64,000 bases of DNA from the NCBI GenBank assembly GCA_028693165.1, contig JAQUVX010000025.1:271-64270 (forward strand), in the 5' to 3' direction. The notes beneath the pieces were generated by a model. The model did not search any database and was not told the DNA's origin. It worked only from the letters and a program-made list of their open reading frames with translations. The number at the start of each line of letters is the position of its first letter. Position 1 is the first letter of the stretch. The DNA comes from Lachnospiraceae bacterium (GTDB lineage Bacteria > Bacillota > Clostridia > Lachnospirales > Lachnospiraceae). Of the stretch, positions 1-64,000 are shown in pieces. The translations under genes and the position numbers were made by a program.

Positions 1-2
1 CG

Positions 3-542
3 GTGTCGGCGACGATGCTGTCTTTATTTGGATGTACGCAGCAGCAGGTAGATGAAGAGCAGGTTATGACCTGGGCGATGCCACAGGGGCTTTTGGTGGT
101 AAACGAGGCGAAGTGTACCGGATGCCAGCGCTGTGAGATTAACTGTACCCTGAACAACGATGGAGTGTGTTCCACTTACATTTCCCGCGTGAAGGTGGGA
201 AGAAACTTACATATGCACGGCAAGGATGGTATGCTGAACGGAAACTTTACCTATTTCCCGGATACCTGCCGCCAGTGTCAGGACCCGGCTTGCGGCAATG
301 CATGTCCGCAGGGGGCGATTTATGCCAATGAGCAGGGAATCAAGATGGTGGATCAGGACAAGTGTGTGGGCTGCGGCGCCTGTGTCGAGGCATGTCCGTG
401 GCATATGCCGACTGTGAATCCGGAGACGAAAAAGTCCAGCAAGTGTATCGCGTGTGGTGCCTGCGTAGCCGGCTGCCCGAGTGGTGCGCTGTCGATCATC
501 CCATGGGATGCAGTGACGTCAGCAGCACAGGAAATCGTATAA
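3..542 (+). CDS. 4Fe-4S polyferredoxin-type electron-transfer subunit; the 5' end is cut by the window edge
   Basis: The ORF has four ferredoxin-type Cys clusters (CTGCQRCEINC, CRQCQDPACGNAC, CVGCGACVEAC, CIACGACVAGC). It ends about 15 nt before the AOR-family gene, with AGGAGGA in the gap. Confidence 0.85.
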   Translation: MSATMLSLFGCTQQQVDEEQVMTWAMPQGLLVVNEAKCTGCQRCEINCTLNNDGVCSTYISRVKVGRNLHMHGKDGMLNGNFTYFPDTCRQCQDPACGNACPQGAIYANEQGIKMVDQDKCVGCGACVEACPWHMPTVNPETKKSSKCIACGACVAGCPSGALSIIPWDAVTSAAQEIV

Positions 543-557
543 GGAGGAAAGATCAGT

Positions 558-2684
558 ATGGCTACATATGGATGGGCTGGTCAGATTTTAAGAATTAATC
601 TGACAACCGGAGCAATCACAACAGAAGACGATTCACATTTACAGAAATATATCGGTGGTATGGGTATGGGGTACCGCATCCTTTACGATGAGGTTCCGAT
701 GAACACACCGCCGCGCGATGAGGCATCCAAGTTTTTCATGGGCGTAGGCCCGCTGACCGGTGCGGGGGTTCCCTGTTCCGGACGCATGAACATCACCTTC
801 TTGTCTTCCTGGAGCAAGGGACATTCGATTCTGGACGCGCATATGGGCGGACATATCGGACCGCAGCTGAAGTATGCGGGCTATGACGGTGTAATCGTGG
901 AAGGCAAGTCTGCAACACCGGTTTATATCAAGATCGATGATGACAAGGTCTCCATCGAGGATGCTTCCGCAGTATGGGGCAAGGGAACCTTCGAGGCCAA
1001 CAAGATGCTGACCGAGGCATGCGGACGTGATTTCGAGACCGCAGCGATCGGACCGGCAGGGGAACATCAGGTAAATTATTCTACGCTGAATACGTCCTTC
1101 GGCAACTCCGCAGGTGCCGGTATCGGTGCACTGATGGGTTCGAAGAACCTGAAAGGTATCGCGATCCGCGGAACCGGTTCCGTGAAGATTGCGGACGTGA
1201 CAGAGCTGAAACGTCTGAACGATTATATGCTGAAGGATCTGATCGGCGCAAACAACAACCACAACGTACCGGCCGTACCGCAGAGCTGGGCAGAGTATTC
1301 CGCAGTCGGCGGCAAGAACCGCTGGTCCGGCGCTCCTGGAAGAAGATGGGAGAAGGCCGAGGGCGGCCCGATCGATATGGGCGAGCAGCCATGCGGCGAT
1401 ATCAACAAGATTGCTTACCGTACCTTGAAGGGTGTCTTTGACTACGGCGAGGTTGCATCCAAGTATATCGTGAAGCAGGGCGGATGCTCCTCCTGTCCGA
1501 TCCGCTGCTACACCGAGTATGACATGGACCCGCTGGCTGATTATGATCTGCCGACCGCGACGTCCAACACCTGTATGCCGGTGCTGTATGCAGATTATTT
1601 TTACCCGGACGGCATTAAGGATTTCGTAGATCAGGGCGATGCAAAGGTAATTTTAAATGGTGCAGGTTCCCACGCACAGGACGATCTTGGCGTGTGGTGC
1701 AACTACGGCAACTTATACCGTGAGTTTAACTGGCTGTGCAAGAGTGAAAAGATCAAGGAAGTTCTGCCGGAAGCAGAGTACAACAGTATCCCATGGGAGT
1801 GGGAGAGAAATTGTGATCCGCGTTTCGTCGTAGAGATCATGCGCCGGATTGCCTACAAGGAAGGCGAGCTGGCAACGCTTGGCGAAGGAACCATTGCCGT
1901 TCAGGAAAAATGGAATCTTGGTCAGGAATGGATGGACATGGTGGCCGGCAACAACCAGAACATCACGTACAATGGTTATCCGAAGCACCACGGCCCGGAG
2001 GACAGCGCCCAGATCGGTATGCTGTTCAACCTGATGTACAACCGTGACTGCATGATTCACCACCTTGTCAATATTACCGGTTCCGGTGCGCCGTATGAAG
2101 TATCCAAGAAGGTTATGGAAGGCTTCTTCGGCGAAGGCTGCTACGACAACAAGAAAGCGTATACTCCGATGAACCGCAACAAAGCGAAAGTCGCGAAGTG
2201 GGCCTTCAACGGCAAGCAGTTCCACGACAGCGGAACGGTATGTAACTGGATGTGGCCGATGACCCAGTCTCCGTCGAAAGAACGCGGCTATGCAGGCGAT
2301 CTGAATCTGGAAGCCGATTTCATGAAGGCAGTGACCGGTGTCGATTACACCCGTGAGAGCCTGGAGTTTGACAGTGAGCGCATTTCCCAGATGCTGCGTG
2401 TCATGACTGCGATTTCCTTCCACAATGAGTTCGGTGCGACGGAGCTTCGCAATACACATGATGCGATTCCGGCATGGGTATTTGAAAAAGAGCCTGATTT
2501 CCAGGCATTCCAGGAAGGTACGATCAAGCTGGATCGCGCGGACATGGAACTGGCGAAGGATATGTTTTATGAAGAGATGGGCTGGGATGTTGCAACGGGT
2601 ATTCCGACCAGAGCAACCTTGGAGAAATTTGACTTAAAGGATATGGCAGATGATCTTGAGAAGAGAGGCATCCTGCCGGCATAA
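558..2684 (+). CDS. Aldehyde:ferredoxin oxidoreductase (AOR) family W/Mo-pterin enzyme, long YdhV-like form
   Basis: 708-aa ORF. The N-terminus MATYGWAGQILRINLTTG is typical of AOR-family proteins, and CSSCPIRC is a CxxCxxxC cluster-ligand motif. It is flanked by a ferredoxin subunit and moeA. Confidence 0.85.
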   Translation: MATYGWAGQILRINLTTGAITTEDDSHLQKYIGGMGMGYRILYDEVPMNTPPRDEASKFFMGVGPLTGAGVPCSGRMNITFLSSWSKGHSILDAHMGGHIGPQLKYAGYDGVIVEGKSATPVYIKIDDDKVSIEDASAVWGKGTFEANKMLTEACGRDFETAAIGPAGEHQVNYSTLNTSFGNSAGAGIGALMGSKNLKGIAIRGTGSVKIADVTELKRLNDYMLKDLIGANNNHNVPAVPQSWAEYSAVGGKNRWSGAPGRRWEKAEGGPIDMGEQPCGDINKIAYRTLKGVFDYGEVASKYIVKQGGCSSCPIRCYTEYDMDPLADYDLPTATSNTCMPVLYADYFYPDGIKDFVDQGDAKVILNGAGSHAQDDLGVWCNYGNLYREFNWLCKSEKIKEVLPEAEYNSIPWEWERNCDPRFVVEIMRRIAYKEGELATLGEGTIAVQEKWNLGQEWMDMVAGNNQNITYNGYPKHHGPEDSAQIGMLFNLMYNRDCMIHHLVNITGSGAPYEVSKKVMEGFFGEGCYDNKKAYTPMNRNKAKVAKWAFNGKQFHDSGTVCNWMWPMTQSPSKERGYAGDLNLEADFMKAVTGVDYTRESLEFDSERISQMLRVMTAISFHNEFGATELRNTHDAIPAWVFEKEPDFQAFQEGTIKLDRADMELAKDMFYEEMGWDVATGIPTRATLEKFDLKDMADDLEKRGILPA

Positions 2685-2757
2685 GCTTGATACAGAGATT
2701 ACGGAGATCCCGGCATAGTTATTCATGCCGGGTTTTCCTGTAAGAGAGGAGTCTGTC

Positions 2758-3522
2758 ATGTTATTTGGGAGAAAGAAGCCTGGATTTGTAAAGGAAGAGG
2801 AAGTGCAGGGCGGCGTTATCAAAGAAGGCGCAAGTGCTTCCATCGATAAGGACGGTGTGATCACGGTTCACGATGAGACACAGGACGGCACAGACAAAGA
2901 GGATTTACTTGATTTTTTGGCAGAACAGCCGGATGCAGAGGATCCGTATGCGGGGACGACTGCGCTGGAGGAGGCCATGGAAGCTGCCGAAGAGGCATTG
3001 GAACAGAAAAAGGAAATGACCCGGGCCCAGCAGCTTGCACAGTTTATCCGCAGCCGTTCCCAGGGCGCGCATCTGACAGCCTACCAGATGCTGAAAACTG
3101 AGGATCCGGAGATTGATACACTTCTGGCGGAACTACAGGAGGATGAGACCTGCGGCGATATCGTTTCGGTAAAGGGCAGCCGGGATCACTATTATTATTC
3201 CAATGGCAATATGAGCGACAACTATGCGATGATTGCGATGTATGTGGAGGAGAAGGATCTTGTGGTGACGATCGCACAGATGGTGCGTTTCAACTGTAAA
3301 ACCTATCCGGCACCGACCCCCATGCGCTATTTTGAAAATCACCCTTATTTCTATACGGAAACGCAGATTGAGCGCGCGCTTGATCTGATGAAGGAGCGGG
3401 AAGAATACAAGGATATCCGGCAGATTACCAACAGCGCAGGGGTGCGGTATCTGTTTTCGGATACCTGCATGACGCCGGTGTATGCCAAGGCGCTTTGCGA
3501 ACCGGATGAGTTTACGGATTAA
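2758..3522 (+). CDS. Hypothetical acidic protein inside the AOR/moeA cluster
   Basis: ORF 2725..3522. The internal ATG at 2758 is preceded by GAGGAG. Composition matches the neighbours. No family recognised. Confidence 0.45.
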   Translation: MLFGRKKPGFVKEEEVQGGVIKEGASASIDKDGVITVHDETQDGTDKEDLLDFLAEQPDAEDPYAGTTALEEAMEAAEEALEQKKEMTRAQQLAQFIRSRSQGAHLTAYQMLKTEDPEIDTLLAELQEDETCGDIVSVKGSRDHYYYSNGNMSDNYAMIAMYVEEKDLVVTIAQMVRFNCKTYPAPTPMRYFENHPYFYTETQIERALDLMKEREEYKDIRQITNSAGVRYLFSDTCMTPVYAKALCEPDEFTD

Positions 3523-3574
3523 AGGATAGAATGATAGAAGGATAGAAGGATAGATGGAGAGCGGGGAGGACACC

Positions 3575-4822
3575 ATGGACAGAATTGGAATCGAACTGGA
3601 GGAGGCGGTAAGCCTGATCCTGGAACACACGAAACAGATCGCGGAGACGGAAACGCTGTCGCTTTTTGAGGCGCATGGAAGGATTTTGGCGGAGCCGGTT
3701 CTGGCTGATCATGATAATCCACCTTTTCCGCGTTCTCCGCTGGATGGCTACGCGTTTGCTGCGCGGTTCAGCGTGGGGGCCAGGGCGGATGCACCGGCGG
3801 TGATGCAGGTGGCGGGCTGTATCTATGCGGGGCAATACCGCAGGGAACCGGTTCCGGCAGGCAGTGCTGTGCGCATTATGACCGGTGCACCGATTCCGGA
3901 GGGCTGTGACTGTGTGATCCGTTTAGAGGATGTGGAGGTGCTGCCAAGTCCGGAGGCTCCGGAAGATCTGGCTTCCGGTCGGGTGAAGATTCCGATGGAG
4001 CTTCAGCCCTGGCAGAATTACTGCTTTCAGGGAGAAGATTACAGGCAGGGAACCTTGATGGCGGAAGCACATTCTGTGATCGATTCTGCCACGATGGGAA
4101 TTCTGGCTTCGGTGGGAAGAACCTCCGTCACTGTTTTCCGAAAGCCGAGGGTGGCACTTTTTGTGACCGGAGATGAACTGGCAGAACCGGGACGGCCTCT
4201 GCCGCCCGGAAAGCTGTATGGGTCCAACCTGCATCTGCTCTACGGACGTCTCCTGGAGCTGGGTGCAAAGATCATCAAAGCAGCCACAGTGTCGGATGAT
4301 CCGCAGGCGGTGGCTGCGGAGATTCAAAACGCCCGCGCCGCAGGCGCGGATCTGATTGTCACAACGGGGGGCGTGTCGGTGGGAGATAAGGATATTTTCC
4401 ATCAGGTACTTCCCGTATTGGGCGCAGAGCGCCTGTTCTGGCGGGTGCGGATGAAACCGGGTACACCGGCCATGTTCGCGCTCTATGAAGGGATGCCGAT
4501 GCTTCATCTGTCGGGCAACCCATTTGCGGCGCTTGTAACCTTTGATTTGCTGGCGCGTCCGGCGGTGGAAAAGCTGGGCGGCAATGCGAACCAGGCGCTG
4601 CGACGGATTTCGGCCGTGGTTGACCAGGCATTTTCAAAGGCCAGCGGCCAGCGGCGTCTGATCCGCGGCTTCTGCGAGCAGGGGCATGTATGTGTTCCCT
4701 CCACGGATGCGCATGCTTCCGGGATTCTGGCATCGATGAAAGGGTGTAATTGCCTGATCGATATTCCTGCGGGAACGCCGCCGCTGGCGGCCGGTGACGC
4801 CGTAGAAGTGATACTGCTGTAG
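3575..4822 (+). CDS. moeA: Molybdopterin molybdenum/tungsten transferase MoeA
   Basis: PFPRSPLDGYA and TTGGVSVGDKD motifs are typical of MoeA. The ATG at 3575 follows GGGGAGGA. Confidence 0.9.
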   Translation: MDRIGIELEEAVSLILEHTKQIAETETLSLFEAHGRILAEPVLADHDNPPFPRSPLDGYAFAARFSVGARADAPAVMQVAGCIYAGQYRREPVPAGSAVRIMTGAPIPEGCDCVIRLEDVEVLPSPEAPEDLASGRVKIPMELQPWQNYCFQGEDYRQGTLMAEAHSVIDSATMGILASVGRTSVTVFRKPRVALFVTGDELAEPGRPLPPGKLYGSNLHLLYGRLLELGAKIIKAATVSDDPQAVAAEIQNARAAGADLIVTTGGVSVGDKDIFHQVLPVLGAERLFWRVRMKPGTPAMFALYEGMPMLHLSGNPFAALVTFDLLARPAVEKLGGNANQALRRISAVVDQAFSKASGQRRLIRGFCEQGHVCVPSTDAHASGILASMKGCNCLIDIPAGTPPLAAGDAVEVILL

Positions 4823-4839
4823 GGGGAAGGGAAGCATCC

Positions 4840-5712
4840 ATGAATCAAAAACATCAGGGAATGATCTGTATCATACTTTCAGCGTTCAGCTTTGCGCTGA
4901 TGAATGTGTTTGTTCGCATGGCCGGCGATGTGCCCTCCATGCAGAAAAGTTTTTTTCGAAATCTGCTGTGCTTCTTTTTTGCCCTGGCGATCATGAAAAA
5001 GCAGCATGTGGGGTTTTCTGGAAAGAAAGAAAATATCGGTGCGCTGCTGGCACGTTCGGTGTTTGGTACGATTGGTATTTTGTGCAATTTCTATGCGGTG
5101 GATCACATGGTGCTGGCGGATGCCTCCATGCTGAACAAGATGTCACCTTTTTTTGCGATCCTGTTCAGTTTCCTTCTACTAAAAGAAAAGATTAAGCCGG
5201 TTCAGTTGATTGCGGTGATTGGAGCCTTTCTGGGAAGTCTGCTCATCATCAAGCCGACCGGGATTGGTATGGCACGGATTCCTGCACTGATCGGCCTGTG
5301 CGGCGGATTGGGAGCCGGGGTGGCTTATACGTTTGTCCGTGTTTTGTCCACGCGGGGGGAGAAGGGGCCGTTTATCGTGTGCTTCTTTTCTGGATTTTCG
5401 ACACTGTGCCTGCTTCCGGTCATGCTGGTTTCGTACACGCCGATGAGCGGGAGACAGCTTGCGTGTCTTTTGCTGGCAGGACTTGCGGCCTGCGGCGGTC
5501 AGTTTGGAATCACGGCGGCATATTTCCATGCTCCGGCGCGCGAGATCTCGATCTTTGACTACTCGCAGATTGTTTTTTCGGCGGTGTTCGGTTTCTTTCT
5601 GTTCGGTCAGATTCCGGATGGATACAGCTTTTTGGGATATGTCATCGTGTGCGGCATGGCGCTATGGATGTTTTTCTATCAGCAGCGTGAGGCGAGGAGG
5701 GAATTTAAATGA
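4840..5712 (+). CDS. EamA/DMT superfamily transporter
   Basis: 290-aa protein with roughly ten hydrophobic segments arranged as two halves, the usual EamA layout. Confidence 0.75.
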   Translation: MNQKHQGMICIILSAFSFALMNVFVRMAGDVPSMQKSFFRNLLCFFFALAIMKKQHVGFSGKKENIGALLARSVFGTIGILCNFYAVDHMVLADASMLNKMSPFFAILFSFLLLKEKIKPVQLIAVIGAFLGSLLIIKPTGIGMARIPALIGLCGGLGAGVAYTFVRVLSTRGEKGPFIVCFFSGFSTLCLLPVMLVSYTPMSGRQLACLLLAGLAACGGQFGITAAYFHAPAREISIFDYSQIVFSAVFGFFLFGQIPDGYSFLGYVIVCGMALWMFFYQQREARREFK

Positions 5713-8162
5713 AAAAATATTGGATGGCGGCAGCGGTGGTGACGGCCACAGCGCTTATGATGAGCGGGTGCGGCGGAGCAGCAAAGACCTGGACCGGTAC
5801 GGATTCAGCGGCAGCGGACTTAACGACGTCCGGCGGGACCGATCAGGAGCCGATCGGAGAAGCGGAGCAGGCGGCAGCCGGAGAGCAGCCGGGCAAAGCG
5901 GATCGCGAGAAGGTGGAGGAGCAGCTTGCCATGATTACGTCCTACACCCGCGCCAGCGGAACAAAAGGGGAGAACGAGGCGGCTGAGGCCATTGGTGCTT
6001 ATTTGCAGCAGCTTGGATATGAGACCCGGCTGGACGCTTTTGATCAGAAGGGGATGGGGGATGAGGCCGATGTCAGCGGCAGCAACGTGGTGGCTGTGAA
6101 AAGGGCGGATGCGAATCCCGACAAGGCAGACATCCTTTATATCACAGCCCATCACGATGCCAAGCCTGGGATACAGGGAGCCGAGGACGACGCGGCGGGT
6201 GTGACGGTGCTGCTTGAGACGGCACGGCTGCTGAGTCGGCTTTCCACCGACACAGAGCTGCGCTTCGTGAGCTTTGGCGGGGAGGAACCCGGACGTGTCG
6301 GTTCCCGCTTCCATGTGGAGCAGTTGACCCCGGAGGAGCGAAGCCGTGTGATCGGCGATATCCAGTTGGATGATCTCGGCTATAAGGGCAGCGAGTATTT
6401 GCAGCTTTCCACCGTGGATGGAAAAGCGACCATGCTGGGGGATATGCTTTCGGAACAGGCTCAGAAGACGCGCAATGTGGGCAGAGTGATTCCGTATATC
6501 AAAGAGGGCATGAGTGATCATAATTCGTTTCATACCGGCGGAATGCCAGCAGTGATGCTGGGGCAGGACAGCTTTGCATTTGAAAACCACTCCACGCAGG
6601 ATCAGATCACGATCATCGATCCCGTCAAGCTGGAGCAGACGGCGCAGCTTGTGGCTGATGTGGCGGCTGCCGTCATGTCACAGGAGACAGGCTCTTATCA
6701 GAAGGAGGCTTACGCCGCCTGCCGCGGGCAGATCGCCTATGAGGTACAGCCGGATACGGTCCTTCAGTTTGACATGAATCGAAATTACGTGGAGAATATG
6801 ATGAGCCTGTCCGGGACACTCCTGGAGGAGGGCACCAATGAATACCAGGACAAGGTAGAGACCTGGTCGTATCCGATCATTTGGTTTGGGATGGACGAAC
6901 CGATCGAAACGAAGTTTTATTACCGCAACGATTTTCTGGAGACCATCGAGATTCCGGCACAGGAAGCGCTGGGGGCAGATATCGGGGAGGCGAAGGCATT
7001 TTTAGAGAAGGTGTTTGGCAAGACAGCCATCGAAAATGAGGTGGATGCGGGAATTGCTTATAGCTGGGAGAAGAGTATGTACCATCGGTATGATTCCCTG
7101 GAACCGACGGAGGACGGATCGTATCATCTGCTTGTCATGGGCTACACGAATGTGAGAGAATATCATGAGCCGTACGATCTGAGTCAGGGCTTTGAGGCAC
7201 TGAAACCGGAGAGCGCGGAAGATGAGGCGATGCTTGAGCTGGTCAAGGGGGGCATCGCTCCGGAGGACCGTTCGATGATACAATTCCGGGTGTATACGGA
7301 CGGGATCAATGCCAGCACCGGCGTGACCGGAGGCATCTCGGCGGAGGATAATTCCAGGATGGATTATGCATTGGACTATGCGGATGCTCTGCGCGAGGAT
7401 GGAAGTTTTCGCAATTACAATAAGACGCTGCGCACGGCCGTTCATGAGTATGGTCATGCGATAACGCTGAACCAGACGCAGGTGGACATCACCCGCCAGG
7501 ATGCAGATATGCCGTCCATCATGTATGATCAGGAGACGTATGCAGCGGATTCCTATATGCGGGCTTACTATGAGAAATTCTGGAAGGATCTGGATGTAAA
7601 GAGCGGCGGTGAGCGCTATCAGACGCACCCGGATGAATTTGTTTCGGCGTATGCTTCAACCAACGCTTCGGAGGATATTGCAGAATCGTTCATGCTGTTT
7701 GTCTTGAGCAGCCGGCCGACCGATGACAGCATCGCTTCGGAGAAGATCCGGTTCTTTTATGATTATGCGGAGATGGTGGCACGACGGGATTATATCCGCG
7801 GTAACTTCGGAATCGAGGAGACCAACAGCGATGAGGGGAAGGCTCCAGAGCTGAAAGCGGGAGACTACCGTGTGGCTCTCGACGGCAATCCGACCACCGG
7901 TTATATCTGGGCTTACACCATAGAGACGGAAGGGATTGTGGAGGAGGCCGCGGCGGGCTATTACCGGGACTACCACGCGCGTGATCTGGTTGGAGCAGGG
8001 GGAACCTATGTCTTTGATTTTCGGGGAATGAAGGAAGGGACGACCGAGGTGACTTTTTCCTATCTTCGTCCATGGGAGAGTGTCGAGCCATCGCAGAAGA
8101 AGGTCTATCGTCTGACGGTGGATTCTGCGGGAAATGTGACAGGAGAAGAGTTGCGTTCATAA
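5709..8162 (+). CDS. Lipoprotein combining an M28-type peptidase domain, an HExxH metallopeptidase-like domain and a C-terminal chagasin-type (I42) peptidase inhibitor domain
   Basis: Lipobox MMSGCGG. The N-terminal third is M28-like (ITAHHDA, DDAAGV, GGEEPG). HEYGH lies at about 7443..7457. The C-terminal domain has all three chagasin loops (NPTTGYIW, GAGGTYVF, RPWE). Confidence 0.75.
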   Translation: MKKYWMAAAVVTATALMMSGCGGAAKTWTGTDSAAADLTTSGGTDQEPIGEAEQAAAGEQPGKADREKVEEQLAMITSYTRASGTKGENEAAEAIGAYLQQLGYETRLDAFDQKGMGDEADVSGSNVVAVKRADANPDKADILYITAHHDAKPGIQGAEDDAAGVTVLLETARLLSRLSTDTELRFVSFGGEEPGRVGSRFHVEQLTPEERSRVIGDIQLDDLGYKGSEYLQLSTVDGKATMLGDMLSEQAQKTRNVGRVIPYIKEGMSDHNSFHTGGMPAVMLGQDSFAFENHSTQDQITIIDPVKLEQTAQLVADVAAAVMSQETGSYQKEAYAACRGQIAYEVQPDTVLQFDMNRNYVENMMSLSGTLLEEGTNEYQDKVETWSYPIIWFGMDEPIETKFYYRNDFLETIEIPAQEALGADIGEAKAFLEKVFGKTAIENEVDAGIAYSWEKSMYHRYDSLEPTEDGSYHLLVMGYTNVREYHEPYDLSQGFEALKPESAEDEAMLELVKGGIAPEDRSMIQFRVYTDGINASTGVTGGISAEDNSRMDYALDYADALREDGSFRNYNKTLRTAVHEYGHAITLNQTQVDITRQDADMPSIMYDQETYAADSYMRAYYEKFWKDLDVKSGGERYQTHPDEFVSAYASTNASEDIAESFMLFVLSSRPTDDSIASEKIRFFYDYAEMVARRDYIRGNFGIEETNSDEGKAPELKAGDYRVALDGNPTTGYIWAYTIETEGIVEEAAAGYYRDYHARDLVGAGGTYVFDFRGMKEGTTEVTFSYLRPWESVEPSQKKVYRLTVDSAGNVTGEELRS

Positions 8163-8382
8163 TTTGTTCATAGACAAGATACAGAATTTCTACAAAACAG
8201 CTAAATTTCTTTCATATTTGACCTTTATACTAAAGCTATCAAATGAAAAGCTACCAACTACAATTTGATAAAATTTTTTTCATAATCGCCGGCGATAACA
8301 GAATCGCCGGCTCCTCCCTTTTTATGGGGGCTTTTTTTGATTATGAGAACCTATACAAGCATAGAAGTTCTGCTTTCCTGTT

Positions 8383-9681
8383 TTATTTTAAAACCAACGA
8401 CATAACCGCACTGAACAGCGTCGATGCCAGCAGGCTGGCCGGTACTGCGATAAACAACAGGCGCGGGAACATCGCGTTACGCTCTTCCTCGGTCGGACAG
8501 GAACCCATGATCAGGCTTCCGCCGGAAGAGAACGGGGAGATCGCTGCGGACTGTGCGCCGATGACGATGCAGGCGAACAGGACGATCGGAGCGATGCCGG
8601 TGGAACTTGCCAGAGCAGGAACCAGCGGATAGAGGGCTGGGCATACCACGCCAAGTGTGCTGGAGAAGAAGCTCATAAAGGCGCCTACGATGCTGAATAC
8701 AACCGGAATTGCCCATACCGGGAGACTGGAACCGGCCCAGGAGGAGAGCGCGTCGATGGTGCCGGCGGCGATCGCAACCTGAATCAGCATACCCACTCCG
8801 CAGATCATGAGGATCGTGTTCCAGGGAACCTTTGCGATCACATCCTTCTGTGGTGCCAGATCAAAGAACAGAGCGATCACGGAGAAGAGGATTGCAACCA
8901 GCCCCACATCCATCTTGCTGTTGATGAAGGTGATCACCGAAGCGTGCGGCAGAAGGATATGCAGGATCGGAAAGACCAGTACGAGGGCCATCATGATGAC
9001 GATCAGGTACAGATTCAGCTTCTGTTTCGAGGTAAATGCCTCCGGCTTTTCGAAGCTCACGCCCTTTCCGATATTGCGGTTGGCCTTTGGAATGTAGCGG
9101 AAGGCCGCGATCAAAAGGAAGGAAAACAGGACACTGGCAACAAAGATGGTAGCAGAGAAGCCGAAGGACTGGTCTGCAAATCCCGCCTCGTCCATCAGAC
9201 CGCGGAAGATGATGCCGCTGCCGCTTGTCATGAAATTAGCTCCCGACAGAGCGCCGCAGTTGACGGCGATGGCACCGGCCATCTTATCCATTCTGGCTTC
9301 ATCACAGATCAGAAGGGTGATCGGAGCCATGAAGGCCATGACGGTAAAGAATCCGGCGCCCAGTGCTGCGATGATGGCGGCTGCCAGATAGAGCGCGAAG
9401 GGAAGCAGTCCCGGGAATTTCCGGCAGAAGTACAGCAGATAGCGCGCCGTTTTTTCCAGGGTGCCGTTGACCAGGGCAAAATTGTAGAACAGGGATACGG
9501 CCAGAATGACGAACATCGTGCTGACCGGCCATCCGCCGATGACCTCTTTGGTTTTCATACCCATGGCGAAACAGCCGATCAGGTATGCGAACACGATCGC
9601 GAAAAATCCGGTATTAATCTTGGTCTTGTAGCCGAGTGCGATCGAGATGATAATAGCCGCAACAATCAATAAACTAAGCAT
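8383..9681 (-). CDS. Anion/ion permease, ArsB/NhaD (SLC13-like) superfamily
   Basis: 432-aa polytopic membrane protein whose pattern resembles ArsB/NhaD/CitMHS-type permeases. It lies in an operon with the upstream amidohydrolase gene. Confidence 0.55.
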   Translation of the reverse strand: MLSLLIVAAIIISIALGYKTKINTGFFAIVFAYLIGCFAMGMKTKEVIGGWPVSTMFVILAVSLFYNFALVNGTLEKTARYLLYFCRKFPGLLPFALYLAAAIIAALGAGFFTVMAFMAPITLLICDEARMDKMAGAIAVNCGALSGANFMTSGSGIIFRGLMDEAGFADQSFGFSATIFVASVLFSFLLIAAFRYIPKANRNIGKGVSFEKPEAFTSKQKLNLYLIVIMMALVLVFPILHILLPHASVITFINSKMDVGLVAILFSVIALFFDLAPQKDVIAKVPWNTILMICGVGMLIQVAIAAGTIDALSSWAGSSLPVWAIPVVFSIVGAFMSFFSSTLGVVCPALYPLVPALASSTGIAPIVLFACIVIGAQSAAISPFSSGGSLIMGSCPTEEERNAMFPRLLFIAVPASLLASTLFSAVMSLVLK

Positions 9682-9696
9682 GTGAACCTCCTTTGA

Positions 9697-10554
9697 TTAT
9701 GAGAGACCGAGCAGTTTCTTCGGAATGGTCTGCGTCATATAAGTAATTTGTTCTTTTGTGATTCCGTGATCGGATAAATACTGCATGTACTGCAAAAGTG
9801 CGATTTCCCAGTGCGGATTCTCTGTCTGTCCGCCGTCCGTATCGACCATGACATGATCGTAGCCGCAGGCCTCGATGGCTTCCAGATTAAGTTCCATGTT
9901 GCTCTTGTACCTTCCGCCGCCCATTGGCTGCGCGAAGCAGTGTTCCAGGATGACGCCGTAGTCTTTGACCAGACGGTACTGATCCTCGACGCTCATTCCC
10001 ACAAGCCACCATTCCGGGTGGGTGATAACGATCTTCTCGATTCCGCAGTTTTTCGCAGCCTCCACAACCGTAAAGCATTCGTCCGGAGAAATGTGCGCGG
10101 TGCCGAGGACGGCATCGTGTTCTTTCATCAGTTGAAAAATGGCGAGAAGCTCCGGGACAACCTTGCCGTCTTTTACCACCTCAACACAGTCCTTTGGATC
10201 TTTTTTGTTCTGAAGCAGGTGATTCCTGGCAGACTGTGTGGGAAGCCATACGACCTTTCCCCCCAGTTTTAATGCGTTCTCCACGGCGGTGGGATTGATC
10301 CCGCCGATGCCGCGGTTTAAGACAATACCTCCGAACATCTCGAATGCATTTGCCTCATGCATTTTTTTGTTGTACTGATTGACCAGCCACGCGCGTTCTA
10401 CGGTAGAGCCCAGATGGGACTTGATGACGATGGCCCTTGCGCCGACGCGGACAGCCGCATCGCACAGTTCGAAATCATCGTAGGCGCGGATGCGCAGGTC
10501 GGGATTGGTATGTACGTGCATATCAATGACCCCTTGTAAAGATACCTCTGACAT
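9697..10554 (-). CDS. Metal-dependent hydrolase of the amidohydrolase (TIM-barrel) superfamily
   Basis: The ATG at 10554 is preceded by AAAGGAGAAG. It has an N-terminal DMHVH (HxH) metal motif. It is divergent from a LysR gene. Confidence 0.6.
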   Translation of the reverse strand: MSEVSLQGVIDMHVHTNPDLRIRAYDDFELCDAAVRVGARAIVIKSHLGSTVERAWLVNQYNKKMHEANAFEMFGGIVLNRGIGGINPTAVENALKLGGKVVWLPTQSARNHLLQNKKDPKDCVEVVKDGKVVPELLAIFQLMKEHDAVLGTAHISPDECFTVVEAAKNCGIEKIVITHPEWWLVGMSVEDQYRLVKDYGVILEHCFAQPMGGGRYKSNMELNLEAIEACGYDHVMVDTDGGQTENPHWEIALLQYMQYLSDHGITKEQITYMTQTIPKKLLGLS

Positions 10555-10722
10555 GAAATGCTTCTCCTTTCTGTGAAAGATGATTCTTACCGGTTGAATT
10601 ATCGTTGTATTTATCATATACTAAATTTGATATCGATGGAAACACTTTAAATTGATGAACGATATCGGAAAAACCGATGGCGAAAATCAATAGAAACAGG
10701 TTCATGGAGAGGGGGAAAATGT

Positions 10723-11646
10723 ATGGATCACAGAGCGTTGGAATATATCGTTGCACTGGCGGAAGAGCACAGCGTGTCGAAAGCGGCGGCACGGCTTTAT
10801 ATGGCGCAGTCCAGCCTGAGCCAGTTTTTGAAAAAGCAGGAGGAAGAGCTGGGAACCTCGCTGTTTCACCGGACGACAACCGGAATCCGGCCGACCGATG
10901 CAGGGCGGATCTATGTGGATTATGCCTACAAGACGTTGAACGATTTCCGGCAGATCCAGAGTCAGATCAGTGATATGGAGGCGGTCGGCGCGGGTGAGGT
11001 GCTGTTTGGCATCAGCACCTACCGGGGCACCTATCTGATGCCGCATATTTTGAAGGAGTTTTCCCAGGTCTGTCCGAAGGTGAAGATCATCATCCGGGAG
11101 CACAACAGCCTGGCGCTGGAGGAGCTGGTCTCGACGGGGCGGCTTGATATGGCGCTGGTCGTTTTGCCCATGCAGAAAGCGACGACCCCCATCAACTTTA
11201 TGATGAAGGACGAAGTCATGATCGTGGCACAGAAGCAGCATCCGGCCTTGAAGTATGCGAATATCATGGAAGGGGAAAATGGATTTGCATATGTAGAACT
11301 GGAAGACATTGCAGATTATGAATTTTTGCTGAGCAGCCATGACACGATCCTTGGAAATGTTGCAGAGCGGCAGTTTCAGCTGCATGGAATCCGCCCCCAC
11401 AGTGCCAACACAAGCCTGTCCGCCCAGTTCGCAGCAGCGATGGCCAGACAGGGGCTTGGATTGGCATTTACTTACCGGTCCTGCATGGAAGAGAGGGAGG
11501 ATGTCGTCTATCTTTCCATTGGGAGAGAGCGGCTTTATATCGATCTGGGACTTACCTATCCCAGCGAATACCGAAGCAGGGCGACCAGTGAATTCACCAA
11601 GGTTTTAATCAAGAGCTGGTATCAGATGGAACATCAGTCGTTGTAA
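10723..11646 (+). CDS. LysR family transcriptional regulator
   Basis: The N-terminal wHTH (LEYIVALAEEHSVSKAAARLYMAQSSLSQ) and overall length are typical of LysR regulators. Confidence 0.85.
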   Translation: MDHRALEYIVALAEEHSVSKAAARLYMAQSSLSQFLKKQEEELGTSLFHRTTTGIRPTDAGRIYVDYAYKTLNDFRQIQSQISDMEAVGAGEVLFGISTYRGTYLMPHILKEFSQVCPKVKIIIREHNSLALEELVSTGRLDMALVVLPMQKATTPINFMMKDEVMIVAQKQHPALKYANIMEGENGFAYVELEDIADYEFLLSSHDTILGNVAERQFQLHGIRPHSANTSLSAQFAAAMARQGLGLAFTYRSCMEEREDVVYLSIGRERLYIDLGLTYPSEYRSRATSEFTKVLIKSWYQMEHQSL

Positions 11647-13094
11647 TGATAGCTGTCCAGGAGCTGATTCTTCATGTGCCACAGCTCGTTGGAGAGATCC
11701 ACGTGCACCCGGTGCGGGAATTCCAGACGAAGGGATTCCTCCCAGAGCGTCGCCAGCTCCTGCTTGCAGTATTTCTGGATGTCCATGACTTTCGGAGATT
11801 CGTAGACGCATTTGCCGTCCTGGAAGATCGGAACCAGAAGTTCGCGCAGGGTGTAGCTGCCCGGAGCAAGATGGGTCTTCTTCCAGGTCTCGATTGGGTC
11901 GAAGAGCAGCAGGGATTTGGAAGAATCAAATTTCTCATCCACCAGACAGATCAGATCGGCGATGATCTTGCCGCTGTTCTTGTCGTAGATTCGCTGGATG
12001 GTCTTATTGCCCGGGTTGGTGATCTTCTCGGCATTCTCGGAGAGCTTGATCTTCGGGATGAATTTGCCGGTCTCCTTATCCATGATGGCAGCCAGCTTGT
12101 ACACGCCGCCGAAGGACGGGCAGTCCTTGGAGGTGATCAGGTTCGTGCCGACACCCCAGGAATTGATTGTGGCGCCCTGAAGCTTTAAGGAAGTGATCAG
12201 AGTCTCATCCAGATCGTTGGAGGCGGAGATCACCGCATCCGGGAATCCGGCTGCATCCAGCATCTTCTTTGCTTTCTTTGAGAGGTAAGCGAGGTCACCG
12301 CTGTCGAGGCGGATGCCGTAGAAGGTCAGCGGAATGCCGGCTTCCTTCATCTCCTGGAAAACCTTGATGGCATTCGGAATGCCGGAATTTAAGGTGTCAT
12401 AGGTGTCAACCAGCAGAATGCATGCGGTCGGATAAAGCTTTGCATAGGTACGGAATGCGGTCAGCTCATCCGGGAAGCTCATGATCCAGCTGTGGGCGTG
12501 CGTGCCCTTGACCGGAACATCGAACATCTTGCCGCAGAGCACGTTGGAGGTGCCGATACATCCGGCGATCATCGCAGCACGGGCACCGTAGATGCCGGCA
12601 TCCGGACCCTGTGCGCGGCGCAGACCGAATTCCATGACCCCGTCACCCTTTGCCGCATAGACCACGCGGGCCGCCTTGGTGGCGATCAGGGACTGATGGT
12701 TGATGATGTTGAGGAGCGCGGTCTCGACAAGCTGTGCCTCCATGATTGGCGCAATGACTTTGATCAGCGGTTCACGCGGAAAGATCACGGTACCCTCCGG
12801 AATTGCATAGATATCACCGGAGAAGCGGAAGTTTTTCAGATAAGCAAGGAAATCCTCCTCGAATAGTCCGATCGAGCGGAGATAATCAATATCATCCGCA
12901 TCAAAATGCAGATCCTTGATGTAATCGATGACCTGATCGAGTCCTGCACAGACTGCGTAGCCGCCGCTGTTGGGATTGTTGCGGTAAAAGGCATCGAAGA
13001 TTACGGTCTCGTTGGCATCTTTTTCTTTAAAATAGCCCTGCATCATCGTCAGTTCATACAGATCGGTCAGCAGGGTCAGGTTGTGTTCACTCAT
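11634..13094 (-). CDS. pncB: Nicotinate phosphoribosyltransferase
   Basis: The N-terminus LLTDLYELTMMQGYF and length fit PncB. The start at 13094 (MSEHNL) was chosen over the longer ORF start. Confidence 0.9.
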   Translation of the reverse strand: MSEHNLTLLTDLYELTMMQGYFKEKDANETVIFDAFYRNNPNSGGYAVCAGLDQVIDYIKDLHFDADDIDYLRSIGLFEEDFLAYLKNFRFSGDIYAIPEGTVIFPREPLIKVIAPIMEAQLVETALLNIINHQSLIATKAARVVYAAKGDGVMEFGLRRAQGPDAGIYGARAAMIAGCIGTSNVLCGKMFDVPVKGTHAHSWIMSFPDELTAFRTYAKLYPTACILLVDTYDTLNSGIPNAIKVFQEMKEAGIPLTFYGIRLDSGDLAYLSKKAKKMLDAAGFPDAVISASNDLDETLITSLKLQGATINSWGVGTNLITSKDCPSFGGVYKLAAIMDKETGKFIPKIKLSENAEKITNPGNKTIQRIYDKNSGKIIADLICLVDEKFDSSKSLLLFDPIETWKKTHLAPGSYTLRELLVPIFQDGKCVYESPKVMDIQKYCKQELATLWEESLRLEFPHRVHVDLSNELWHMKNQLLDSYHYND

Positions 13095-13244
13095 GGGGAT
13101 CTCCTTTATTTGTAAAATATTGGTAAAGATTAAAGTGTAGTATAACATTGGATGTAAAAAAATACAAATGATTGATAAAAAAATAACAAATTGTATACTA
13201 TCAGTAAGAAACCTGAGCATACATAAACGGGGAGAATTATATTG

Positions 13245-13817
13245 ATGTCAAAAGAGAGCGCTGAAACAATGTACCGATTTGGAAAAAAATGTTGGTATGC
13301 AATTCTGATATTTGGTTTTGCGATTTGGGTTCTAAATAGAATTGGATATACTTTTTACGTAAACTCGTATCTTTACTTCCATGCAATGATATGTATCATT
13401 GTGGGACTCGCTTTTGCTATGGCAGTAGGGAATCAAATATACAAAAAGAAACCATTGAGGTGGATTATATTCACAGGGATTGCAGGAATTATTACGGTTT
13501 TATGTTTCCAGGTCCGATATGGTCAAGAGCGCGCGGCACATAGTTATATAGCAGAAGTGAGTTCTCCGGATGGTCAACACGTTATTGTGTTATACGAATA
13601 CAGAGGAATGTTTCTTAATTATGGAACTGTCTATGAAACGGTATCCCCTTTATTTATGAAAAAGATGGGCAATTATTCCTGCGAAAATGTTAGCCCGGCA
13701 AGAGAAAACGCTTACCAGATTGCATGGGAGGATGATGGCTTTATTTTCCGCTATCAATTTCAGCGGATGTCTGAAAGATATAGTGTGGAGAATGCGCTTG
13801 CGTTAAAATATGAATGA
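13245..13817 (+). CDS. Hypothetical membrane protein in an AT-rich islet
   Basis: ORF with three predicted TM segments, visibly lower G+C than the flanks, no family recognised. Confidence 0.45.
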   Translation: MSKESAETMYRFGKKCWYAILIFGFAIWVLNRIGYTFYVNSYLYFHAMICIIVGLAFAMAVGNQIYKKKPLRWIIFTGIAGIITVLCFQVRYGQERAAHSYIAEVSSPDGQHVIVLYEYRGMFLNYGTVYETVSPLFMKKMGNYSCENVSPARENAYQIAWEDDGFIFRYQFQRMSERYSVENALALKYE

Positions 13818-13929
13818 CCTTCCAAGATATAAAGAACATCAAATGTGCGATGCGAAGCGAATATGCGCGGCATGTTTTCGCGCCTATCGCTTGACATTTC
13901 CTGCCAGAATCAATATAATAGTGAAGAAT

Positions 13930-14204
13930 ACGTATAAACAGAGACGAAGACGGAGACAGTAGAACTGCATGGAACGCCAAAGCGAGCCGGGGAAGGTGAG
14001 AGCCCGGAGCCAGTACAGCAGCGTTGAAAATCACTCCCGAGTCGCAGACTGAAGCGGTGATCCGGGAACATGGATCGCGAGTAGGCCGAGCCGGATTTCC
14101 CCCGTTAACAGGAACTCATATGACAGTATGCAGTAATAGGTGGTTAGAATGGCGTAATACAGTCCTTCTCCTGTTCGCAGGGGGTGGGCTTTTTTTTATT
14201 TTTT
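13930..14204 (+). promoter_or_regulatory. T-box leader (Ile specifier AUC) controlling ileS
   Basis: Stem I elements are present: AGAGA, AGUA, and the distal AGCGAGCCGGGGAAGGUGAGAGCCCGG. The specifier context is GAA-A-AUC-A at 14030..14032. A T-box-like AAUAGGUGGUUA is followed by a terminator hairpin plus U-run ending at 14204, just upstream of ileS. Confidence 0.8.
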
Positions 14205-14244
14205 AAAGAAAGTCAGAAGCAAATACGAATGGAGGCAATGAACT

Positions 14245-17200
14245 ATGTACGAGAAAGTACCTACAAATCTCAACTTTGTAGACCGCGAGAAAAACGTGGA
14301 GACGTTCTGGGAAGAGCATGACATTTTCCAGAAGAGCATGGATTCGAGAAAAGAGGGCGAGACCTATACCTTCTATGACGGACCGCCTACCGCTAACGGC
14401 AAGCCGCACATCGGTCACGTGCTGACCCGTGTCATCAAGGACATGATTCCGCGTTACCGCACCATGAAGGGTTATATGGTGCCGCGTAAGGCAGGCTGGG
14501 ATACCCACGGACTTCCGGTGGAGCTGGAAGTGGAGAAGCTGCTGGGACTGGACGGCAAGGAACAGATCGAGCAGTATGGTCTGGAGCCGTTCATCGCACA
14601 CTGCAAGGAGAGCGTCTGGAAATACAAGGGGATGTGGGAGGATTTCTCCGGCACCGTTGGATTCTGGGCGGATATGGAGCATCCTTACGTGACCTATCAT
14701 AATGATTTCATCGAATCTGAGTGGTGGGCACTGAAGCAGATCTGGGAAAAGGGACTTTTGTACAAAGGCTTCAAGATCGTTCCTTACTGCCCGCGCTGCG
14801 GAACCCCGCTGTCCAGCCATGAGGTGGCTCAGGGCTACAAGGATGTCAAGGAGCGCTCCGCGATTGTGCGCTTCAAGGCCAAAGGCGAGGATGCTTATAT
14901 TTTAGCATGGACCACAACTCCGTGGACCCTGCCGTCCAACGTGGCGCTGTGCATGAACCCGAATGAGACCTATGTGAAGGTTCAGTCCGGCGGCTATACC
15001 TATTATATGGCAGAGGCACTTTGTGATAAAGTGCTTGGCGAAGAATATACTGTACTGGAACATTATACCGGTAAAGATCTGGAAGGCAAGGAGTATGAGC
15101 CGCTGTACGACTGCGCCGCAAAGGTTGCAGAAAAGCAGCGCAAGAAAGCGTTTTATGTAACCTGTGATACCTATGTTACGCTGACCGATGGTACCGGCGT
15201 AGTTCACATCGCACCTGCATTCGGTGAAGACGATTCCAAAGTCGGCAGAAGATATGACCTGCCGTTTGTTCAGCTGGTGGATGCCAAGGGCGATATGACG
15301 CAGGACACTCCGTTTGCCGGACTGTTCGTCAAGAAAGCGGACCCGAAGGTGCTGGAGGACTTGGAGAGCAGAGGTCTTCTCTTTGCTGCACCGAAGTTCG
15401 AGCACAGCTATCCGCACTGCTGGAGATGTGATACCCCGCTGATCTACTATGCGAGAGAGTCCTGGTTCATCAAGATGACGGCGGTAAAGGAAGATCTGAT
15501 CCGCAACAACAATACGATCAACTGGATTCCGGAGAGCATCGGCAAGGGCCGTTTCGGCGACTGGCTGGAGAATGTTCAGGACTGGGGCGTCAGCCGTAAC
15601 CGTTACTGGGGAACTCCGCTCAACATCTGGGAGTGTGAGTGCGGCGAGCAGCACTCCATTGGAAGCATCGAGGAATTAAAGAGCATGTCTCCGAACTGCC
15701 CGGATGATATCGAGCTGCACCGCCCATTCATCGACAATGTGACCATCACCTGTCCGAAATGCGGAAAGCAGATGAAGCGTGTGCCGGAGGTGATCGACTG
15801 CTGGTTCGATTCCGGTTCCATGCCGTTTGCACAGCATCATTATCCGTTTGAAAATCAGGATCTGTTTGAACAGCAGTTCCCGGCAGATTTCATCTCCGAG
15901 GCGGTGGATCAGACAAGAGGATGGTTCTATTCCCTGCTTGCGATCTCGACCCTGATCTTCAACAAAGCTCCTTATAAGAACGTGATCGTTCTGGGCCATG
16001 TACAGGATGAGAACGGACAGAAGATGAGTAAGTCCAAGGGCAACGCGGTTGATCCGTTCGACGCGCTGAAAACCTACGGCGCAGATGCGATCCGCTGGTA
16101 CTTCTATGTTAACAGTGCACCGTGGCTGCCGAACCGTTTCCATGGCAAGGCTGTTCAGGAAGGACAGCGCAAATTCATGGGAACTCTGTGGAATACCTAT
16201 GCATTTTTTGTACTTTATGCCAATATTGACAATTTCGATGCGGGCAAATATACTTTAGAGTATGACAAACTACCCGTTATGGACAAATGGCTGCTGTCCA
16301 AGATGAATTCCATGGTCAAGGCTGTGGACGAGAATCTCGGCAGTTACCGGATCCCGGAGGCGGCGAGAGCGCTTCAGGAGTTTGTCGATGATATGAGCAA
16401 CTGGTATGTAAGACGAAGCCGTGAGCGTTTCTGGGCGAAGGGCATGGAACAGGATAAGATCAATGCCTATATGACGCTCTATACCGCTCTGGTGACTGTA
16501 GCGAAGGCTGCCGCACCGATGATTCCGTTTATGACAGAGGACATTTACCAGAATCTGGTAAGAAGTGTTGATAAGACCGCTCCGGAGAGTGTACATCTGT
16601 GTGACTTCCCGGCGGTGGATGAGATGCATATCGACCGGCAGCTGGAAGATGACATGGATGAGGTTCTGGATATCGTCGTACTTGGCCGTGCCGCCAGAAA
16701 TACGGCAAACATCAAGAACCGCCAGCCGATCGGAACCATGTATGTGAAAGCCGATCACGGACTGTCCGAATTCTATGTGGAGATTATCGAAGATGAACTG
16801 AATGTAAAGAAGGTTGAGTTTGTGGAGGATGTCCGCAGCTTCACTTCTTACAGCTTTAAACCGCAGCTTAAAACCGTTGGACCGAAATATGGCAAACAGC
16901 TTGGAAATATCCGAAAGACTTTGGCAGAGATCGACGGCAATGCCGCGATGGATACCCTGAAAGCAGAAGGTGCGCTGAAGTTCGATTTTGGCGGAGAGGA
17001 AGTGGTACTGACAGAAGAAGATCTGCTGATCGACATGGCACAGACCGAAGGCTATGTGTCTGAGAGCGACAATAAGGTTACGGTAGCACTGGATACCAAT
17101 CTGACACCGGAACTGATCGAGGAGGGCTTTGTCCGCGAGCTGGTCAGCAAGATTCAGACCATGCGAAAGGAAGCCGGCTTCGAGGTGACCGATCATATCC

Positions 17201-17379
17201 GGGTATATCAGGATCAGAATCAAAAGATTGCAGAGATTTTGAACGTACATGCTGAAACAATCAAACGTGAGGTACTTGCCGATGACATTTTGCCGGGCCA
17301 GATGGGCGGATACGCAAAAGAGTGGAACATCAACGGTGAGGATGGAATGTTAGGCGTCGAGAAGACTGACCGTGACTAG
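14245..17379 (+). CDS. ileS: Isoleucine--tRNA ligase
   Basis: HIGH-type motif (PHIGHVLT) and KMSKS motif in a 1044-aa protein, preceded by a T-box with an Ile codon. Confidence 0.97.
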   Translation: MYEKVPTNLNFVDREKNVETFWEEHDIFQKSMDSRKEGETYTFYDGPPTANGKPHIGHVLTRVIKDMIPRYRTMKGYMVPRKAGWDTHGLPVELEVEKLLGLDGKEQIEQYGLEPFIAHCKESVWKYKGMWEDFSGTVGFWADMEHPYVTYHNDFIESEWWALKQIWEKGLLYKGFKIVPYCPRCGTPLSSHEVAQGYKDVKERSAIVRFKAKGEDAYILAWTTTPWTLPSNVALCMNPNETYVKVQSGGYTYYMAEALCDKVLGEEYTVLEHYTGKDLEGKEYEPLYDCAAKVAEKQRKKAFYVTCDTYVTLTDGTGVVHIAPAFGEDDSKVGRRYDLPFVQLVDAKGDMTQDTPFAGLFVKKADPKVLEDLESRGLLFAAPKFEHSYPHCWRCDTPLIYYARESWFIKMTAVKEDLIRNNNTINWIPESIGKGRFGDWLENVQDWGVSRNRYWGTPLNIWECECGEQHSIGSIEELKSMSPNCPDDIELHRPFIDNVTITCPKCGKQMKRVPEVIDCWFDSGSMPFAQHHYPFENQDLFEQQFPADFISEAVDQTRGWFYSLLAISTLIFNKAPYKNVIVLGHVQDENGQKMSKSKGNAVDPFDALKTYGADAIRWYFYVNSAPWLPNRFHGKAVQEGQRKFMGTLWNTYAFFVLYANIDNFDAGKYTLEYDKLPVMDKWLLSKMNSMVKAVDENLGSYRIPEAARALQEFVDDMSNWYVRRSRERFWAKGMEQDKINAYMTLYTALVTVAKAAAPMIPFMTEDIYQNLVRSVDKTAPESVHLCDFPAVDEMHIDRQLEDDMDEVLDIVVLGRAARNTANIKNRQPIGTMYVKADHGLSEFYVEIIEDELNVKKVEFVEDVRSFTSYSFKPQLKTVGPKYGKQLGNIRKTLAEIDGNAAMDTLKAEGALKFDFGGEEVVLTEEDLLIDMAQTEGYVSESDNKVTVALDTNLTPELIEEGFVRELVSKIQTMRKEAGFEVTDHIRVYQDQNQKIAEILNVHAETIKREVLADDILPGQMGGYAKEWNINGEDGMLGVEKTDRD

Positions 17380-17409
17380 AGAGCACGGCAGAACAGGAGG
17401 AAAGCCAGA

Positions 17410-19866
17410 ATGAATAAGGGATTCGACAAGGAAACATTTAAAAAGAACGTTACCTACAACGTGAAGAGTCTGTACCGCAAGACCGTTGATGAGGCAACCC
17501 CGCAGCAGGTATTTCAGGCAGTGGCATTTGCTGTGAAGGATGTCATCATTGACGAGTGGATCGCCACACACAAGGAGTACGAGAAGAAGGATGTCAAGAC
17601 TCTGTACTACCTGTCCATGGAATTTTTGATGGGCCGTGCCCTGGGCAACAATATCATCAACATCATGGCGAAAGACGAGATCCGGGAGGCGCTTGATGAG
17701 CTGGGCTTTGACCTGAATCTGATTGAGGATCAGGAGCCGGATGCAGCGCTTGGCAACGGCGGTCTTGGCCGTCTGGCAGCCTGCTTTCTGGATTCGCTGG
17801 CGACGCTGGGATATCCGGCTTACGGCTGCGGAATCCGTTATCGCTATGGTATGTTCAAGCAGAAGATCGAGAACGGCTATCAGATCGAGGTTCCGGATGA
17901 GTGGCTGAAGGAGGGCAACCCCTTCGAGGTAAGACGTTCCGAGTATGCGACCGAAGTCAAATTCGGCGGTTATGTCAAAACCGTCTGGGAGAATGGCAAG
18001 GAGAAATTCGTGCAGGAGGGCTATCAGTCCGTTATGGCAGTACCTTATGATCTGCCGGTTGTGGGCTACGGCAACAACGTGGTCAACACCCTGCGCATCT
18101 GGGATGCACAGCCGATCAACACCTTCAGTCTGGATTCCTTCGACCGCGGCGATTATCAGAAGGCCGTAGAGCAGGAGAACCTTGCAAAGAATATCTGCGA
18201 GGTGCTTTATCCGAACGACAACCACTATGCGGGAAAAGAGCTGCGTCTGAAACAGCAGTATTTCTTCATCTCCGCAAGTGTACAGCGCGCGATCATCAAA
18301 TACATGGAGAAGCACGACGATGTGCGCAGCTTCCATGAGAAGAATGTATTCCAGTTAAATGATACCCATCCGACGGTTGCAGTGGCAGAGCTGATGCGCA
18401 TCCTGTTAGACGAGTATGGTCTGACCTGGGATGAGGCGTGGGCGGTTACCACCAAGACCTGTGCCTACACCAACCACACGATCATGGCAGAGGCATTGGA
18501 GAAATGGCCGATCGAGCTGTTCTCCAGACTGCTTCCGCGTGTATATCAGATCGTGGAGGAGATCAACCGCCGCTTCATCGAGAAGATCCAGCAGCAGTAT
18601 CCGGGCGACCAGAGCAAGGTTGCCAAGATGGCGATCATTTACGACGGTCAGGTCAAGATGGCACATATGGCGATCGCAGCCAGCTTCTCCGTCAACGGCG
18701 TTGCACGTCTGCATACCGAGATTTTAAAGAATCAGGAGCTGAAGGATTTCTATCAGATGATGCCGGAGAAATTCAACAACAAGACCAACGGTATTACCCA
18801 GAGAAGATTCCTGCTGCACGGCAATCCGCTGCTGGCTGACTGGGTTACCGGCAAGATCGGCGACGAGTGGATCACGGATCTGTCTGCGCTCAGCAAGCTG
18901 AAGTTGTATGTGGAGGACGAGAAATGCCAGCACGAGTTCATGAACATCAAATATCAGAACAAGGTACGTCTGGCAAAATATATTAAGCAGAACAATGGCA
19001 TCGACGTAGATCCGCGCTCCATCTTTGATGTGCAGGTAAAACGTCTCCATGAGTATAAGCGCCAGCTGATGAACATCCTTCATGTGATGTATCTGTACAA
19101 TCAGCTCAAGGACAATCCAAACCTGGATATGGTTCCGAGAACCTTTATCTTCGGCGCGAAGGCGGCGGCAGGCTACAAGCGTGCGAAGCTGACCATCAAG
19201 CTGATCAACTCCGTAGCGGACGTGATCAACAACGACGCTTCCATCAACGGCAAGATCAAGGTTGTATTTATCGAGGATTACCGTGTATCCAACGCAGAAA
19301 CCATCTTTGCAGCAGCGGATGTCAGCGAACAGATTTCGACAGCCAGCAAGGAAGCTTCCGGTACCGGCAACATGAAGTTTATGCTGAACGGCGCTCTCAC
19401 TGTGGGAACCATGGACGGTGCCAACGTGGAGATCGTGGAAGAAGTTGGCCAGGAGAATGCCTTTATCTTTGGAACCTCCTCCGACGAGATCATCGAGCTG
19501 GAGCACAACCGGAGCTACGATCCGATGCAGATCTTCAACAGTGATCAGGACATCCGCCGCGTGCTGATGCAGCTGATCAACGGTTACTATTCTCCGCAGG
19601 ATCCGGAGCTGTTCCGCGATATCTACAACTCGCTCCTGAACACACAGAGCAGCGACCGCGCAGATACCTACTTCATCCTGAAGGATTTCCGGATGTACGC
19701 AGAGGCGCAGAAGCGTGTCGATGAGTCTTACCGCGATGAGAAATGGTGGGCGAAGGCAGCGATGCTCAACACCGCCTGCAGCGGCAAGTTCAGTTCTGAC
19801 CGTACGATCGAAGAGTATGTGAAGGATATCTGGCATTTGAAGAAAGTGAAAGTGGAATTGAAATAA
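17410..19866 (+). CDS. glgP: Glycogen/maltodextrin phosphorylase
   Basis: 818-aa protein with the PLP-site region EASGTGNMKFMLNGALTVGTMDGANVE. Confidence 0.95.
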   Translation: MNKGFDKETFKKNVTYNVKSLYRKTVDEATPQQVFQAVAFAVKDVIIDEWIATHKEYEKKDVKTLYYLSMEFLMGRALGNNIINIMAKDEIREALDELGFDLNLIEDQEPDAALGNGGLGRLAACFLDSLATLGYPAYGCGIRYRYGMFKQKIENGYQIEVPDEWLKEGNPFEVRRSEYATEVKFGGYVKTVWENGKEKFVQEGYQSVMAVPYDLPVVGYGNNVVNTLRIWDAQPINTFSLDSFDRGDYQKAVEQENLAKNICEVLYPNDNHYAGKELRLKQQYFFISASVQRAIIKYMEKHDDVRSFHEKNVFQLNDTHPTVAVAELMRILLDEYGLTWDEAWAVTTKTCAYTNHTIMAEALEKWPIELFSRLLPRVYQIVEEINRRFIEKIQQQYPGDQSKVAKMAIIYDGQVKMAHMAIAASFSVNGVARLHTEILKNQELKDFYQMMPEKFNNKTNGITQRRFLLHGNPLLADWVTGKIGDEWITDLSALSKLKLYVEDEKCQHEFMNIKYQNKVRLAKYIKQNNGIDVDPRSIFDVQVKRLHEYKRQLMNILHVMYLYNQLKDNPNLDMVPRTFIFGAKAAAGYKRAKLTIKLINSVADVINNDASINGKIKVVFIEDYRVSNAETIFAAADVSEQISTASKEASGTGNMKFMLNGALTVGTMDGANVEIVEEVGQENAFIFGTSSDEIIELEHNRSYDPMQIFNSDQDIRRVLMQLINGYYSPQDPELFRDIYNSLLNTQSSDRADTYFILKDFRMYAEAQKRVDESYRDEKWWAKAAMLNTACSGKFSSDRTIEEYVKDIWHLKKVKVELK

Positions 19867-19876
19867 AGAAGGGAAG

Positions 19877-19914
19877 AGCCGCCAGTGCGAATGATCACAC
19901 TGGGCGGCTTTTTC
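19877..19914 (+). terminator. Intrinsic terminator after glgP
   Basis: AGCCGCCAGTG / CACTGGGCGGCT stem followed by TTTTT. Confidence 0.8.
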
Positions 19915-20014
19915 TCTGGATTTCCGTCTGGCCGGTCGCATTATGTTGCAGATCTAATCGGTTTCGTCTATAATGAGTGCAGACGGGTTCGATTGTTTTT
20001 AGAAAGAGGTATCT

Positions 20015-20827
20015 ATGAACATAAATGCGATTTTATCAAAAGAGAACATTTCCAAAGAGGAAGAAGCGATTGTAGTCAATGCGCTGGTTAAACGACTGCA
20101 AATAGAATTTCAAAAGAATGATCGAAGTGGAATTTATGGATATACGCAAAGAACAATGGGATACAATTCAAACAAGATTGAGGGCAGCACGTTAACTCCG
20201 GCCCAAACAGCATCCCTGTTTGATACTGGATCGATCCGGTCGTCGGGAGAGATGATGTTTCGGGCAAAAGATGTCGAGGAAATGACAGGACATTTTGTTA
20301 TGTTTAATAAGATTTTGTCAACGTTGTCGGAACCACTGTCGGAATCAATGATAAAAGAATTTCATTCTGCACTCAAGGCCGGAGTATTTGAAGATATTGC
20401 AAATGGCTATCCGATTGGTGAATACAAGAATCGTGCAAACATGGTATCGGATATAAGAACGTCTGCTCCGTCCGCTGTTCATGAAGATATGGCGAATCTG
20501 CTAAGATGCTATGAACCGGACAGAAAACACACACTGGAAGAAATCGCTGCCCTTCATGCCGGCTACGAACAGATTCATCCATTCCAGGATGGCAATGGAC
20601 GTACAGGACGCGCACTCGTTTTTCGGGAATGTCTTCGTTCAGAGATCATCCCTGTCATAATAAAGGATGAACGAAAAGCAGACTATTACCATGCGCTGCA
20701 TGATGCGCAAATTGACAGAAATGATACAAATCTGATGAAACTGTTTGCGCAGGATCAGGCAGAATATATGCTGGCACTGAAAGAATTTCTTCCTGTATAT
20801 GATCCGCGTCCAGTTGACGGGAAATGA
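20015..20827 (+). CDS. Fic family protein (AMPylase-type) with an N-terminal inhibitory motif
   Basis: Fic motif HPFQDGNGRTGR. An [ST]xxxE[GN]-type motif SNKIEG lies upstream of it in the protein. Confidence 0.9.
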   Translation: MNINAILSKENISKEEEAIVVNALVKRLQIEFQKNDRSGIYGYTQRTMGYNSNKIEGSTLTPAQTASLFDTGSIRSSGEMMFRAKDVEEMTGHFVMFNKILSTLSEPLSESMIKEFHSALKAGVFEDIANGYPIGEYKNRANMVSDIRTSAPSAVHEDMANLLRCYEPDRKHTLEEIAALHAGYEQIHPFQDGNGRTGRALVFRECLRSEIIPVIIKDERKADYYHALHDAQIDRNDTNLMKLFAQDQAEYMLALKEFLPVYDPRPVDGK

Positions 20828-20872
20828 GCAGAAAGACAGTACATTTGAATAACGAAATGCGAGAGGATTTAA

Positions 20873-21331
20873 ATGAAAATTTATGTGGATGCAGATGCCT
20901 GCCCGGTGGTGGATATCGTGGAGCGACTCGGCAAACAATATAATATTCCGGTGGTTTTGCTTTTTGACACGAATCATGTATTCACGTCCGATTACAGTGA
21001 GATTAAAATCGTTGGTGCCGGAGCGGACGCAGTTGATTTTGCTTTGATCAGTCTGTGCCGCAAAGGAGATCTTGTGGTCACTCAGGATTATGGTGTGGCG
21101 GCTATGGCTCTCGGAAAAGGAAGTTATGCAATCCATCAGTTGGGCAAATGGTATACAAATGATAATATAGATCAGCTCCTCATGGAACGTCATCTTGCGA
21201 AAGCATACAGGAGAAAGTCGGCGAAGAATCATTTAAAAGGACCACGAAAACGGACAGAGGAGGATGATTTGAGATTTGCAGAATCGTTTGAACGGATGAT
21301 CAAACAGGCAGAGTCGTTTTCGGACAGATAA
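20873..21331 (+). CDS. YaiI/YqxD family protein (UPF0178/DUF188)
   Basis: The N-terminus MKIYVDADACPV and the size are typical of this family. Confidence 0.8.
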   Translation: MKIYVDADACPVVDIVERLGKQYNIPVVLLFDTNHVFTSDYSEIKIVGAGADAVDFALISLCRKGDLVVTQDYGVAAMALGKGSYAIHQLGKWYTNDNIDQLLMERHLAKAYRRKSAKNHLKGPRKRTEEDDLRFAESFERMIKQAESFSDR

Positions 21332-21396
21332 GCGAATAAATCAGGAATATTTTTAAAATCCCTCCATAGACTTTTAAGAGTCAGGAGGGATTTTTT

Positions 21397-22491
21397 ATGC
21401 GTAAAAGACTGCTGGCAGGAATAATTCTGCTGCTTTTGCCGTGGATATTGTCACTTTTCTGGATGCGGGCGGCCCGGCAGAGCACGGAGGCCGCAGCAGG
21501 GACACCGGCACCGTCTGAGACGGTGGCGACTGGCATACTTAGAATAGGAAAGGGAACAGAAAGCGGAGCGGAGACGGAACTTGAGGCGGGAGTGCAATCC
21601 AGGGCGGGAACGCAATCCGGGACGGGAATGCAATCCGGGGAGGGAACACAACCCGACGGCACAGACCGGCGGATTCTCATGGAGCGGGATGGAATTTCCA
21701 CCTATATGGCGCTGGAGGACTACCTTCCGGGAGTGATTGCCTGTCAGATTAATCCGGATTACAGCCTGGAGGCGCTGAAATGTCAGGCTGTCATTGCGCG
21801 TACCTATATTTATCGTCTGATGGATGGGCGGGGGGAGATTCAGGAGGAAGAATTGGATCTGGATTACCTGGAGGAGCGGACACAGACGCCTGATTCCGAC
21901 GGTGCTTCCATGGTGCGGGCAAAGGAGCGGATAGTGGAGAATTTAAGCCGCTTCCGCCAGGCGGTGCAGCAGACCCAGCACGTCGTCATGAAGTATGATG
22001 GCCGCTGCATTCTGCCACTGTTTCATGCGAGGAACAATGGAAGAACCAGACAGGGGGACGCAGCATATCCCTATTTGCAGGCAGTTGACAGCAAATGGGA
22101 TACCTGGAGGGCGGACAGTGAGTTGACAAAAATCTGGAGTCTGGCAGACTTTGCGGAGCGGATTAATCAGATTCCGGAGGCGTCATTGGTTACGCCGGAT
22201 CAGCTTGCCGGACAGATCCAGACGGTGAAGAAGGATGATTCCGGGTATGTGCTGGAGATGAAGATCGGGGCGAAAACCTACTCCGGGGAGGAGATCCAGT
22301 ATGCGCTGGGTCTTTCATCCTCCTGCTTTGCATTCAGTGTGTCAGGCGATGAGGTGAAGGCTGTCGTGCGGGGGAGCGGCCATGGGTACGGGCTCAGTCA
22401 GGCGGGTGCCGAGGGGATGGCTGCGGAGAACTGGGGCTACGAAGAAATTCTGCAATATTATTATAAAAATATTTTAATTGTCACTGAATAA
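21397..22491 (+). CDS. spoIID: Stage II sporulation protein D (SpoIID/LytB lytic transglycosylase)
   Basis: EALKCQAVIARTY and GHGYGLSQAGAEGMA motifs. The signal anchor is followed by a low-complexity Gly/Thr/Gln/Ser repeat. Confidence 0.85.
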   Translation: MRKRLLAGIILLLLPWILSLFWMRAARQSTEAAAGTPAPSETVATGILRIGKGTESGAETELEAGVQSRAGTQSGTGMQSGEGTQPDGTDRRILMERDGISTYMALEDYLPGVIACQINPDYSLEALKCQAVIARTYIYRLMDGRGEIQEEELDLDYLEERTQTPDSDGASMVRAKERIVENLSRFRQAVQQTQHVVMKYDGRCILPLFHARNNGRTRQGDAAYPYLQAVDSKWDTWRADSELTKIWSLADFAERINQIPEASLVTPDQLAGQIQTVKKDDSGYVLEMKIGAKTYSGEEIQYALGLSSSCFAFSVSGDEVKAVVRGSGHGYGLSQAGAEGMAAENWGYEEILQYYYKNILIVTE

Positions 22492-22532
22492 GATCAATCG
22501 CTTTGGTAAGAATAGTACCGAGGTGATAAACG

Positions 22533-23327
22533 GTGAAAGAGAAAATGAATCAGATGTTCAAGGACAAATTGTTCCTTGTCATGCTGGTCCTGGGCCTGCT
22601 GACTATAGTAGCTGCGGCGGGAATCATGACCATGCAGAAAGGCAGCGGACAGGAAGAAAATCCATATGTGGACATGCAGGGGCAGGGAGAGTTTCTTGCG
22701 GAGGAATCGGCAGAGCAGGCACCGGTCGCAGGGGAATCCAATGCTCAGGAAACTGCATCACAGGAGACAAAAGAAGAAATCAAGAAGGCCGAGCTTCCGA
22801 AAAATACGGATACGGTTGTGACAGAAGATGCATACGAAGTGTCGGAAGCAGACCGGGAGGACGCGCAGGCCGTCGGAACCGGACTTTCTGCGGCGAAAGC
22901 GCTGGTGCTTGATTTTGCGGAAACCAGCAGGATGACATGGCCCGTGCGAGGCAATATCGTGCTGGACTACAACATGGAATCCACCGTCTATTTTCCGACG
23001 CTGGATCAGTACAAATGCAATTCCGGTCTGGTTATTCAGGGCGAAATCAGTGATCCGGTCTATGCGCCGGCCAACGCCCGTGTGCTGGAGTCGGGCACCA
23101 ATGAGGAGATCGGAGGCTATCTGACGCTGGATCTGGGCAACGGCTATACGGCTGTCTGCGGACAGCTTAAGGATGTGGCGGTCGCTGCAGGAGAATATCT
23201 GGAGCAGGGACAGCTTCTCGGCTACGTCGCAGAGCCGACCAAGTATTACACAATCGAGGGCAGCAACGTATATTTTCAGTTGAAGCATGACGGACAGGCC
23301 GTCGATCCGCTGAATTATATGGAATGA
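22533..23327 (+). CDS. LytM/M23-fold membrane protein with degenerate metal ligands (SpoIIQ-like candidate)
   Basis: N-terminal TM segment. The C-terminal M23-like core (GYLTLDLGNGYTAVCGQL, GQLLGYV, VYFQLKHDGQAVDP) lacks His at the HxxxD and HxH positions. It sits directly after spoIID. Confidence 0.7.
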   Translation: MKEKMNQMFKDKLFLVMLVLGLLTIVAAAGIMTMQKGSGQEENPYVDMQGQGEFLAEESAEQAPVAGESNAQETASQETKEEIKKAELPKNTDTVVTEDAYEVSEADREDAQAVGTGLSAAKALVLDFAETSRMTWPVRGNIVLDYNMESTVYFPTLDQYKCNSGLVIQGEISDPVYAPANARVLESGTNEEIGGYLTLDLGNGYTAVCGQLKDVAVAAGEYLEQGQLLGYVAEPTKYYTIEGSNVYFQLKHDGQAVDPLNYME

Positions 23328-23375
23328 GAAAAAGAGACGGAAACGTCTCTTTTTGCTTGGGCGCGGCCTTTGCGG

Positions 23376-24260
23376 CTACAGGTAAACGCTGGAGGCCAGA
23401 CGGATGAATTCGTCCATCTCGCGGGTTTTCCATTTGTCCTTGTGATAGAAAATCTGGCGGTACATGGAGAGGCGGAAATTGGTCACGTTTAAGACGGCCA
23501 CCTTGCCCTGTTCGGCACTTTCCTGAACTGCAAAATAGGGGAGCAGGGAAATGCCCTCGTTCTGTTCGATCATTTTTAAGATAAACTGCGTGTTGCTGCA
23601 TTCGAGTAACGGTGTGACGATGCGCTTTTTCGCGGCGAGAAAACGGTCGAAGGCGCGCCGGTAATTGGCATTTTGCTCGGTCAGGAAAAAGGGCATACTG
23701 AGCAGTTCTTCCAGCTTCAGATTCCGGATTCCGGCGAGGCGGCAGGTGGGGGAGGAGACGAACACGATGGATTCCTTCGTCTCCATGACACGGTTCCAAC
23801 GGTTGTTGTAGCGCGGCTCATCCAAAATATAGATGAGATCCAGTTGATTGTGATTCATCATTTCGAGAAGTTCCTCTGGGGAGGCGGTGGTAATGCGGAT
23901 GGCGACGTTCGGATGGTACAGCCGGAAATGATGCAGGATCGGCGGCAGCTTGGTGGAGCACAGGGATTCGATCGTGCCGATGTGCAATTCATTTTTAAGC
24001 TCCGTCTCATCGCCGACGGAGAGCTGTGCCTTGTTCACCTCATGTAGAATGCTGTGGGCGTGGGAGAGAAACTCTTTCCCCTGCGAGGTCAAATTGATCC
24101 GCTTGCCGATGCGGTCAAACAGGCGGGTGTTTAACTCTTCCTCCAGCAGCCGGATCTGGACGGTGACGGCAGACTGGGAGTAGCCGAGGCTCTCCGCAGC
24201 CTTGGAAAAGCTCTGCATCTGAACGATGCGGATAAAGGTATTGAGCTGACGCAGTTCCAT
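23376..24260 (-). CDS. LysR family transcriptional regulator
   Basis: N-terminal wHTH (LNTFIRIVQMQSFSKAAESLGYSQSAVT). It is divergent from sdaAB. Confidence 0.85.
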   Translation of the reverse strand: MELRQLNTFIRIVQMQSFSKAAESLGYSQSAVTVQIRLLEEELNTRLFDRIGKRINLTSQGKEFLSHAHSILHEVNKAQLSVGDETELKNELHIGTIESLCSTKLPPILHHFRLYHPNVAIRITTASPEELLEMMNHNQLDLIYILDEPRYNNRWNRVMETKESIVFVSSPTCRLAGIRNLKLEELLSMPFFLTEQNANYRRAFDRFLAAKKRIVTPLLECSNTQFILKMIEQNEGISLLPYFAVQESAEQGKVAVLNVTNFRLSMYRQIFYHKDKWKTREMDEFIRLASSVYL

Positions 24261-24414
24261 GGAATCCTCCTCTCATCGATGAAAATAATTCAACAACTAT
24301 ATAAAATCTATGAATTTGATTTGCGTATATTGCCATGATACAATAATGTCAAGACAGGGTCAATGATCAATTTTTAGAAAAATACATACTCAGAACAGAG
24401 CGGGAGGCAGTGCA

Positions 24415-25083
24415 ATGGCATTTATCAGCGTATTTGATGTTCTTGGACCGAACATGATCGGGCCATCCAGTTCTCACACGGCAGGAACCGCGGTGATCGC
24501 TTATCTGGCACACAAGATGATCGCCGGGCCGATCAAACAGGTGGAATTCATACTTTATGGTTCATTCTCCAAGACCTACAAGGGACACGGAACGGATCGG
24601 GCACTGCTTGGCGGAATCATGGGGTTTGGAACCGATGATACCCGGATTCGCGATTCCTTTTCGATTGCGAAGGAGCGCGGGCTGGAATATCATTTCACAA
24701 TCAACGAGACCGAGACCGATATTTATCCCAATACCGTGGATATCATGATGACGAACGAGGCTGGCCAGACGATGACCGTCCGCGGCGAATCCCTGGGCGG
24801 CGGCAAGGTGCGCATCGTGCGGATTAATGGCGTCGAGGTGGATTTTACCGGCGAATACAGCGCGATCATCGTGGTGCATCAGGACAAGCCGGGCGTGGTG
24901 GCGCACATCACGAAATGCTTAAGCGACCGCAATGCCAACATCGCCTTCATGCGTCTGTTCCGCGAGTCCAGAGGGCACACGGCGTACACGATTGTGGAAT
25001 CCGACGATCATCTGCCGGAGAACATCGTGGAGAGTCTGAAAGAAAACAGCAACGTGCATGACGTCATGGTCATACAGTCATAG
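24415..25083 (+). CDS. sdaAB: L-serine ammonia-lyase (iron-sulfur type), beta subunit
   Basis: N-terminus SVFDVLGPNMIGPSSSHTAG plus a C-terminal ACT-like region, followed by the alpha subunit gene. Confidence 0.9.
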   Translation: MAFISVFDVLGPNMIGPSSSHTAGTAVIAYLAHKMIAGPIKQVEFILYGSFSKTYKGHGTDRALLGGIMGFGTDDTRIRDSFSIAKERGLEYHFTINETETDIYPNTVDIMMTNEAGQTMTVRGESLGGGKVRIVRINGVEVDFTGEYSAIIVVHQDKPGVVAHITKCLSDRNANIAFMRLFRESRGHTAYTIVESDDHLPENIVESLKENSNVHDVMVIQS

Positions 25084-25104
25084 GACCGCTGGGAGGAAAA
25101 AGGT

Positions 25105-25974
25105 ATGGATTTTAAAAACGCAAAAGAATTGTTGAAATTATGCGAAGAACAACATATGCAGATCTCCGAGGTTATGCGGCAGCGAGAGTGCGACATGGGG
25201 GAGACGACCTGCGACATCATCGACCACAAGATGCGCCGGGTTCTTGAGATCATGCGAAATTCCGCAACCCAGCCAATCAAGACGCCGGTTCGCTCAATGG
25301 GCGGTCTGATCGGCGGAGAGGCAAAGAAGCTGGATGTTCACCGCGCCAGGGGGGAAAGCATCTGCGGCGGTGTCCTGGGCCGCGCCATCATGTATTCCAT
25401 GGCAGTCCTTGAGGTCAATGCCACCATGGGACTGATTGTGGCGGCGCCGACGGCAGGCTCTTCGGGAGTCGTTCCGGGGCTGCTGCTGGCACTTCAGGAG
25501 GAGTATCATATTTCGGATGAACGTATTCTTGATGCGCTGATGACAGCCGGTGCGATCGGTTACCTTGCCATGAATAATGCCACGGTAGCGGGAGCGGTCG
25601 GCGGATGTCAGGCGGAGGTCGGTGTGGCGTCGGCCATGGCGGCGGCAGCGGCAGTGGAGCTGATGGGCGGGAGACCGTCACAGTGTCTGGATGCGGCTTC
25701 GACGGTATTGATGAATATGCTTGGTCTGGTCTGTGACCCGGTCGCAGGTTTGGTGGAATACCCGTGTCAGAACCGCAATGCGGCCGGAGTTGCCAATGCG
25801 CTGACGGCGGCGGAACTGGCGCTGAGTGAGGTCCCGCAGCTGATCCCGCTGGACGAGATGATCGACACCATGTATACCGTAGGAAAAAAGCTCCCCTCAG
25901 AACTGCGTGAGACGGCTCAGGGCGGTTGTGCGACCACACCGTCTGCCTGCGCGTTATGCGCGCAGTGTTTCTGA
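25105..25974 (+). CDS. sdaAA: L-serine ammonia-lyase (iron-sulfur type), alpha subunit
   Basis: Typical SdaAA core (APTAGSSGVVPG, GCQAEVGVASAMAA), adjacent to sdaAB. Confidence 0.9.
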   Translation: MDFKNAKELLKLCEEQHMQISEVMRQRECDMGETTCDIIDHKMRRVLEIMRNSATQPIKTPVRSMGGLIGGEAKKLDVHRARGESICGGVLGRAIMYSMAVLEVNATMGLIVAAPTAGSSGVVPGLLLALQEEYHISDERILDALMTAGAIGYLAMNNATVAGAVGGCQAEVGVASAMAAAAAVELMGGRPSQCLDAASTVLMNMLGLVCDPVAGLVEYPCQNRNAAGVANALTAAELALSEVPQLIPLDEMIDTMYTVGKKLPSELRETAQGGCATTPSACALCAQCF

Positions 25975-26086
25975 TCAAAAGGAATCATTATGAAAGAATT
26001 CATGAGATTTTCATGATTTGTTCATACATTTACAGGGAAAATATGGTATAGTTTTCAAGTAAACGAATAGGAGAAGGGAGCTGCCT

Positions 26087-26539
26087 GTGAACATTTTATT
26101 TTTCCTTACCCCAAAGAGTGAGATTGCACATATCCATGAAGAGGATTCCATCCGTCAGGCCTTGGAGAAGATGGAATACCACAAGTTTTCAGCAGTGCCG
26201 ATTTTGACAAGAGACGGTTATTATGCGGGAACGATCACGGAGGGCGATCTGCTGTGGGGAATTAAGAATCAGTTTGATTTGAATCTGAAGGAAGCGGAGG
26301 ATATTCCGGTTACCCGGATTCGCCGCAGGATGGATTATCTTCCTGTTTTTGCAAAATCGAACATGGAAGATCTGATTGATCGCGCGTTAAACCAGAATTT
26401 TGTGCCGGTGGTGGACGACCGTGGGCTGTTCATCGGTATCATTACCCGTAAAGACATCATTCGATATTATGCGGAGCGGGGCAATGGCGGCGGCAAGACA
26501 GGAGCTGCGAAAGACGCTGTGAAGGATATGGCAGAATGA
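26087..26539 (+). CDS. CBS domain pair protein
   Basis: 150-aa ORF with a GTG start after GGAGAAGGGAG and two CBS-like repeats. Confidence 0.75.
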   Translation: MNILFFLTPKSEIAHIHEEDSIRQALEKMEYHKFSAVPILTRDGYYAGTITEGDLLWGIKNQFDLNLKEAEDIPVTRIRRRMDYLPVFAKSNMEDLIDRALNQNFVPVVDDRGLFIGIITRKDIIRYYAERGNGGGKTGAAKDAVKDMAE

Positions 26540-26555
26540 GGGAGACGGTGATGAC

Positions 26556-26804
26556 ATGCTGAAGGTCTATGGAACGATGCTCTGTAAGGACTGTGTAGCC
26601 TGTGTGGAGAAATACGAGCAGGAGGGGATTGCTTTTACATTCTGCGATTTTAAGGATGACCTGGATTATTTGAAGAAATTTTTAAAACTGCGCGATGCAG
26701 ATCCCATGTTTGCCGACATCCGGGCGCATGACGGCATCGGCATTCCCTGTGTGGAGAAAGAGGACGGGAGCTTTACCCTGGATTGGGAATCCTGCCTGAA
26801 ATAA
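26556..26804 (+). CDS. Small glutaredoxin/thioredoxin-fold protein
   Basis: 82-aa protein with N-terminal CKDC (CxxC) in a beta-alpha context. Confidence 0.55.
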   Translation: MLKVYGTMLCKDCVACVEKYEQEGIAFTFCDFKDDLDYLKKFLKLRDADPMFADIRAHDGIGIPCVEKEDGSFTLDWESCLK

Positions 26805-26826
26805 GATTGTCAGAGTACAGAAAGAA

Positions 26827-26858
26827 CGAGGAGCAGGGCGTAAAACCCCTGCTCCTCG
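26827..26858. terminator. Bidirectional hairpin between convergent genes
   Basis: CGAGGAGCAGGG / CCCTGCTCCTCG perfect 12-bp stem. Confidence 0.65.
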
Positions 26859-26883
26859 CTACGTTGTGCAGATCAGAATGCTC

Positions 26884-27231
26884 TTAGCCACAGTCACAGT
26901 CACTACCGCCTACTGTGGCCGCTTCGCGTCTGCCTCCACACCCACGGTCAGTGCCGCAGCCACACCCACGGTCAGTGCCGCAGCCACATCCACGGCCAGT
27001 GCCACATCCGCAGCCACATCCGGTGCCGGTTCCGCATCCACCGGAAGCGTTTGCTGCGCGGCAGCCGTCCTCAAAGCCTTCCCGGTAGCCGGCAGCGAAC
27101 CCTGCGCGGTAAGCCTGCCGAATCCGATTGCTGATGTTCCCGCATTCATTGCTGCCAGTGCCGCAGCCATTGCATCCCCCACATCTGTTACATCCATTTC
27201 CGCATCCATTACAGCTATTCCATGCACACAT
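26884..27231 (-). CDS. Cys/Gly-rich repeat protein, divergent from cotJABC (candidate spore-coat-associated protein)
   Basis: The ATG at 27231 is preceded by AAAGGAGA. The product begins MCAWNSCNGCGNGCNRCGGCNGCG, has a central AYRAGFAAGYREGFEDG segment, and ends with CGCGTDRG-type repeats. The gene is followed by the hairpin at 26827..26858. Confidence 0.6.
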   Translation of the reverse strand: MCAWNSCNGCGNGCNRCGGCNGCGTGSNECGNISNRIRQAYRAGFAAGYREGFEDGCRAANASGGCGTGTGCGCGCGTGRGCGCGTDRGCGCGTDRGCGGRREAATVGGSDCDCG

Positions 27232-27372
27232 ATGATAAATCTCCTTTAATTTGGTTTGTACTTTATCGTATGTGGACAGTGGGACGGGTGTGACAACCAT
27301 GAAAAAGGGAACCAGAGGACGATCACAATCATACCATGATACTAGAAACTTCCGAGAGGAAAGGAGCTAGCA

Positions 27373-27834
27373 ATGGATTGTGATTGTAATCAACGGAGTA
27401 CCTGCCCGCCGAGACCGCGGGTGCAGAATCCTCCGTGTATGAATACGAATTGCGACAGAAATGCGGAGAGGATACCAGGAATGATGCCGGCGAATACAAC
27501 AGGGGCGATGCCGGGGATGATGCCGGAGACGATGTCTGGGAAAATGCAAATGCGTGGAATGATGCCGGAGACGATGCCCGAGACGATGGCGGGAACGATG
27601 CCGGGAACGATGCGTGGAACGATGCCGGAGACGATGGCGGGAACGATGCCTGGAACGATGTTGGAGGCATGGAACCGGTCCGGGCACGATGGCCTGCGGG
27701 GAATGCCGATTGCGATGGGATATGTGCCGTGGCAGCAGTGGAGCCAGACCTATCCGCTGGAGCAGGGGCTGATACGGGGAACTATTTTCCCGGAGCTGGA
27801 TCTGCCGTTTGTGATGGGGAGGTGCCGCGGATGA
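27373..27834 (+). CDS. cotJA: Spore coat associated protein CotJA with an inserted Met/Pro/Thr/Gly repeat
   Basis: The C-terminal MGYVPWQQW...GTIFPELDLPF signature matches CotJA, and the gene overlaps the cotJB start. It contains MPETMAGTMPGTM-type repeats. Confidence 0.8.
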   Translation: MDCDCNQRSTCPPRPRVQNPPCMNTNCDRNAERIPGMMPANTTGAMPGMMPETMSGKMQMRGMMPETMPETMAGTMPGTMRGTMPETMAGTMPGTMLEAWNRSGHDGLRGMPIAMGYVPWQQWSQTYPLEQGLIRGTIFPELDLPFVMGRCRG

Positions 27835-28088
27835 TGTGTGGATGCAATAAGCAGCAGCTTTGGATGGTCTACCAGACCGGATTTGCGCTGGATGACATCA
27901 AACTTTACCTGGATACTCATGTGGATGATCAGGATGCCATGAATTATTACAATTATGTCCGCCGCGCCCATCGGGATGCTGTTCGCGCCTATGAGCAGTC
28001 CTGTGGTCCACTGACGGCAGATCAGGTGACCTCGGAAAACTGGAACTGGGTGGAGAGTCCATGGCCATGGGAAGGAGGGAGCCGATAA
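27831..28088 (+). CDS. cotJB: Spore coat protein CotJB
   Basis: 85-aa product (LWMVYQTGFALDDIKLYLDTH...NWNWVESPWPWE). Its ATG overlaps the cotJA stop (ATGA). Confidence 0.85.
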   Translation: MMCGCNKQQLWMVYQTGFALDDIKLYLDTHVDDQDAMNYYNYVRRAHRDAVRAYEQSCGPLTADQVTSENWNWVESPWPWEGGSR

Positions 28089-28700
28089 ATGTGGAATTAT
28101 GAAAAGCGTTTGCAGTACCCGGTCAATATCTCTCAAACAAATCCGAAGCTGGCTCAGTTTATCATCAGCCAGTATGGAGGGCCGGATGGAGAATCAGCGG
28201 CAGCCATGCGGTATTTGAGTCAGCGGTATGCCATGCCTTATGACAAAGGAAAAGCGGTTCTCACGGATATTGGCAGCGAAGAACTCAATCACTGGGAAAT
28301 CATCGCGGCCATCGTGCACCAGCTGACCCGTAACCTGACACCGAAGGAGATCGAGGAGTCGGGCTTTGGACCGTATTATATCGATCACACGACCGGAGTG
28401 TGGCCGCAGGCAGCGGGGGGCATACCGTTTAATGCCTGTGAATTCCAGTCCAAGGGCGATCCGATCACAGATCTGTTCGAGAATCTGGCGGCGGAGCAGA
28501 AGGCAAGAACCACCTACGACAATATTCTTCGCATGGTCAAAGACCCGGAGGTGTGCGATCCGATCCGTTTCCTGAGAGAGCGGGAAGTGGTGCATTTCCA
28601 GCGGTTCGGTGAAGCCCTGCGGGATGTGCAGGAGCATTTGGACAGCCGGAATTTCTATGCATTCAATCCGGCATTTGACCGCGCCGGCTGCAATAGCTGA
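28089..28700 (+). CDS. cotJC: Spore coat protein CotJC (manganese catalase family)
   Basis: N-terminus MWNYEKRLQYPV and the GGPDGESAAAMRYLSQRY and EELNHWE motifs. Confidence 0.9.
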   Translation: MWNYEKRLQYPVNISQTNPKLAQFIISQYGGPDGESAAAMRYLSQRYAMPYDKGKAVLTDIGSEELNHWEIIAAIVHQLTRNLTPKEIEESGFGPYYIDHTTGVWPQAAGGIPFNACEFQSKGDPITDLFENLAAEQKARTTYDNILRMVKDPEVCDPIRFLREREVVHFQRFGEALRDVQEHLDSRNFYAFNPAFDRAGCNS

Positions 28701-28859
28701 GTACCTGTCTCTATTATATACAAAAACAGGGAAAACGATTTGTATAAACTGCCCATTGATTTCAGTGGGCAGTTGTGCTATTGTATACTTACAAGTAACT
28801 TGTATACAATTAAAAATGATTGTATACAATGACAAGGCATAGTAAAAGGAGAAAAAACG

Positions 28860-29663
28860 ATGGACTACATTAAGAATTATTCCCTGGAAGGCAAAGTTGC
28901 TCTGATCACCGGAGCATCTTATGGAATCGGCTTTGCAATCGCGAAGGCAATGGCTGGCGCTGGCGCTACCATCGTGTTCAACGATATCAAGCAGGAGCTG
29001 GTAGATAAAGGAATCGCAGCTTATGCGGCAGAGGGCATCAAGGCACATGGCTATGTATGCGACGTTACCGACGAGGACGGCGTGAATGCAACCGTAGCAA
29101 AGATCGAGCAGGAAGTGGGCGTGATCGACATTCTGGTCAACAACGCAGGCATTATCAAGAGAGTCCCGATGATCGAGATGGCAGCAAAAGATTTCCGTCA
29201 GGTAATCGATGTGGATCTGAATGCTCCGTTCATCGTTTCCAAAGCGGTTATCCCGAGCATGATCAAGAAGGGTCACGGAAAGATCATCAACATCTGCTCC
29301 ATGATGTCTGAGTTTGGCCGTGAGACCGTATCTGCATATGCAGCAGCAAAGGGCGGCTTAAAGATGCTGACCCGCAACATCTGTTCTGAGTATGGTGAGT
29401 ACAACATCCAGTGCAACGGTATCGGACCTGGCTACATCGCAACGCCTCAGACGGCTCCGCTGCGCGAGAAGCAGGCAGACGGTTCCAGACATCCGTTCGA
29501 TCAGTTTATCGTATCCAAGACTCCGGCTGGCCGCTGGGGCGAGGCTTCCGATCTTGGCGGACCGGCAGTATTCCTGGCATCCGATGCATCTGATTTTGTA
29601 AATGGACAGATTCTGTATGTCGATGGCGGCATCCAGGCTTACATCGGAAAACAGCCGTCCTAA
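28860..29663 (+). CDS. Short-chain dehydrogenase/reductase, gluconate 5-dehydrogenase-like
   Basis: TGASYGIG cofactor motif, YAAAKGG catalytic region, 267 aa. Confidence 0.75.
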   Translation: MDYIKNYSLEGKVALITGASYGIGFAIAKAMAGAGATIVFNDIKQELVDKGIAAYAAEGIKAHGYVCDVTDEDGVNATVAKIEQEVGVIDILVNNAGIIKRVPMIEMAAKDFRQVIDVDLNAPFIVSKAVIPSMIKKGHGKIINICSMMSEFGRETVSAYAAAKGGLKMLTRNICSEYGEYNIQCNGIGPGYIATPQTAPLREKQADGSRHPFDQFIVSKTPAGRWGEASDLGGPAVFLASDASDFVNGQILYVDGGIQAYIGKQPS

Positions 29664-29696
29664 TCACAGCAGTATACAGATGCGAGGGGGATTGGC

Positions 29697-30374
29697 ATGA
29701 GCGAAAAAGGTTATAAGAACCGTGGCGATTATGTGTTTGACACCCTCAAGGAAGAAATTCTGACATTGGAGTTGAAACCGGGACAGGCCATCAGTGAGAA
29801 CGAGATCTGTTCCCGGTTCGACGTCTCCCGGACACCGGTCCGTGAGGCACTCAGGCGTCTTCAGGAGCAGGGGTTTGTCAATACGGTTCCCTATTCGGGA
29901 ACGTATGTGACCCTGCTCAATCTGGACGACATCAAACAGATGATCTACATGCGTGTTGCGGTGGAATTGATGGTTATGCGGGATTTTATGAAGATTGCCA
30001 CGCCGCTTCTGCTGGAGGAGATCCGGCACCAGATTCGTTGTCAGAAGCTTCTGATTCAGGAACCGGGTTTTGAGCCGGAGCAGTTCTACCGCATGGATGC
30101 CCAGATGCACAGTATCTGGTTTGAGGCGACGAACCGCATGAAGCTGTGGGATTTCATCCAGGCACAGCAGCTCCATTATACCCGGTTTCGCATGCTGGAT
30201 TTCGTGACGGAGACGGATTTCACCCGCATTATCAAGGAACATTCTCATCTGCTGGAGCTTCTGGAGCAGAACGCGGAGTGTGGCCTTGAGGAAGCGCTGA
30301 AGCAGCATCTCTATATCAGCATGACGCGTATGAAGTATGCCATTGAGGTGGAATATAAGGATTATTTTCAATAG
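29697..30374 (+). CDS. GntR family transcriptional regulator (FCD-type)
   Basis: N-terminal wHTH with SENEICSRFDVSRTPVREALRRL. Confidence 0.85.
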   Translation: MSEKGYKNRGDYVFDTLKEEILTLELKPGQAISENEICSRFDVSRTPVREALRRLQEQGFVNTVPYSGTYVTLLNLDDIKQMIYMRVAVELMVMRDFMKIATPLLLEEIRHQIRCQKLLIQEPGFEPEQFYRMDAQMHSIWFEATNRMKLWDFIQAQQLHYTRFRMLDFVTETDFTRIIKEHSHLLELLEQNAECGLEEALKQHLYISMTRMKYAIEVEYKDYFQ

Positions 30375-30427
30375 AGATATTGTAAAAAACTGTTGCAATT
30401 TTCGTGTTAAGTGCTACAATAAGAGAC

Positions 30428-30500
30428 GGAGGCATAGCTCAGCTGGGAGAGCACTTGCATCACACGCAAGGGGTCGCAGGTTCGAGCCCTGTTGTCTCTA
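30428..30500 (+). tRNA. tRNA-Val (anticodon CAC), no encoded CCA
   Basis: Manual cloverleaf: acceptor GGAGGCA/UGUCUCU, D arm GCUC..GAGC, anticodon arm CUUGC-AUCACAC-GCAAG, T arm GCAGG-UUCGAGC-CCUGU. There are two G-U pairs in the acceptor stem, including 1-72. Confidence 0.7.
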
Positions 30501-30583
30501 GGGTTGTGCTAAGGAAGACCCGCTCGCGGGAACATTCCTTAGCGCAATTTATACATAGGAGGAACCAGCCTCCACAATATTCA

Positions 30584-30656
30584 GGGGACATAGCTCAGCT
30601 GGGAGAGCGTTGCGTTCGCAACGCAAAGGTCGCGGGTTCGAATCCCGTTGTCTCCA
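30584..30656 (+). tRNA. tRNA-Ala (anticodon CGC), no encoded CCA
   Basis: Manual cloverleaf with a G3-U70 pair in the GGGGACA/UGUCUCC acceptor stem. Anticodon loop UUCGCAA. Confidence 0.9.
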
Positions 30657-30661
30657 CTTTG

Positions 30662-30688
30662 AAAGCCTTGCAGATGCGGGGCTTTTTT
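30662..30688 (+). terminator. Terminator after the tRNA pair
   Basis: AAGCCUUGC / GCGGGGCUU hairpin followed by a U-run. Confidence 0.65.
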
Positions 30689-30812
30689 GCGTTACAGGAT
30701 ACAACTTGACGATATCCTCACAAAGTCGTATATTAATACCATATGAGTGAGCATACCATTGCGGATATAGCTCAGTACAAGGAGGAGTCCGCTCTTTTTC
30801 GGACAGAGATCA

Positions 30813-32249
30813 ATGAATAAATTTACAAAAAAAGCAAAGTATATTGCAGCCGTTTCCGGGCTTGCAGTCCTCGCCGTTTTCACATTACTTTTGATCAGTT
30901 TAGTTGCTGGGAGAGAGCCTGCGCGGGCCGCTCTGGAGTCCGTGGCGACTCCGGCCGCTGCCATGATCCGGGAGCAGGAGGCGGAGACGTCCGGGGAGAC
31001 AGCGTTTACGGGCTGGAAGGTGGAGGCGGGGATACAGCGCTACTATGAAGACGGCAAAACGGTGGGAAGCTGCTGGGTCGGCGATTATTATCTGAATGAT
31101 GCAGATCAGCTGGCGAAGGATGTGTTCGTGGTCTGGAAGGGTGGCCTCTACCATGTGGACGAGCACGGGAAAGTGAATCGCGGCCGATTTTCGGACGGAG
31201 AAAAAGAGTATTATGCAAATGAGGACGGTCTGATCAGTTTTTCAACCTGGATTCTTCATGGACAGGAATGGCTGTATTTGTCGGAGGATGGCTCTATTTT
31301 GAAGAATGGAGTGACTCCGGATGGCTATCTGATGGATGTAAACGGCGAGATCGTGGATGATGGCTATGCAGAGTATGCGGAATTCCAGTATTCGGATAAA
31401 AATCTGCGCCTGAATCTTGGCGCGGGTGATTTGATCTGGAAATATCTCAAGAAAAGGGGATGGACGAATACGGCGATCGCTGGTATGCTTGGCAATTTCC
31501 AGCAGGAGAGTCATCTGAGTCCGAGCCTGATTGAGAGCAATGGAATCGGTTACGGCTTGGGACAATGGAGCTTTGGACGCAGGGCAGGACTTGAAGCATA
31601 TGCGAAAAGCCTTGGAAAGCCGGTCAATGATATCTATATGCAGTTGGATTATCTGATGGTGGAGCCGGGAGAGAGCTCTTACGTGCGGACTTATATGAAG
31701 ACGGATTTTTCTTCCGCAGCCGAGGCGGCGATTGCATGGTGCAATGACTGGGAGCGCCCTAACAAGGCGAAAGCGCGTCTTGCATCCGTCCGGATTCCAT
31801 ATGCGATGGCCTACTATGGGCATTATGTGGATGGCGTGAAGTATATGGAATCGTCTTATTCGATGGAAGATCCGGTTTATCTGGACGATGAGAACGAGAC
31901 TGCGGAGGATCAGGAAAATTCAGAGTACACCCCTCTGACCGATGCGTCGGGCAATCCGACGATTGGATGGATCTATGATGCCGGAGGCTGGTGGTATCGC
32001 TATGAGAATGGAGATTATGCGGCCGACCAATGGGTCATGATTGATGGAGAGTGGTACTATTTTGGCGCGGATGGCTATATGGAGAGCGGACAGTGGATCA
32101 CCGACAGACATGGCATGAATTACCAGCTCGATGAGGAAGGGCATATTATTCCGTCGGAGGAGGCGATGAAGGCTTCCGCGGCCTCAGCAGTGATTACGGC
32201 AGGAGTCAGCGGCGGGGCAACACCATCCGATGCACGGGAAAACCCATAA
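30813..32249 (+). CDS. Secreted cell-wall hydrolase: lysozyme-like (phage tail lysozyme type) domain plus cell-wall-binding repeats
   Basis: Signal anchor. The central region GMLGNFQQESHLSP...GYGLGQWSFGRR resembles the phage tail lysozyme family. GW..G.WYY-type CW_binding_1 repeats occur at both ends. Confidence 0.7.
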   Translation: MNKFTKKAKYIAAVSGLAVLAVFTLLLISLVAGREPARAALESVATPAAAMIREQEAETSGETAFTGWKVEAGIQRYYEDGKTVGSCWVGDYYLNDADQLAKDVFVVWKGGLYHVDEHGKVNRGRFSDGEKEYYANEDGLISFSTWILHGQEWLYLSEDGSILKNGVTPDGYLMDVNGEIVDDGYAEYAEFQYSDKNLRLNLGAGDLIWKYLKKRGWTNTAIAGMLGNFQQESHLSPSLIESNGIGYGLGQWSFGRRAGLEAYAKSLGKPVNDIYMQLDYLMVEPGESSYVRTYMKTDFSSAAEAAIAWCNDWERPNKAKARLASVRIPYAMAYYGHYVDGVKYMESSYSMEDPVYLDDENETAEDQENSEYTPLTDASGNPTIGWIYDAGGWWYRYENGDYAADQWVMIDGEWYYFGADGYMESGQWITDRHGMNYQLDEEGHIIPSEEAMKASAASAVITAGVSGGATPSDARENP

Positions 32250-32472
32250 ATAGAAAAGAAAGACGGCCTTGAAATGTAAAAAGTTCAAGGCTGTTTTGTG
32301 GTATTTCGATATGGTTTGACGTAAATACAAATGTCGATGCATGAACCAGATAATTACTAGTAAATGGGAATAAATTTACAGTGCTTCACTATTATAATGT
32401 AGTATCCAAATAGTTCCCGATGAAAGGGAGAAAGGGGAATAATTCAACGCCTCAAAAGAGGAGCATTGGATT

Positions 32473-33213
32473 ATGCGTATGACTATGAGAGATATTACAT
32501 TATGCCACCCGCGTTTGCAGGTACTGGCATCGCGCCTGGTGGAGGAGTGCAACAAACAGGGGCTGGCAATCAAGATCGGTGAGACCCTGCGCACGGCAGC
32601 GGAGCAGGATGCTCTGTACGGGCAGGGACGCACCAGGCCGGGACACATTGTGACCAACGCACCGGGCAGCAGCTACAGTTCCTACCATCAGTGGGGCACA
32701 GCGTTTGATGTTTACCGTAACGATGGTCAGGGAGCCTACCATGAGGCAGACAATTTCTTTGATAAGATCGGAGTGATTGGTGTGAGCATTGGCCTGGAGT
32801 GGGGCGGTAACTGGAAATCTATCGTGGATAAGCCGCACTTCCAGCTGCCTGACTGGGGTTCCGGCACCTCCGAAATCAAAAAACTGTACAAGACACCGGA
32901 TGAATTTATGAAAACATGGGAGTCAGCCGAGGAGAAGGCCGGCTGGATTAAGAATGGCACCGGCTGGTGGTATCGGTACGAGGACGGCACAAATCCGGCC
33001 AACAAGTGGCTGCTGATCAACAGCCATTATTATCTGTTTAATCAAAATGGTTACATGTGCACCGGCTGGCACAGGTGGAACGGATCCGTCACAGATCCGG
33101 CGGATGGTACCGGTGACTGGTACTTTTTGGATAACACCACAAACGGTCCGTTTGAAGGTGCATGCTGGCATTCCAGGGACAATGGAGCGCAGGAAATCTG
33201 GTATGTGCAGTAA
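32473..33213 (+). CDS. M15-family (VanY/endolysin-type) peptidoglycan peptidase with cell-wall-binding repeats
   Basis: The SYHQWGTAFD and DKPHFQ motifs are typical of the M15 Zn-peptidase fold. The C-terminus has GWWYRYEDG / YYLFNQNGYM repeats. Confidence 0.75.
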   Translation: MRMTMRDITLCHPRLQVLASRLVEECNKQGLAIKIGETLRTAAEQDALYGQGRTRPGHIVTNAPGSSYSSYHQWGTAFDVYRNDGQGAYHEADNFFDKIGVIGVSIGLEWGGNWKSIVDKPHFQLPDWGSGTSEIKKLYKTPDEFMKTWESAEEKAGWIKNGTGWWYRYEDGTNPANKWLLINSHYYLFNQNGYMCTGWHRWNGSVTDPADGTGDWYFLDNTTNGPFEGACWHSRDNGAQEIWYVQ

Positions 33214-33329
33214 GACTTAAAGCGTGGTGGTGGCAGGGGGACTGCTGACAAGTATATTACCGAAAAACAAAAACACTGGGAACCCCTTTATTTTAGAGGT
33301 GTCCCAGCGTTTGCAAGAAGAATAAAAAA

Positions 33330-33403
33330 TCGGGGCAACAAGATTTGAACTTGCGACCTCTCGGCCCCCAGCCGAGCGCGCTACCAAGCTACGCCATACC
33401 CCG
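33330..33403 (-). tRNA. tRNA-Pro (anticodon GGG)
   Basis: Manual cloverleaf on the minus strand: CGGGGUA acceptor, anticodon arm CUCGG-CUGGGGG-CCGAG, T loop UUCAAAU. Confidence 0.9.
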
Positions 33404-33534
33404 ATAAACTTAAGCTCTGTTATTATAGCAGATAATTGAGATTTTGAAAAGAGGTTTACATCAGGTTTCGAATTTGTTATCATTGTGAGTAGGAATAAAG
33501 AAATGATTACCGGCGATGAGAGGACAAAAAGGAC

Positions 33535-34314
33535 ATGAAGGGGATAGCCTGTTTTGACATGGATATGACGCTCTTGAATCATGCGGATTTTAAGATTCCG
33601 GAGAGCGCCACGCGTGCGATCAAGCGGCTGAGAGATCGGTACTATATCGTGATTGCCACGGGACGCGACATGGACAGCAAGTTCAGCGAAGGGCTGACGG
33701 AGCTTGTAAATCCTGATGCCATTATCCATTTGAATGGAACCAAGATTACGGTAGGGGACACGCTTATTTACGAGCATCTCATGAAGAAGGAGCTGGTGGA
33801 ACGGCTGCTGCATTTTTCGGAAGGAAAAGAATTTGCAGTGGGAATCACGACGGGGACCGAGGATTATTATATGAATCCGGAGTTTGTCCGCGTGCACGAC
33901 ATGAGGCGCTGGGGGCAGTCGGACCGAAACTTTAAGGACCCATGGAAGCTGCTTGCGATGGATGTGCGGACGATGACGTATATCGGCAGGGAGGACGGCA
34001 CGGAGCTTTTGGAGAACGCATTTCCGGAGCTGAAATTTCCGCTGTTTTCCAGCAGGGAGGGCGCAGACATTATCGAGCTGGAGGCATCTAAGGCGGAGGG
34101 GCTGAAGCGCCTGTGCCAGTATTACGATATCCCGATTTCCCATACGGTGGCGTTTGGCGACAGCATGAACGATTATGAGATCCTGAAGCTGGCGGGGATC
34201 GGCGTGGCGATGGGCAATGGAATCGAACAGATTAAACAGGTGGCGGACTATGTGACGACGGCGATCGACCAAGATGGCGTGTGGAATGCATGTGAAGCGC
34301 TGCGCCTGTTTTGA
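33535..34314 (+). CDS. Cof-type HAD-IIB phosphatase
   Basis: CFDMDMTLL (DxD) N-terminal motif and FGDSMNDYEIL C-terminal motif. Confidence 0.85.
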   Translation: MKGIACFDMDMTLLNHADFKIPESATRAIKRLRDRYYIVIATGRDMDSKFSEGLTELVNPDAIIHLNGTKITVGDTLIYEHLMKKELVERLLHFSEGKEFAVGITTGTEDYYMNPEFVRVHDMRRWGQSDRNFKDPWKLLAMDVRTMTYIGREDGTELLENAFPELKFPLFSSREGADIIELEASKAEGLKRLCQYYDIPISHTVAFGDSMNDYEILKLAGIGVAMGNGIEQIKQVADYVTTAIDQDGVWNACEALRLF

Positions 34315-34350
34315 TGTTATTATTTGCGGCAGGAAGAAGGAAAATGAGGT

Positions 34351-35790
34351 ATGGCAAATTATTATGATTTGATTATTATTGGTGCGGGACCGGGTGGATA
34401 CACGGCAGCGATTAAGGCGGCGGGATTCGGCATGAAGGTGGCGGTCATTGACCAGGACAAGCTGGGCGGCGTCTGCATTAACCGCGGGTGCATTCCGACG
34501 AAGGCATTGCTGTACGCGTCCAATATTTTTTCCATGATGCAGCACTGTGATGAATTTGGTGTTTCCACGGATTTTATTTCATTTGATTTTGCAAAGATGC
34601 AGGATTACAAGAAACGTTCCGTGCGCAAGTACCGCGGGGAGATCGAGAAGCTGTTTGAGCGAAACGGCATCGATTTTATCAAAGGGACGGCCACGCTGCG
34701 CCGCGAGCGGATGGTGGAAGTGAACAATGAAAATGGCCGGGAGTATTTCCAGGGCAAGCAGATTATCCTTGCCACGGGTGCGAAAGCGATTATGCCGGAG
34801 ATCCCGGGGATTCATCAGCCGGGGATTATCAACAGTGACCGTCTGCTGGCGGTGACCAACTGGAATTATGACCGGGTGGTGATTCTGGGTGGCGGAGTGA
34901 TCGGCGTGGAGTTTGCCACGATCTTTCAGGCGCTGTGCGCGAAGGTAACGATTATCGAGAAGGGGCCGCATCTGCTGGGGCCGATGGACCGGGAGGTTTC
35001 GGCTGCATTGGAGAAGCAGCTGACGAAGAAGGGCATCAGCATTCACTGCAACACGACTGTGGAAGAAATCAGCAGAGAGGAAGGCCTGATCTGCCGAATT
35101 CACGATCATACCACGGAGGAGGAAAGCTGCCTGAGAGCGAGTCAGGTTGTGGTTGCAGTAGGCAGAACACCGTATTTAAACGGGCTTGTCGGAGAAGACG
35201 TAACGCTTGAGATGGATCAGGGACGCCTGGTGGTGGACGGCGATTTTCAGACCAGTGAGCCGGGTGTTTACGCGGTTGGCGATATGGTGGCGAAGACGCA
35301 GCTGGCGCATGTGGCGATGGCGCAGGCGACCTATGTGGTCGAAACCATTGCAGGACGTGCACACAGCATTCGCCTTGAGGCGGTGCCGAACGGGATGTAC
35401 GTCTCACTTCCGATCGTGCCGAACTGTATCTATACGGTGCCGGAGATTGCCACGGTCGGGATCACGGAGCAGACGGCCAAGGAGCTTGGCATGAAGGTGC
35501 GCTGCGGCGTTTACACTATGGACGGCAACGGCAAATCGATCATTGCCAAGGAGGAGGACGGGTTTATCCGTCTGATTTTTGAGTCGTATTCCAATACGAT
35601 CGTGGGGGCACAGATGGTTTGCCCGAGAGCGACGGATATGATTGGCGAGATGGCGACGGCTATTGCAAATGGTCTGACTGCAAAGCAGCTTTCACGGGCG
35701 ATGCGAGCGCATCCGACCTACGGTGAGGGCATTACGGTTGCAATTGAAGACGCGATGAAGGATAAAGTAGAAAAGAGGAAAATACAATGA
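34351..35790 (+). CDS. Dihydrolipoyl dehydrogenase-like pyridine nucleotide-disulfide oxidoreductase
   Basis: GAGPGG FAD motif, GGVCINRGCIPTK redox-disulfide motif, 479 aa. Confidence 0.85.
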   Translation: MANYYDLIIIGAGPGGYTAAIKAAGFGMKVAVIDQDKLGGVCINRGCIPTKALLYASNIFSMMQHCDEFGVSTDFISFDFAKMQDYKKRSVRKYRGEIEKLFERNGIDFIKGTATLRRERMVEVNNENGREYFQGKQIILATGAKAIMPEIPGIHQPGIINSDRLLAVTNWNYDRVVILGGGVIGVEFATIFQALCAKVTIIEKGPHLLGPMDREVSAALEKQLTKKGISIHCNTTVEEISREEGLICRIHDHTTEEESCLRASQVVVAVGRTPYLNGLVGEDVTLEMDQGRLVVDGDFQTSEPGVYAVGDMVAKTQLAHVAMAQATYVVETIAGRAHSIRLEAVPNGMYVSLPIVPNCIYTVPEIATVGITEQTAKELGMKVRCGVYTMDGNGKSIIAKEEDGFIRLIFESYSNTIVGAQMVCPRATDMIGEMATAIANGLTAKQLSRAMRAHPTYGEGITVAIEDAMKDKVEKRKIQ

Positions 35791-37586
35791 GTGAGGTTCC
35801 AGAGAGAATTGCAGCATTACGCGAATTGATGGAGGAGGGACGGATTGACGCATATCTGATTCCGACCTCGGATTATCATGAATCAGAATATGTGGGCGAG
35901 CATTTTGCCTGCCGGAACTATATGACAGGCTTCACCGGATCGGCTGGTACGGCGCTGATCATGCAGGACTGGGCCGGTGTGTGGACGGATGGCCGCTATT
36001 TTGTGCAGGCGGCTGCGGAGCTGGCAGACAGCGGTGTGACGCTGATGAAGATGGGGCAGCCGGAGGTGCCGACGCTGGAGGAATATCTGGAAGAACATAT
36101 GCCGATGCTGGGAACGCTGGGATTTGACGGCCGGGTTATCAACAGTAAGATCGGCGAGGAACTGAAGAAGCGTCTGGAAAGCAAGAAGATTTCCTTTGCA
36201 TACACGGAGGCACTGGTCGGAGATATCTGGGAGGACCGCCCTCCGCTTTCAGCAGAGCCGGTCTGGATTCTGGAGGATCGCTATGCGGGGAAACCGGCCG
36301 TTCAGAAGATTGCAGATCTGCGCGCCGAGATGGAGAAACGCCGCGCCGATGTGCATATTTTGACGACGCTGGATGACATTGTGTGGCTGTTAAATATCCG
36401 TGGCAACGACATTCCGTGCAATCCGGTGGTATTGTCCTATGTGACTGTCACGAAGGACAGTCTGAATTTGTTTATCAATCAAAAGACGCTGTCTGGAGAG
36501 GTTCGTGCTTATCTGGAGGGACTGGGCGTGACCATCTGTGACTATCAGGAGATTTACACGAATGCACAGCAGATTCGCTGCAGCCGGGTGCTTCTGGAGA
36601 AGGGCAAGGTCAATTACATGATCGTGCAGTGTCTGGATGAATCCAATGTGATTCTGGACGAGATGAATCCGACAGTGCTGGCAAAGGCCCAGAAGACGGC
36701 GGTGGAGATTGAGAATTTAAAGGCGGCGCACATCAAAGACGGCGTGGCGATGACCAAATATATTTACTGGCTGAAACACAATATCGGCAAGATTCCGATG
36801 ACCGAGTGTTCGGTGGAGGATTATCTGGAAACCCTTCGCCGGGAACAGGGGGCGATCGAACTCAGCTTTACGACGATTTCGGCGTATGGTGCGAATGCGG
36901 CGATGTGCCATTACCATGCAGTGCCGGGACATTGTGCAACGCTTGAGCCGAGGGGGCTTTATCTGGTGGATTCCGGCGGACAGTATCTGGAGGGGACGAC
37001 GGATATCACGAGAACCTTGGCGCTGGGGCCGGTAACGGAGGCGGAGCGGGAGCATTATACTCTCGTATTGATGGGAATGCTTCGGCTGGGACACGTGAAA
37101 TTCATGAAGGGCTGCAGCGGTCTGAGCCTGGATTATGCAGCGCGAGAACCGCTCTGGAAGCGGGGACTTGACTTCAACCACGGTACCGGTCACGGCGTCG
37201 GCTATCTCCTGAACGTGCATGAGCGTCCGGTGGGCATTCGTTTCCGGGTTGTGCCGGAGCGCCAGGACAGTGCGCCGTTCCTGCCGGGGATGGTGTGTTC
37301 CGATGAACCGGGTCTGTATATTGAGGGAAGCCATGGAATCCGGACCGAGAATATGATTTTCTGCAAAGAGGCGGAGACGACGCAGTTTGGACAATTTTTG
37401 TGCTTTGAGTTTCTGACCTACGCACCGATTGATCTGGAGCCGGTGGATGTATCTTTGATGGAAGAACAGGATATCGCTTACTTAAACGAATATCACGCGC
37501 AGGTGTACGAAAAGATTGCCCCGTATCTGACCGGGGAAGAGGCCGCATGGCTGAAGAAAGTCACACAGCCTCTGAGAAAATTATAA
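35787..37586 (+). CDS. Xaa-Pro aminopeptidase (M24B, aminopeptidase P family)
   Basis: 599-aa protein with a C-terminal pita-bread domain (HGTGHGVG, SDEPG). ATGA overlap with the upstream gene. Confidence 0.85.
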   Translation: MSEVPERIAALRELMEEGRIDAYLIPTSDYHESEYVGEHFACRNYMTGFTGSAGTALIMQDWAGVWTDGRYFVQAAAELADSGVTLMKMGQPEVPTLEEYLEEHMPMLGTLGFDGRVINSKIGEELKKRLESKKISFAYTEALVGDIWEDRPPLSAEPVWILEDRYAGKPAVQKIADLRAEMEKRRADVHILTTLDDIVWLLNIRGNDIPCNPVVLSYVTVTKDSLNLFINQKTLSGEVRAYLEGLGVTICDYQEIYTNAQQIRCSRVLLEKGKVNYMIVQCLDESNVILDEMNPTVLAKAQKTAVEIENLKAAHIKDGVAMTKYIYWLKHNIGKIPMTECSVEDYLETLRREQGAIELSFTTISAYGANAAMCHYHAVPGHCATLEPRGLYLVDSGGQYLEGTTDITRTLALGPVTEAEREHYTLVLMGMLRLGHVKFMKGCSGLSLDYAAREPLWKRGLDFNHGTGHGVGYLLNVHERPVGIRFRVVPERQDSAPFLPGMVCSDEPGLYIEGSHGIRTENMIFCKEAETTQFGQFLCFEFLTYAPIDLEPVDVSLMEEQDIAYLNEYHAQVYEKIAPYLTGEEAAWLKKVTQPLRKL

Positions 37587-37589
37587 GGG

Positions 37590-38189
37590 TCAGTCCTCCC
37601 ATGGGAGGTCGACGATGGTATAGGGATGCCGCACATAAGGCAGAAAGATGTCCAAAATATCCTGTGTGCGGATCTTTAAGCTCGCGGTATTGATACAGGG
37701 ATGGCAGCCGATGAAGGCATGGTGGTCGATCACATCTTTGTCGATCAGCAGCCGGACGCGCAGGTGTTTGTCATTCATAAGCCCAAGAACGCTGACGGAG
37801 CCTGGGGTAATGTCCAGGAATTCTTCCATGTATTCGGGCGCGGCAAAGGACAGGCGGGAACTCCCGATCTGTTTTGAGAGGCGGGCCGTTTTGAATTTTT
37901 TGTGTCCGGGCATCATAAGAAGGTAGAAATCTGTTTTTTGTGCATTGCACAGAAACAGATTTTTGCATATTTCAATATCCAGCCGCTTGTCTACATCATG
38001 GCAGGCTTCGATGGTTGCGGTCGCATCGTGATCCAGCCGCCAGTATGGGATATGCAGCGCATCAAGAAGATCGTAGGTGCACAGTTCCTTAGGAAGCCGC
38101 CCGGTCGTGTCGGCCGGACGTCCGGTATAAAGCGTCGGGTCCAAATAAAAGGAGTCAGTGGAAATGGTCGTCTGGGTTATCTGGGTCAT
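37590..38189 (-). CDS. YbaK/ProX-type aminoacyl-tRNA deacylase domain protein
   Basis: The KNLFL...PGSVSVLG pattern is typical of the YbaK/prolyl-tRNA synthetase associated editing domain. Confidence 0.75.
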   Translation of the reverse strand: MTQITQTTISTDSFYLDPTLYTGRPADTTGRLPKELCTYDLLDALHIPYWRLDHDATATIEACHDVDKRLDIEICKNLFLCNAQKTDFYLLMMPGHKKFKTARLSKQIGSSRLSFAAPEYMEEFLDITPGSVSVLGLMNDKHLRVRLLIDKDVIDHHAFIGCHPCINTASLKIRTQDILDIFLPYVRHPYTIVDLPWED

Positions 38190-38317
38190 GGAAAGGTCCT
38201 CCTGGAGTAGTTTGATGATTATGAATAGTTATAGTCTATTTTAGAAGAAAATACAAGTAGCTGCGTAGTTGTGCAGCTGTGGGACTGCAGCCGCTGCCGG
38301 GATGGCAGGGGGCAGAG

Positions 38318-39820
38318 ATGAAGGAGAGAATTGTGGCAGGAATTGAGAGAAGACAGAGCGGAGAGAAACGACAGAGCGGAGAAAAAAAGTGGAGCGGCGC
38401 GAAAAGACAGAGTGGAGAGAAGAAGTGGAGTGAGGAGCGGAAGCAGAGTGGCGAGCGGAAGCAGAGCGGCGAGCGGAAGCAGAGTGGCGCGAAGGTAGAG
38501 AGGCCATTTGGCAGAGGGGATTGGTCTGAGAAGTCGGCTGGTAGAGGAGAACGGGCTGAGAAGTCATTTGGCCGGGGCGAACGGTCTGAGAAAACGTTTG
38601 GCAGATCTGACAGGGCTGAGAAGTCGGCTGGGCGCCCTGCACCCAGAGCACCCAAGGTAAAAAGTTTATGTCCGATTTCCAGGCATTGCGGCGGCTGTCA
38701 ATATCTCGATATGCCATACGCAGAGCAGTTGAAACGCAAACAGTCCGAGATGCAGCAATTATTGGGCGGATTTTGCAAGGTGCATGCCATCAAAGGGATG
38801 AAGGACCCGCTGCATTATCGCAATAAGGTGCATGCGGTATTTGGTTATCGCAAAGGCGAGGCAGTATCCGGCGTTTATGAGTCAGGTACGCACAACCTGC
38901 TTCTAGTGGAGAGCTGCATGATCGAAGATCAGAAAGCTGATGAGATCATCGGCACGATTCGTGGAATGCTCAAATCCTTTAAAATCCGCACGTATGACGA
39001 GGACAGCGGCTATGGCCTTCTGCGTCATGTGCTGATCCGCCGTGGCTTTACGACCGGACAGATCATGGTGGTGCTGGTGACGGCCTCACCGGTATTCCCG
39101 TCAAAGAATAATTTCGTCAAGGCGCTGCGCGACAAGCATCCGGAGATCACGACGATTGTCCAGAATCTCAATAATCGCGGAACCAGTATGGTGCTTGGAG
39201 ACAAGGAACATGTGCTATATGGAAAAGGCTATATTGAGGATGAACTTTGTGGCTGCCGCTTTAGGATTTCTCCGAAATCCTTCTACCAGATCAATCCGGT
39301 ACAGACCGAGCACCTGTACGAAAAAGCCATCGCATTGGCCGGACTGACCGGAGAGGAGACGGTTCTGGATGCCTATTGCGGAATCGGCACCATCGGTATC
39401 ATTGCAAGCAGGAAAGCCAAGCAGGTCATCGGCGTAGAACTCAATCAGGATGCTGTCCGCGATGCCGTTCAGAATGCCAAATGCAATGGCATTACCAACA
39501 TCCGTTTCTTCAGCAACGATGCGACGCAGTTCATGCTCCAGATGGCAGAGAGCGGCGATACCGCAGATGTGGTATTCATGGACCCGCCCCGTACCGGAAG
39601 CACCGAGGAGTTCATCCGTGCCGTCGCCGCCGTGAAAGCAAGGCGCGTAGTCTATATCTCCTGCGGCCCGGATACTCTGGCGAGGGATTTGGAAGTGTTT
39701 AGGAAGGCGGGGTATCAGGCAAAAGAAGCGTGGCCGTTTGATTTGTTTCCGATGACGGCACACGTAGAAACGATAATTCTGATGACGTATTGTGGTGACA
39801 AGGCAAAAAACGAGGGTTAA
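38318..39820 (+). CDS. rlmD: 23S rRNA (uracil-5-)-methyltransferase RlmD/RumA with an N-terminal basic repeat extension
   Basis: CPISRHCGGCQ iron-sulfur motif, SAM-binding core (DAYCGIGTIG), C-terminal FPMTAHVET. The ATG at 38318 follows AGGGGG. Confidence 0.85.
   Translation: MKERIVAGIERRQSGEKRQSGEKKWSGAKRQSGEKKWSEERKQSGERKQSGERKQSGAKVERPFGRGDWSEKSAGRGERAEKSFGRGERSEKTFGRSDRAEKSAGRPAPRAPKVKSLCPISRHCGGCQYLDMPYAEQLKRKQSEMQQLLGGFCKVHAIKGMKDPLHYRNKVHAVFGYRKGEAVSGVYESGTHNLLLVESCMIEDQKADEIIGTIRGMLKSFKIRTYDEDSGYGLLRHVLIRRGFTTGQIMVVLVTASPVFPSKNNFVKALRDKHPEITTIVQNLNNRGTSMVLGDKEHVLYGKGYIEDELCGCRFRISPKSFYQINPVQTEHLYEKAIALAGLTGEETVLDAYCGIGTIGIIASRKAKQVIGVELNQDAVRDAVQNAKCNGITNIRFFSNDATQFMLQMAESGDTADVVFMDPPRTGSTEEFIRAVAAVKARRVVYISCGPDTLARDLEVFRKAGYQAKEAWPFDLFPMTAHVETIILMTYCGDKAKNEG
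38345..38640 (+). repeat. In-frame tandem repeats encoding RQSGEK/KQSGER and FGRGERSEKS units
   Basis: Directly visible head-to-tail repeats such as gagcggaagcagagyggcga. They are contiguous, with no spacers. Confidence 0.9.
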
Positions 39821-39967
39821 ACCACAAGATGTAGTGGTTTTGGAGCGATTTTGGGGCGAAAAAACGGGTGAAAAAGTGCCGTTTTTGACCCCTGAAAAAG
39901 AGCCAAAATATAGATGACATAGGGTATTTCATAAGATGTGCCGATAAAATTGAATAGTAAGCAGCCA

Positions 39968-40009
39968 AATAGGCAGTGGATAATGATAAAATCCACTGCC
40001 TATTTTTTA
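39968..40009 (+). terminator. Orphan strong hairpin with T-run at the element edge
   Basis: AATAGGCAGTGGA / TCCACTGCCTATT perfect 13-bp stem followed by TTTTT. There is no ORF upstream of it in this orientation. Confidence 0.6.
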
Positions 40010-40041
40010 TGCCATAAATTTTGAAGAAAGGAGTTTTTCAA

Positions 40042-40629
40042 ATGTCAAGATATTTTTTATATGGCACAAGATTTTCTGAATTTGAACAGATGATGATGCT
40101 TGTGCCAAATTTTATTCCAAGAAAGAAGGGACTGATTATTATGGAAAGTTTAACGGCTGAATGCAGCCAAAACGATACCAATTATAAAAGGTTGGTGAAA
40201 AGCTGTTTTACAACTTATCGCAACCGCTACTTAAACAAGAGGTTGCAAAAGCTAATGCAGAGCTTTGAGGGTGACTGCTTTTTGAACACAAACCATAAAC
40301 AAAGATTTATGAGCAAGTATAATCCTTATATGTACAAAAAGAACTGTGCGATATTATATCTGCTTTCTGCTGATGAGGATTTATGGCAGCGAGCATACAG
40401 GAGTATTTATGCAGATAGGATAACCGTAACGGATATTCCACTTCGGGGAATTAGCACAGATGGATATGCCATCTACCAAACGGCAAGAACAGTTAGCACA
40501 GGAAAAAAGCACATATATATTAATGAAATCGCCGATGACCAGCTCATCGGCGATTTTGCATTTAAAGCAATTATCGTTGGTATAGTGATTGCCAAATATG
40601 GTGGCAAAGTGTTTGGTATCAGAACATAA
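40042..40629 (+). CDS. Hypothetical protein of the mobile element
   Basis: The ATG at 40042 is 8 nt after AAAGGAG. AT-rich. No family securely recognised. Confidence 0.5.
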   Translation: MSRYFLYGTRFSEFEQMMMLVPNFIPRKKGLIIMESLTAECSQNDTNYKRLVKSCFTTYRNRYLNKRLQKLMQSFEGDCFLNTNHKQRFMSKYNPYMYKKNCAILYLLSADEDLWQRAYRSIYADRITVTDIPLRGISTDGYAIYQTARTVSTGKKHIYINEIADDQLIGDFAFKAIIVGIVIAKYGGKVFGIRT

Positions 40630-40634
40630 AAAAG

Positions 40635-42119
40635 GAGTGTGTGAAGAAAAGTCTGTAAATGCTACTCTTCTATGATAATAACTGGGCTGAAAGTTCCTTG
40701 TTGGACTTTCAGCCCTTGCTTTATATATAACAGCACATGCTATTGCATGTCAAGAGCAGGCGAATAATCCGCCTGAGCAAAATAAGATAAATTGCTTTAT
40801 TCCGGCAGCCGACCTTCGTACATGATGCTCAGTTCACCATAGACCTGACCCCAGTTTCTGATGGGCATAGACCATTTCTTTGTGGCTTCAAACGTGGACA
40901 GGTACAAGGCTTTCAAAAGTGCTGTATCACTTGGGAACACGCTTCGCTGGCGATTTAGCTTGCGATATGTGGCATTCAGGCTCTCAATGGCGTTGGTCGT
41001 ATAAATAACCTTCCTGACCGTTGTGGAGAACTTGAAAATCGGGGAAATGGCGTCCCAGTTCTGTTTCCAGCTCCTCATGGAACCCGGATATTTTTCGCTC
41101 CATTTTTCAGTGACCCGTTCCAGGGCGTCCAGGGCTTTTTCTTCCGTTGGTGCCTGATAGATTGTTTTGAGATCTGCACAGAAGGGCTTTCTTTCCTTGT
41201 CTGACACATATTTCATGGTATTACGCACCTGATGCACGATACAGCGTTGATATTCGGTCTTTGGATACGCTGCTGCGATTGCCTCTTTGATGCCACTGAG
41301 TCCATCTGCACAAATGATTAAAATATCTTTTACTCCTCGGTTTTTTAAGCCGTTTAGTACAGATAGCCAATATTTGGAACTTTCGTTTTCGCCAACCTCG
41401 ATGGTCAGGACTTCTTTACGTCCATCCTGATTTATGCCAAGTATCACATAGGCTGCAAGCTTGTGGATCACTCCATTATCACGAACCGAGTAATGGATGG
41501 CGTCTATGTAGAGTACCGGATATACCTCTGAAAGGGGGCGGTTCTGCCAGTCTTCAATCTGTGGCATGATTTTATCTGTAACATCAGAAATAAAGCCTTC
41601 CGATGCCTCAAAGCCATAAATATCCTCCAGCGTATCGGAAATCTGTCTTGTGGTCATTCCCTTGGCATACATGGAAATGATTTTCTGGTCGATATCAGAT
41701 ATATCTTTCTGACGTTTTTTGACTACCTGTGGCTCGAACGTGGACTTGCGATCCTGGGGAACCCGAATATCCATGCTGCCATAGCTGCTATTGATGCGCT
41801 TAGATTTATAGCCATTACGGTAATCTTCCGTGTCAGAACGTTCTGACTTTTCATAGCCCAGATGCTCATCCATCTCTGTTTCCATCATTTCTTTAATCGT
41901 GCCGCCCAACAGATCTTTAAGTGCATCCTGAATATCTTCTGCGGACTGGATGTCATACTCCTGAAGGAGCTGCTGGATAATGTTCCTTTTCCCCTCTGTC
42001 ATTTGTACCTTGTGTACTGGTTTCTTTTCTCTTGCCATAATTAAAGGCCTCCTATGATTTTTTATTTTATCATAGAAGACCTTGGAAATCTTTATTTACA
42101 GAAAAACTTTCACATGCCC
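40635..42119 (-). mobile_element. IS256-family insertion sequence with an 8-bp target-site duplication
   Basis: Single transposase ORF. Imperfect terminal inverted repeats (GAGTGTGTGAAGAAAAGTCTGTAAAT versus the reverse complement of the other end, GGGCATGTGAAAGTTTTTCTGTAAAT). Direct repeat TAAAAAAG at 40627..40634 and 42120..42127. Confidence 0.85.
40797..42038 (-). CDS. IS256 family (Mutator-type) transposase
   Basis: 413-aa protein. The N-terminal LLQEYDIQSAEDIQDALKDLLGGTIKEMMETEMDEHLGY and central YVDAIHYSVRDNG segments are typical of IS256 transposases. Confidence 0.93.
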   Translation of the reverse strand: MAREKKPVHKVQMTEGKRNIIQQLLQEYDIQSAEDIQDALKDLLGGTIKEMMETEMDEHLGYEKSERSDTEDYRNGYKSKRINSSYGSMDIRVPQDRKSTFEPQVVKKRQKDISDIDQKIISMYAKGMTTRQISDTLEDIYGFEASEGFISDVTDKIMPQIEDWQNRPLSEVYPVLYIDAIHYSVRDNGVIHKLAAYVILGINQDGRKEVLTIEVGENESSKYWLSVLNGLKNRGVKDILIICADGLSGIKEAIAAAYPKTEYQRCIVHQVRNTMKYVSDKERKPFCADLKTIYQAPTEEKALDALERVTEKWSEKYPGSMRSWKQNWDAISPIFKFSTTVRKVIYTTNAIESLNATYRKLNRQRSVFPSDTALLKALYLSTFEATKKWSMPIRNWGQVYGELSIMYEGRLPE

Positions 42120-42153
42120 TAAAAAAGAGAACCTATAAAAATAGGCTCCCTCA

Positions 42154-42396
42154 CTACTTGCTGTAGCTCATCAAATCGCTGATATTACAGTCCAGCACAT
42201 AGCAGATTCTGGTCAGCACATCAATATCCATTCGCTCAATATTGCCGTTGTACCATTTGTCCGCAACTTCAAAACGAACATCGGCAAGCTTCGCTAAGGC
42301 ACTGCGGGTTAAGTTTTTGCTGTCCATCATGTCCTTGATATGAAAGGATATTTTGCCGTAATCCTTTAACTCGAAAATAGAGTTTGCACTCTCCAT
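42154..42396 (-). CDS. XRE family helix-turn-helix regulator
   Basis: The ATG at 42396 follows AGAGGTGA. HTH region LTRSALAKLADVRFEVADKW...ICYVLDCNISDL. Confidence 0.8.
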   Translation of the reverse strand: MESANSIFELKDYGKISFHIKDMMDSKNLTRSALAKLADVRFEVADKWYNGNIERMDIDVLTRICYVLDCNISDLMSYSK

Positions 42397-42439
42397 AGTT
42401 ATCACCTCTCTGTAAATAGTCTATCCAAGTGAATACCGG

Positions 42440-42479
42440 TTGACTATCTACACATATATAGATACTATTTATATAGTAT
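42440..42479 (+). promoter_or_regulatory. Candidate sigma-A promoter with an overlapping palindromic operator in the XRE/DUF1273 divergent region
   Basis: TTGACT (42440..42445), an 18-nt spacer, then TACTAT. The perfect inverted repeat ATACTAT-ttat-ATAGTAT (42462..42479) covers the -10 element. Confidence 0.5.
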
Positions 42480-42499
42480 TATCTAAGGAGAGTGAACCT

Positions 42500-43012
42500 A
42501 TGCAGAAGAAAGAACACGCACTTATGTTTACAGGTCATCGCAGCGAAAAGCTGCCAAAAGATGAAGAACAGCTTGAAAAGCTAAAGCAATTATTATGGGA
42601 AGAAATTGAGAAAGCAATCGAAGGAGGTATTGACACATTTTACTTTGGGGCTTGCTATGGCTGGGATTTATTGTGTGCTGAAACAGTATTAAATCAGAGA
42701 AAAATAATCAGAATGGACAAGCCACAGCAAATTAAACTGGTCGGTGTTCTACCTTGGGAAGATCAAGCCGTTCGATGGAACGAAGCAAATCGAGAAATCT
42801 ATTACAACACGCTGGCACAGTGCGATGAAGTAATCACCCTGCACACGCACTTTCAGCGTGGCTGCTATCATGAGAGAAATCGGTATATGGTTGACCGAAG
42901 TAGTGAGATGATTTGCTACTATGATGGCGGCAGTGGTGGAACAGCCTACACAGTAAAATATGCAGAAAAGCACAACTTGAAAATTACAAATCTATATGGA
43001 ACAGATATTTAG
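42500..43012 (+). CDS. SLOG-superfamily DUF1273 (YpsA-like) protein
   Basis: The FTGHRSEKLP, FGACYGWDLLCAE and DGGSGGTAYTVKYA segments parallel the B. subtilis YpsA layout. The ATG at 42500 follows AAGGAGAG. Confidence 0.7.
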   Translation: MQKKEHALMFTGHRSEKLPKDEEQLEKLKQLLWEEIEKAIEGGIDTFYFGACYGWDLLCAETVLNQRKIIRMDKPQQIKLVGVLPWEDQAVRWNEANREIYYNTLAQCDEVITLHTHFQRGCYHERNRYMVDRSSEMICYYDGGSGGTAYTVKYAEKHNLKITNLYGTDI

Positions 43013-43056
43013 AGTCACTTCACAGTGGCTCTTTTTTAATGTCAGGAGGAAAAAAT

Positions 43057-44718
43057 ATGCGTACAATGCTTCAATTTATTCATGGAGAGAATTACAAAAA
43101 TCATGCGTTCCCCAGCGGAGAAAAGGAGTTGCAGATATTATGCGACAGCCTTGATATCCCCAACACTACAGAAACCCAATTGCAGATAGCCACAGGCTAT
43201 GACAATGAAAGAATAAACACATTGCTGTCAGGAAAAACAGTTAATTTGGATAAGCTAAACTTTCTTGCAAAAAGGCTTGACAGCTTCGATGCCAATGAGC
43301 TAACCACCTTTTATGCAGCCGCCAGTGCTGAAAAGCTTGAAGATATGGACAGTCTCATCAACCTCACCTTCAACACCCACTGTTACAGCGTTGTAAGCGA
43401 TTTTAGCGACTTGAATGCGGTGGGCAGAAGAATGTACCTAACGGAGCATGGCGGCACCACTGTGGCAGAGCTTGACAGCCTTGACGGACAAAGCTACTTC
43501 GAAAAGGTTCGTGCAGATAATCCAAACCCTGCAATTACCCCATACGGTATCGTGTATCGCAACGGTAACGAATATGAACACATTTATGATGGCAGCCATT
43601 TCCCCCGTTATGAATGGCAGGATAACATGGGTACGCTAACGCTTAGCAAGGATGGTGAACAGGAATTTTTGTATCTGCCCTTTGAGCCTGCGGAACTTAA
43701 TAAGGCTATGGAGCGATTGGGTACAACTGATTTTACAGGCTGCACCGCAGAGCTTGACAGTCGTGTCTTTAATGATGAAATGAAAAATATCATTGGCAGA
43801 GTAAATGAGCCAACCGCTGAAACCATAAATAGACTCAATCATTTTGCTAAAAAAGTGCAGAGCTTCGGTATAAAGGAAATGCCGTTTTTGAACACCCTTA
43901 TGAACGAATTGCAGCCCCAAACAGAGCAGGACTTGGACGCTCTGCTCGACAGTGCCTACGAGTTTGAATTGTATCGTGGAATTCATTCCGCCAAGGACTA
44001 CGGCAGATATATGATCTGTGACAGCGGTCATTTTGAGTACGATGAGAATTTAGAGGAATATATTGATTTTGAAGGCTACGGCAGCCAAAGGCTGAAAAAT
44101 GAAAATGGAGCTTTTACCCACTCTGGATATATTATCTACCACGGCTATAATATGGAGCTTGCCAATATGCTTTCTGAAATCGGTATTGAACCCCCGATGC
44201 CGCAAACCCAGACCCTAAAGCTGTATATGCCGCTGAAAGCCACCACTTATTATGATGAAAACGACTATGGTGACCTTTATCAGACGGATGTTGAATTAGA
44301 TATCTATCCATCAGAGCTTGCCGAATATGAAGATGAAATCTTGCAAGCTATAAAAAACAACGGATTGCCCGAGGAAAATCAGCGTGGACTCATGAGCTAT
44401 TACGGTGAAACCGATTCGGTTAATGCAAAGGTCAAACGCTATGATTTTTCAGTAGAGAATGTCCGTGGTGAACTGATGGGTGTGGCTGTTCTTACATTAA
44501 ATGCTCCTCTTGATACTGCCGAACTTGAGAAAATAAAAGGAACCATTTCCGGGCAATGCTCAGACGGCTGGGGCGAGGGCTTTGAGCAAAGAGAGATAGA
44601 CTGCAACGGCAAAGAAGTTTATGTAAGCTTCTGGCAGAGCAAAAACTGGAGCTTACAGACTGCGGCAGAGCTTGGCATTGATGAACCAAAGCAGGAAATG
44701 ACGATGGGAGGAATGTGA
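43057..44718 (+). CDS. Acidic protein with two ArdA-like repeat modules (putative anti-restriction protein)
   Basis: It contains two internal copies of an LNxxAxxL...E...LINL...D-G module, which is also present twice in the gene at 45007. It is rich in D/E. The ATG at 43057 follows AGGAGGA. Confidence 0.5.
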   Translation: MRTMLQFIHGENYKNHAFPSGEKELQILCDSLDIPNTTETQLQIATGYDNERINTLLSGKTVNLDKLNFLAKRLDSFDANELTTFYAAASAEKLEDMDSLINLTFNTHCYSVVSDFSDLNAVGRRMYLTEHGGTTVAELDSLDGQSYFEKVRADNPNPAITPYGIVYRNGNEYEHIYDGSHFPRYEWQDNMGTLTLSKDGEQEFLYLPFEPAELNKAMERLGTTDFTGCTAELDSRVFNDEMKNIIGRVNEPTAETINRLNHFAKKVQSFGIKEMPFLNTLMNELQPQTEQDLDALLDSAYEFELYRGIHSAKDYGRYMICDSGHFEYDENLEEYIDFEGYGSQRLKNENGAFTHSGYIIYHGYNMELANMLSEIGIEPPMPQTQTLKLYMPLKATTYYDENDYGDLYQTDVELDIYPSELAEYEDEILQAIKNNGLPEENQRGLMSYYGETDSVNAKVKRYDFSVENVRGELMGVAVLTLNAPLDTAELEKIKGTISGQCSDGWGEGFEQREIDCNGKEVYVSFWQSKNWSLQTAAELGIDEPKQEMTMGGM

Positions 44719-44719
44719 A

Positions 44720-45010
44720 ATGCGTGGATTTCCAACAAGAGAACAGGTAGACGAAATCAAAGAGCGATACCCCATCGGCACAGTAATTGAGCTGACCGCA
44801 GATATGGAGGATGTCTACGCTCCCATTCCAAAAGGAACTCAGGGCGAAATTTCTTCAATCGATGATGTTGGCACTTTGCATATGAAATGGAGCAATGGGA
44901 GATCGCTTGGTGTGGTGGCTGGCGAGGACAGTTTCAAAGTGATTTCAAAACCGGAGGAACAGGAAATGGAATCGCCCAAAATGGATGGAATCGGAGGTAT
45001 GAACTTATGA
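44720..45010 (+). CDS. DUF4314-like small protein
   Basis: RYPIGTVIELTADMEDVYAPIPKGTQGEISSIDDVGTLHMKWSNGRSLGVV matches my memory of the DUF4314 pattern. It is coupled to both neighbouring genes. Confidence 0.65.
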   Translation: MRGFPTREQVDEIKERYPIGTVIELTADMEDVYAPIPKGTQGEISSIDDVGTLHMKWSNGRSLGVVAGEDSFKVISKPEEQEMESPKMDGIGGMNL

Positions 45011-46206
45011 GAGTGCTAAAGGCACAAGTATATAATCCGCAAAATGAAGCCTTTGCAGACATTGAGCTTCCTGCAAGGTATGAGGAATTAGAGGACACCT
45101 TGCAGATATTAAATGGCAGCAATGAAAGTTGTGCTACGGATATACGACACTTCTTGGGAGATGTGATCCTGCTGGAAAACAAGACGGTTCAGCCATGCAA
45201 CCTGTATGAAATGAACTACTTTGCTACATTGGTGGACAACATGGAAGATTACCGAAAGCTGCAATTTGCTGGTCTAACCGAAGCAGAAAGTACAGAATGC
45301 CCTACGATGGAAGAACTTATCAACCTTGCACTTAACCTCCCCACTCTTAATTGCTACCATACACCCGCCACCTGCGATAAGGATTTGGGTGACTTTTACA
45401 TCGACAACGAACTGCTACCACAGCTTACCGATTTGGAGAATCTAACCGATGAACAGTATGAATGGGTGCGTGAGCATTTGGATGAAGAAAAAATAGGCAG
45501 AGAAATGCGTGATCAGGAAAAAGGTGTGTTTACCAGTGCTGGATATTTTGTAAAAAATGAGGAAATCAAACAGCTGTATGATGGAACTCCTATTGTTCCG
45601 AAACCCTGCGATTACATCTTCCGATTGGAGCTTGCCCTTGTTCCCCAAGGTGATGAGCCGAATGACCAAAATACAATTAGTCTAAAGCTTCCTGCATCCC
45701 AAGCAGATGTGCAGAGAACCTTGGAGGAAATCGGTGCAGACAGCATGGATGACTGCTGTTTTTACGGCTATGAAAGCTTGGTCGTACCACAGCTTGCCGA
45801 TTGCTATGGTGACAACGAGGACTTCGATCCCCTCAATCATCTTGCCGAGAATATCAACCGATTTAACGGAGATGAGCTTGTAAAATATAAAGCAATGCTT
45901 GAAGCAGCACAGTGCCAGGATATTGAAACTGCAATCACTATCTATGAGAAAATGGACGATTTCACCCTCGATCGAAGTTGTGGTACAGCCACTGATTATG
46001 CAGATAAAATACTGGACAGCCTTGACCTGCCGATGAAAGAGCAGCTCAGCCGACATATTTCCAAGAATGGATATGGCAAAGCTCTGATGGAGCATAACGG
46101 TGTGGACAATACCTCCTATGGAATGTTAATTCCCGATAACGGTATCCGGCTCTCAGAGCAAATGCAAAAGCAAAATAATGATATGGAAATGACCATATCA
46201 ATGTAA
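45007..46206 (+). CDS. Acidic protein, paralog of the 43057 product, with two ArdA-like modules
   Basis: ATGA overlap with the upstream gene. Modules MNYFATLVDNMED...ELINLALNL and LNHLAENINRFNGDEL... Confidence 0.5.
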   Translation: MRVLKAQVYNPQNEAFADIELPARYEELEDTLQILNGSNESCATDIRHFLGDVILLENKTVQPCNLYEMNYFATLVDNMEDYRKLQFAGLTEAESTECPTMEELINLALNLPTLNCYHTPATCDKDLGDFYIDNELLPQLTDLENLTDEQYEWVREHLDEEKIGREMRDQEKGVFTSAGYFVKNEEIKQLYDGTPIVPKPCDYIFRLELALVPQGDEPNDQNTISLKLPASQADVQRTLEEIGADSMDDCCFYGYESLVVPQLADCYGDNEDFDPLNHLAENINRFNGDELVKYKAMLEAAQCQDIETAITIYEKMDDFTLDRSCGTATDYADKILDSLDLPMKEQLSRHISKNGYGKALMEHNGVDNTSYGMLIPDNGIRLSEQMQKQNNDMEMTISM

Positions 46207-46222
46207 CAGAACAAAAAATTAT

Positions 46223-46268
46223 GGCCGTCCTATTGGTGCAGCGTTGCACCGATGGGGCGGCCTTTTTT
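46223..46268 (+). terminator. Intrinsic terminator
   Basis: Long hairpin from GGCCGTCC...GGTGCA to TGCACC...GGGGCGGCC, followed by TTTTTT. Confidence 0.75.
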
Positions 46269-46296
46269 GTTTTTCACAAGGAAAGGAATGAGGAAA

Positions 46297-47043
46297 ATGC
46301 ATGAATTAAAGATTTTTGAAAGCGAGGAATTTGGGCAAATCCGAACGCTGCTCATTGATGGTGAGCCGTGGTTTGTAGGCAAGGATGTAGCAAGTATTTT
46401 GAAATATTCCAATACAAGAAAAGCTCTTGCTGACCATGTGGACAAGGAAGATAAGGCTGATGGGGTAACGATTCGTGACTCCATCGGCAGAGTGCAAAAT
46501 CCTGTTATTATCAACGAAAGCGGTCTGTACTCCCTTATCTTATCAAGCAAGCTCCCAACCGCAAAAAAGTTCAAGCGATGGGTTACTACCGAGATTTTAC
46601 CCTCTATTCGCAAATACGGCGGATACATCACCCCACCAAAGCTTGAAGATATTATCTCGAATCCTGAAAGCTTGGAGCTTCTCCTAAAACAGCTTCTTGA
46701 CCAAATCCAGAAGAATAAAGAGTTGGAAGAAAAGCTGACTGTCCTTGCTCCCAAGGGCAAATATTTCGACAGGCTCATTGAAACCGAAATGCTCACCAAT
46801 TTTCGCACCACTGCCAACGAGCTGGGCATAAAGCCGATGGCATTTACCCAATTTCTCATAGAAAACAAATATGTCTATCGAGATAAAAACCAAAAGGTGC
46901 TTCCGTACCAGCCCTATGTCCATCACGGTGTGTTTGTGATTAAGGATTTTTGCAATCATGGTTATCACGGAAAGCAAACCCTGATAACCGTTTATGGCAA
47001 GCTCTATTTATTGGAGGAGCTTCAAAAAGAAAATCGTGTCTGA
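46297..47043 (+). CDS. Bro-N / KilAC domain antirepressor-like protein
   Basis: N-terminal FESEEFGQIRTLLIDGEPWFVGKDVASILKY...ALADHVDKEDK (BRO-N) and a C-terminal KilAC-like region (PKGKYFDRLIETEMLTNFRTTANELGI). Confidence 0.8.
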   Translation: MHELKIFESEEFGQIRTLLIDGEPWFVGKDVASILKYSNTRKALADHVDKEDKADGVTIRDSIGRVQNPVIINESGLYSLILSSKLPTAKKFKRWVTTEILPSIRKYGGYITPPKLEDIISNPESLELLLKQLLDQIQKNKELEEKLTVLAPKGKYFDRLIETEMLTNFRTTANELGIKPMAFTQFLIENKYVYRDKNQKVLPYQPYVHHGVFVIKDFCNHGYHGKQTLITVYGKLYLLEELQKENRV

Positions 47044-47117
47044 AGGCCGATTGTTTTGCTGTATTTACAGCCGAGCAGTCGGTCTTTTTTTATGCCATTT
47101 TGGGGAGGTGATGATAA

Positions 47118-48098
47118 TTGACCAAAAGTATTATCAGCTGGGTGGGCGGTAAATCCAAGCTCATGTGGCTGATAAACCTACTTGCTCCGCCAAGATATGA
47201 ACGGAGCGTGGATGTGTTCGGGGGCAGTGCAACGGTGACTCTAAACCTTGACTGCTCGGGGAGCACCCTAAAGGTGTACAACGATTTTAATGCCAATCTT
47301 GTAAACCTCATGCGCTGTGCCAGAGATAAACCACTGGCACTGATGCGTGAAATCGGCTTTTTGACACTCAATGCCCGTGATGACTTTGAGGTGTTCAAAC
47401 GCTTTATCAGTAAGGAAGAATTTACGGAAAATGACTTAAAGGCAGAGCTGGAACTGACGGAGATTATGCTCTCCCCACCGACAGCAGAACAGGCAAAGCT
47501 GCTGCTCCTTAGGAATGCAGAAGAAAAGGATGTAAAGCGAGCCGCCATCTACTATAAGCTCTTGCGGTACAGCTTCAATGCCAATGGCGATACCTATGGC
47601 GGAAAGAAATGTGATGTCCGCCGCTTTTTTGTGGATATTTGGAGCTTTAGCCATGCCTTTCGTGATGTCACTGTGGAAAATAAGGACTTTGAAAGCCTCA
47701 TCAAGCAGTATGACAGACCAATGGCTCTCATCTATTGCGACCCACCGTACTTCGATGCCGAGGGCTTCTATGCTGTCATTTTTCCAAAGGAGGATCATGT
47801 AAGGCTTCACGATACATTGGCGAAAGCCAGTGGCTATGTGATGGTGAGCTACAATAACGCACCGGAAATCGTGGAGCTATATCAGGATTTTTATATCTTC
47901 CTTACCACAAGACCAAACAGTATGTCCCACAAGGAGGGCGATGTCTATGAGGAACTAATAATGACCAACTATGACCCACAGCCGTTTTTGCAGCAGAAAA
48001 ATCACCAAATGAATCTGTTCTCGTTTTTCAGCTTTGTGAGTGAGGGCGATTATAAACTGATTCATGAGCCTGCTACGGCTTTGAAAATATATGAATAA
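47118..48098 (+). CDS. Orphan DNA adenine methyltransferase (Dam/D12 class)
   Basis: SWVGGKSKL N-terminal motif and the catalytic CDPPYF motif. No adjacent endonuclease gene. Apparent TTG start. Confidence 0.85.
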   Translation: MTKSIISWVGGKSKLMWLINLLAPPRYERSVDVFGGSATVTLNLDCSGSTLKVYNDFNANLVNLMRCARDKPLALMREIGFLTLNARDDFEVFKRFISKEEFTENDLKAELELTEIMLSPPTAEQAKLLLLRNAEEKDVKRAAIYYKLLRYSFNANGDTYGGKKCDVRRFFVDIWSFSHAFRDVTVENKDFESLIKQYDRPMALIYCDPPYFDAEGFYAVIFPKEDHVRLHDTLAKASGYVMVSYNNAPEIVELYQDFYIFLTTRPNSMSHKEGDVYEELIMTNYDPQPFLQQKNHQMNLFSFFSFVSEGDYKLIHEPATALKIYE

Positions 48099-48115
48099 GA
48101 AAGAGGTATGTGTTT

Positions 48116-48595
48116 ATGAAAAAGACCATTCAGGAAAAAGGACTGCTTATCACCACGGATATGCTGGAACGTGCAAAGCTGGGAGATGAAATCCATCTGT
48201 CAGCAGCTGACGGCATGATTATGCTTACCAAGACAAAAATGACGGCAATGGATGTGGTAAAGCTCATTGATGTGCTGTCGGATATTGTGCAGGGCTGTCT
48301 GTCTACACTGATGGACAACTGCGGTGAGTGTGAGGAATGCGACCACTGCAAGGATTTGGGCTTCGAGGGCATCCATCTGCCTGCGGAGGTACTTAAAATT
48401 GCCGGTATTCCGGAGAACACAAAGCTGAATGCTTTTGTGGAGGAAGATGGCGGAGTCATTCACATTGAGCCTGCCGAGTATGATTACGACATTGCCGATG
48501 TGCCGCCACATTTGTTACAGCTGTTTATGGATTACGGTATCTGCTTTGGGGAGCTTGATGCACTTTTGGTCAGGGGGGATTTGCTGCATGGATAA
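48116..48595 (+). CDS. Protein with two AbrB/SpoVT-like segments separated by a CxxCxxCxxC cluster
   Basis: LLITTDMLERAKLGDEIHLSAADGMIMLTK and IHLPAEVLKIAGIPENTKLNAFVEEDGGVIHIEP resemble SpoVT/AbrB swapped-hairpin units. CGECEECDHC lies between them. Confidence 0.5.
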   Translation: MKKTIQEKGLLITTDMLERAKLGDEIHLSAADGMIMLTKTKMTAMDVVKLIDVLSDIVQGCLSTLMDNCGECEECDHCKDLGFEGIHLPAEVLKIAGIPENTKLNAFVEEDGGVIHIEPAEYDYDIADVPPHLLQLFMDYGICFGELDALLVRGDLLHG

Positions 48596-49325
48596 AAAAT
48601 ATGTTTACCCTTACAGCCTAAAGGAAGCCAAGGAGCTTGGAGAGGTGGAACAGTATCGGGAATCCTTTCGGGAAAATATCCGCTGTGCCGAGACAATCAA
48701 AGCAATCATTAGCAAAAACTTTGATGGGATGCATTTAGGCGGGGATACGGCAAAGGCGGTCATTTCCGAATTTGGCTATGACCGAGTAAATTATGTGCTT
48801 GCCAACTCCTTGCAGGAGCTAAAAAGTGACGGCAGATTTTCTCCTGATAACAAGGAATGGGCAAAAAGTATTTACATTCCCGAGAACAAAAGTCATGGCA
48901 TCAATATGAATAACGATTTTGTGGTAACCTGCCACCCTGCAGTCCTTGACGGTTTTGTCAATCAGGCAAGAAAGGAATATCAGAGTCTTAATTTGTGGAA
49001 TCACACCCACTGCAATGATAAAACCAGCCTTGATTATACCGGCAAGGTCATGGTGCTTCGCCCCGATAATCTAAAGGACGAATACAAAACACCCAAGGAT
49101 CAGCTGATTTTGTGTGAGGGCGGCTTCGGCTGCAGTCCCACAGCCAGCGGCCGCAAGGTGTTTGGCAGATTTATTTCTGACGGTGAAAAATGCCAGTATG
49201 ACCGCAGTGACTTTATTGGGGAGCTAAAGGAAGAACATCTCCCCGATTGGGCAAGAGAACGCTTGCAGGAGATGGCGGAGCAAAAGCCGTCAGAGCCTGC
49301 GATGGGAGGGATGGAAATGCACTAA
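48588..49325 (+). CDS. DUF3849-like ICE protein
   Basis: The N-terminus YPYSLKEAKELGEVEQYRESFRENIRC resembles the DUF3849 pattern as I remember it. It overlaps the upstream stop codon. Confidence 0.5.
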   Translation: MDKKYVYPYSLKEAKELGEVEQYRESFRENIRCAETIKAIISKNFDGMHLGGDTAKAVISEFGYDRVNYVLANSLQELKSDGRFSPDNKEWAKSIYIPENKSHGINMNNDFVVTCHPAVLDGFVNQARKEYQSLNLWNHTHCNDKTSLDYTGKVMVLRPDNLKDEYKTPKDQLILCEGGFGCSPTASGRKVFGRFISDGEKCQYDRSDFIGELKEEHLPDWARERLQEMAEQKPSEPAMGGMEMH

Positions 49326-49335
49326 GGAGGATGCG

Positions 49336-49899
49336 ATGGAAGCCATAAAGCTTAAAAACAGCATTATTTATTATTACAAAAGCCCCTCGGGATACCTGCA
49401 AAACGGCAAAGCAACCCTTGATACCATGTTTGAATGTGATGAGCTGAAGGACTGGTGCAGAAAAAGCCGTTATGAAGCTGTTTTTACCGATGGTATCTTT
49501 GATAGGCTTGTTGGAAAGGAGAGTATATCGCAGTTTATGGAAAATGAAATATCCCTTAAAAATGTCCGAATTTGGCAGCTGAAAGCCGATTCGGACTTTT
49601 CTATGCGTTTCATTGCCTTGGAGGAATTTGAGCATCAGTTTGGACAGCCCAAGGCAGACAGCTACGAGGTCATTTATGACGGAAATCTTGGCACAAACGA
49701 TTTAGAGGAAATATACAATATTTGTAACATGAACCACCCAAAGGACTACAAAGGACATTCCCTGTCCATGTCCGATGTGGTGGAGCTGTATGACGAGGAC
49801 GGCAGCAGCTTCCACTATGTAGACCGCTTTGGCTTTCAGCAAATCGACTTCGAGCCATCAGAGCCGAAACAAGACTTTGATATGAAAATGCAGCAGTGA
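49336..49899 (+). CDS. YodL-like domain protein
   Basis: IWQLKADSDFSMRFIALEE...YEVIYDGNLG...LEEIYNICNMNHPKDYKGHSLSMSDVVEL fits the YodL-like domain. Confidence 0.7.
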   Translation: MEAIKLKNSIIYYYKSPSGYLQNGKATLDTMFECDELKDWCRKSRYEAVFTDGIFDRLVGKESISQFMENEISLKNVRIWQLKADSDFSMRFIALEEFEHQFGQPKADSYEVIYDGNLGTNDLEEIYNICNMNHPKDYKGHSLSMSDVVELYDEDGSSFHYVDRFGFQQIDFEPSEPKQDFDMKMQQ

Positions 49900-49969
49900 T
49901 TTTCTATCGTGTACATTTTATATGGTGTTGCGATAGTTAAGAAAATAATGAAAAAACAAGAGGTCAGAA

Positions 49970-50293
49970 ATGGAACAAAACAGTAACTTAAAGCTCGATG
50001 TGAGGGTAACTCCCATCGAAAATGGCGGCAATGTAAAGGCGTATGCTTCGGTAAATATCGGCAGTGCCTTTGCCGTGAAGAACCTGCGTGTCGTGGAGGG
50101 CAGTAAAGGTCTTTTTGTAGCAATGCCCAGCGTGAAAAACCACAAGGGCGAGTATGATGACATCTTCTTCCCCATCACCAAGGAAAGCCGTGCAGCCCTA
50201 AGTAGTGCGGTGCTTACCGCTTATGAGCAGAAGCTGGAAATGGCAGAAGCTCACACCCAGGAGCAAGTAAACGCTCCCGAAATGTCCATGTAA
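49970..50293 (+). CDS. SpoVG family nucleic-acid-binding protein
   Basis: LDVRVTPIENGGNVKAYASVNIGSAFAVKNLRVVEGSKGLFVAMPS is typical of SpoVG. Confidence 0.8.
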   Translation: MEQNSNLKLDVRVTPIENGGNVKAYASVNIGSAFAVKNLRVVEGSKGLFVAMPSVKNHKGEYDDIFFPITKESRAALSSAVLTAYEQKLEMAEAHTQEQVNAPEMSM

Positions 50294-50330
50294 CCCAACA
50301 CAAACAATTAAACATTGGAGGAAAAACACT

Positions 50331-50603
50331 ATGAAAACTATGAAAAATATGATCACCAAGGCTACTGATTTTGCAAACACAACCGCCATCAAGGCAGCAA
50401 CCTTTGCCAGTGTGCAGAAGCACAAAATGCGTCATGCAATCGCCAATAACAGCGGCGAAAATTATGTCGACTCTGCTGTCAAAATTCTTATCGCAGTTGT
50501 GCTGGGCGGTCTGCTCCTTGCCGGTCTTTACGCATTGTTCGGAGATGTAGTTATGCCTACCCTCAAATCCAAAATTCAGTCCATGTTCAACTACGCTGGT
50601 TAA
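50331..50603 (+). CDS. Candidate Flp/Tad-type prepilin (major pilin)
   Basis: 90-aa product with a long polar leader ending NNSG, then ENYVDSAVKILIAVVLGGLLLAGLYALF (a single hydrophobic helix). It lies immediately upstream of the prepilin peptidase gene. Confidence 0.6.
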   Translation: MKTMKNMITKATDFANTTAIKAATFASVQKHKMRHAIANNSGENYVDSAVKILIAVVLGGLLLAGLYALFGDVVMPTLKSKIQSMFNYAG

Positions 50604-51034
50604 TGGTAGGGATACAAGCGGCTGTATTTACAGCACTGCTGATTGCAGCCGCCATAAAGGATGGAAAAACAAGAGAAATACCGCCACAGCTTTGCATAGC
50701 TGTGGCACTGGTGTCACTGCTTGATTTCAGAGCAGGAAATCTCTTGGGGCTTGGCATTGCACTGATTGTCTATGTCTGCGGTGTGTGGATTTGCCCCGAG
50801 CAAATCGGCGGCGGAGATATTAAGTTGATCACTGCTGTTAGCATGGTGCTTGGCTTTACTGCCACAGCCTATGGATTGATTATCGCATTTACAGCGGAGC
50901 TGATATGGTTTCTTACACTCCGCAAAAAAGCAGCAAAGCAAGGGGCGGATCAAGAAGGTCTGCCCCTTGCACCATTTTTAGCAGTTGGTTTTTTAATCAC
51001 CTATTTTATGAAAATCGGAGGATATAGTTTATGA
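50603..51034 (+). CDS. A24-family prepilin peptidase (TadV/CpaA-like)
   Basis: Polytopic 143-aa protein with an IKDGKTREIP segment (first Asp) and GGGDIKL (second Asp motif). TAATG overlap with the pilin gene. Confidence 0.85.
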   Translation: MVGIQAAVFTALLIAAAIKDGKTREIPPQLCIAVALVSLLDFRAGNLLGLGIALIVYVCGVWICPEQIGGGDIKLITAVSMVLGFTATAYGLIIAFTAELIWFLTLRKKAAKQGADQEGLPLAPFLAVGFLITYFMKIGGYSL

Positions 51035-51150
51035 GAAACAAAAAGAACATTGTGATTCTGTGCGTGATGATACCTATTGTCACAGCACTTGCCTTTGTAC
51101 CGAAAATGCTGAAAGCACATCATAAAAGAACCTACACAGAATCATTTTAA
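51031..51150 (+). CDS. Unlisted 39-aa membrane peptide (MRNKKNIVILCVMIPIVTALAFVPKMLKAHHKRTYTESF)
   Basis: Translated by hand. ATGA overlap with the peptidase stop codon and a single TM segment. It is below the ORF-track length cut-off. Confidence 0.45.
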   Translation: MRNKKNIVILCVMIPIVTALAFVPKMLKAHHKRTYTESF

Positions 51151-51164
51151 GGAGGACGCAGAAC

Positions 51165-51992
51165 ATGAAATTTATGAAAAACAGAACAGCGGTTGGTGTG
51201 CTTTGCATCGTGGTATCCCTTGCCATCTGCTTTGGCATTACACCGCTTTTTAATCGGAGCATCAGTCAGAAAACCGAGATTGTCCGTGTGGCAAAGGACA
51301 TTAAGGTAGGCGATGAAATCACCAATGATATGGTGCAGACCGTGGAAGTGGGTGGATATAATCTGCCGGAAAATATCATCAAGACCACTGATACGGTTAT
51401 TGGCACCTATGCCACAGCAGACCTTGTGGTGGGTGACTATATTCTAAACACCAAGGTGTCCCAAACACCTGCATACGAAAATGCCTATCTCTATAATCTT
51501 GATGGCAGTAAGCAGGCAATTTCCCTTACCATCAAAACCTTTGCAGGCGGTCTTTCGGGCAAGCTGCAATCGGGTGATATCGTATCGGTGATTGCACCAA
51601 ATTACAAGGAACAGGGCTTAACGGTCATTCCGCCGGAGCTTAAATATGTTGAGGTCATTTCTGTGACAGCCTCCAGTGGTTATGATGCCAATACCGGCGA
51701 ACAGCTTTCAGAGGATGAGCGTGAGTTACCATCTACCGTAACGCTGTTGGTCACTGTGGAACAGGGCAATATCTTAGCCGAGCTTGAGTCCGAGGGCGAG
51801 AGTCATCTGTCCCTTGTGTTCCGTGGAGATAATGAAACAGCACAGCAGTTTATTGCTACGCAGGAGGAAGTTATCCAAAAAATCTATAATCCCCAGCTTG
51901 AAGAAGAAAGTGCCGATACTGCAACAGAACCTCAGCCCAATCAGTCTGAGGAATCCCATAATCCGCAGACAGGAGAAAGCGAGGGCGAGTAA
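51165..51992 (+). CDS. CpaB/RcpC-like pilus assembly protein (SAF domain)
   Basis: N-terminal TM segment, then a SAF-like VRVAKDIKVGDEITNDMVQTVEV. Position is the same as cpaB in Tad loci. Confidence 0.7.
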   Translation: MKFMKNRTAVGVLCIVVSLAICFGITPLFNRSISQKTEIVRVAKDIKVGDEITNDMVQTVEVGGYNLPENIIKTTDTVIGTYATADLVVGDYILNTKVSQTPAYENAYLYNLDGSKQAISLTIKTFAGGLSGKLQSGDIVSVIAPNYKEQGLTVIPPELKYVEVISVTASSGYDANTGEQLSEDERELPSTVTLLVTVEQGNILAELESEGESHLSLVFRGDNETAQQFIATQEEVIQKIYNPQLEEESADTATEPQPNQSEESHNPQTGESEGE

Positions 51993-52798
51993 TGAACTTT
52001 AAGAAAAACTCCATCTTCAGCAAAAGCGGTAAATCCGAACAGCCCAAGGAGCAGGTACTCCACGGCGGGGTTCTTGCGGTTTGGGGCAGTCCATCAAGCG
52101 GAAAGACCACTGTTGCAACGAAAATTGCCAAGCACCTTGCCGATAAAAAGAAAAATGTGGTACTGCTCCTTTGCGATATGACAGCACCCATGCTGCCTTG
52201 CATTTGCCCTCCCTCAGAGCTGGAATGCGAAAAATCCTTGGGAAGCATTCTTGCAGCACCCCATGTCAATGAAAGCTTGGTGAAGTACCACATGATTACC
52301 CATAAGAAGATGGAGCATCTCACCATCTTGGGTATGCTCAAGGGAGAAAATGAATACAGCTACACGCCCTTTGGCGAGGTACAGGCAAAGGAATTGATTT
52401 CGGCACTTCGCAAAATTGCACCCTTTATCATCATTGACTGCGGCAGCTATATTGCCAATGATGTGCTGTCGGCAGTGGCACTTATGGACAGTGATGCCAT
52501 TGTTCGCCTTGCCAATTGCGATCTAAAATCCATCAGCTACCTCTCAAGTCAGCTGTCCACTCTGCAAAGCGCAGGGCTTGATTTTGAAAAGCAGTATAAA
52601 TGTGCATCCAATGTCAAGCCCAATCACGGCATCGACCACATGAGTGGTGCAATGGGCAGTCTTAGCTTTAAGCTGCCTTATTCGTCCGAGGTGGAGCAGC
52701 AATACTTGGAGGGCAATCTCTTTAATGATTTAACCCTCAAGGACAGCCGAGAGTTCCGCCGTGAGATTGAAAAAATCGTAAGGGAGGTGTTTGGCTAA
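51992..52798 (+). CDS. ParA/MinD-type ATPase, TadZ/CpaE-like
   Basis: Deviant Walker A, AVWGSPSSGKTTVA. TAATG coupling on both sides. It sits directly upstream of the secretion ATPase gene. Confidence 0.7.
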   Translation: MNFKKNSIFSKSGKSEQPKEQVLHGGVLAVWGSPSSGKTTVATKIAKHLADKKKNVVLLLCDMTAPMLPCICPPSELECEKSLGSILAAPHVNESLVKYHMITHKKMEHLTILGMLKGENEYSYTPFGEVQAKELISALRKIAPFIIIDCGSYIANDVLSAVALMDSDAIVRLANCDLKSISYLSSQLSTLQSAGLDFEKQYKCASNVKPNHGIDHMSGAMGSLSFKLPYSSEVEQQYLEGNLFNDLTLKDSREFRREIEKIVREVFG

Positions 52799-54384
52799 TG
52801 GGTTTAGGCGAAAAGCGAGGAAACTCTATTTTTGAAAAGGAAAAGCCAGTGGCAGCTCATACAGCACCGAAAGTGACAGTGGAAATGAAAATTGATACCG
52901 TAGAAGTGGAAGCCGACACAGTGGAGGCAGTGCAGGAAATCGCTGAGGAAACCACCTTGAATGTGCGAGCCGATGAGCTGATGACAGCTGAAAAAGAGAA
53001 TGCAGTACCTGTGGAGCTGGGCATGAAGAAAAATGCCCACTCCTTATTTTTTGCCCCGGAAAGTGAGGGCAAGGACTTCTCCACAGTTCTAAAATCGGTG
53101 CAGGAATACATTTCGGAAAACTATGCCCAGCTTATCACCGACAGTACTCTTGAGGATGCCAAGGAGCAGATGAAGCGGTATATTTCTCAGTTTGTTATGG
53201 AAAAGCGAATTGCGGTCAAGGGCATGAACGGCAATGCATTGATTGAAGCCCTCTACACCGAAATGGCGGAATACGGCTTTTTGACAAAATATATCTTCGG
53301 CAAGGGCATTGAGGAAATCGACATCAACTCTTGGCAGGACATTGAGGTGCAGTATTCCGATGGTCGCACTGTCAAGCTGGATGAACGCTTTGACTCTCCC
53401 GAACACGCCATCAATGTGGTGCGAAGAATGCTTCATGTGTCGGGCATGGTGCTGGATAATGCAAGCCCTGTGGTGCTTGGGCATCTATCCAAAAACATTC
53501 GTATTGCCGCCATGAAAACACCCATTGTGGATGAGGATGTAGGCGTGTCCGCCTCCATTCGTATTGTCAATCCACAAAGCATGAAAAAAGAGGATTTTGT
53601 AAACACAGGTACGGCAACAGATAAAATGCTGGATTTTCTGTCGGCACTCATTCGCTATGGCATTTCCATCTGTGTTGCAGGAGCTACCTCAAGCGGTAAA
53701 ACAACTGTCCTTGGCTGGCTGCTAACTACTATTCCGGATAACAAGCGTATTTACACCATTGAAAACGGCTCTCGTGAGCTTGACCTCACACGCTTTCAAA
53801 ATGGTAAGGCAACCAATTCTGTCATTCATACTCTGACGAGGGATAGCGATATCCAAAGCCAGTGCATTGACCAAATCAAGCTGTTAGATATGGCACTGCG
53901 ATTTAATCCTGATATTGCCGTGGTCGGTGAGATGCGTGGAGAAGAAGCCAATGCAGCACAGGAGGCAGCCCGAACTGGTATTGCCGTTATGACTACCATC
54001 CATGCCAATTCCTGTGAAGCCACTTACCGCCGAATGGTATCTTTATGCAAGCGAGCCGTGGATATGAGTGATGAAACCTTGATGCAGTATGTCACCGAAG
54101 CCTATCCCATCATTGTGTTTTGCAAGCAGCTTGAAAATAAGCAGCGCCGCATGATGGAGATTATGGAGTGTGAAATCCTCCCCGATGGTACACGCAATTA
54201 CCGCACTATTTTCCAATATGTGATTACGGAAAACCGCATGGAGGATGGCAGATTTATTATCGACGGACACCATGAACAGAGGAACACCATCTCCGACAGT
54301 CTGTCCAAGCGACTATTGGAAAATGGTATGTCCCTTGCCCAGATTAACAGCCTAAAAGAGAAAGATGAGGTGAAATCAGCTTGA
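52798..54384 (+). CDS. CpaF/TadA-type secretion ATPase (T2SS/T4P/T4SS ATPase superfamily)
   Basis: Walker A GATSSGKTT, Walker B-like DIAVVGEMRG, His-box TTIHANS. Confidence 0.88.
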   Translation: MGLGEKRGNSIFEKEKPVAAHTAPKVTVEMKIDTVEVEADTVEAVQEIAEETTLNVRADELMTAEKENAVPVELGMKKNAHSLFFAPESEGKDFSTVLKSVQEYISENYAQLITDSTLEDAKEQMKRYISQFVMEKRIAVKGMNGNALIEALYTEMAEYGFLTKYIFGKGIEEIDINSWQDIEVQYSDGRTVKLDERFDSPEHAINVVRRMLHVSGMVLDNASPVVLGHLSKNIRIAAMKTPIVDEDVGVSASIRIVNPQSMKKEDFVNTGTATDKMLDFLSALIRYGISICVAGATSSGKTTVLGWLLTTIPDNKRIYTIENGSRELDLTRFQNGKATNSVIHTLTRDSDIQSQCIDQIKLLDMALRFNPDIAVVGEMRGEEANAAQEAARTGIAVMTTIHANSCEATYRRMVSLCKRAVDMSDETLMQYVTEAYPIIVFCKQLENKQRRMMEIMECEILPDGTRNYRTIFQYVITENRMEDGRFIIDGHHEQRNTISDSLSKRLLENGMSLAQINSLKEKDEVKSA

Positions 54385-55310
54385 ATTTAATCCTACTCAT
54401 TGCCTGTATCGGAATGATAACAGGTTTTTTTGTTTTGTTTTCCCTATCGCCTGCGGAGTTTACAGACGGCATTTTTACAAGACTGCTGTCAAACTCCAAG
54501 AGCATTAAGAGCGAAATCAAGGAAAGCACCAACCGCAAAAAGACAGGCTTCTTCAAAAGAGAAATCAAGGAGGTGCAGGAAATCCTTGCCGTCACAGGCA
54601 GAAGTAAGCGTTTCCCCGTGCTCTGTCTGCTGTCCTTGGCACTGTTTGCGGTGGGGGCGTCTATTGCCATTATGCTCGGAAACTTCTTCGCTGTACCGGT
54701 GCTTGCTGTGGGATTTATGCTTCTTCCATTTTGGTATGTACGCCTAACCCAAAGCCATTTCAAGAAGGATATTGCCGCAGAGCTTGAAACAGCACTTTCC
54801 ATCATTACCACCGCCTACCTTAGAAATGAGGATATTGTAACAGCTGTGGAGGAAAATATCGGCTACCTAAACCCACCTGTACTGGCGGTATTTAAGGCAT
54901 TTACCTACCGAATTAAGATGATTGACCCTGATATTACAGCTGCCATTACTGCCATGCGTGAGCAGATTGACAATGGCGTGTTTCACGAATGGTGCGATGC
55001 CATGCTTGCCTGCCAGCATGACCGAAGCCTAAAAAGCACACTGACACCCATTGTAACAAAGCTCAGTGATATGCGAGTGGTAAACGGCGAACTGGAGAAC
55101 ATGGTTTTTGAACCAAGAAAAGAGTTTATCTCCATGCAGGTGCTGATGCTTGCCAACATTCCGCTGTTGTACTTTCTCAACAAGGATTGGTATGCAACAC
55201 TGATGCACAGCGTACCGGGGCAACTGGTGTTGGCAGCGTGCTTTGTCATTATGTTCGTATCTATGGCATTTGTCATTAATCTGACACAGCCCATCGAATA
55301 CAGGAGGTGA
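54381..55310 (+). CDS. TadB-like type II secretion system F-family membrane protein
   Basis: 309-aa protein with the N-terminal TM, cytoplasmic domain and C-terminal TM pair layout. It overlaps the ATPase stop. Apparent TTG start. Confidence 0.7.
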   Translation: MNLILLIACIGMITGFFVLFSLSPAEFTDGIFTRLLSNSKSIKSEIKESTNRKKTGFFKREIKEVQEILAVTGRSKRFPVLCLLSLALFAVGASIAIMLGNFFAVPVLAVGFMLLPFWYVRLTQSHFKKDIAAELETALSIITTAYLRNEDIVTAVEENIGYLNPPVLAVFKAFTYRIKMIDPDITAAITAMREQIDNGVFHEWCDAMLACQHDRSLKSTLTPIVTKLSDMRVVNGELENMVFEPRKEFISMQVLMLANIPLLYFLNKDWYATLMHSVPGQLVLAACFVIMFVSMAFVINLTQPIEYRR

Positions 55311-55318
55311 GAAATACG

Positions 55319-56191
55319 ATGGAATTTTTAATGATACTTTTTGGCACATTCTTCGGCTTGGGATTATTTTTCATTCTTGCCGATGTGCTGAAGCTCCCAA
55401 GCCTTGCCACGGGTAAGGCCATGCTCACCGCCACCAAGCGAAGCGGTGAAAGGGCAAAAAGCCTTGAATCACTCTTAAACGGCTGGGCGGTCAAGCTTGC
55501 CAAATACCTGCCGATGGATGAATACAAGAAAATCCGAATGCAGCACACCCTAAGTGCTGCAGGCATGGCAGAAACGCCGGAGGAATTTACAGCATATGCA
55601 CTGCTAAAATCGGCTTTGATTGCGTCACTGATCTTGCCGTGTCTGCTAATTTTTCCGTTGATTGCTCCAATCGTACTGTTCCTGTCGGTCATTGTGTATT
55701 TCAAAGAAATCCGCAAGGCAGATGAAAAGCTGACCGCAAAGCGTGAAAAGATTGAAATAGAACTGCCACGCTTTGTTGCCACCATCACCCAGGAGCTAAA
55801 GGCAAGCCGAGATGTCCTTTCAATGCTGGAGCATTACAAGAAAAATTCAGGCGAAGATTTTGCAAAGGAGCTGGACATTGTAACTGCCGATATGCGCTCA
55901 TCAAGCTATGAGGCGGCTCTCACCCGATTTGAGTCAAGGCTCAATTCCCCCATGCTTTCGGATATTACCAGAGGGCTTATTGGCGTGCTTCGTGGCGATG
56001 ACGGCGGTATGTATTTTCAAATGCTTAGTCACGACATGAAGCAGCTGGAGCTGCAGAGATTAAAGGCACAGGCAATGAAGATACCGCCTAAAATCCGAGT
56101 GTTCAGCTTTTTAATGCTAATGTGCTTTCTCATGATGTACATGGTGGTTATTGTCTTTGAAATTATCCGATCCCTTGGCGGAATGCTGTAG
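55319..56191 (+). CDS. TadC-like type II secretion system F-family membrane protein
   Basis: Same architecture as the preceding gene. The ATG at 55319 follows AGGAGG. Confidence 0.7.
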   Translation: MEFLMILFGTFFGLGLFFILADVLKLPSLATGKAMLTATKRSGERAKSLESLLNGWAVKLAKYLPMDEYKKIRMQHTLSAAGMAETPEEFTAYALLKSALIASLILPCLLIFPLIAPIVLFLSVIVYFKEIRKADEKLTAKREKIEIELPRFVATITQELKASRDVLSMLEHYKKNSGEDFAKELDIVTADMRSSSYEAALTRFESRLNSPMLSDITRGLIGVLRGDDGGMYFQMLSHDMKQLELQRLKAQAMKIPPKIRVFSFLMLMCFLMMYMVVIVFEIIRSLGGML

Positions 56192-56201
56192 GAGGTGCAT
56201 A

Positions 56202-56606
56202 ATGGAGAAATTGTTGAAGCCTCTTAAAAACAATCGTGGCGAGGGCTACATCGATGTGGTGGTGCTGATTTTGTGTGCCATGCTTGTGATTGCCCTTGCG
56301 GTCAAGGTGTTCCCCGCCTATATCGCCAAGCAAAGGGTGGACACCTTCGCCACAGAGCTTGTGCGTGAAGCGGAAATTGCAGGACAGGTCGGCTCGGAAA
56401 CCTCAAGACGGCAGCAGCTTCTTGTGGAACAGACAGGAATCAGTCCCGAGGTCAGCTGGTCACGAACAGGCAAAATTCAGCTGAATGAGGAAGTTTCTGT
56501 GGTGGTCATATACCGTATGGAGATTGGCTTGTTCGGAGAATTTGGCTCATTCCCTGTCACCTTGCGAGGGGAAGCAATGGGAAAAAGCGAGGTGTACTGG
56601 AAATGA
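56202..56606 (+). CDS. Pseudopilin-like protein (DUF4320-like) with a class III type signal
   Basis: N-terminus MEKLLKPLKNNRG-EGYIDVVVLILCAMLVIALAV. Confidence 0.6.
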   Translation: MEKLLKPLKNNRGEGYIDVVVLILCAMLVIALAVKVFPAYIAKQRVDTFATELVREAEIAGQVGSETSRRQQLLVEQTGISPEVSWSRTGKIQLNEEVSVVVIYRMEIGLFGEFGSFPVTLRGEAMGKSEVYWK

Positions 56607-57154
56607 TGAAAAAGCTGTTACATCCCCTTAAAAATAATCGTGGCAATGGCTATCCCTTAGCTGTTGCCATTACTCTAATCCTTATTATGATTTTTACAGG
56701 TGTTTCCGAATATTTTCGACTGATGATTGTGGCACAGGGTGTCCGAGATGCCCTGCAGGACGCTGTTATTTCCACCGTTACGGAGAATTACAGCAATGTA
56801 TATCACGGTGTCCGTGAGGGATATTCGGGTGGATATCAGCCTATGGCGGAGGACTTCGAGGAAGCCTTGGACTATGGTGATATCTATGATAAAATGGATA
56901 CCATACTTGGGCTTACCGTGCAAAACGGTTATCATATCAAGCCTGCAAGTGATACCACCCAAACCCAATTTAAGATATGGGGCTTAGCGGTGGAAATAGA
57001 AAATGCACCTCTTGCCGCAGCTGATTATTCAGGCGATAGGTTTACCATTGACAGCACCATTATGTTGGAAGTTCCCGTATCCTTTGGCGGGAAATTGCTG
57101 CCACCCATGCGAATAAAGGTGAAAAACAGTGCCGGTTACACGCCGAAATTTTAA
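56603..57154 (+). CDS. Pseudopilin-like (TadE/TadF-type) protein
   Basis: N-terminus MMKKLLHPLKNNRG-NGYPLAVAITLILIMIF. ATGA overlap with the upstream gene. Confidence 0.6.
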   Translation: MMKKLLHPLKNNRGNGYPLAVAITLILIMIFTGVSEYFRLMIVAQGVRDALQDAVISTVTENYSNVYHGVREGYSGGYQPMAEDFEEALDYGDIYDKMDTILGLTVQNGYHIKPASDTTQTQFKIWGLAVEIENAPLAAADYSGDRFTIDSTIMLEVPVSFGGKLLPPMRIKVKNSAGYTPKF

Positions 57155-57243
57155 CTTTCCCTTAACTTCACAATCTTTTAATAGCTATTACTTACTTTCT
57201 GTGGTAATGTGTGGCTTAACAAAAATATAAGGAGGAAACCCCT

Positions 57244-57780
57244 ATGAAGAATATGAATGATAAAACAAAGAAATGGCTTGTGGTTGCAGGCGGTCTTGCT
57301 GTAAGTGCGGTGCTGCTGGTGCTGATTGCAGGAGCCTTCAAAACTCCGGCAGTCGAGGATGCAGACATCCCCCAAAGCAGCAGTGAGGTGCAGGACATTG
57401 TAGTGGATGCACCTGATATTACAGAGAAAGAAAATGACATCACTGTCCCTGCAATCGACATCCCAGAGGAAGTAAAATCCTCAAACGGTGTGGACACCGG
57501 CACCGAGCAGACCATTCAGCCGGATGTGGAAGAAAAGCCTACCTACACCGAGGAAGAACTGACAAACCCCAATCAGAAGCCAAACGGTGAAAAGGTAGAC
57601 CCTCCGACAGAGGAAAATCCGACTCCGCCGCAGACACAGGATAACCCGCAGGAACAGCCAAGTGCTTCTACCGGCGGTGGGCTGCCGGGCTTCGATAATG
57701 TACCAAATGCAGGAGAAAGCGAAAACATTTATGTAGACGGTATGAAAGAAAATGGAAACAAAATTGGAATTATGGACTAA
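57244..57780 (+). CDS. Single-pass membrane protein with a Pro/Glu/Thr-rich extracellular region
   Basis: TM segment WLVVAGGLAVSAVLLVLIAGAF followed by a low-complexity acidic/Pro-rich sequence. Confidence 0.55.
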   Translation: MKNMNDKTKKWLVVAGGLAVSAVLLVLIAGAFKTPAVEDADIPQSSSEVQDIVVDAPDITEKENDITVPAIDIPEEVKSSNGVDTGTEQTIQPDVEEKPTYTEEELTNPNQKPNGEKVDPPTEENPTPPQTQDNPQEQPSASTGGGLPGFDNVPNAGESENIYVDGMKENGNKIGIMD

Positions 57781-57797
57781 ATCAAGAATAGCAAAAG

Positions 57798-57826
57798 AAA
57801 TGCACTGTGAAAACGGTGCATTTTTC
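57798..57826 (+). terminator. Intrinsic terminator closing the pilus operon
   Basis: TGCAC..GTGCA hairpin followed by TTTTT. Confidence 0.65.
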
Positions 57827-57845
57827 TTTGCAGAAAGGAACCCTA

Positions 57846-59573
57846 ATGAGAAAAATTCTATCAGCATTCTGCTTGGTTTTTGCCCTTGTTTGCTGTTTTT
57901 CTGTTCCTGCATTTGCTGTAGGCGATGGAAATATTGATGCAGGAGGCGGTGGCATGGGCAGTGGCACAAGCACCAATGTATGGTCACCGGGTAATGATGG
58001 AGTGAGAGTAACTGTGGTTAAAGCAGATACCCACTCACCAGTGACAACTCCAATCGACTTAACAAATAAATCTCCAAGCAATGGTATTTATAATTTTGGA
58101 AAAAAATCAAAATTAAGTTATAGCAGTGGTCAGTCGCTAACTCCGCAAAAAGGTGGATTTAAAACATACACACCACAGCAGCAACTGCCTCGAATTGTCA
58201 GCACTAATGGAAGTAATAACATTTCTGCGATAAAAAGCTACTTTACAGATGAGCTAATTATTCGATATATCGCCCAACTTACAGGCATGAACTACGATGT
58301 GTTAATCGGCGGTGATTACAAGTTACTTCTTGAGCCATTCGCTTTTTACAAGTTTGAGGGTGTCATGATACTCACCACGGCAACCGAAGCCGCCATGTAC
58401 GATGAACAGGTCAGTGGCTTACTTCGCAGCAGAATGGTATCCCTCTCCCATAAGAATCTACCTCTTGCCATGTTCTTGGAGGTGTCAGATTTGGGATATC
58501 CTGCGTGGGGCGGCAGCACCACAAAGGCCGCCTCCAATGCGGAGATTAAATCTTCACTTGGTCTTGGTGTGGTACGGTTTACCGAGCAGCCGGAACAGCC
58601 TGTTGTTTCTGCCTATGACTACGAATATCGTGTGGATACCGAGGTTATTACCTCTGTTTGGGTAAGCGGTGGTCAGTCTGATCCCGATACCCCTACAACG
58701 GTCAGCTTTAATATTAATGGCAGCACCTACAACGTGGGGAATGTCTATTATCCCGAGGGCGACAGCCAGCTGGCGTGGGTAAAATGGACTACCCCTACCA
58801 CCGAGCAGGACATGGTCATTCATGTGACGGTGCGTGGCCCGGGCGGAACAGACAAGACCACCATCAACTGCAAAATCGTGGATTTGGATAAGAATCCTCC
58901 GCCAAATCCGGTTGCCGATGACCGAAACGATAGCTTCCGGCAGGAAGCCGTTCCCCAAAGAGCAGAAAAAGCAAGAGCAGACTGGAGCATCTGGCGTCCG
59001 TGGTGGCAGGAGTATTGGGTGGACAGAGGTCATTGGGAATCCGATGACTGGACGGACAGCGAGGGCAATTCCCACTCAAGTAGCTATTGGGTGTCAAATT
59101 GGGTTGACGAGGGATGGTATGAATTCGATTTAGACCGTTATTATGCTTCCTTCTCTGCCAATATGGACATCACCTGCGACAGCAAAAACCCAACTGCAAG
59201 TGGCTCAGTTATGAAAAGTGGGTACGGCATCAATGAAAAGGTGTCGGCATCTGTCAGCACCAATCAGTCCTCGGCAGTATCTAAACCGCAAAATGCGGTC
59301 AGCTATTTTCCGGAATTCAACTATAACACCTACTGGCGATTGCTTGACAGAATGGGCAGTGGGAGGTTTGAATTTAAGAAAAACAGCTATTCCACCTATA
59401 AGAACAGAACCCATTTCACCCCGATATGGATGCCGGACGGAGCATACACCGTCAACACATGGGTAATCGACAGCTGGACCCCCGTGGGTATGCTTTCTGC
59501 AAATCTGACCGACTCTCTGACCATCAGAGAATCGCTCTGGGCGGACTGGCACATCGGCCCGCTTGCCCCTTGA
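57846..59573 (+). CDS. Large secreted protein with a Trp-rich C-terminal region (function unknown)
   Basis: Signal peptide MRKILSAFCLVFALVCCFSVPAFA. There are ten Trp in about 55 residues around 58975..59125 (ADWSIWRPWWQEYWVDRGHWESDDW...). Confidence 0.6.
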   Translation: MRKILSAFCLVFALVCCFSVPAFAVGDGNIDAGGGGMGSGTSTNVWSPGNDGVRVTVVKADTHSPVTTPIDLTNKSPSNGIYNFGKKSKLSYSSGQSLTPQKGGFKTYTPQQQLPRIVSTNGSNNISAIKSYFTDELIIRYIAQLTGMNYDVLIGGDYKLLLEPFAFYKFEGVMILTTATEAAMYDEQVSGLLRSRMVSLSHKNLPLAMFLEVSDLGYPAWGGSTTKAASNAEIKSSLGLGVVRFTEQPEQPVVSAYDYEYRVDTEVITSVWVSGGQSDPDTPTTVSFNINGSTYNVGNVYYPEGDSQLAWVKWTTPTTEQDMVIHVTVRGPGGTDKTTINCKIVDLDKNPPPNPVADDRNDSFRQEAVPQRAEKARADWSIWRPWWQEYWVDRGHWESDDWTDSEGNSHSSSYWVSNWVDEGWYEFDLDRYYASFSANMDITCDSKNPTASGSVMKSGYGINEKVSASVSTNQSSAVSKPQNAVSYFPEFNYNTYWRLLDRMGSGRFEFKKNSYSTYKNRTHFTPIWMPDGAYTVNTWVIDSWTPVGMLSANLTDSLTIRESLWADWHIGPLAP

Positions 59574-59587
59574 AATTAGGAGGAAAA

Positions 59588-60064
59588 ATGGCTTATAAAC
59601 GAATAGCGGCTCCCAAAGCGGAGTTGTATCACTACACTAAAAAAGAAAGTCTGCCGAAGATTTTGGCAGATGACAGGATTCGAAAATTTAAGGATAAGGA
59701 ATGTTGGTTTTGTGCGTCCTTAGAGGATACCCTACAGCTGATGGAGCTTACCGTCATGCATGAGGGTGGTCTGTATATTGATACCAATGGCTTCCCAAAG
59801 CGTTATCCGAAATTTGTGCCGGATGATTATGTCATTCTAAAGCTCACACCAAGATATCAAAATGGTGATTGGGTCAGATGGCAGCAGGAAGTGCCGCCAA
59901 ACAGCTCACAGGAACTGCTTGACCAAGCCAAAAAATTCAGTGAACTGAAAATCGGGTATCGTGGAGATATGAAATTTCGGGAAAGTCCCGAAATCATAGA
60001 AATAAGCGAAGCCTTGCAGCTGAGAGCCGAAGAAGCTCCTACACTGCAAGGCTTTTGCTATTAA
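59588..60064 (+). CDS. Hypothetical cytoplasmic protein
   Basis: The ATG at 59588 follows AGGAGGAAAA. No family recognised. Confidence 0.5.
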   Translation: MAYKRIAAPKAELYHYTKKESLPKILADDRIRKFKDKECWFCASLEDTLQLMELTVMHEGGLYIDTNGFPKRYPKFVPDDYVILKLTPRYQNGDWVRWQQEVPPNSSQELLDQAKKFSELKIGYRGDMKFRESPEIIEISEALQLRAEEAPTLQGFCY

Positions 60065-60084
60065 AGGAAAGGTGAAAACATTTT

Positions 60085-60420
60085 ATGAAGAAAAAAAGAA
60101 AATTGATTTTGTGTCTTGTGGTGGCACTGCTTCTATGCTTGGCATTCAGCACTACAGCCTTTGCCGCAGGCGATGTTGCAGGAGCAATCGAAAGCACATG
60201 GAGCGATGCCTCGGGGCAGATTAAAACGGTGGTCAATCGGGTTGTGTTTCCAGCCATTGACCTAATCTTGGCAGTGTTCTTCTTTGCGAAGCTCGGGCTT
60301 TCGTATTTTGACTACCGAAAAAGTGGGCAGTTTGAATGGGCGGCACCTGCGATTTTGTTCGCCTGCCTTGTGTTTACCTTGACTGCCCCGACATATATTT
60401 GGTCTGTGCTTGGAATGTAA
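60085..60420 (+). CDS. TrbC/VirB2-like conjugative T4SS membrane protein
   Basis: Signal peptide ending TTAFA-AGD, followed by two hydrophobic helices. Size and layout match VirB2-like proteins of Firmicute ICEs. Confidence 0.6.
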   Translation: MKKKRKLILCLVVALLLCLAFSTTAFAAGDVAGAIESTWSDASGQIKTVVNRVVFPAIDLILAVFFFAKLGLSYFDYRKSGQFEWAAPAILFACLVFTLTAPTYIWSVLGM

Positions 60421-60423
60421 CAA

Positions 60424-60454
60424 AAGGCTGGCAAGCGAAATGCCTGCCAGCCTT
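60424..60454. terminator. Bidirectional hairpin between the VirB2-like gene and arsC
   Basis: AAGGCTGGCA / TGCCAGCCTT perfect 10-bp stem. Confidence 0.7.
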
Positions 60455-60458
60455 AAGC

Positions 60459-60863
60459 CTATAATCCGCTTGTAATCCGCTGTTTCAAATCCAAAATCTT
60501 TTTCTCAATTACTTGCATCGTCTGCTCAAATTCCGCATCACTTTTGCCGCTGGGGTCATCCAGGCCCCAATCTTCCCTGTGCTTGCAGGGCAGAAACGGA
60601 CATTGCACATTGCAGCCCATAGTCACCACAATGTCCACGGTCGGAATATCGGCAAGAAGCTTGGAACGCTGTGTCTGCTCCATGTCAATGCCATAGTGCT
60701 GCTTCATCAGTCGCACCGCATTTTGATTGATTTGCGGCTTTACCTCTGTGCCAGCAGAAAAACACTCAAACACATCGGCGGCAAGGAGCTTGCCTAACGC
60801 CTCGGCCATCTGGCTGCGGCAGGAATTGTGGACGCAAATAAAAGCTACCTTTGGCTTACTCAT
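60459..60863 (-). CDS. arsC: Arsenate reductase, thioredoxin-coupled LMW-PTP type
   Basis: CVHNSCRS (CX5R) P-loop and downstream Cys residues (GCNVQCPFLPC). The ATG overlaps the ACR3 stop (ATGA). Confidence 0.9.
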   Translation of the reverse strand: MSKPKVAFICVHNSCRSQMAEALGKLLAADVFECFSAGTEVKPQINQNAVRLMKQHYGIDMEQTQRSKLLADIPTVDIVVTMGCNVQCPFLPCKHREDWGLDDPSGKSDAEFEQTMQVIEKKILDLKQRITSGL

Positions 60864-61906
60864 GCTGGAAACCACCCCTTTGTTTTATTCGCAAATTTCA
60901 CCAGCATCAGCATGACAGGAACCTCCACCAGCACACCCACAATGGTAGCCAGTGCCACAGGACTGCCAGTGCCAAACAGGGCAATGGCAACCGCAACCGA
61001 AAGCTCAAAGAAGTTGGATGCGCCAATCATCCCCGCAGGGGCGGCAATGCTGTGTGGCAGCTTTAGTAGCTTTGAGGCGATGTAGGCTATGGCGAAAATC
61101 AATATTGTCTGCAAAATCAGCGGTACAGCAATGAGGACAATATGCAGCGGATTTTCTAAAATCACCTTGCCTTGGAACGAAAAGATAATGACCAGTGTGA
61201 GCAGCAGCCCCGCCACCGTAATATTGCTGAACTTGGGGATAAAGCTATTTTGAAAATAATCCGCGCCTTTTTTCTTCGTGACAAGGGTGCGGGTAAGTAC
61301 GCCGCCCGCCAGAGGGATCACTACAAACAGCACCACCGACAAAATCAGCGTATCCCACGGAATTTGTACGCCGCCAACACCCAACAGAAAGGCCACAATC
61401 GGCGTAAAGGCAATGAGGATAATCAAATCGTTGGTGGCAACCTGTACCACCGTGTAGGCGGCATCCCCCTTGGTGAGATGACTCCACACAAACACCATTG
61501 CGGTGCAGGGAGCCGCCCCCAGCAGCACCGCTCCAGCCAGATAATCGCGGGCAAGCTCTGGTGGAATCAGGGCCTTGAACACCACAAAGAAAAACAGCCA
61601 CGCAATACCAAACATGGTAAAGGGCTTAATCAGCCAGTTGGTCACCCAAGTCACAAATAGCCCCTTTGGGTTTTTGCCCACATTTTTAATGCTATGAAAA
61701 TCCACCTTGAGCATCATGGGATAAATCATCAGCCAGATTAAAATGGCAATGGGGATGGATACATTTGCGTATTCAAACCTACCGAGAAAGGCGGGGATGG
61801 CGGGAATAAATCTGCCAATCAGCACGCCCACCACCATGCACAGCGCCACCCAAACGGTCAGATACCGCTCAAAAAAGCCGATACCCTGCGCTTTCTCTTT
61901 GCTCAT
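60860..61906 (-). CDS. acr3: ACR3 family arsenite efflux transporter
   Basis: 348-aa polytopic protein. The N-terminus GFFERYLTVWV and overall pattern are typical of ACR3. Confidence 0.9.
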   Translation of the reverse strand: MSKEKAQGIGFFERYLTVWVALCMVVGVLIGRFIPAIPAFLGRFEYANVSIPIAILIWLMIYPMMLKVDFHSIKNVGKNPKGLFVTWVTNWLIKPFTMFGIAWLFFFVVFKALIPPELARDYLAGAVLLGAAPCTAMVFVWSHLTKGDAAYTVVQVATNDLIILIAFTPIVAFLLGVGGVQIPWDTLILSVVLFVVIPLAGGVLTRTLVTKKKGADYFQNSFIPKFSNITVAGLLLTLVIIFSFQGKVILENPLHIVLIAVPLILQTILIFAIAYIASKLLKLPHSIAAPAGMIGASNFFELSVAVAIALFGTGSPVALATIVGVLVEVPVMLMLVKFANKTKGWFPA

Positions 61907-61908
61907 GG

Positions 61909-62271
61909 CTACACCCCGGCTTTCTCAATCAGCTTTTTAGCCTCCTCAACCTTGATGAGCTTGCCGTAGCTGACAACCTTGCTGTCAATGACCAATGCCG
62001 GAGTTTGCATGACACCATACCCTGCAATCTGCGCGTCATCGCCAATGTTCAGCACCTCGTCGGCCAAGCCCAGCTCCGCCACCGCTTTTTTTACATTGGC
62101 AAAGGTGTCGGTGCTTTTCTGACAGCAGGCACCCAGCACGATAAAGCGAGCCTTTTCAACATCGCTGATGCCGCACTGCCCACCGCAGGCGCAGGTTGCC
62201 TTGATTTCCCCGCCGCCACCGCAGCAGGGGGTAGTGTCCTCTTTTTTCTTTCCAAAACCGAACAAAGCCAT
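61909..62271 (-). CDS. Thioredoxin-fold protein (redox-active disulfide protein 2 type) with a Cys-rich N-terminal extension
   Basis: The core FIVLGACCQKS...VMQTPALVID is preceded by PCCGGGGEIKATCACGGQCG. Confidence 0.7.
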   Translation of the reverse strand: MALFGFGKKKEDTTPCCGGGGEIKATCACGGQCGISDVEKARFIVLGACCQKSTDTFANVKKAVAELGLADEVLNIGDDAQIAGYGVMQTPALVIDSKVVSYGKLIKVEEAKKLIEKAGV

Positions 62272-62300
62272 AATATAGTCCTCCTCTAAATTGATTTTAT

Positions 62301-63314
62301 TTACACAATAAACGGCTGCAGGAAGTTAAAGAAGTATCCCACAAGGATGATACCGACAGCGCAGATGCCAATGAACAGAGCCAGCAGCTTCGGCTTAATT
62401 GCCTTTTTCAGCATAATCATGGACGGCAGGCTCAATGTGGTAACCGCCATCATAAAGGCGAGGATTGCACCGAGCTGTGCACCCTTGGCAAGCAGTGCCT
62501 CCGCAATGGGGATGGTGCCAAAAATGTCCGCGTACATGGGGATACCGATGAGGGTAGCCAGAATTACACCAAAGGGATTGTCAGAACCGAGCACCGAAGC
62601 CACCCATTCCTGCGGTATCCAGTTATGGATTGCAGCGCCGATCCCAACGCCTATGAGAATATACGGAATCACCTTTTTGAAGGTCTCAAAGGTCTGCTCC
62701 TTGGCATAGACCACCCTGTCACGGCGGGTCAAATCGGGAGCTTCAATATCCACACTGCCTGCGGTGAGAATAAAGCTCTCAACGTGCTTTTCCATGTGCA
62801 GCTTTTCGATGATGGTACCGCCCACCACAGCAATCAGCAGCCCCACCAGCACATAGATGACCGCCACCTTTGTGCCGAAAATACTCATCAGCAGCACCAG
62901 CGAGCCGAGGTCAACCATTGGGGAGGAAATCAGAAAGGAAAAGGTTACGCCCAGCGGCAGGCCGGATGAGGTAAAGCCGATGAACAGCGGAATGGACGAG
63001 CATGAGCAAAAGGGCGTTACCGTACCAAGCAGTGCCGCCATGATGTTTGCCCCGATGCCATGAAATCGTCCGAGAATTTTCTTAGACCGTTCAGGCGGAA
63101 AATAGCTCTGAATATAGCTGATTATAAAAATCAGGAAGCAGAGCAACACGGTAATTTTGATGACATCGTAAAAGAAAAACTGAATACTTGCTACCCATCG
63201 GTTGGAAAGGTCAAGTCCCATAGAGGAAAGTCCCCAGCCGAGGAGATCATTGAGCCACTTCATTCCGAGGATTTGCCCTTGAAAGAAGTCCCAAGCTGAC
63301 TGTAATATTTGCAT
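62301..63314 (-). CDS. DUF318/ArsP-like permease
   Basis: Polytopic 337-aa protein with a VTPFCSCSSIP motif, located within the ars operon. Confidence 0.7.
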   Translation of the reverse strand: MQILQSAWDFFQGQILGMKWLNDLLGWGLSSMGLDLSNRWVASIQFFFYDVIKITVLLCFLIFIISYIQSYFPPERSKKILGRFHGIGANIMAALLGTVTPFCSCSSIPLFIGFTSSGLPLGVTFSFLISSPMVDLGSLVLLMSIFGTKVAVIYVLVGLLIAVVGGTIIEKLHMEKHVESFILTAGSVDIEAPDLTRRDRVVYAKEQTFETFKKVIPYILIGVGIGAAIHNWIPQEWVASVLGSDNPFGVILATLIGIPMYADIFGTIPIAEALLAKGAQLGAILAFMMAVTTLSLPSMIMLKKAIKPKLLALFIGICAVGIILVGYFFNFLQPFIV

Positions 63315-63350
63315 AGAAAGGTACGCCTCGCTTTCTTAGTTAAAGTTTCG

Positions 63351-63370
63351 TATCAAGAAATTTTGATATA
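63351..63370 (-). promoter_or_regulatory. Second ArsR-type operator candidate, upstream of the permease gene
   Basis: TATCAAgaaattTTGATA inverted repeat with the same half-sites as the repeat at the arsR promoter. Confidence 0.45.
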
Positions 63371-63407
63371 TTGTGTCGAATAAAAGCCATCTCGAAACAG
63401 ATGGCTT

Positions 63408-63731
63408 TTATTTGCATCCGCAGGAATCTACCCCCGCTTGTGCGTTAGGAGTAGTGAGTGCCTCCAACAGAACCATTGCAGACTTGCTGCCTGCCCTGCT
63501 TATTTTATAGTGTGTCCATTTGCCCTCTTGTCTTGCCTCCACCACACCCGACTCACAAAGTATTTTCATGTGGTAGGACAAACCGGATTGACCGATGCCC
63601 ATTTCGTCAATCAGTACGCAGGCACATTTTTCGCCACTTTGAAGCAGCTCCAAGATTGCAAGCCGCTTCTCATCACAAAATGCTTTGAACACTTTTGCGT
63701 TTTTCGCATGTTTGGTTTTCAAGTTTATCAC
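63408..63731 (-). CDS. arsR: ArsR/SmtB family metalloregulator
   Basis: wHTH with a GEKCACVLIDEM metal-site region. It is the first gene of the ars operon. Confidence 0.88.
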   Translation of the reverse strand: MINLKTKHAKNAKVFKAFCDEKRLAILELLQSGEKCACVLIDEMGIGQSGLSYHMKILCESGVVEARQEGKWTHYKISRAGSKSAMVLLEALTTPNAQAGVDSCGCK

Positions 63732-63734
63732 CTC

Positions 63735-63787
63735 ACATCAAAATTACTTGATATGTATAGTATATGCAGAAACTTTCATTTTGTCAA
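63735..63787 (-). promoter_or_regulatory. ars operon promoter with operator
   Basis: On the minus strand: TTGACA (63787..63782), a 17-nt spacer, TATACT (63764..63759), then the inverted repeat ATCAAgtaatTTTGAT (63735..63754 region). Confidence 0.6.
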
Positions 63788-64000
63788 CAGGGAGGAAACA
63801 AAAATTGATTTACTTTATTCGAGCACCTACTTTATGCAAGGATTGACTGGACGATACTTGGATTATGATATTGGAATAGGAAGTGGGCAACCAAGCCAAG
63901 GTTGCCCACACTTTCGTAGTAGTCAAGATCAGCTTTGGTAATCCTACTTTATGTTATACTAAGGTATGTCATTTTTTTATTGTGATTGTACGGTTATTAA

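Follow-up and report, generated by a model that had tools for sequence, protein, structure and literature searches.

A Tad-like pilus assembly module in the backbone of a Clostridial family of conjugative elements: a possible device for mating-pair formation

The DNA analysed here, hereafter the window, is a stretch of 64,000 nucleotides from a contig of a Lachnospiraceae bacterium. Its G+C content falls from about 52% to the left of 40 kb to 44-47% to the right, which bears out the low-G+C element proposed in a preliminary description of this DNA. The left junction is placed approximately, immediately beyond the 3' terminus of a rumA/TrmA-like methyltransferase gene of the chromosome. Of the ICE, only ~24 kb at its left side fall within the window; the T4SS, the att site and the right end lie beyond it. 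Positions 50331-57154 of the forward strand are occupied by a tightly coupled operon of ten pilus-type genes (Table 1), all of them found where the preliminary description had placed them. A check of the junctions confirmed six overlaps, of 1 nt at 50603, 51992 and 52798 and of 4 nt at 51031, 54381 (where the start codon is TTG) and 56603; gaps of 8-14 nt occur at the remaining junctions. Most starts are preceded by a purine-rich Shine-Dalgarno-like motif (GGAGG, GAGG or AGG). Starts at 55319, 56202 and 57846 are likelier than those of the longest ORFs used earlier and replace them, the same gene calls being found on identical contigs. The 39-aa peptide gave no family match in a Pfam search and is detectable in the closest relatives only (tblastn match at 9 of 80 loci, those of the best 80 ATPase relatives).

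Table 1. Features of the element within the window, with the evidence for each assignment.
Feature	Coordinates	Strand	Evidence
Approximate left element junction	39821..40020	.	G+C step, housekeeping genes to the left
Upstream ICE backbone: YpsA, two ArdA-domain proteins, DUF4314, Bro-N/ANT, D12 methyltransferase, DUF3849, YodL, SpoVG	42440..50293	+	Pfam
Major prepilin candidate, DUF6133, 90 aa	50331..50603	+	Pfam DUF6133 E 8e-35
Short A24 aspartic prepilin peptidase, 143 aa, TadV/CpaA-like	50603..51034	+	Pfam Peptidase_A24 E 2e-11
Single-TM peptide, 39 aa	51031..51150	+	ORF with 4-nt overlap and RBS
CpaB/RcpC-like protein, SAF and RcpC domains, N-terminal TM	51165..51992	+	Pfam RcpC E 1.7e-13, SAF E 3e-6
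ParA/MinD-superfamily P-loop ATPase, 268 aa, TadZ/CpaE position	51992..52798	+	AAA_31 26.9 bits
CpaF/TadA-like hexameric motor ATPase, 528 aa	52798..54384	+	T2SSE E 3e-26, Walker A GATSSGKTT
Platform protein B, 309 aa, polytopic, TTG start	54381..55310	+	Predicted fold; no Pfam match
Platform protein C, 290 aa, TadC/TadB-like	55319..56191	+	Weak T2SSF E 1.4e-3
Minor pilin 1, DUF4320, 134 aa	56202..56606	+	Pfam DUF4320 E 2e-35
Minor pilin 2, 183 aa	56603..57154	+	Class-III-like leader, then hydrophobic helix; no Pfam match
DUF6550 membrane-anchored Pro/Glu-rich protein	57244..57780	+	Pfam DUF6550 E 1e-11
Sec-signal secreted protein, 575 aa, DUF8193/8194/8195	57846..59573	+	Precomputed Pfam families
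158-aa protein	59588..60064	+	No Pfam match
DUF3852, VirB2/TrbC-like small membrane protein	60085..60420	+	DUF3852 E 3e-48
Arsenic-resistance cargo: ArsC-LMWP, Acr3, thioredoxin-like, ArsP, ArsR	60459..63731	-	Pfam

Three products of the operon are pilin-like and have in common the leader motif [N/G/S][N/K]xG↓[E/D/N/S][G/N][Y/F], where the arrow marks the cleavage site. Cleavage of the DUF6133 pilin is predicted after G42 (NNSG↓ENYVD), giving a 48-aa single-helix mature form, and the motif is kept across 117 homologous ORFs in the fetched loci. In leader and cleavage motif, minor pilin 1 (MEKLLKPLKNNRG↓EGYID) agrees with the major pilin, and the leader of minor pilin 2, MKKLLHPLKNNRG↓NGYPL, is kept in 79 homologous ORFs. 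The mature DUF6133 pilin has a Flp-like size of ~48 aa. It gave no match to the Flp HMM, and its motif is G↓E-[G/N]-Y-[I/V]-D, not the G↓xxxxEY of Flp. Neither minor pilin matched TadE_N of Pfam. The earlier label 'Flp-type' is thus wrong in the strict sense, the pilins being DUF6133 and DUF4320 proteins, and the formation of a filament from these non-Flp pilins is putative. The A24 peptidase scores 44.5 bits against Peptidase_A24 (cut-off 26.5) and has no methyltransferase domain. Its GGGDIK motif spans residues 69-74, and of the 77 homologues 75-76 keep the catalytic residues D20 and D72.

The CpaB-like protein matches RcpC above the Pfam cut-off and scores 66.8 bits against the CpaB model TIGR03177 (cut-off 71). 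The protein at the TadZ position is generic ParA/MinD-like (AAA_31 at 26.9 bits against a cut-off of 27, with weak MinD/ParA matches) and has no receiver-like N-domain; its place in the operon is that of TadZ in a Ralstonia tad locus. Of the two TadB/C-like platforms announced in the preliminary description, platform C has a weak T2SSF match (19 bits, gathering cut-off 25.2), as have 6 of 11 family members, while platform B is recognisable only by its predicted fold: no T2SSF match was obtained with platform B and 34 diverse relatives. In its AF2 model (pLDDT 86), the cytoplasmic bundle aligns with SpoIIIAB, PilC-N, TcpE, OutF and EpsF at TM scores of 0.62-0.74 (on the target) and an rmsd of ~3 Å, with Foldseek E values of 0.4-6, none of them ≤0.001. 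Platform B is therefore predicted to have a PilC/GspF-like fold, from signals that converge and of which none is significant alone. Alignment of the platform B and C profiles with hhalign (E 8e-5, probability 61%), likewise not significant alone, suggests that B may be a remote paralogue of C.

The motor ATPase has as its best NCBIfam match the TadA family TIGR03819 (131 bits, under the cut-off of 373). Its best solved structures are those of Caulobacter CpaF (8rkd/9e24, E 3e-20, residues 115-486), ahead of archaeal GspE2, FlaI, VirB11 and PilT/PilB; the N-terminal ~115 aa are variable. Among plasmid genes from outside Clostridia, the best matches come from Ralstonia (~28% identity) and are mostly annotated as CpaF; in the one Ralstonia record examined, the gene is surrounded by a canonical tad locus. 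By profile, solved structures and plasmid matches, the ATPase appears nearest to the TadA/CpaF type, as first described, and not to ComGA, PilB or GspE. The VirB11 model TIGR02788 scores it at 126.8 bits (cut-off 249.95), close to the TadA family. This favours a reading of the module as an integral part of DNA transfer, in which the ATPase would be the 'VirB11' of a Gram-positive T4SS and the pilin-like proteins a short pseudopilus or piston that opens or spans the wall, the whole being a T4SS/T4P chimera. Against it, CpaF structures cover the ATPase as a whole, whereas solved VirB11 structures align only with its C-terminal half (residues ~216-418, E 2e-11).

We then examined the host element. 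Within the window no T4SS ATPase, relaxase or integrase was found, so that the location inside a conjugative element, claimed earlier from this DNA, was shown from relatives. The gene first described as VirB2-like belongs to the family DUF3852 and has a sub-threshold TrbC match (E 2.5e-4, 21.6 bits, cut-off 27.9); it is the first T4SS gene. In relatives, DUF3852 is followed, directly or past cargo, by TrbL/VirB6 and VirB4. On one contig whose DUF3852 gene and ars operon are identical to those of the window, DUF6809 and TrbL_5 come next, and three contigs, that of locus L013 among them, show the order TrbL_5, VirB4-like, M23, MobL, primase. Within the few kb fetched, 25 of the 54 loci show TrbL_5 and five show VirB4. 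Cargo variation is confined to a hotspot between DUF3852 and TrbL, which holds ars genes here and other or no cargo in relatives. The upstream backbone is co-oriented with the module, and most relatives keep synteny for its methyltransferase, YodL and SpoVG genes. A weak terminator scan of 46262-60420 found no strong terminator on the + strand; together with orientation and spacing, this would be consistent with co-transcription of the operon and the T4SS genes. No T4CP, integrase or oriT was seen for the ICE family in the window and the 10-kb flanks of relatives; on a related Oscillospiraceae plasmid, the T4CP lies downstream of the relaxase.

Relatives of the ATPase occur in at least 410 species genomes. 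Our locus survey covered the best 80 ATPase relatives (69-88% identity), so that our analysis describes one element family and four plasmids. Flanks were long enough for a reading of synteny at 54 loci, and 53 of these keep the whole set in order: the nine core genes, the upstream markers and DUF3852. Among the 80 loci, DUF6550 occurs in 64 and the 158-aa protein in a subset (tblastn match at 21). The module is backbone, not cargo. TrbL_5 homologues are 75-93% identical. Nucleotide identity reaches 99-100% over 11-21 kb across different genera and orders, which points to recent horizontal spread and active transfer of the element, and several genomes carry two copies. The hosts, from gut, sediment and digester, include anaerobes that are not host-associated (Pelotomaculum, Sedimentibacter, Fusibacter, Mahella), which disfavours a specialised tissue-adhesion role.

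The module is also found beside two further T4SS/relaxase backbones on Clostridial plasmids. On pTPHSE1 and C. difficile pCd5_2 it lies directly upstream of VirD4 (CD1115 family) and pLS20_p028, and on the Oscillospiraceae plasmid it adjoins DUF3852-TrbL-VirB4-M23-MobP3-T4CP, with DUF6550 beside it. One plasmid of the same T4SS type (VirB4 50% identical) has no module, indicating that the module is accessory. The survey of related elements called for in the preliminary description thus placed it in mobile-element backbones in essentially every interpretable relative, and in company with T4SS genes on both the ICE family and the plasmids.

Tad pili have adhesion and biofilm formation as their canonical roles. 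Comparison with canonical Tad/Flp systems (A. actinomycetemcomitans tad, Caulobacter cpa and, in monoderms, Bifidobacterium breve and Micrococcus luteus) supports the view that the operon encodes a full set of assembly components of Tad-like (type IVc-like) kind. In common with them it has a CpaF-type ATPase, a short A24 peptidase, a small pilin and a single compact operon of the same gene order. Two single-domain platforms that may be paralogues, a CpaB/RcpC-like protein, a generic ParA-like protein and two larger putative minor pilins would complete the likeness. The order in the window (pilin, A24, CpaB, ParA-like, CpaF-like, B, C, minor pilins) is colinear with that of the Ralstonia locus (Flp, A24, TadE, RcpC, secretin, TadZ, CpaF, TadB, TadC) minus the outer-membrane parts. 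Like other monoderm Tad systems, the module has no secretin (PMC6916266). It differs in its DUF6133/DUF4320 pilins, where canonical systems have Flp and TadE_N proteins, in an ATPase only ~28% identical to the Ralstonia plasmid CpaF genes, in a TadZ-position protein that lacks the receiver-like domain, and in its location inside a T4SS transfer region rather than a chromosomal colonisation island. Of the complete Tad/Flp module first proposed, the Tad-like assembly set therefore stands and the Flp-family pilins do not.

Type IV filament genes beside a T4SS on a mobile element are also known from the IncI plasmids R64 and TP114 (thin pilus) and from PAPI-1. The IncI pilus is reported to play an accessory part in matings in liquid or in the gut, and the PAPI-1 pilus to be essential for transfer (PMC12857230; PMC9045228). 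These are T4bP of diderms, with PilS/PilV pilins and shufflon adhesins, whereas the present module is Tad-like, monoderm and of putative function; no PilV or shufflon equivalent was identified in it. On the linear C. acnes plasmids p15.1.R1 and pIMPLE-HL096PA1, a tad locus adjoins FtsK-like, VirB4 and TcpC genes; its pilin was detected at the cell surface and the locus was read as a colonisation factor (PMC5696575). These too are Gram-positive plasmids with tad beside conjugation-like genes, but they have actinobacterial hosts, a canonical tad type and a narrow distribution, and are not an ICE family that spans orders.

The C. acnes interpretation is a precedent for a pilus of adhesion, aggregation or biofilm formation that the ICE would carry for the fitness of its host, with transfer aided only indirectly by cell packing. 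Tad is moreover the TFF system most often found on plasmids and most often horizontally transferred, with adhesion as its usual role (PMC6668835), and a secreted protein and a membrane-anchored Pro-rich protein accompany the module. Yet the module does not sit at the cargo hotspot: 53 of 54 family members have it, between conserved backbone and T4SS genes. Its proteins resemble TrbL in their degree of conservation, it recurs with three different conjugation backbones, and its hosts come from varied habitats. We regard this explanation as unlikely, though it is the most serious of the alternatives.

The reading of the module as part of the transfer channel finds its nearest parallel in the tra regions of pAW63, pXO2 and pBT9727 of the Bacillus cereus group, with the 'VirB11' ATPase described for pAW63/pXO2 (PMC1196294). 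This T2SSE ATPase is followed by two polytopic membrane proteins of ~250-280 aa and a small protein weakly similar to DUF4320, beside TrbC/VirB2, VirD4 and pLS20_p028, and the pAW63/pXO2-type T4SS is homologous to that of pTPHSE1 (VirB4 35% identity, VirD4 42%), where VirD4 lies immediately downstream of the module. A T4SS/T4P chimera has been proposed for PAPI-1 (PMC12857230). The Bacillus region nevertheless lacks the A24 peptidase, CpaB, the ParA-like protein and the class-III leader motif, all present in the module, and its ATPase is only 23-27% identical to that of the module. The neighbouring genes of pXO2 type are linked to the module only weakly (E 0.0025-0.05; 0.0025-0.03 for pXO2 itself), and their homology is not established. 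A plasmid of the same T4SS type wholly without the module also speaks against an integral part. C. difficile CTn4 and pLS20 both transfer and are not known to carry such a module, and a paper on CTn4 mentions no pilus genes. An integral role in DNA transfer thus seems improbable to us.

The large secreted protein noted downstream of the operon in the preliminary description was confirmed. Homologues (39-43% identity) occur on pTPHSE1, pCd5_2 and the Oscillospiraceae plasmid, and the protein stands beside the module in all four backbones. Its AF2 model (pLDDT 50) gave no significant fold match; it is a candidate adhesin or pilus partner. The constant linkage could also mean that the module is a T2SS-like exporter of DUF8193/DUF6550 proteins, or a competence-like pilus for DNA uptake, given that Tad-like pili of Micrococcus luteus mediate transformation (PMC4322843). 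The 575-aa protein, however, has its own Sec-type signal peptide, and no ComEA, ComEC or DprA genes were found in the gene neighbourhood searched. Monoderms, furthermore, have no outer membrane for a T2SS to cross. We consider export or uptake very improbable.

A literature search found no paper describing the DUF6133/CpaF-like module. The preliminary description, which held a Tad pilus on a Clostridial ICE to be uncharacterised, is upheld to this extent, the C. acnes (PMC5696575) and pAW63/pXO2 (PMC1196294) plasmids being precedents. According to a T4SS review of 2025, Gram-positive systems have no genes for conjugative pili. The present module suggests that certain conjugative elements of Gram-positive bacteria may produce a mating pilus of their own. 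That the Tad-like machine, as a backbone component of the ICE transfer region, serves mating-pair formation is a proposal drawn from gene context to which we give about an even chance. It is supported by the Tad-like identity of the machine, the backbone location, the recurrence beside conjugation genes, the active transfer, the habitats and the accessory status of the module. The canonical roles of Tad, the C. acnes precedent, the non-Flp pilins, the uninformative fold of the 575-aa protein and the fact that no T4CP, integrase or oriT was seen in the window and flanks count against it, as do the putative nature of the co-transcription with the T4SS genes and the reach of the survey, one element family and four plasmids.

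In the mating-pair model, the A24 peptidase would cleave the three pilin-like proteins at their common leader motif. The CpaF-like ATPase, with the two presumably paralogous platforms, CpaB and the ParA-like partner, would polymerise the 48-aa DUF6133 pilin into a filament primed by the two larger minor pilins. Donor cells would make this filament along with the T4SS (DUF3852/VirB2-like, TrbL/VirB6, VirB4, M23 hydrolase, MobL relaxase). It would cross the thick wall and capture recipients or steady the contact with them; the 575-aa secreted protein may serve as its adhesin, and a bifunctional CpaF-type motor may retract it. In function, such a filament would be a Gram-positive counterpart to the thin pilus of IncI plasmids, an accessory to mating-pair formation and not a DNA channel. 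The fuller claim, that the Clostridial ICEs and plasmids of a large family now spreading actively equip themselves with a retractile Tad-like 'conjugative pilus' by which recipients are found and held, we put forward tentatively, at somewhat less than an even chance. If true, it would refute the textbook view that conjugation systems of Gram-positive bacteria are pilus-less, and the 'VirB11' region of pAW63/pXO2-type plasmids would be a reduced remnant of the same device.

The genes listed in the preliminary description are all present on the + strand between 50331 and 60420, and their coordinates are collected in the table together with those of the surrounding features. Six junctions of the pilus operon, hereafter the module, are overlaps of 1 or 4 nt and the remaining ones are gaps of 8-14 nt, and most starts are preceded by a purine-rich Shine-Dalgarno-like motif. 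A terminator scan revealed no convincing + strand terminator between 46262 and 60420. We claim no promoter, because the matches of the promoter scan were no more frequent than in shuffled sequence. Chance ORFs or a decayed remnant were ruled out because the catalytic residues are invariant, protein conservation is 69-90% across orders and translational coupling is intact. The operon is a real and well-conserved feature.

Features of the window and of related loci (window coordinates unless a relative is named)
Feature	Position	Strand	Content or evidence
Junction of chromosome and element	38279-40020		element adjoins 3' end of rumA/TrmA-like RNA uracil-5 methyltransferase gene; G+C step coincides
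202-aa ORF	40021-40629		no family match
IS256/Mutator-family transposase	40797-42038	-	Pfam E 1e-115; just within element's left end
83-aa XRE-type-looking ORF	42154-42405	-	divergent from long + strand array (YpsA, ArdA etc.) from 42440
Two ArdA-domain proteins	43039-46206		unusually large (559 aa, ~399 aa), either side of DUF4314 gene
Terminator-like strong hairpin	46223-46262		parts ArdA genes from Bro/ANT-methyltransferase-YodL-SpoVG-pilus array
DUF6133	50331-50603	+	E 8e-35 (profile search)
Peptidase_A24	50603-51034	+	E 2e-11 (profile search)
39-aa peptide	51031-51150	+	no family match (profile search)
RcpC/CpaB plus SAF	51165-51992	+	E 2e-13
ParA/MinD-like P-loop	51992-52798	+	AAA_31, 26.9 bits
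T2SSE ATPase	52798-54384	+	E 3e-26
Platform B	54381-55310	+	no Pfam match
Platform C	55319-56191	+	weak T2SSF, E 1.4e-3
DUF4320	56202-56606	+	E 2e-35
Second minor pilin candidate	56603-57154	+	no Pfam match
DUF6550	57244-57780	+	E 1e-11
575-aa secreted protein	57846-59573	+	Sec signal; DUF8193/4/5 in precomputed family tables
158-aa protein	59588-60064	+	no Pfam match
DUF3852	60085-60420	+	E 3e-48; TrbC match sub-threshold
Hotspot in window	60459-63731	-	ars operon: ArsC-LMWP, Acr3, thioredoxin-like, ArsP, ArsR
Hotspot in relatives	L086 5759-15000; L011 and L046 ~18-21 kb; L091 1229-9011
Secreted proteins in relatives	L004 1-1761; L093 20117-21919; L094 4661-6427		~560-600 aa, Sec signal, DUF8193/4/5
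Paired DUF6133 paralogues	L015 2805-3089 and 7541-7792; L004 2356-2885
pXO2 "VirB11" region	L097 (NC_007323) 15738-20875		T2SSE "VirB11" ATPase, then 277-aa and 249-aa polytopic proteins, 120-aa protein; adjoins TrbC/VirB2

The best solved-structure match of the ATPase is Caulobacter CpaF (E 3e-20, residues 115-486), followed in order by archaeal GspE2, FlaI, VirB11, DotB, PilT and PilB. Its top NCBIfam match is the TadA family, at a score under the cut-off, and VirB11 scores nearly as high. Its top plasmid matches outside Clostridia are Ralstonia genes, mostly annotated CpaF; in the one record examined, the gene lies in a canonical tad locus, and the window keeps that gene order but lacks the secretin and other outer-membrane components. 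Both catalytic aspartates of the A24 peptidase are invariant among homologues. The three pilin-like proteins share the leader motif [N/G/S][N/K]xG|[E/D/N/S][G/N][Y/F][I/V/P][D/L] ahead of a stretch of about 20 hydrophobic residues, and cleavage of the major one, DUF6133, would leave a predicted mature protein of 48 aa, which is Flp-sized and would start at E43.

The assignment of the two platform proteins is less direct. Platform C gives a weak T2SSF match in 6 of 11 relatives. For platform B, a TadB-like identity could not be demonstrated from sequence: no Pfam match was obtained with either 14 or 35 members of the family (1032 clusters at 50% identity), no match was returned by the PDB profile search, and hhalign comparisons with Ralstonia TadB and TadC reached E-values of 0.06-0.4 only. 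A diverse platform B profile nevertheless aligned with platform C at E 8e-5. In the AF2 model of platform B (pLDDT 86), the cytoplasmic bundle resembles SpoIIIAB, PilC, TcpE, OutF and EpsF with TM scores of 0.62-0.74, normalised on the target, at Foldseek E-values that are not significant. Judged from its predicted components, the module works like a monoderm Tad system. Strict Tad membership was not reached, as the pilin family is not Flp/TadE and several components score below threshold. The preliminary description of a Tad/Flp module inside a conjugative element was thus essentially right in its structural reading; the "Flp" label does not suit these pilins, and the window does not extend to the T4SS.

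The first 39.8 kb of the window belong to the chromosome of a spore-forming Clostridial organism (SpoIID, CotJ, serine dehydratase, three tRNA genes), ending with a rumA/TrmA-like methyltransferase gene. One chromosomal protein, of 1044 aa, had no exact match on record. The integrative conjugative element (ICE) starts at about 39.9 kb; G+C drops at about 40 kb, from some 52% to 44-47%, and the 3' end of the rumA/TrmA-like gene is probably its integration site. Upstream of the pilus operon, the element encodes an IS256-family transposase, an XRE-like gene, YpsA, two ArdA-domain proteins, DUF4314 and Bro/ANT, then a D12 methyltransferase, DUF3849, YodL and SpoVG. The candidate XRE-type ORF may be the master switch of the element. 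Downstream of DUF3852, a VirB2/TrbC-like small membrane protein, an arsenic-resistance operon lies on the - strand, and the window ends after it. No VirB4, relaxase or integrase was found within the 64-kb window, and Rfam and tRNA scans gave no match within the element.

In order to place the module in its wider context, we scanned one genome per species and found an ATPase relative encoded in at least 410 species-level genomes. The best 80 relatives (69-88% identity) were fetched; their hosts belong to Lachnospiraceae, Oscillospiraceae, Anaerotignaceae, Peptostreptococcales, Tissierellia and Peptococcaceae, with one Bacillaceae isolate, and the element family has both gut and environmental hosts. 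The ATPase sequence of the window recurs unchanged in human-gut metagenome contigs and one Lachnospiraceae MAG. Synteny was counted on the 54 of these 80 loci with adequate flanks: all nine core genes, the upstream backbone markers and DUF3852 are each present in 53 of them, and the DUF8193 protein in all 54. T4SS proteins of the Terrisporobacter plasmid pTPHSE1 were scarcely matched in the 80 ICE loci (none for VirD4 and p028, three faint matches at 23-24% identity for the VirB4-like protein); the T4SS of the ICE is therefore of a different type, which we then located via TrbL_5. This gene is already visible in 25 of the 54 loci, within the few kb remaining downstream. One contig, on which the DUF3852 gene and the ars operon are identical to those of the window, extends through more cargo to DUF6809 and the VirB6-like TrbL_5. 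Three contigs, including that of relative L013, carry in order DUF6809, TrbL_5, small proteins, a 606-aa VirB4-like ATPase, an M23 peptidase, DUF3846, DUF6103, a MobL relaxase and a DUF3991/Toprim primase. Copies in different genera and orders are 99-100% identical in nucleotide sequence over 11-21 kb, and several genomes hold two element copies. On the evidence of these relatives, the module is embedded in a conjugative element.

The sole variable site among the survey relatives lies directly 3' of DUF3852, before DUF6809/TrbL_5. In some relatives TrbL_5 starts within a few hundred bases of the DUF3852 end, so that cargo has hardly any space there, or none. Beyond the ars operon, the identical contig carries Crp, ArsP-like permeases, rubredoxin and Hcp; cargo in other relatives is DUF5131/glyoxalase/AraC or a larger ars/ArsA/ArsD set.

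A nucleotide search of 50331-60420 against plasmids gave no match, but the protein-mode search did find plasmid relatives. On pTPHSE1 and C. difficile pCd5_2, the module lies directly upstream of VirD4 (CD1115 family) and a pLS20_p028-family protein; pTPHSE1 further encodes a VirB4-like protein, a C40 peptidase and a MobP2 relaxase. On an Oscillospiraceae plasmid, it adjoins DUF3852-TrbL-VirB4-M23-MobP3-T4CP. In each of the four backbones the module is found together with a homologue of the 575-aa protein (39-43% identity), whose position shifts. This protein has at least 3737 homologous clusters, and one homologue is named "cadherin domain-containing" in UniRef; its AF2 model (pLDDT 50) gave no PDB match at E <= 0.001 and generic beta-sandwich resemblances only. 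Some relatives encode two DUF6133 paralogues, with leaders of 28-54 residues as called, which could represent pilin variation or alternative major subunits.

The module is conserved as backbone rather than behaving as cargo, is contiguous and co-oriented with T4SS genes, is tied to three different conjugation backbones and has hosts from many habitats. On these contextual grounds we argue for a putative role in conjugation: by analogy with the IncI thin pilus, the filament would capture recipients or stabilise mating pairs, a role to which we give an even chance. An adhesion or biofilm pilus benefiting the host is rather doubtful; a tad locus beside conjugation-like genes on C. acnes plasmids was read by its authors as a colonisation factor (PMC5696575). 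That the module forms an integral part of the channel, as "VirB11 plus pseudopilus", is unlikely. Indeed, the 25-kb C. estertheticum plasmid pDSM8809, which has no annotated relaxase, carries DUF3852-TrbL-VirB4 (50% identical)-hydrolase-DUF6103 without the pilus module; the module is therefore an add-on and not an obligatory part of this T4SS type, and such relatives favour the accessory role. Secretion or DNA uptake is very improbable.

Among type IV filament systems, those of the Tad class show the strongest tendency to horizontal transfer and are the most frequent on plasmids; Denise et al. detected many in Clostridia and Bacilli (PMC6668835). Flp-assembly genes were mentioned in passing on a suspected C. 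difficile plasmid contig (PMC5337907). The tra region of pAW63/pXO2 has a "VirB11" (PMC1196294), and this region is possibly a related but reduced form of the module. It is without prepilin peptidase, CpaB and leader motif; the pXO2 120-aa protein matches DUF4320 weakly (E 0.028), hhalign of the platform C profile with the 277-aa protein gave E 0.0025 only, and the homology of these neighbours to the module is suggestive only.

How a Gram-positive donor first meets its recipient is little understood, except for the adhesin systems of enterococci and lactococci. Type IV pili that help conjugation or are indispensable for it are known from Gram-negatives alone (IncI, PAPI-1), and a December 2025 review states that Gram-positive conjugation systems encode no conjugative pili (PMC12857230). 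We found no description of the module or its role in the full-text literature searched, whose coverage leaves out most subscription-journal papers, and its DUF names occur in no paper of that literature. A putative mating-pilus function is plausible and novel for Firmicutes. The element family crosses order boundaries, and arsenic resistance is among its cargo. Were the operon to promote mating, this would account for the family's wide host range and for its transfer in liquid or in the gut; the operon would then also be a target for halting the spread of genes among gut Clostridia, C. difficile plasmids included, and a simple monoderm model of Tad assembly.
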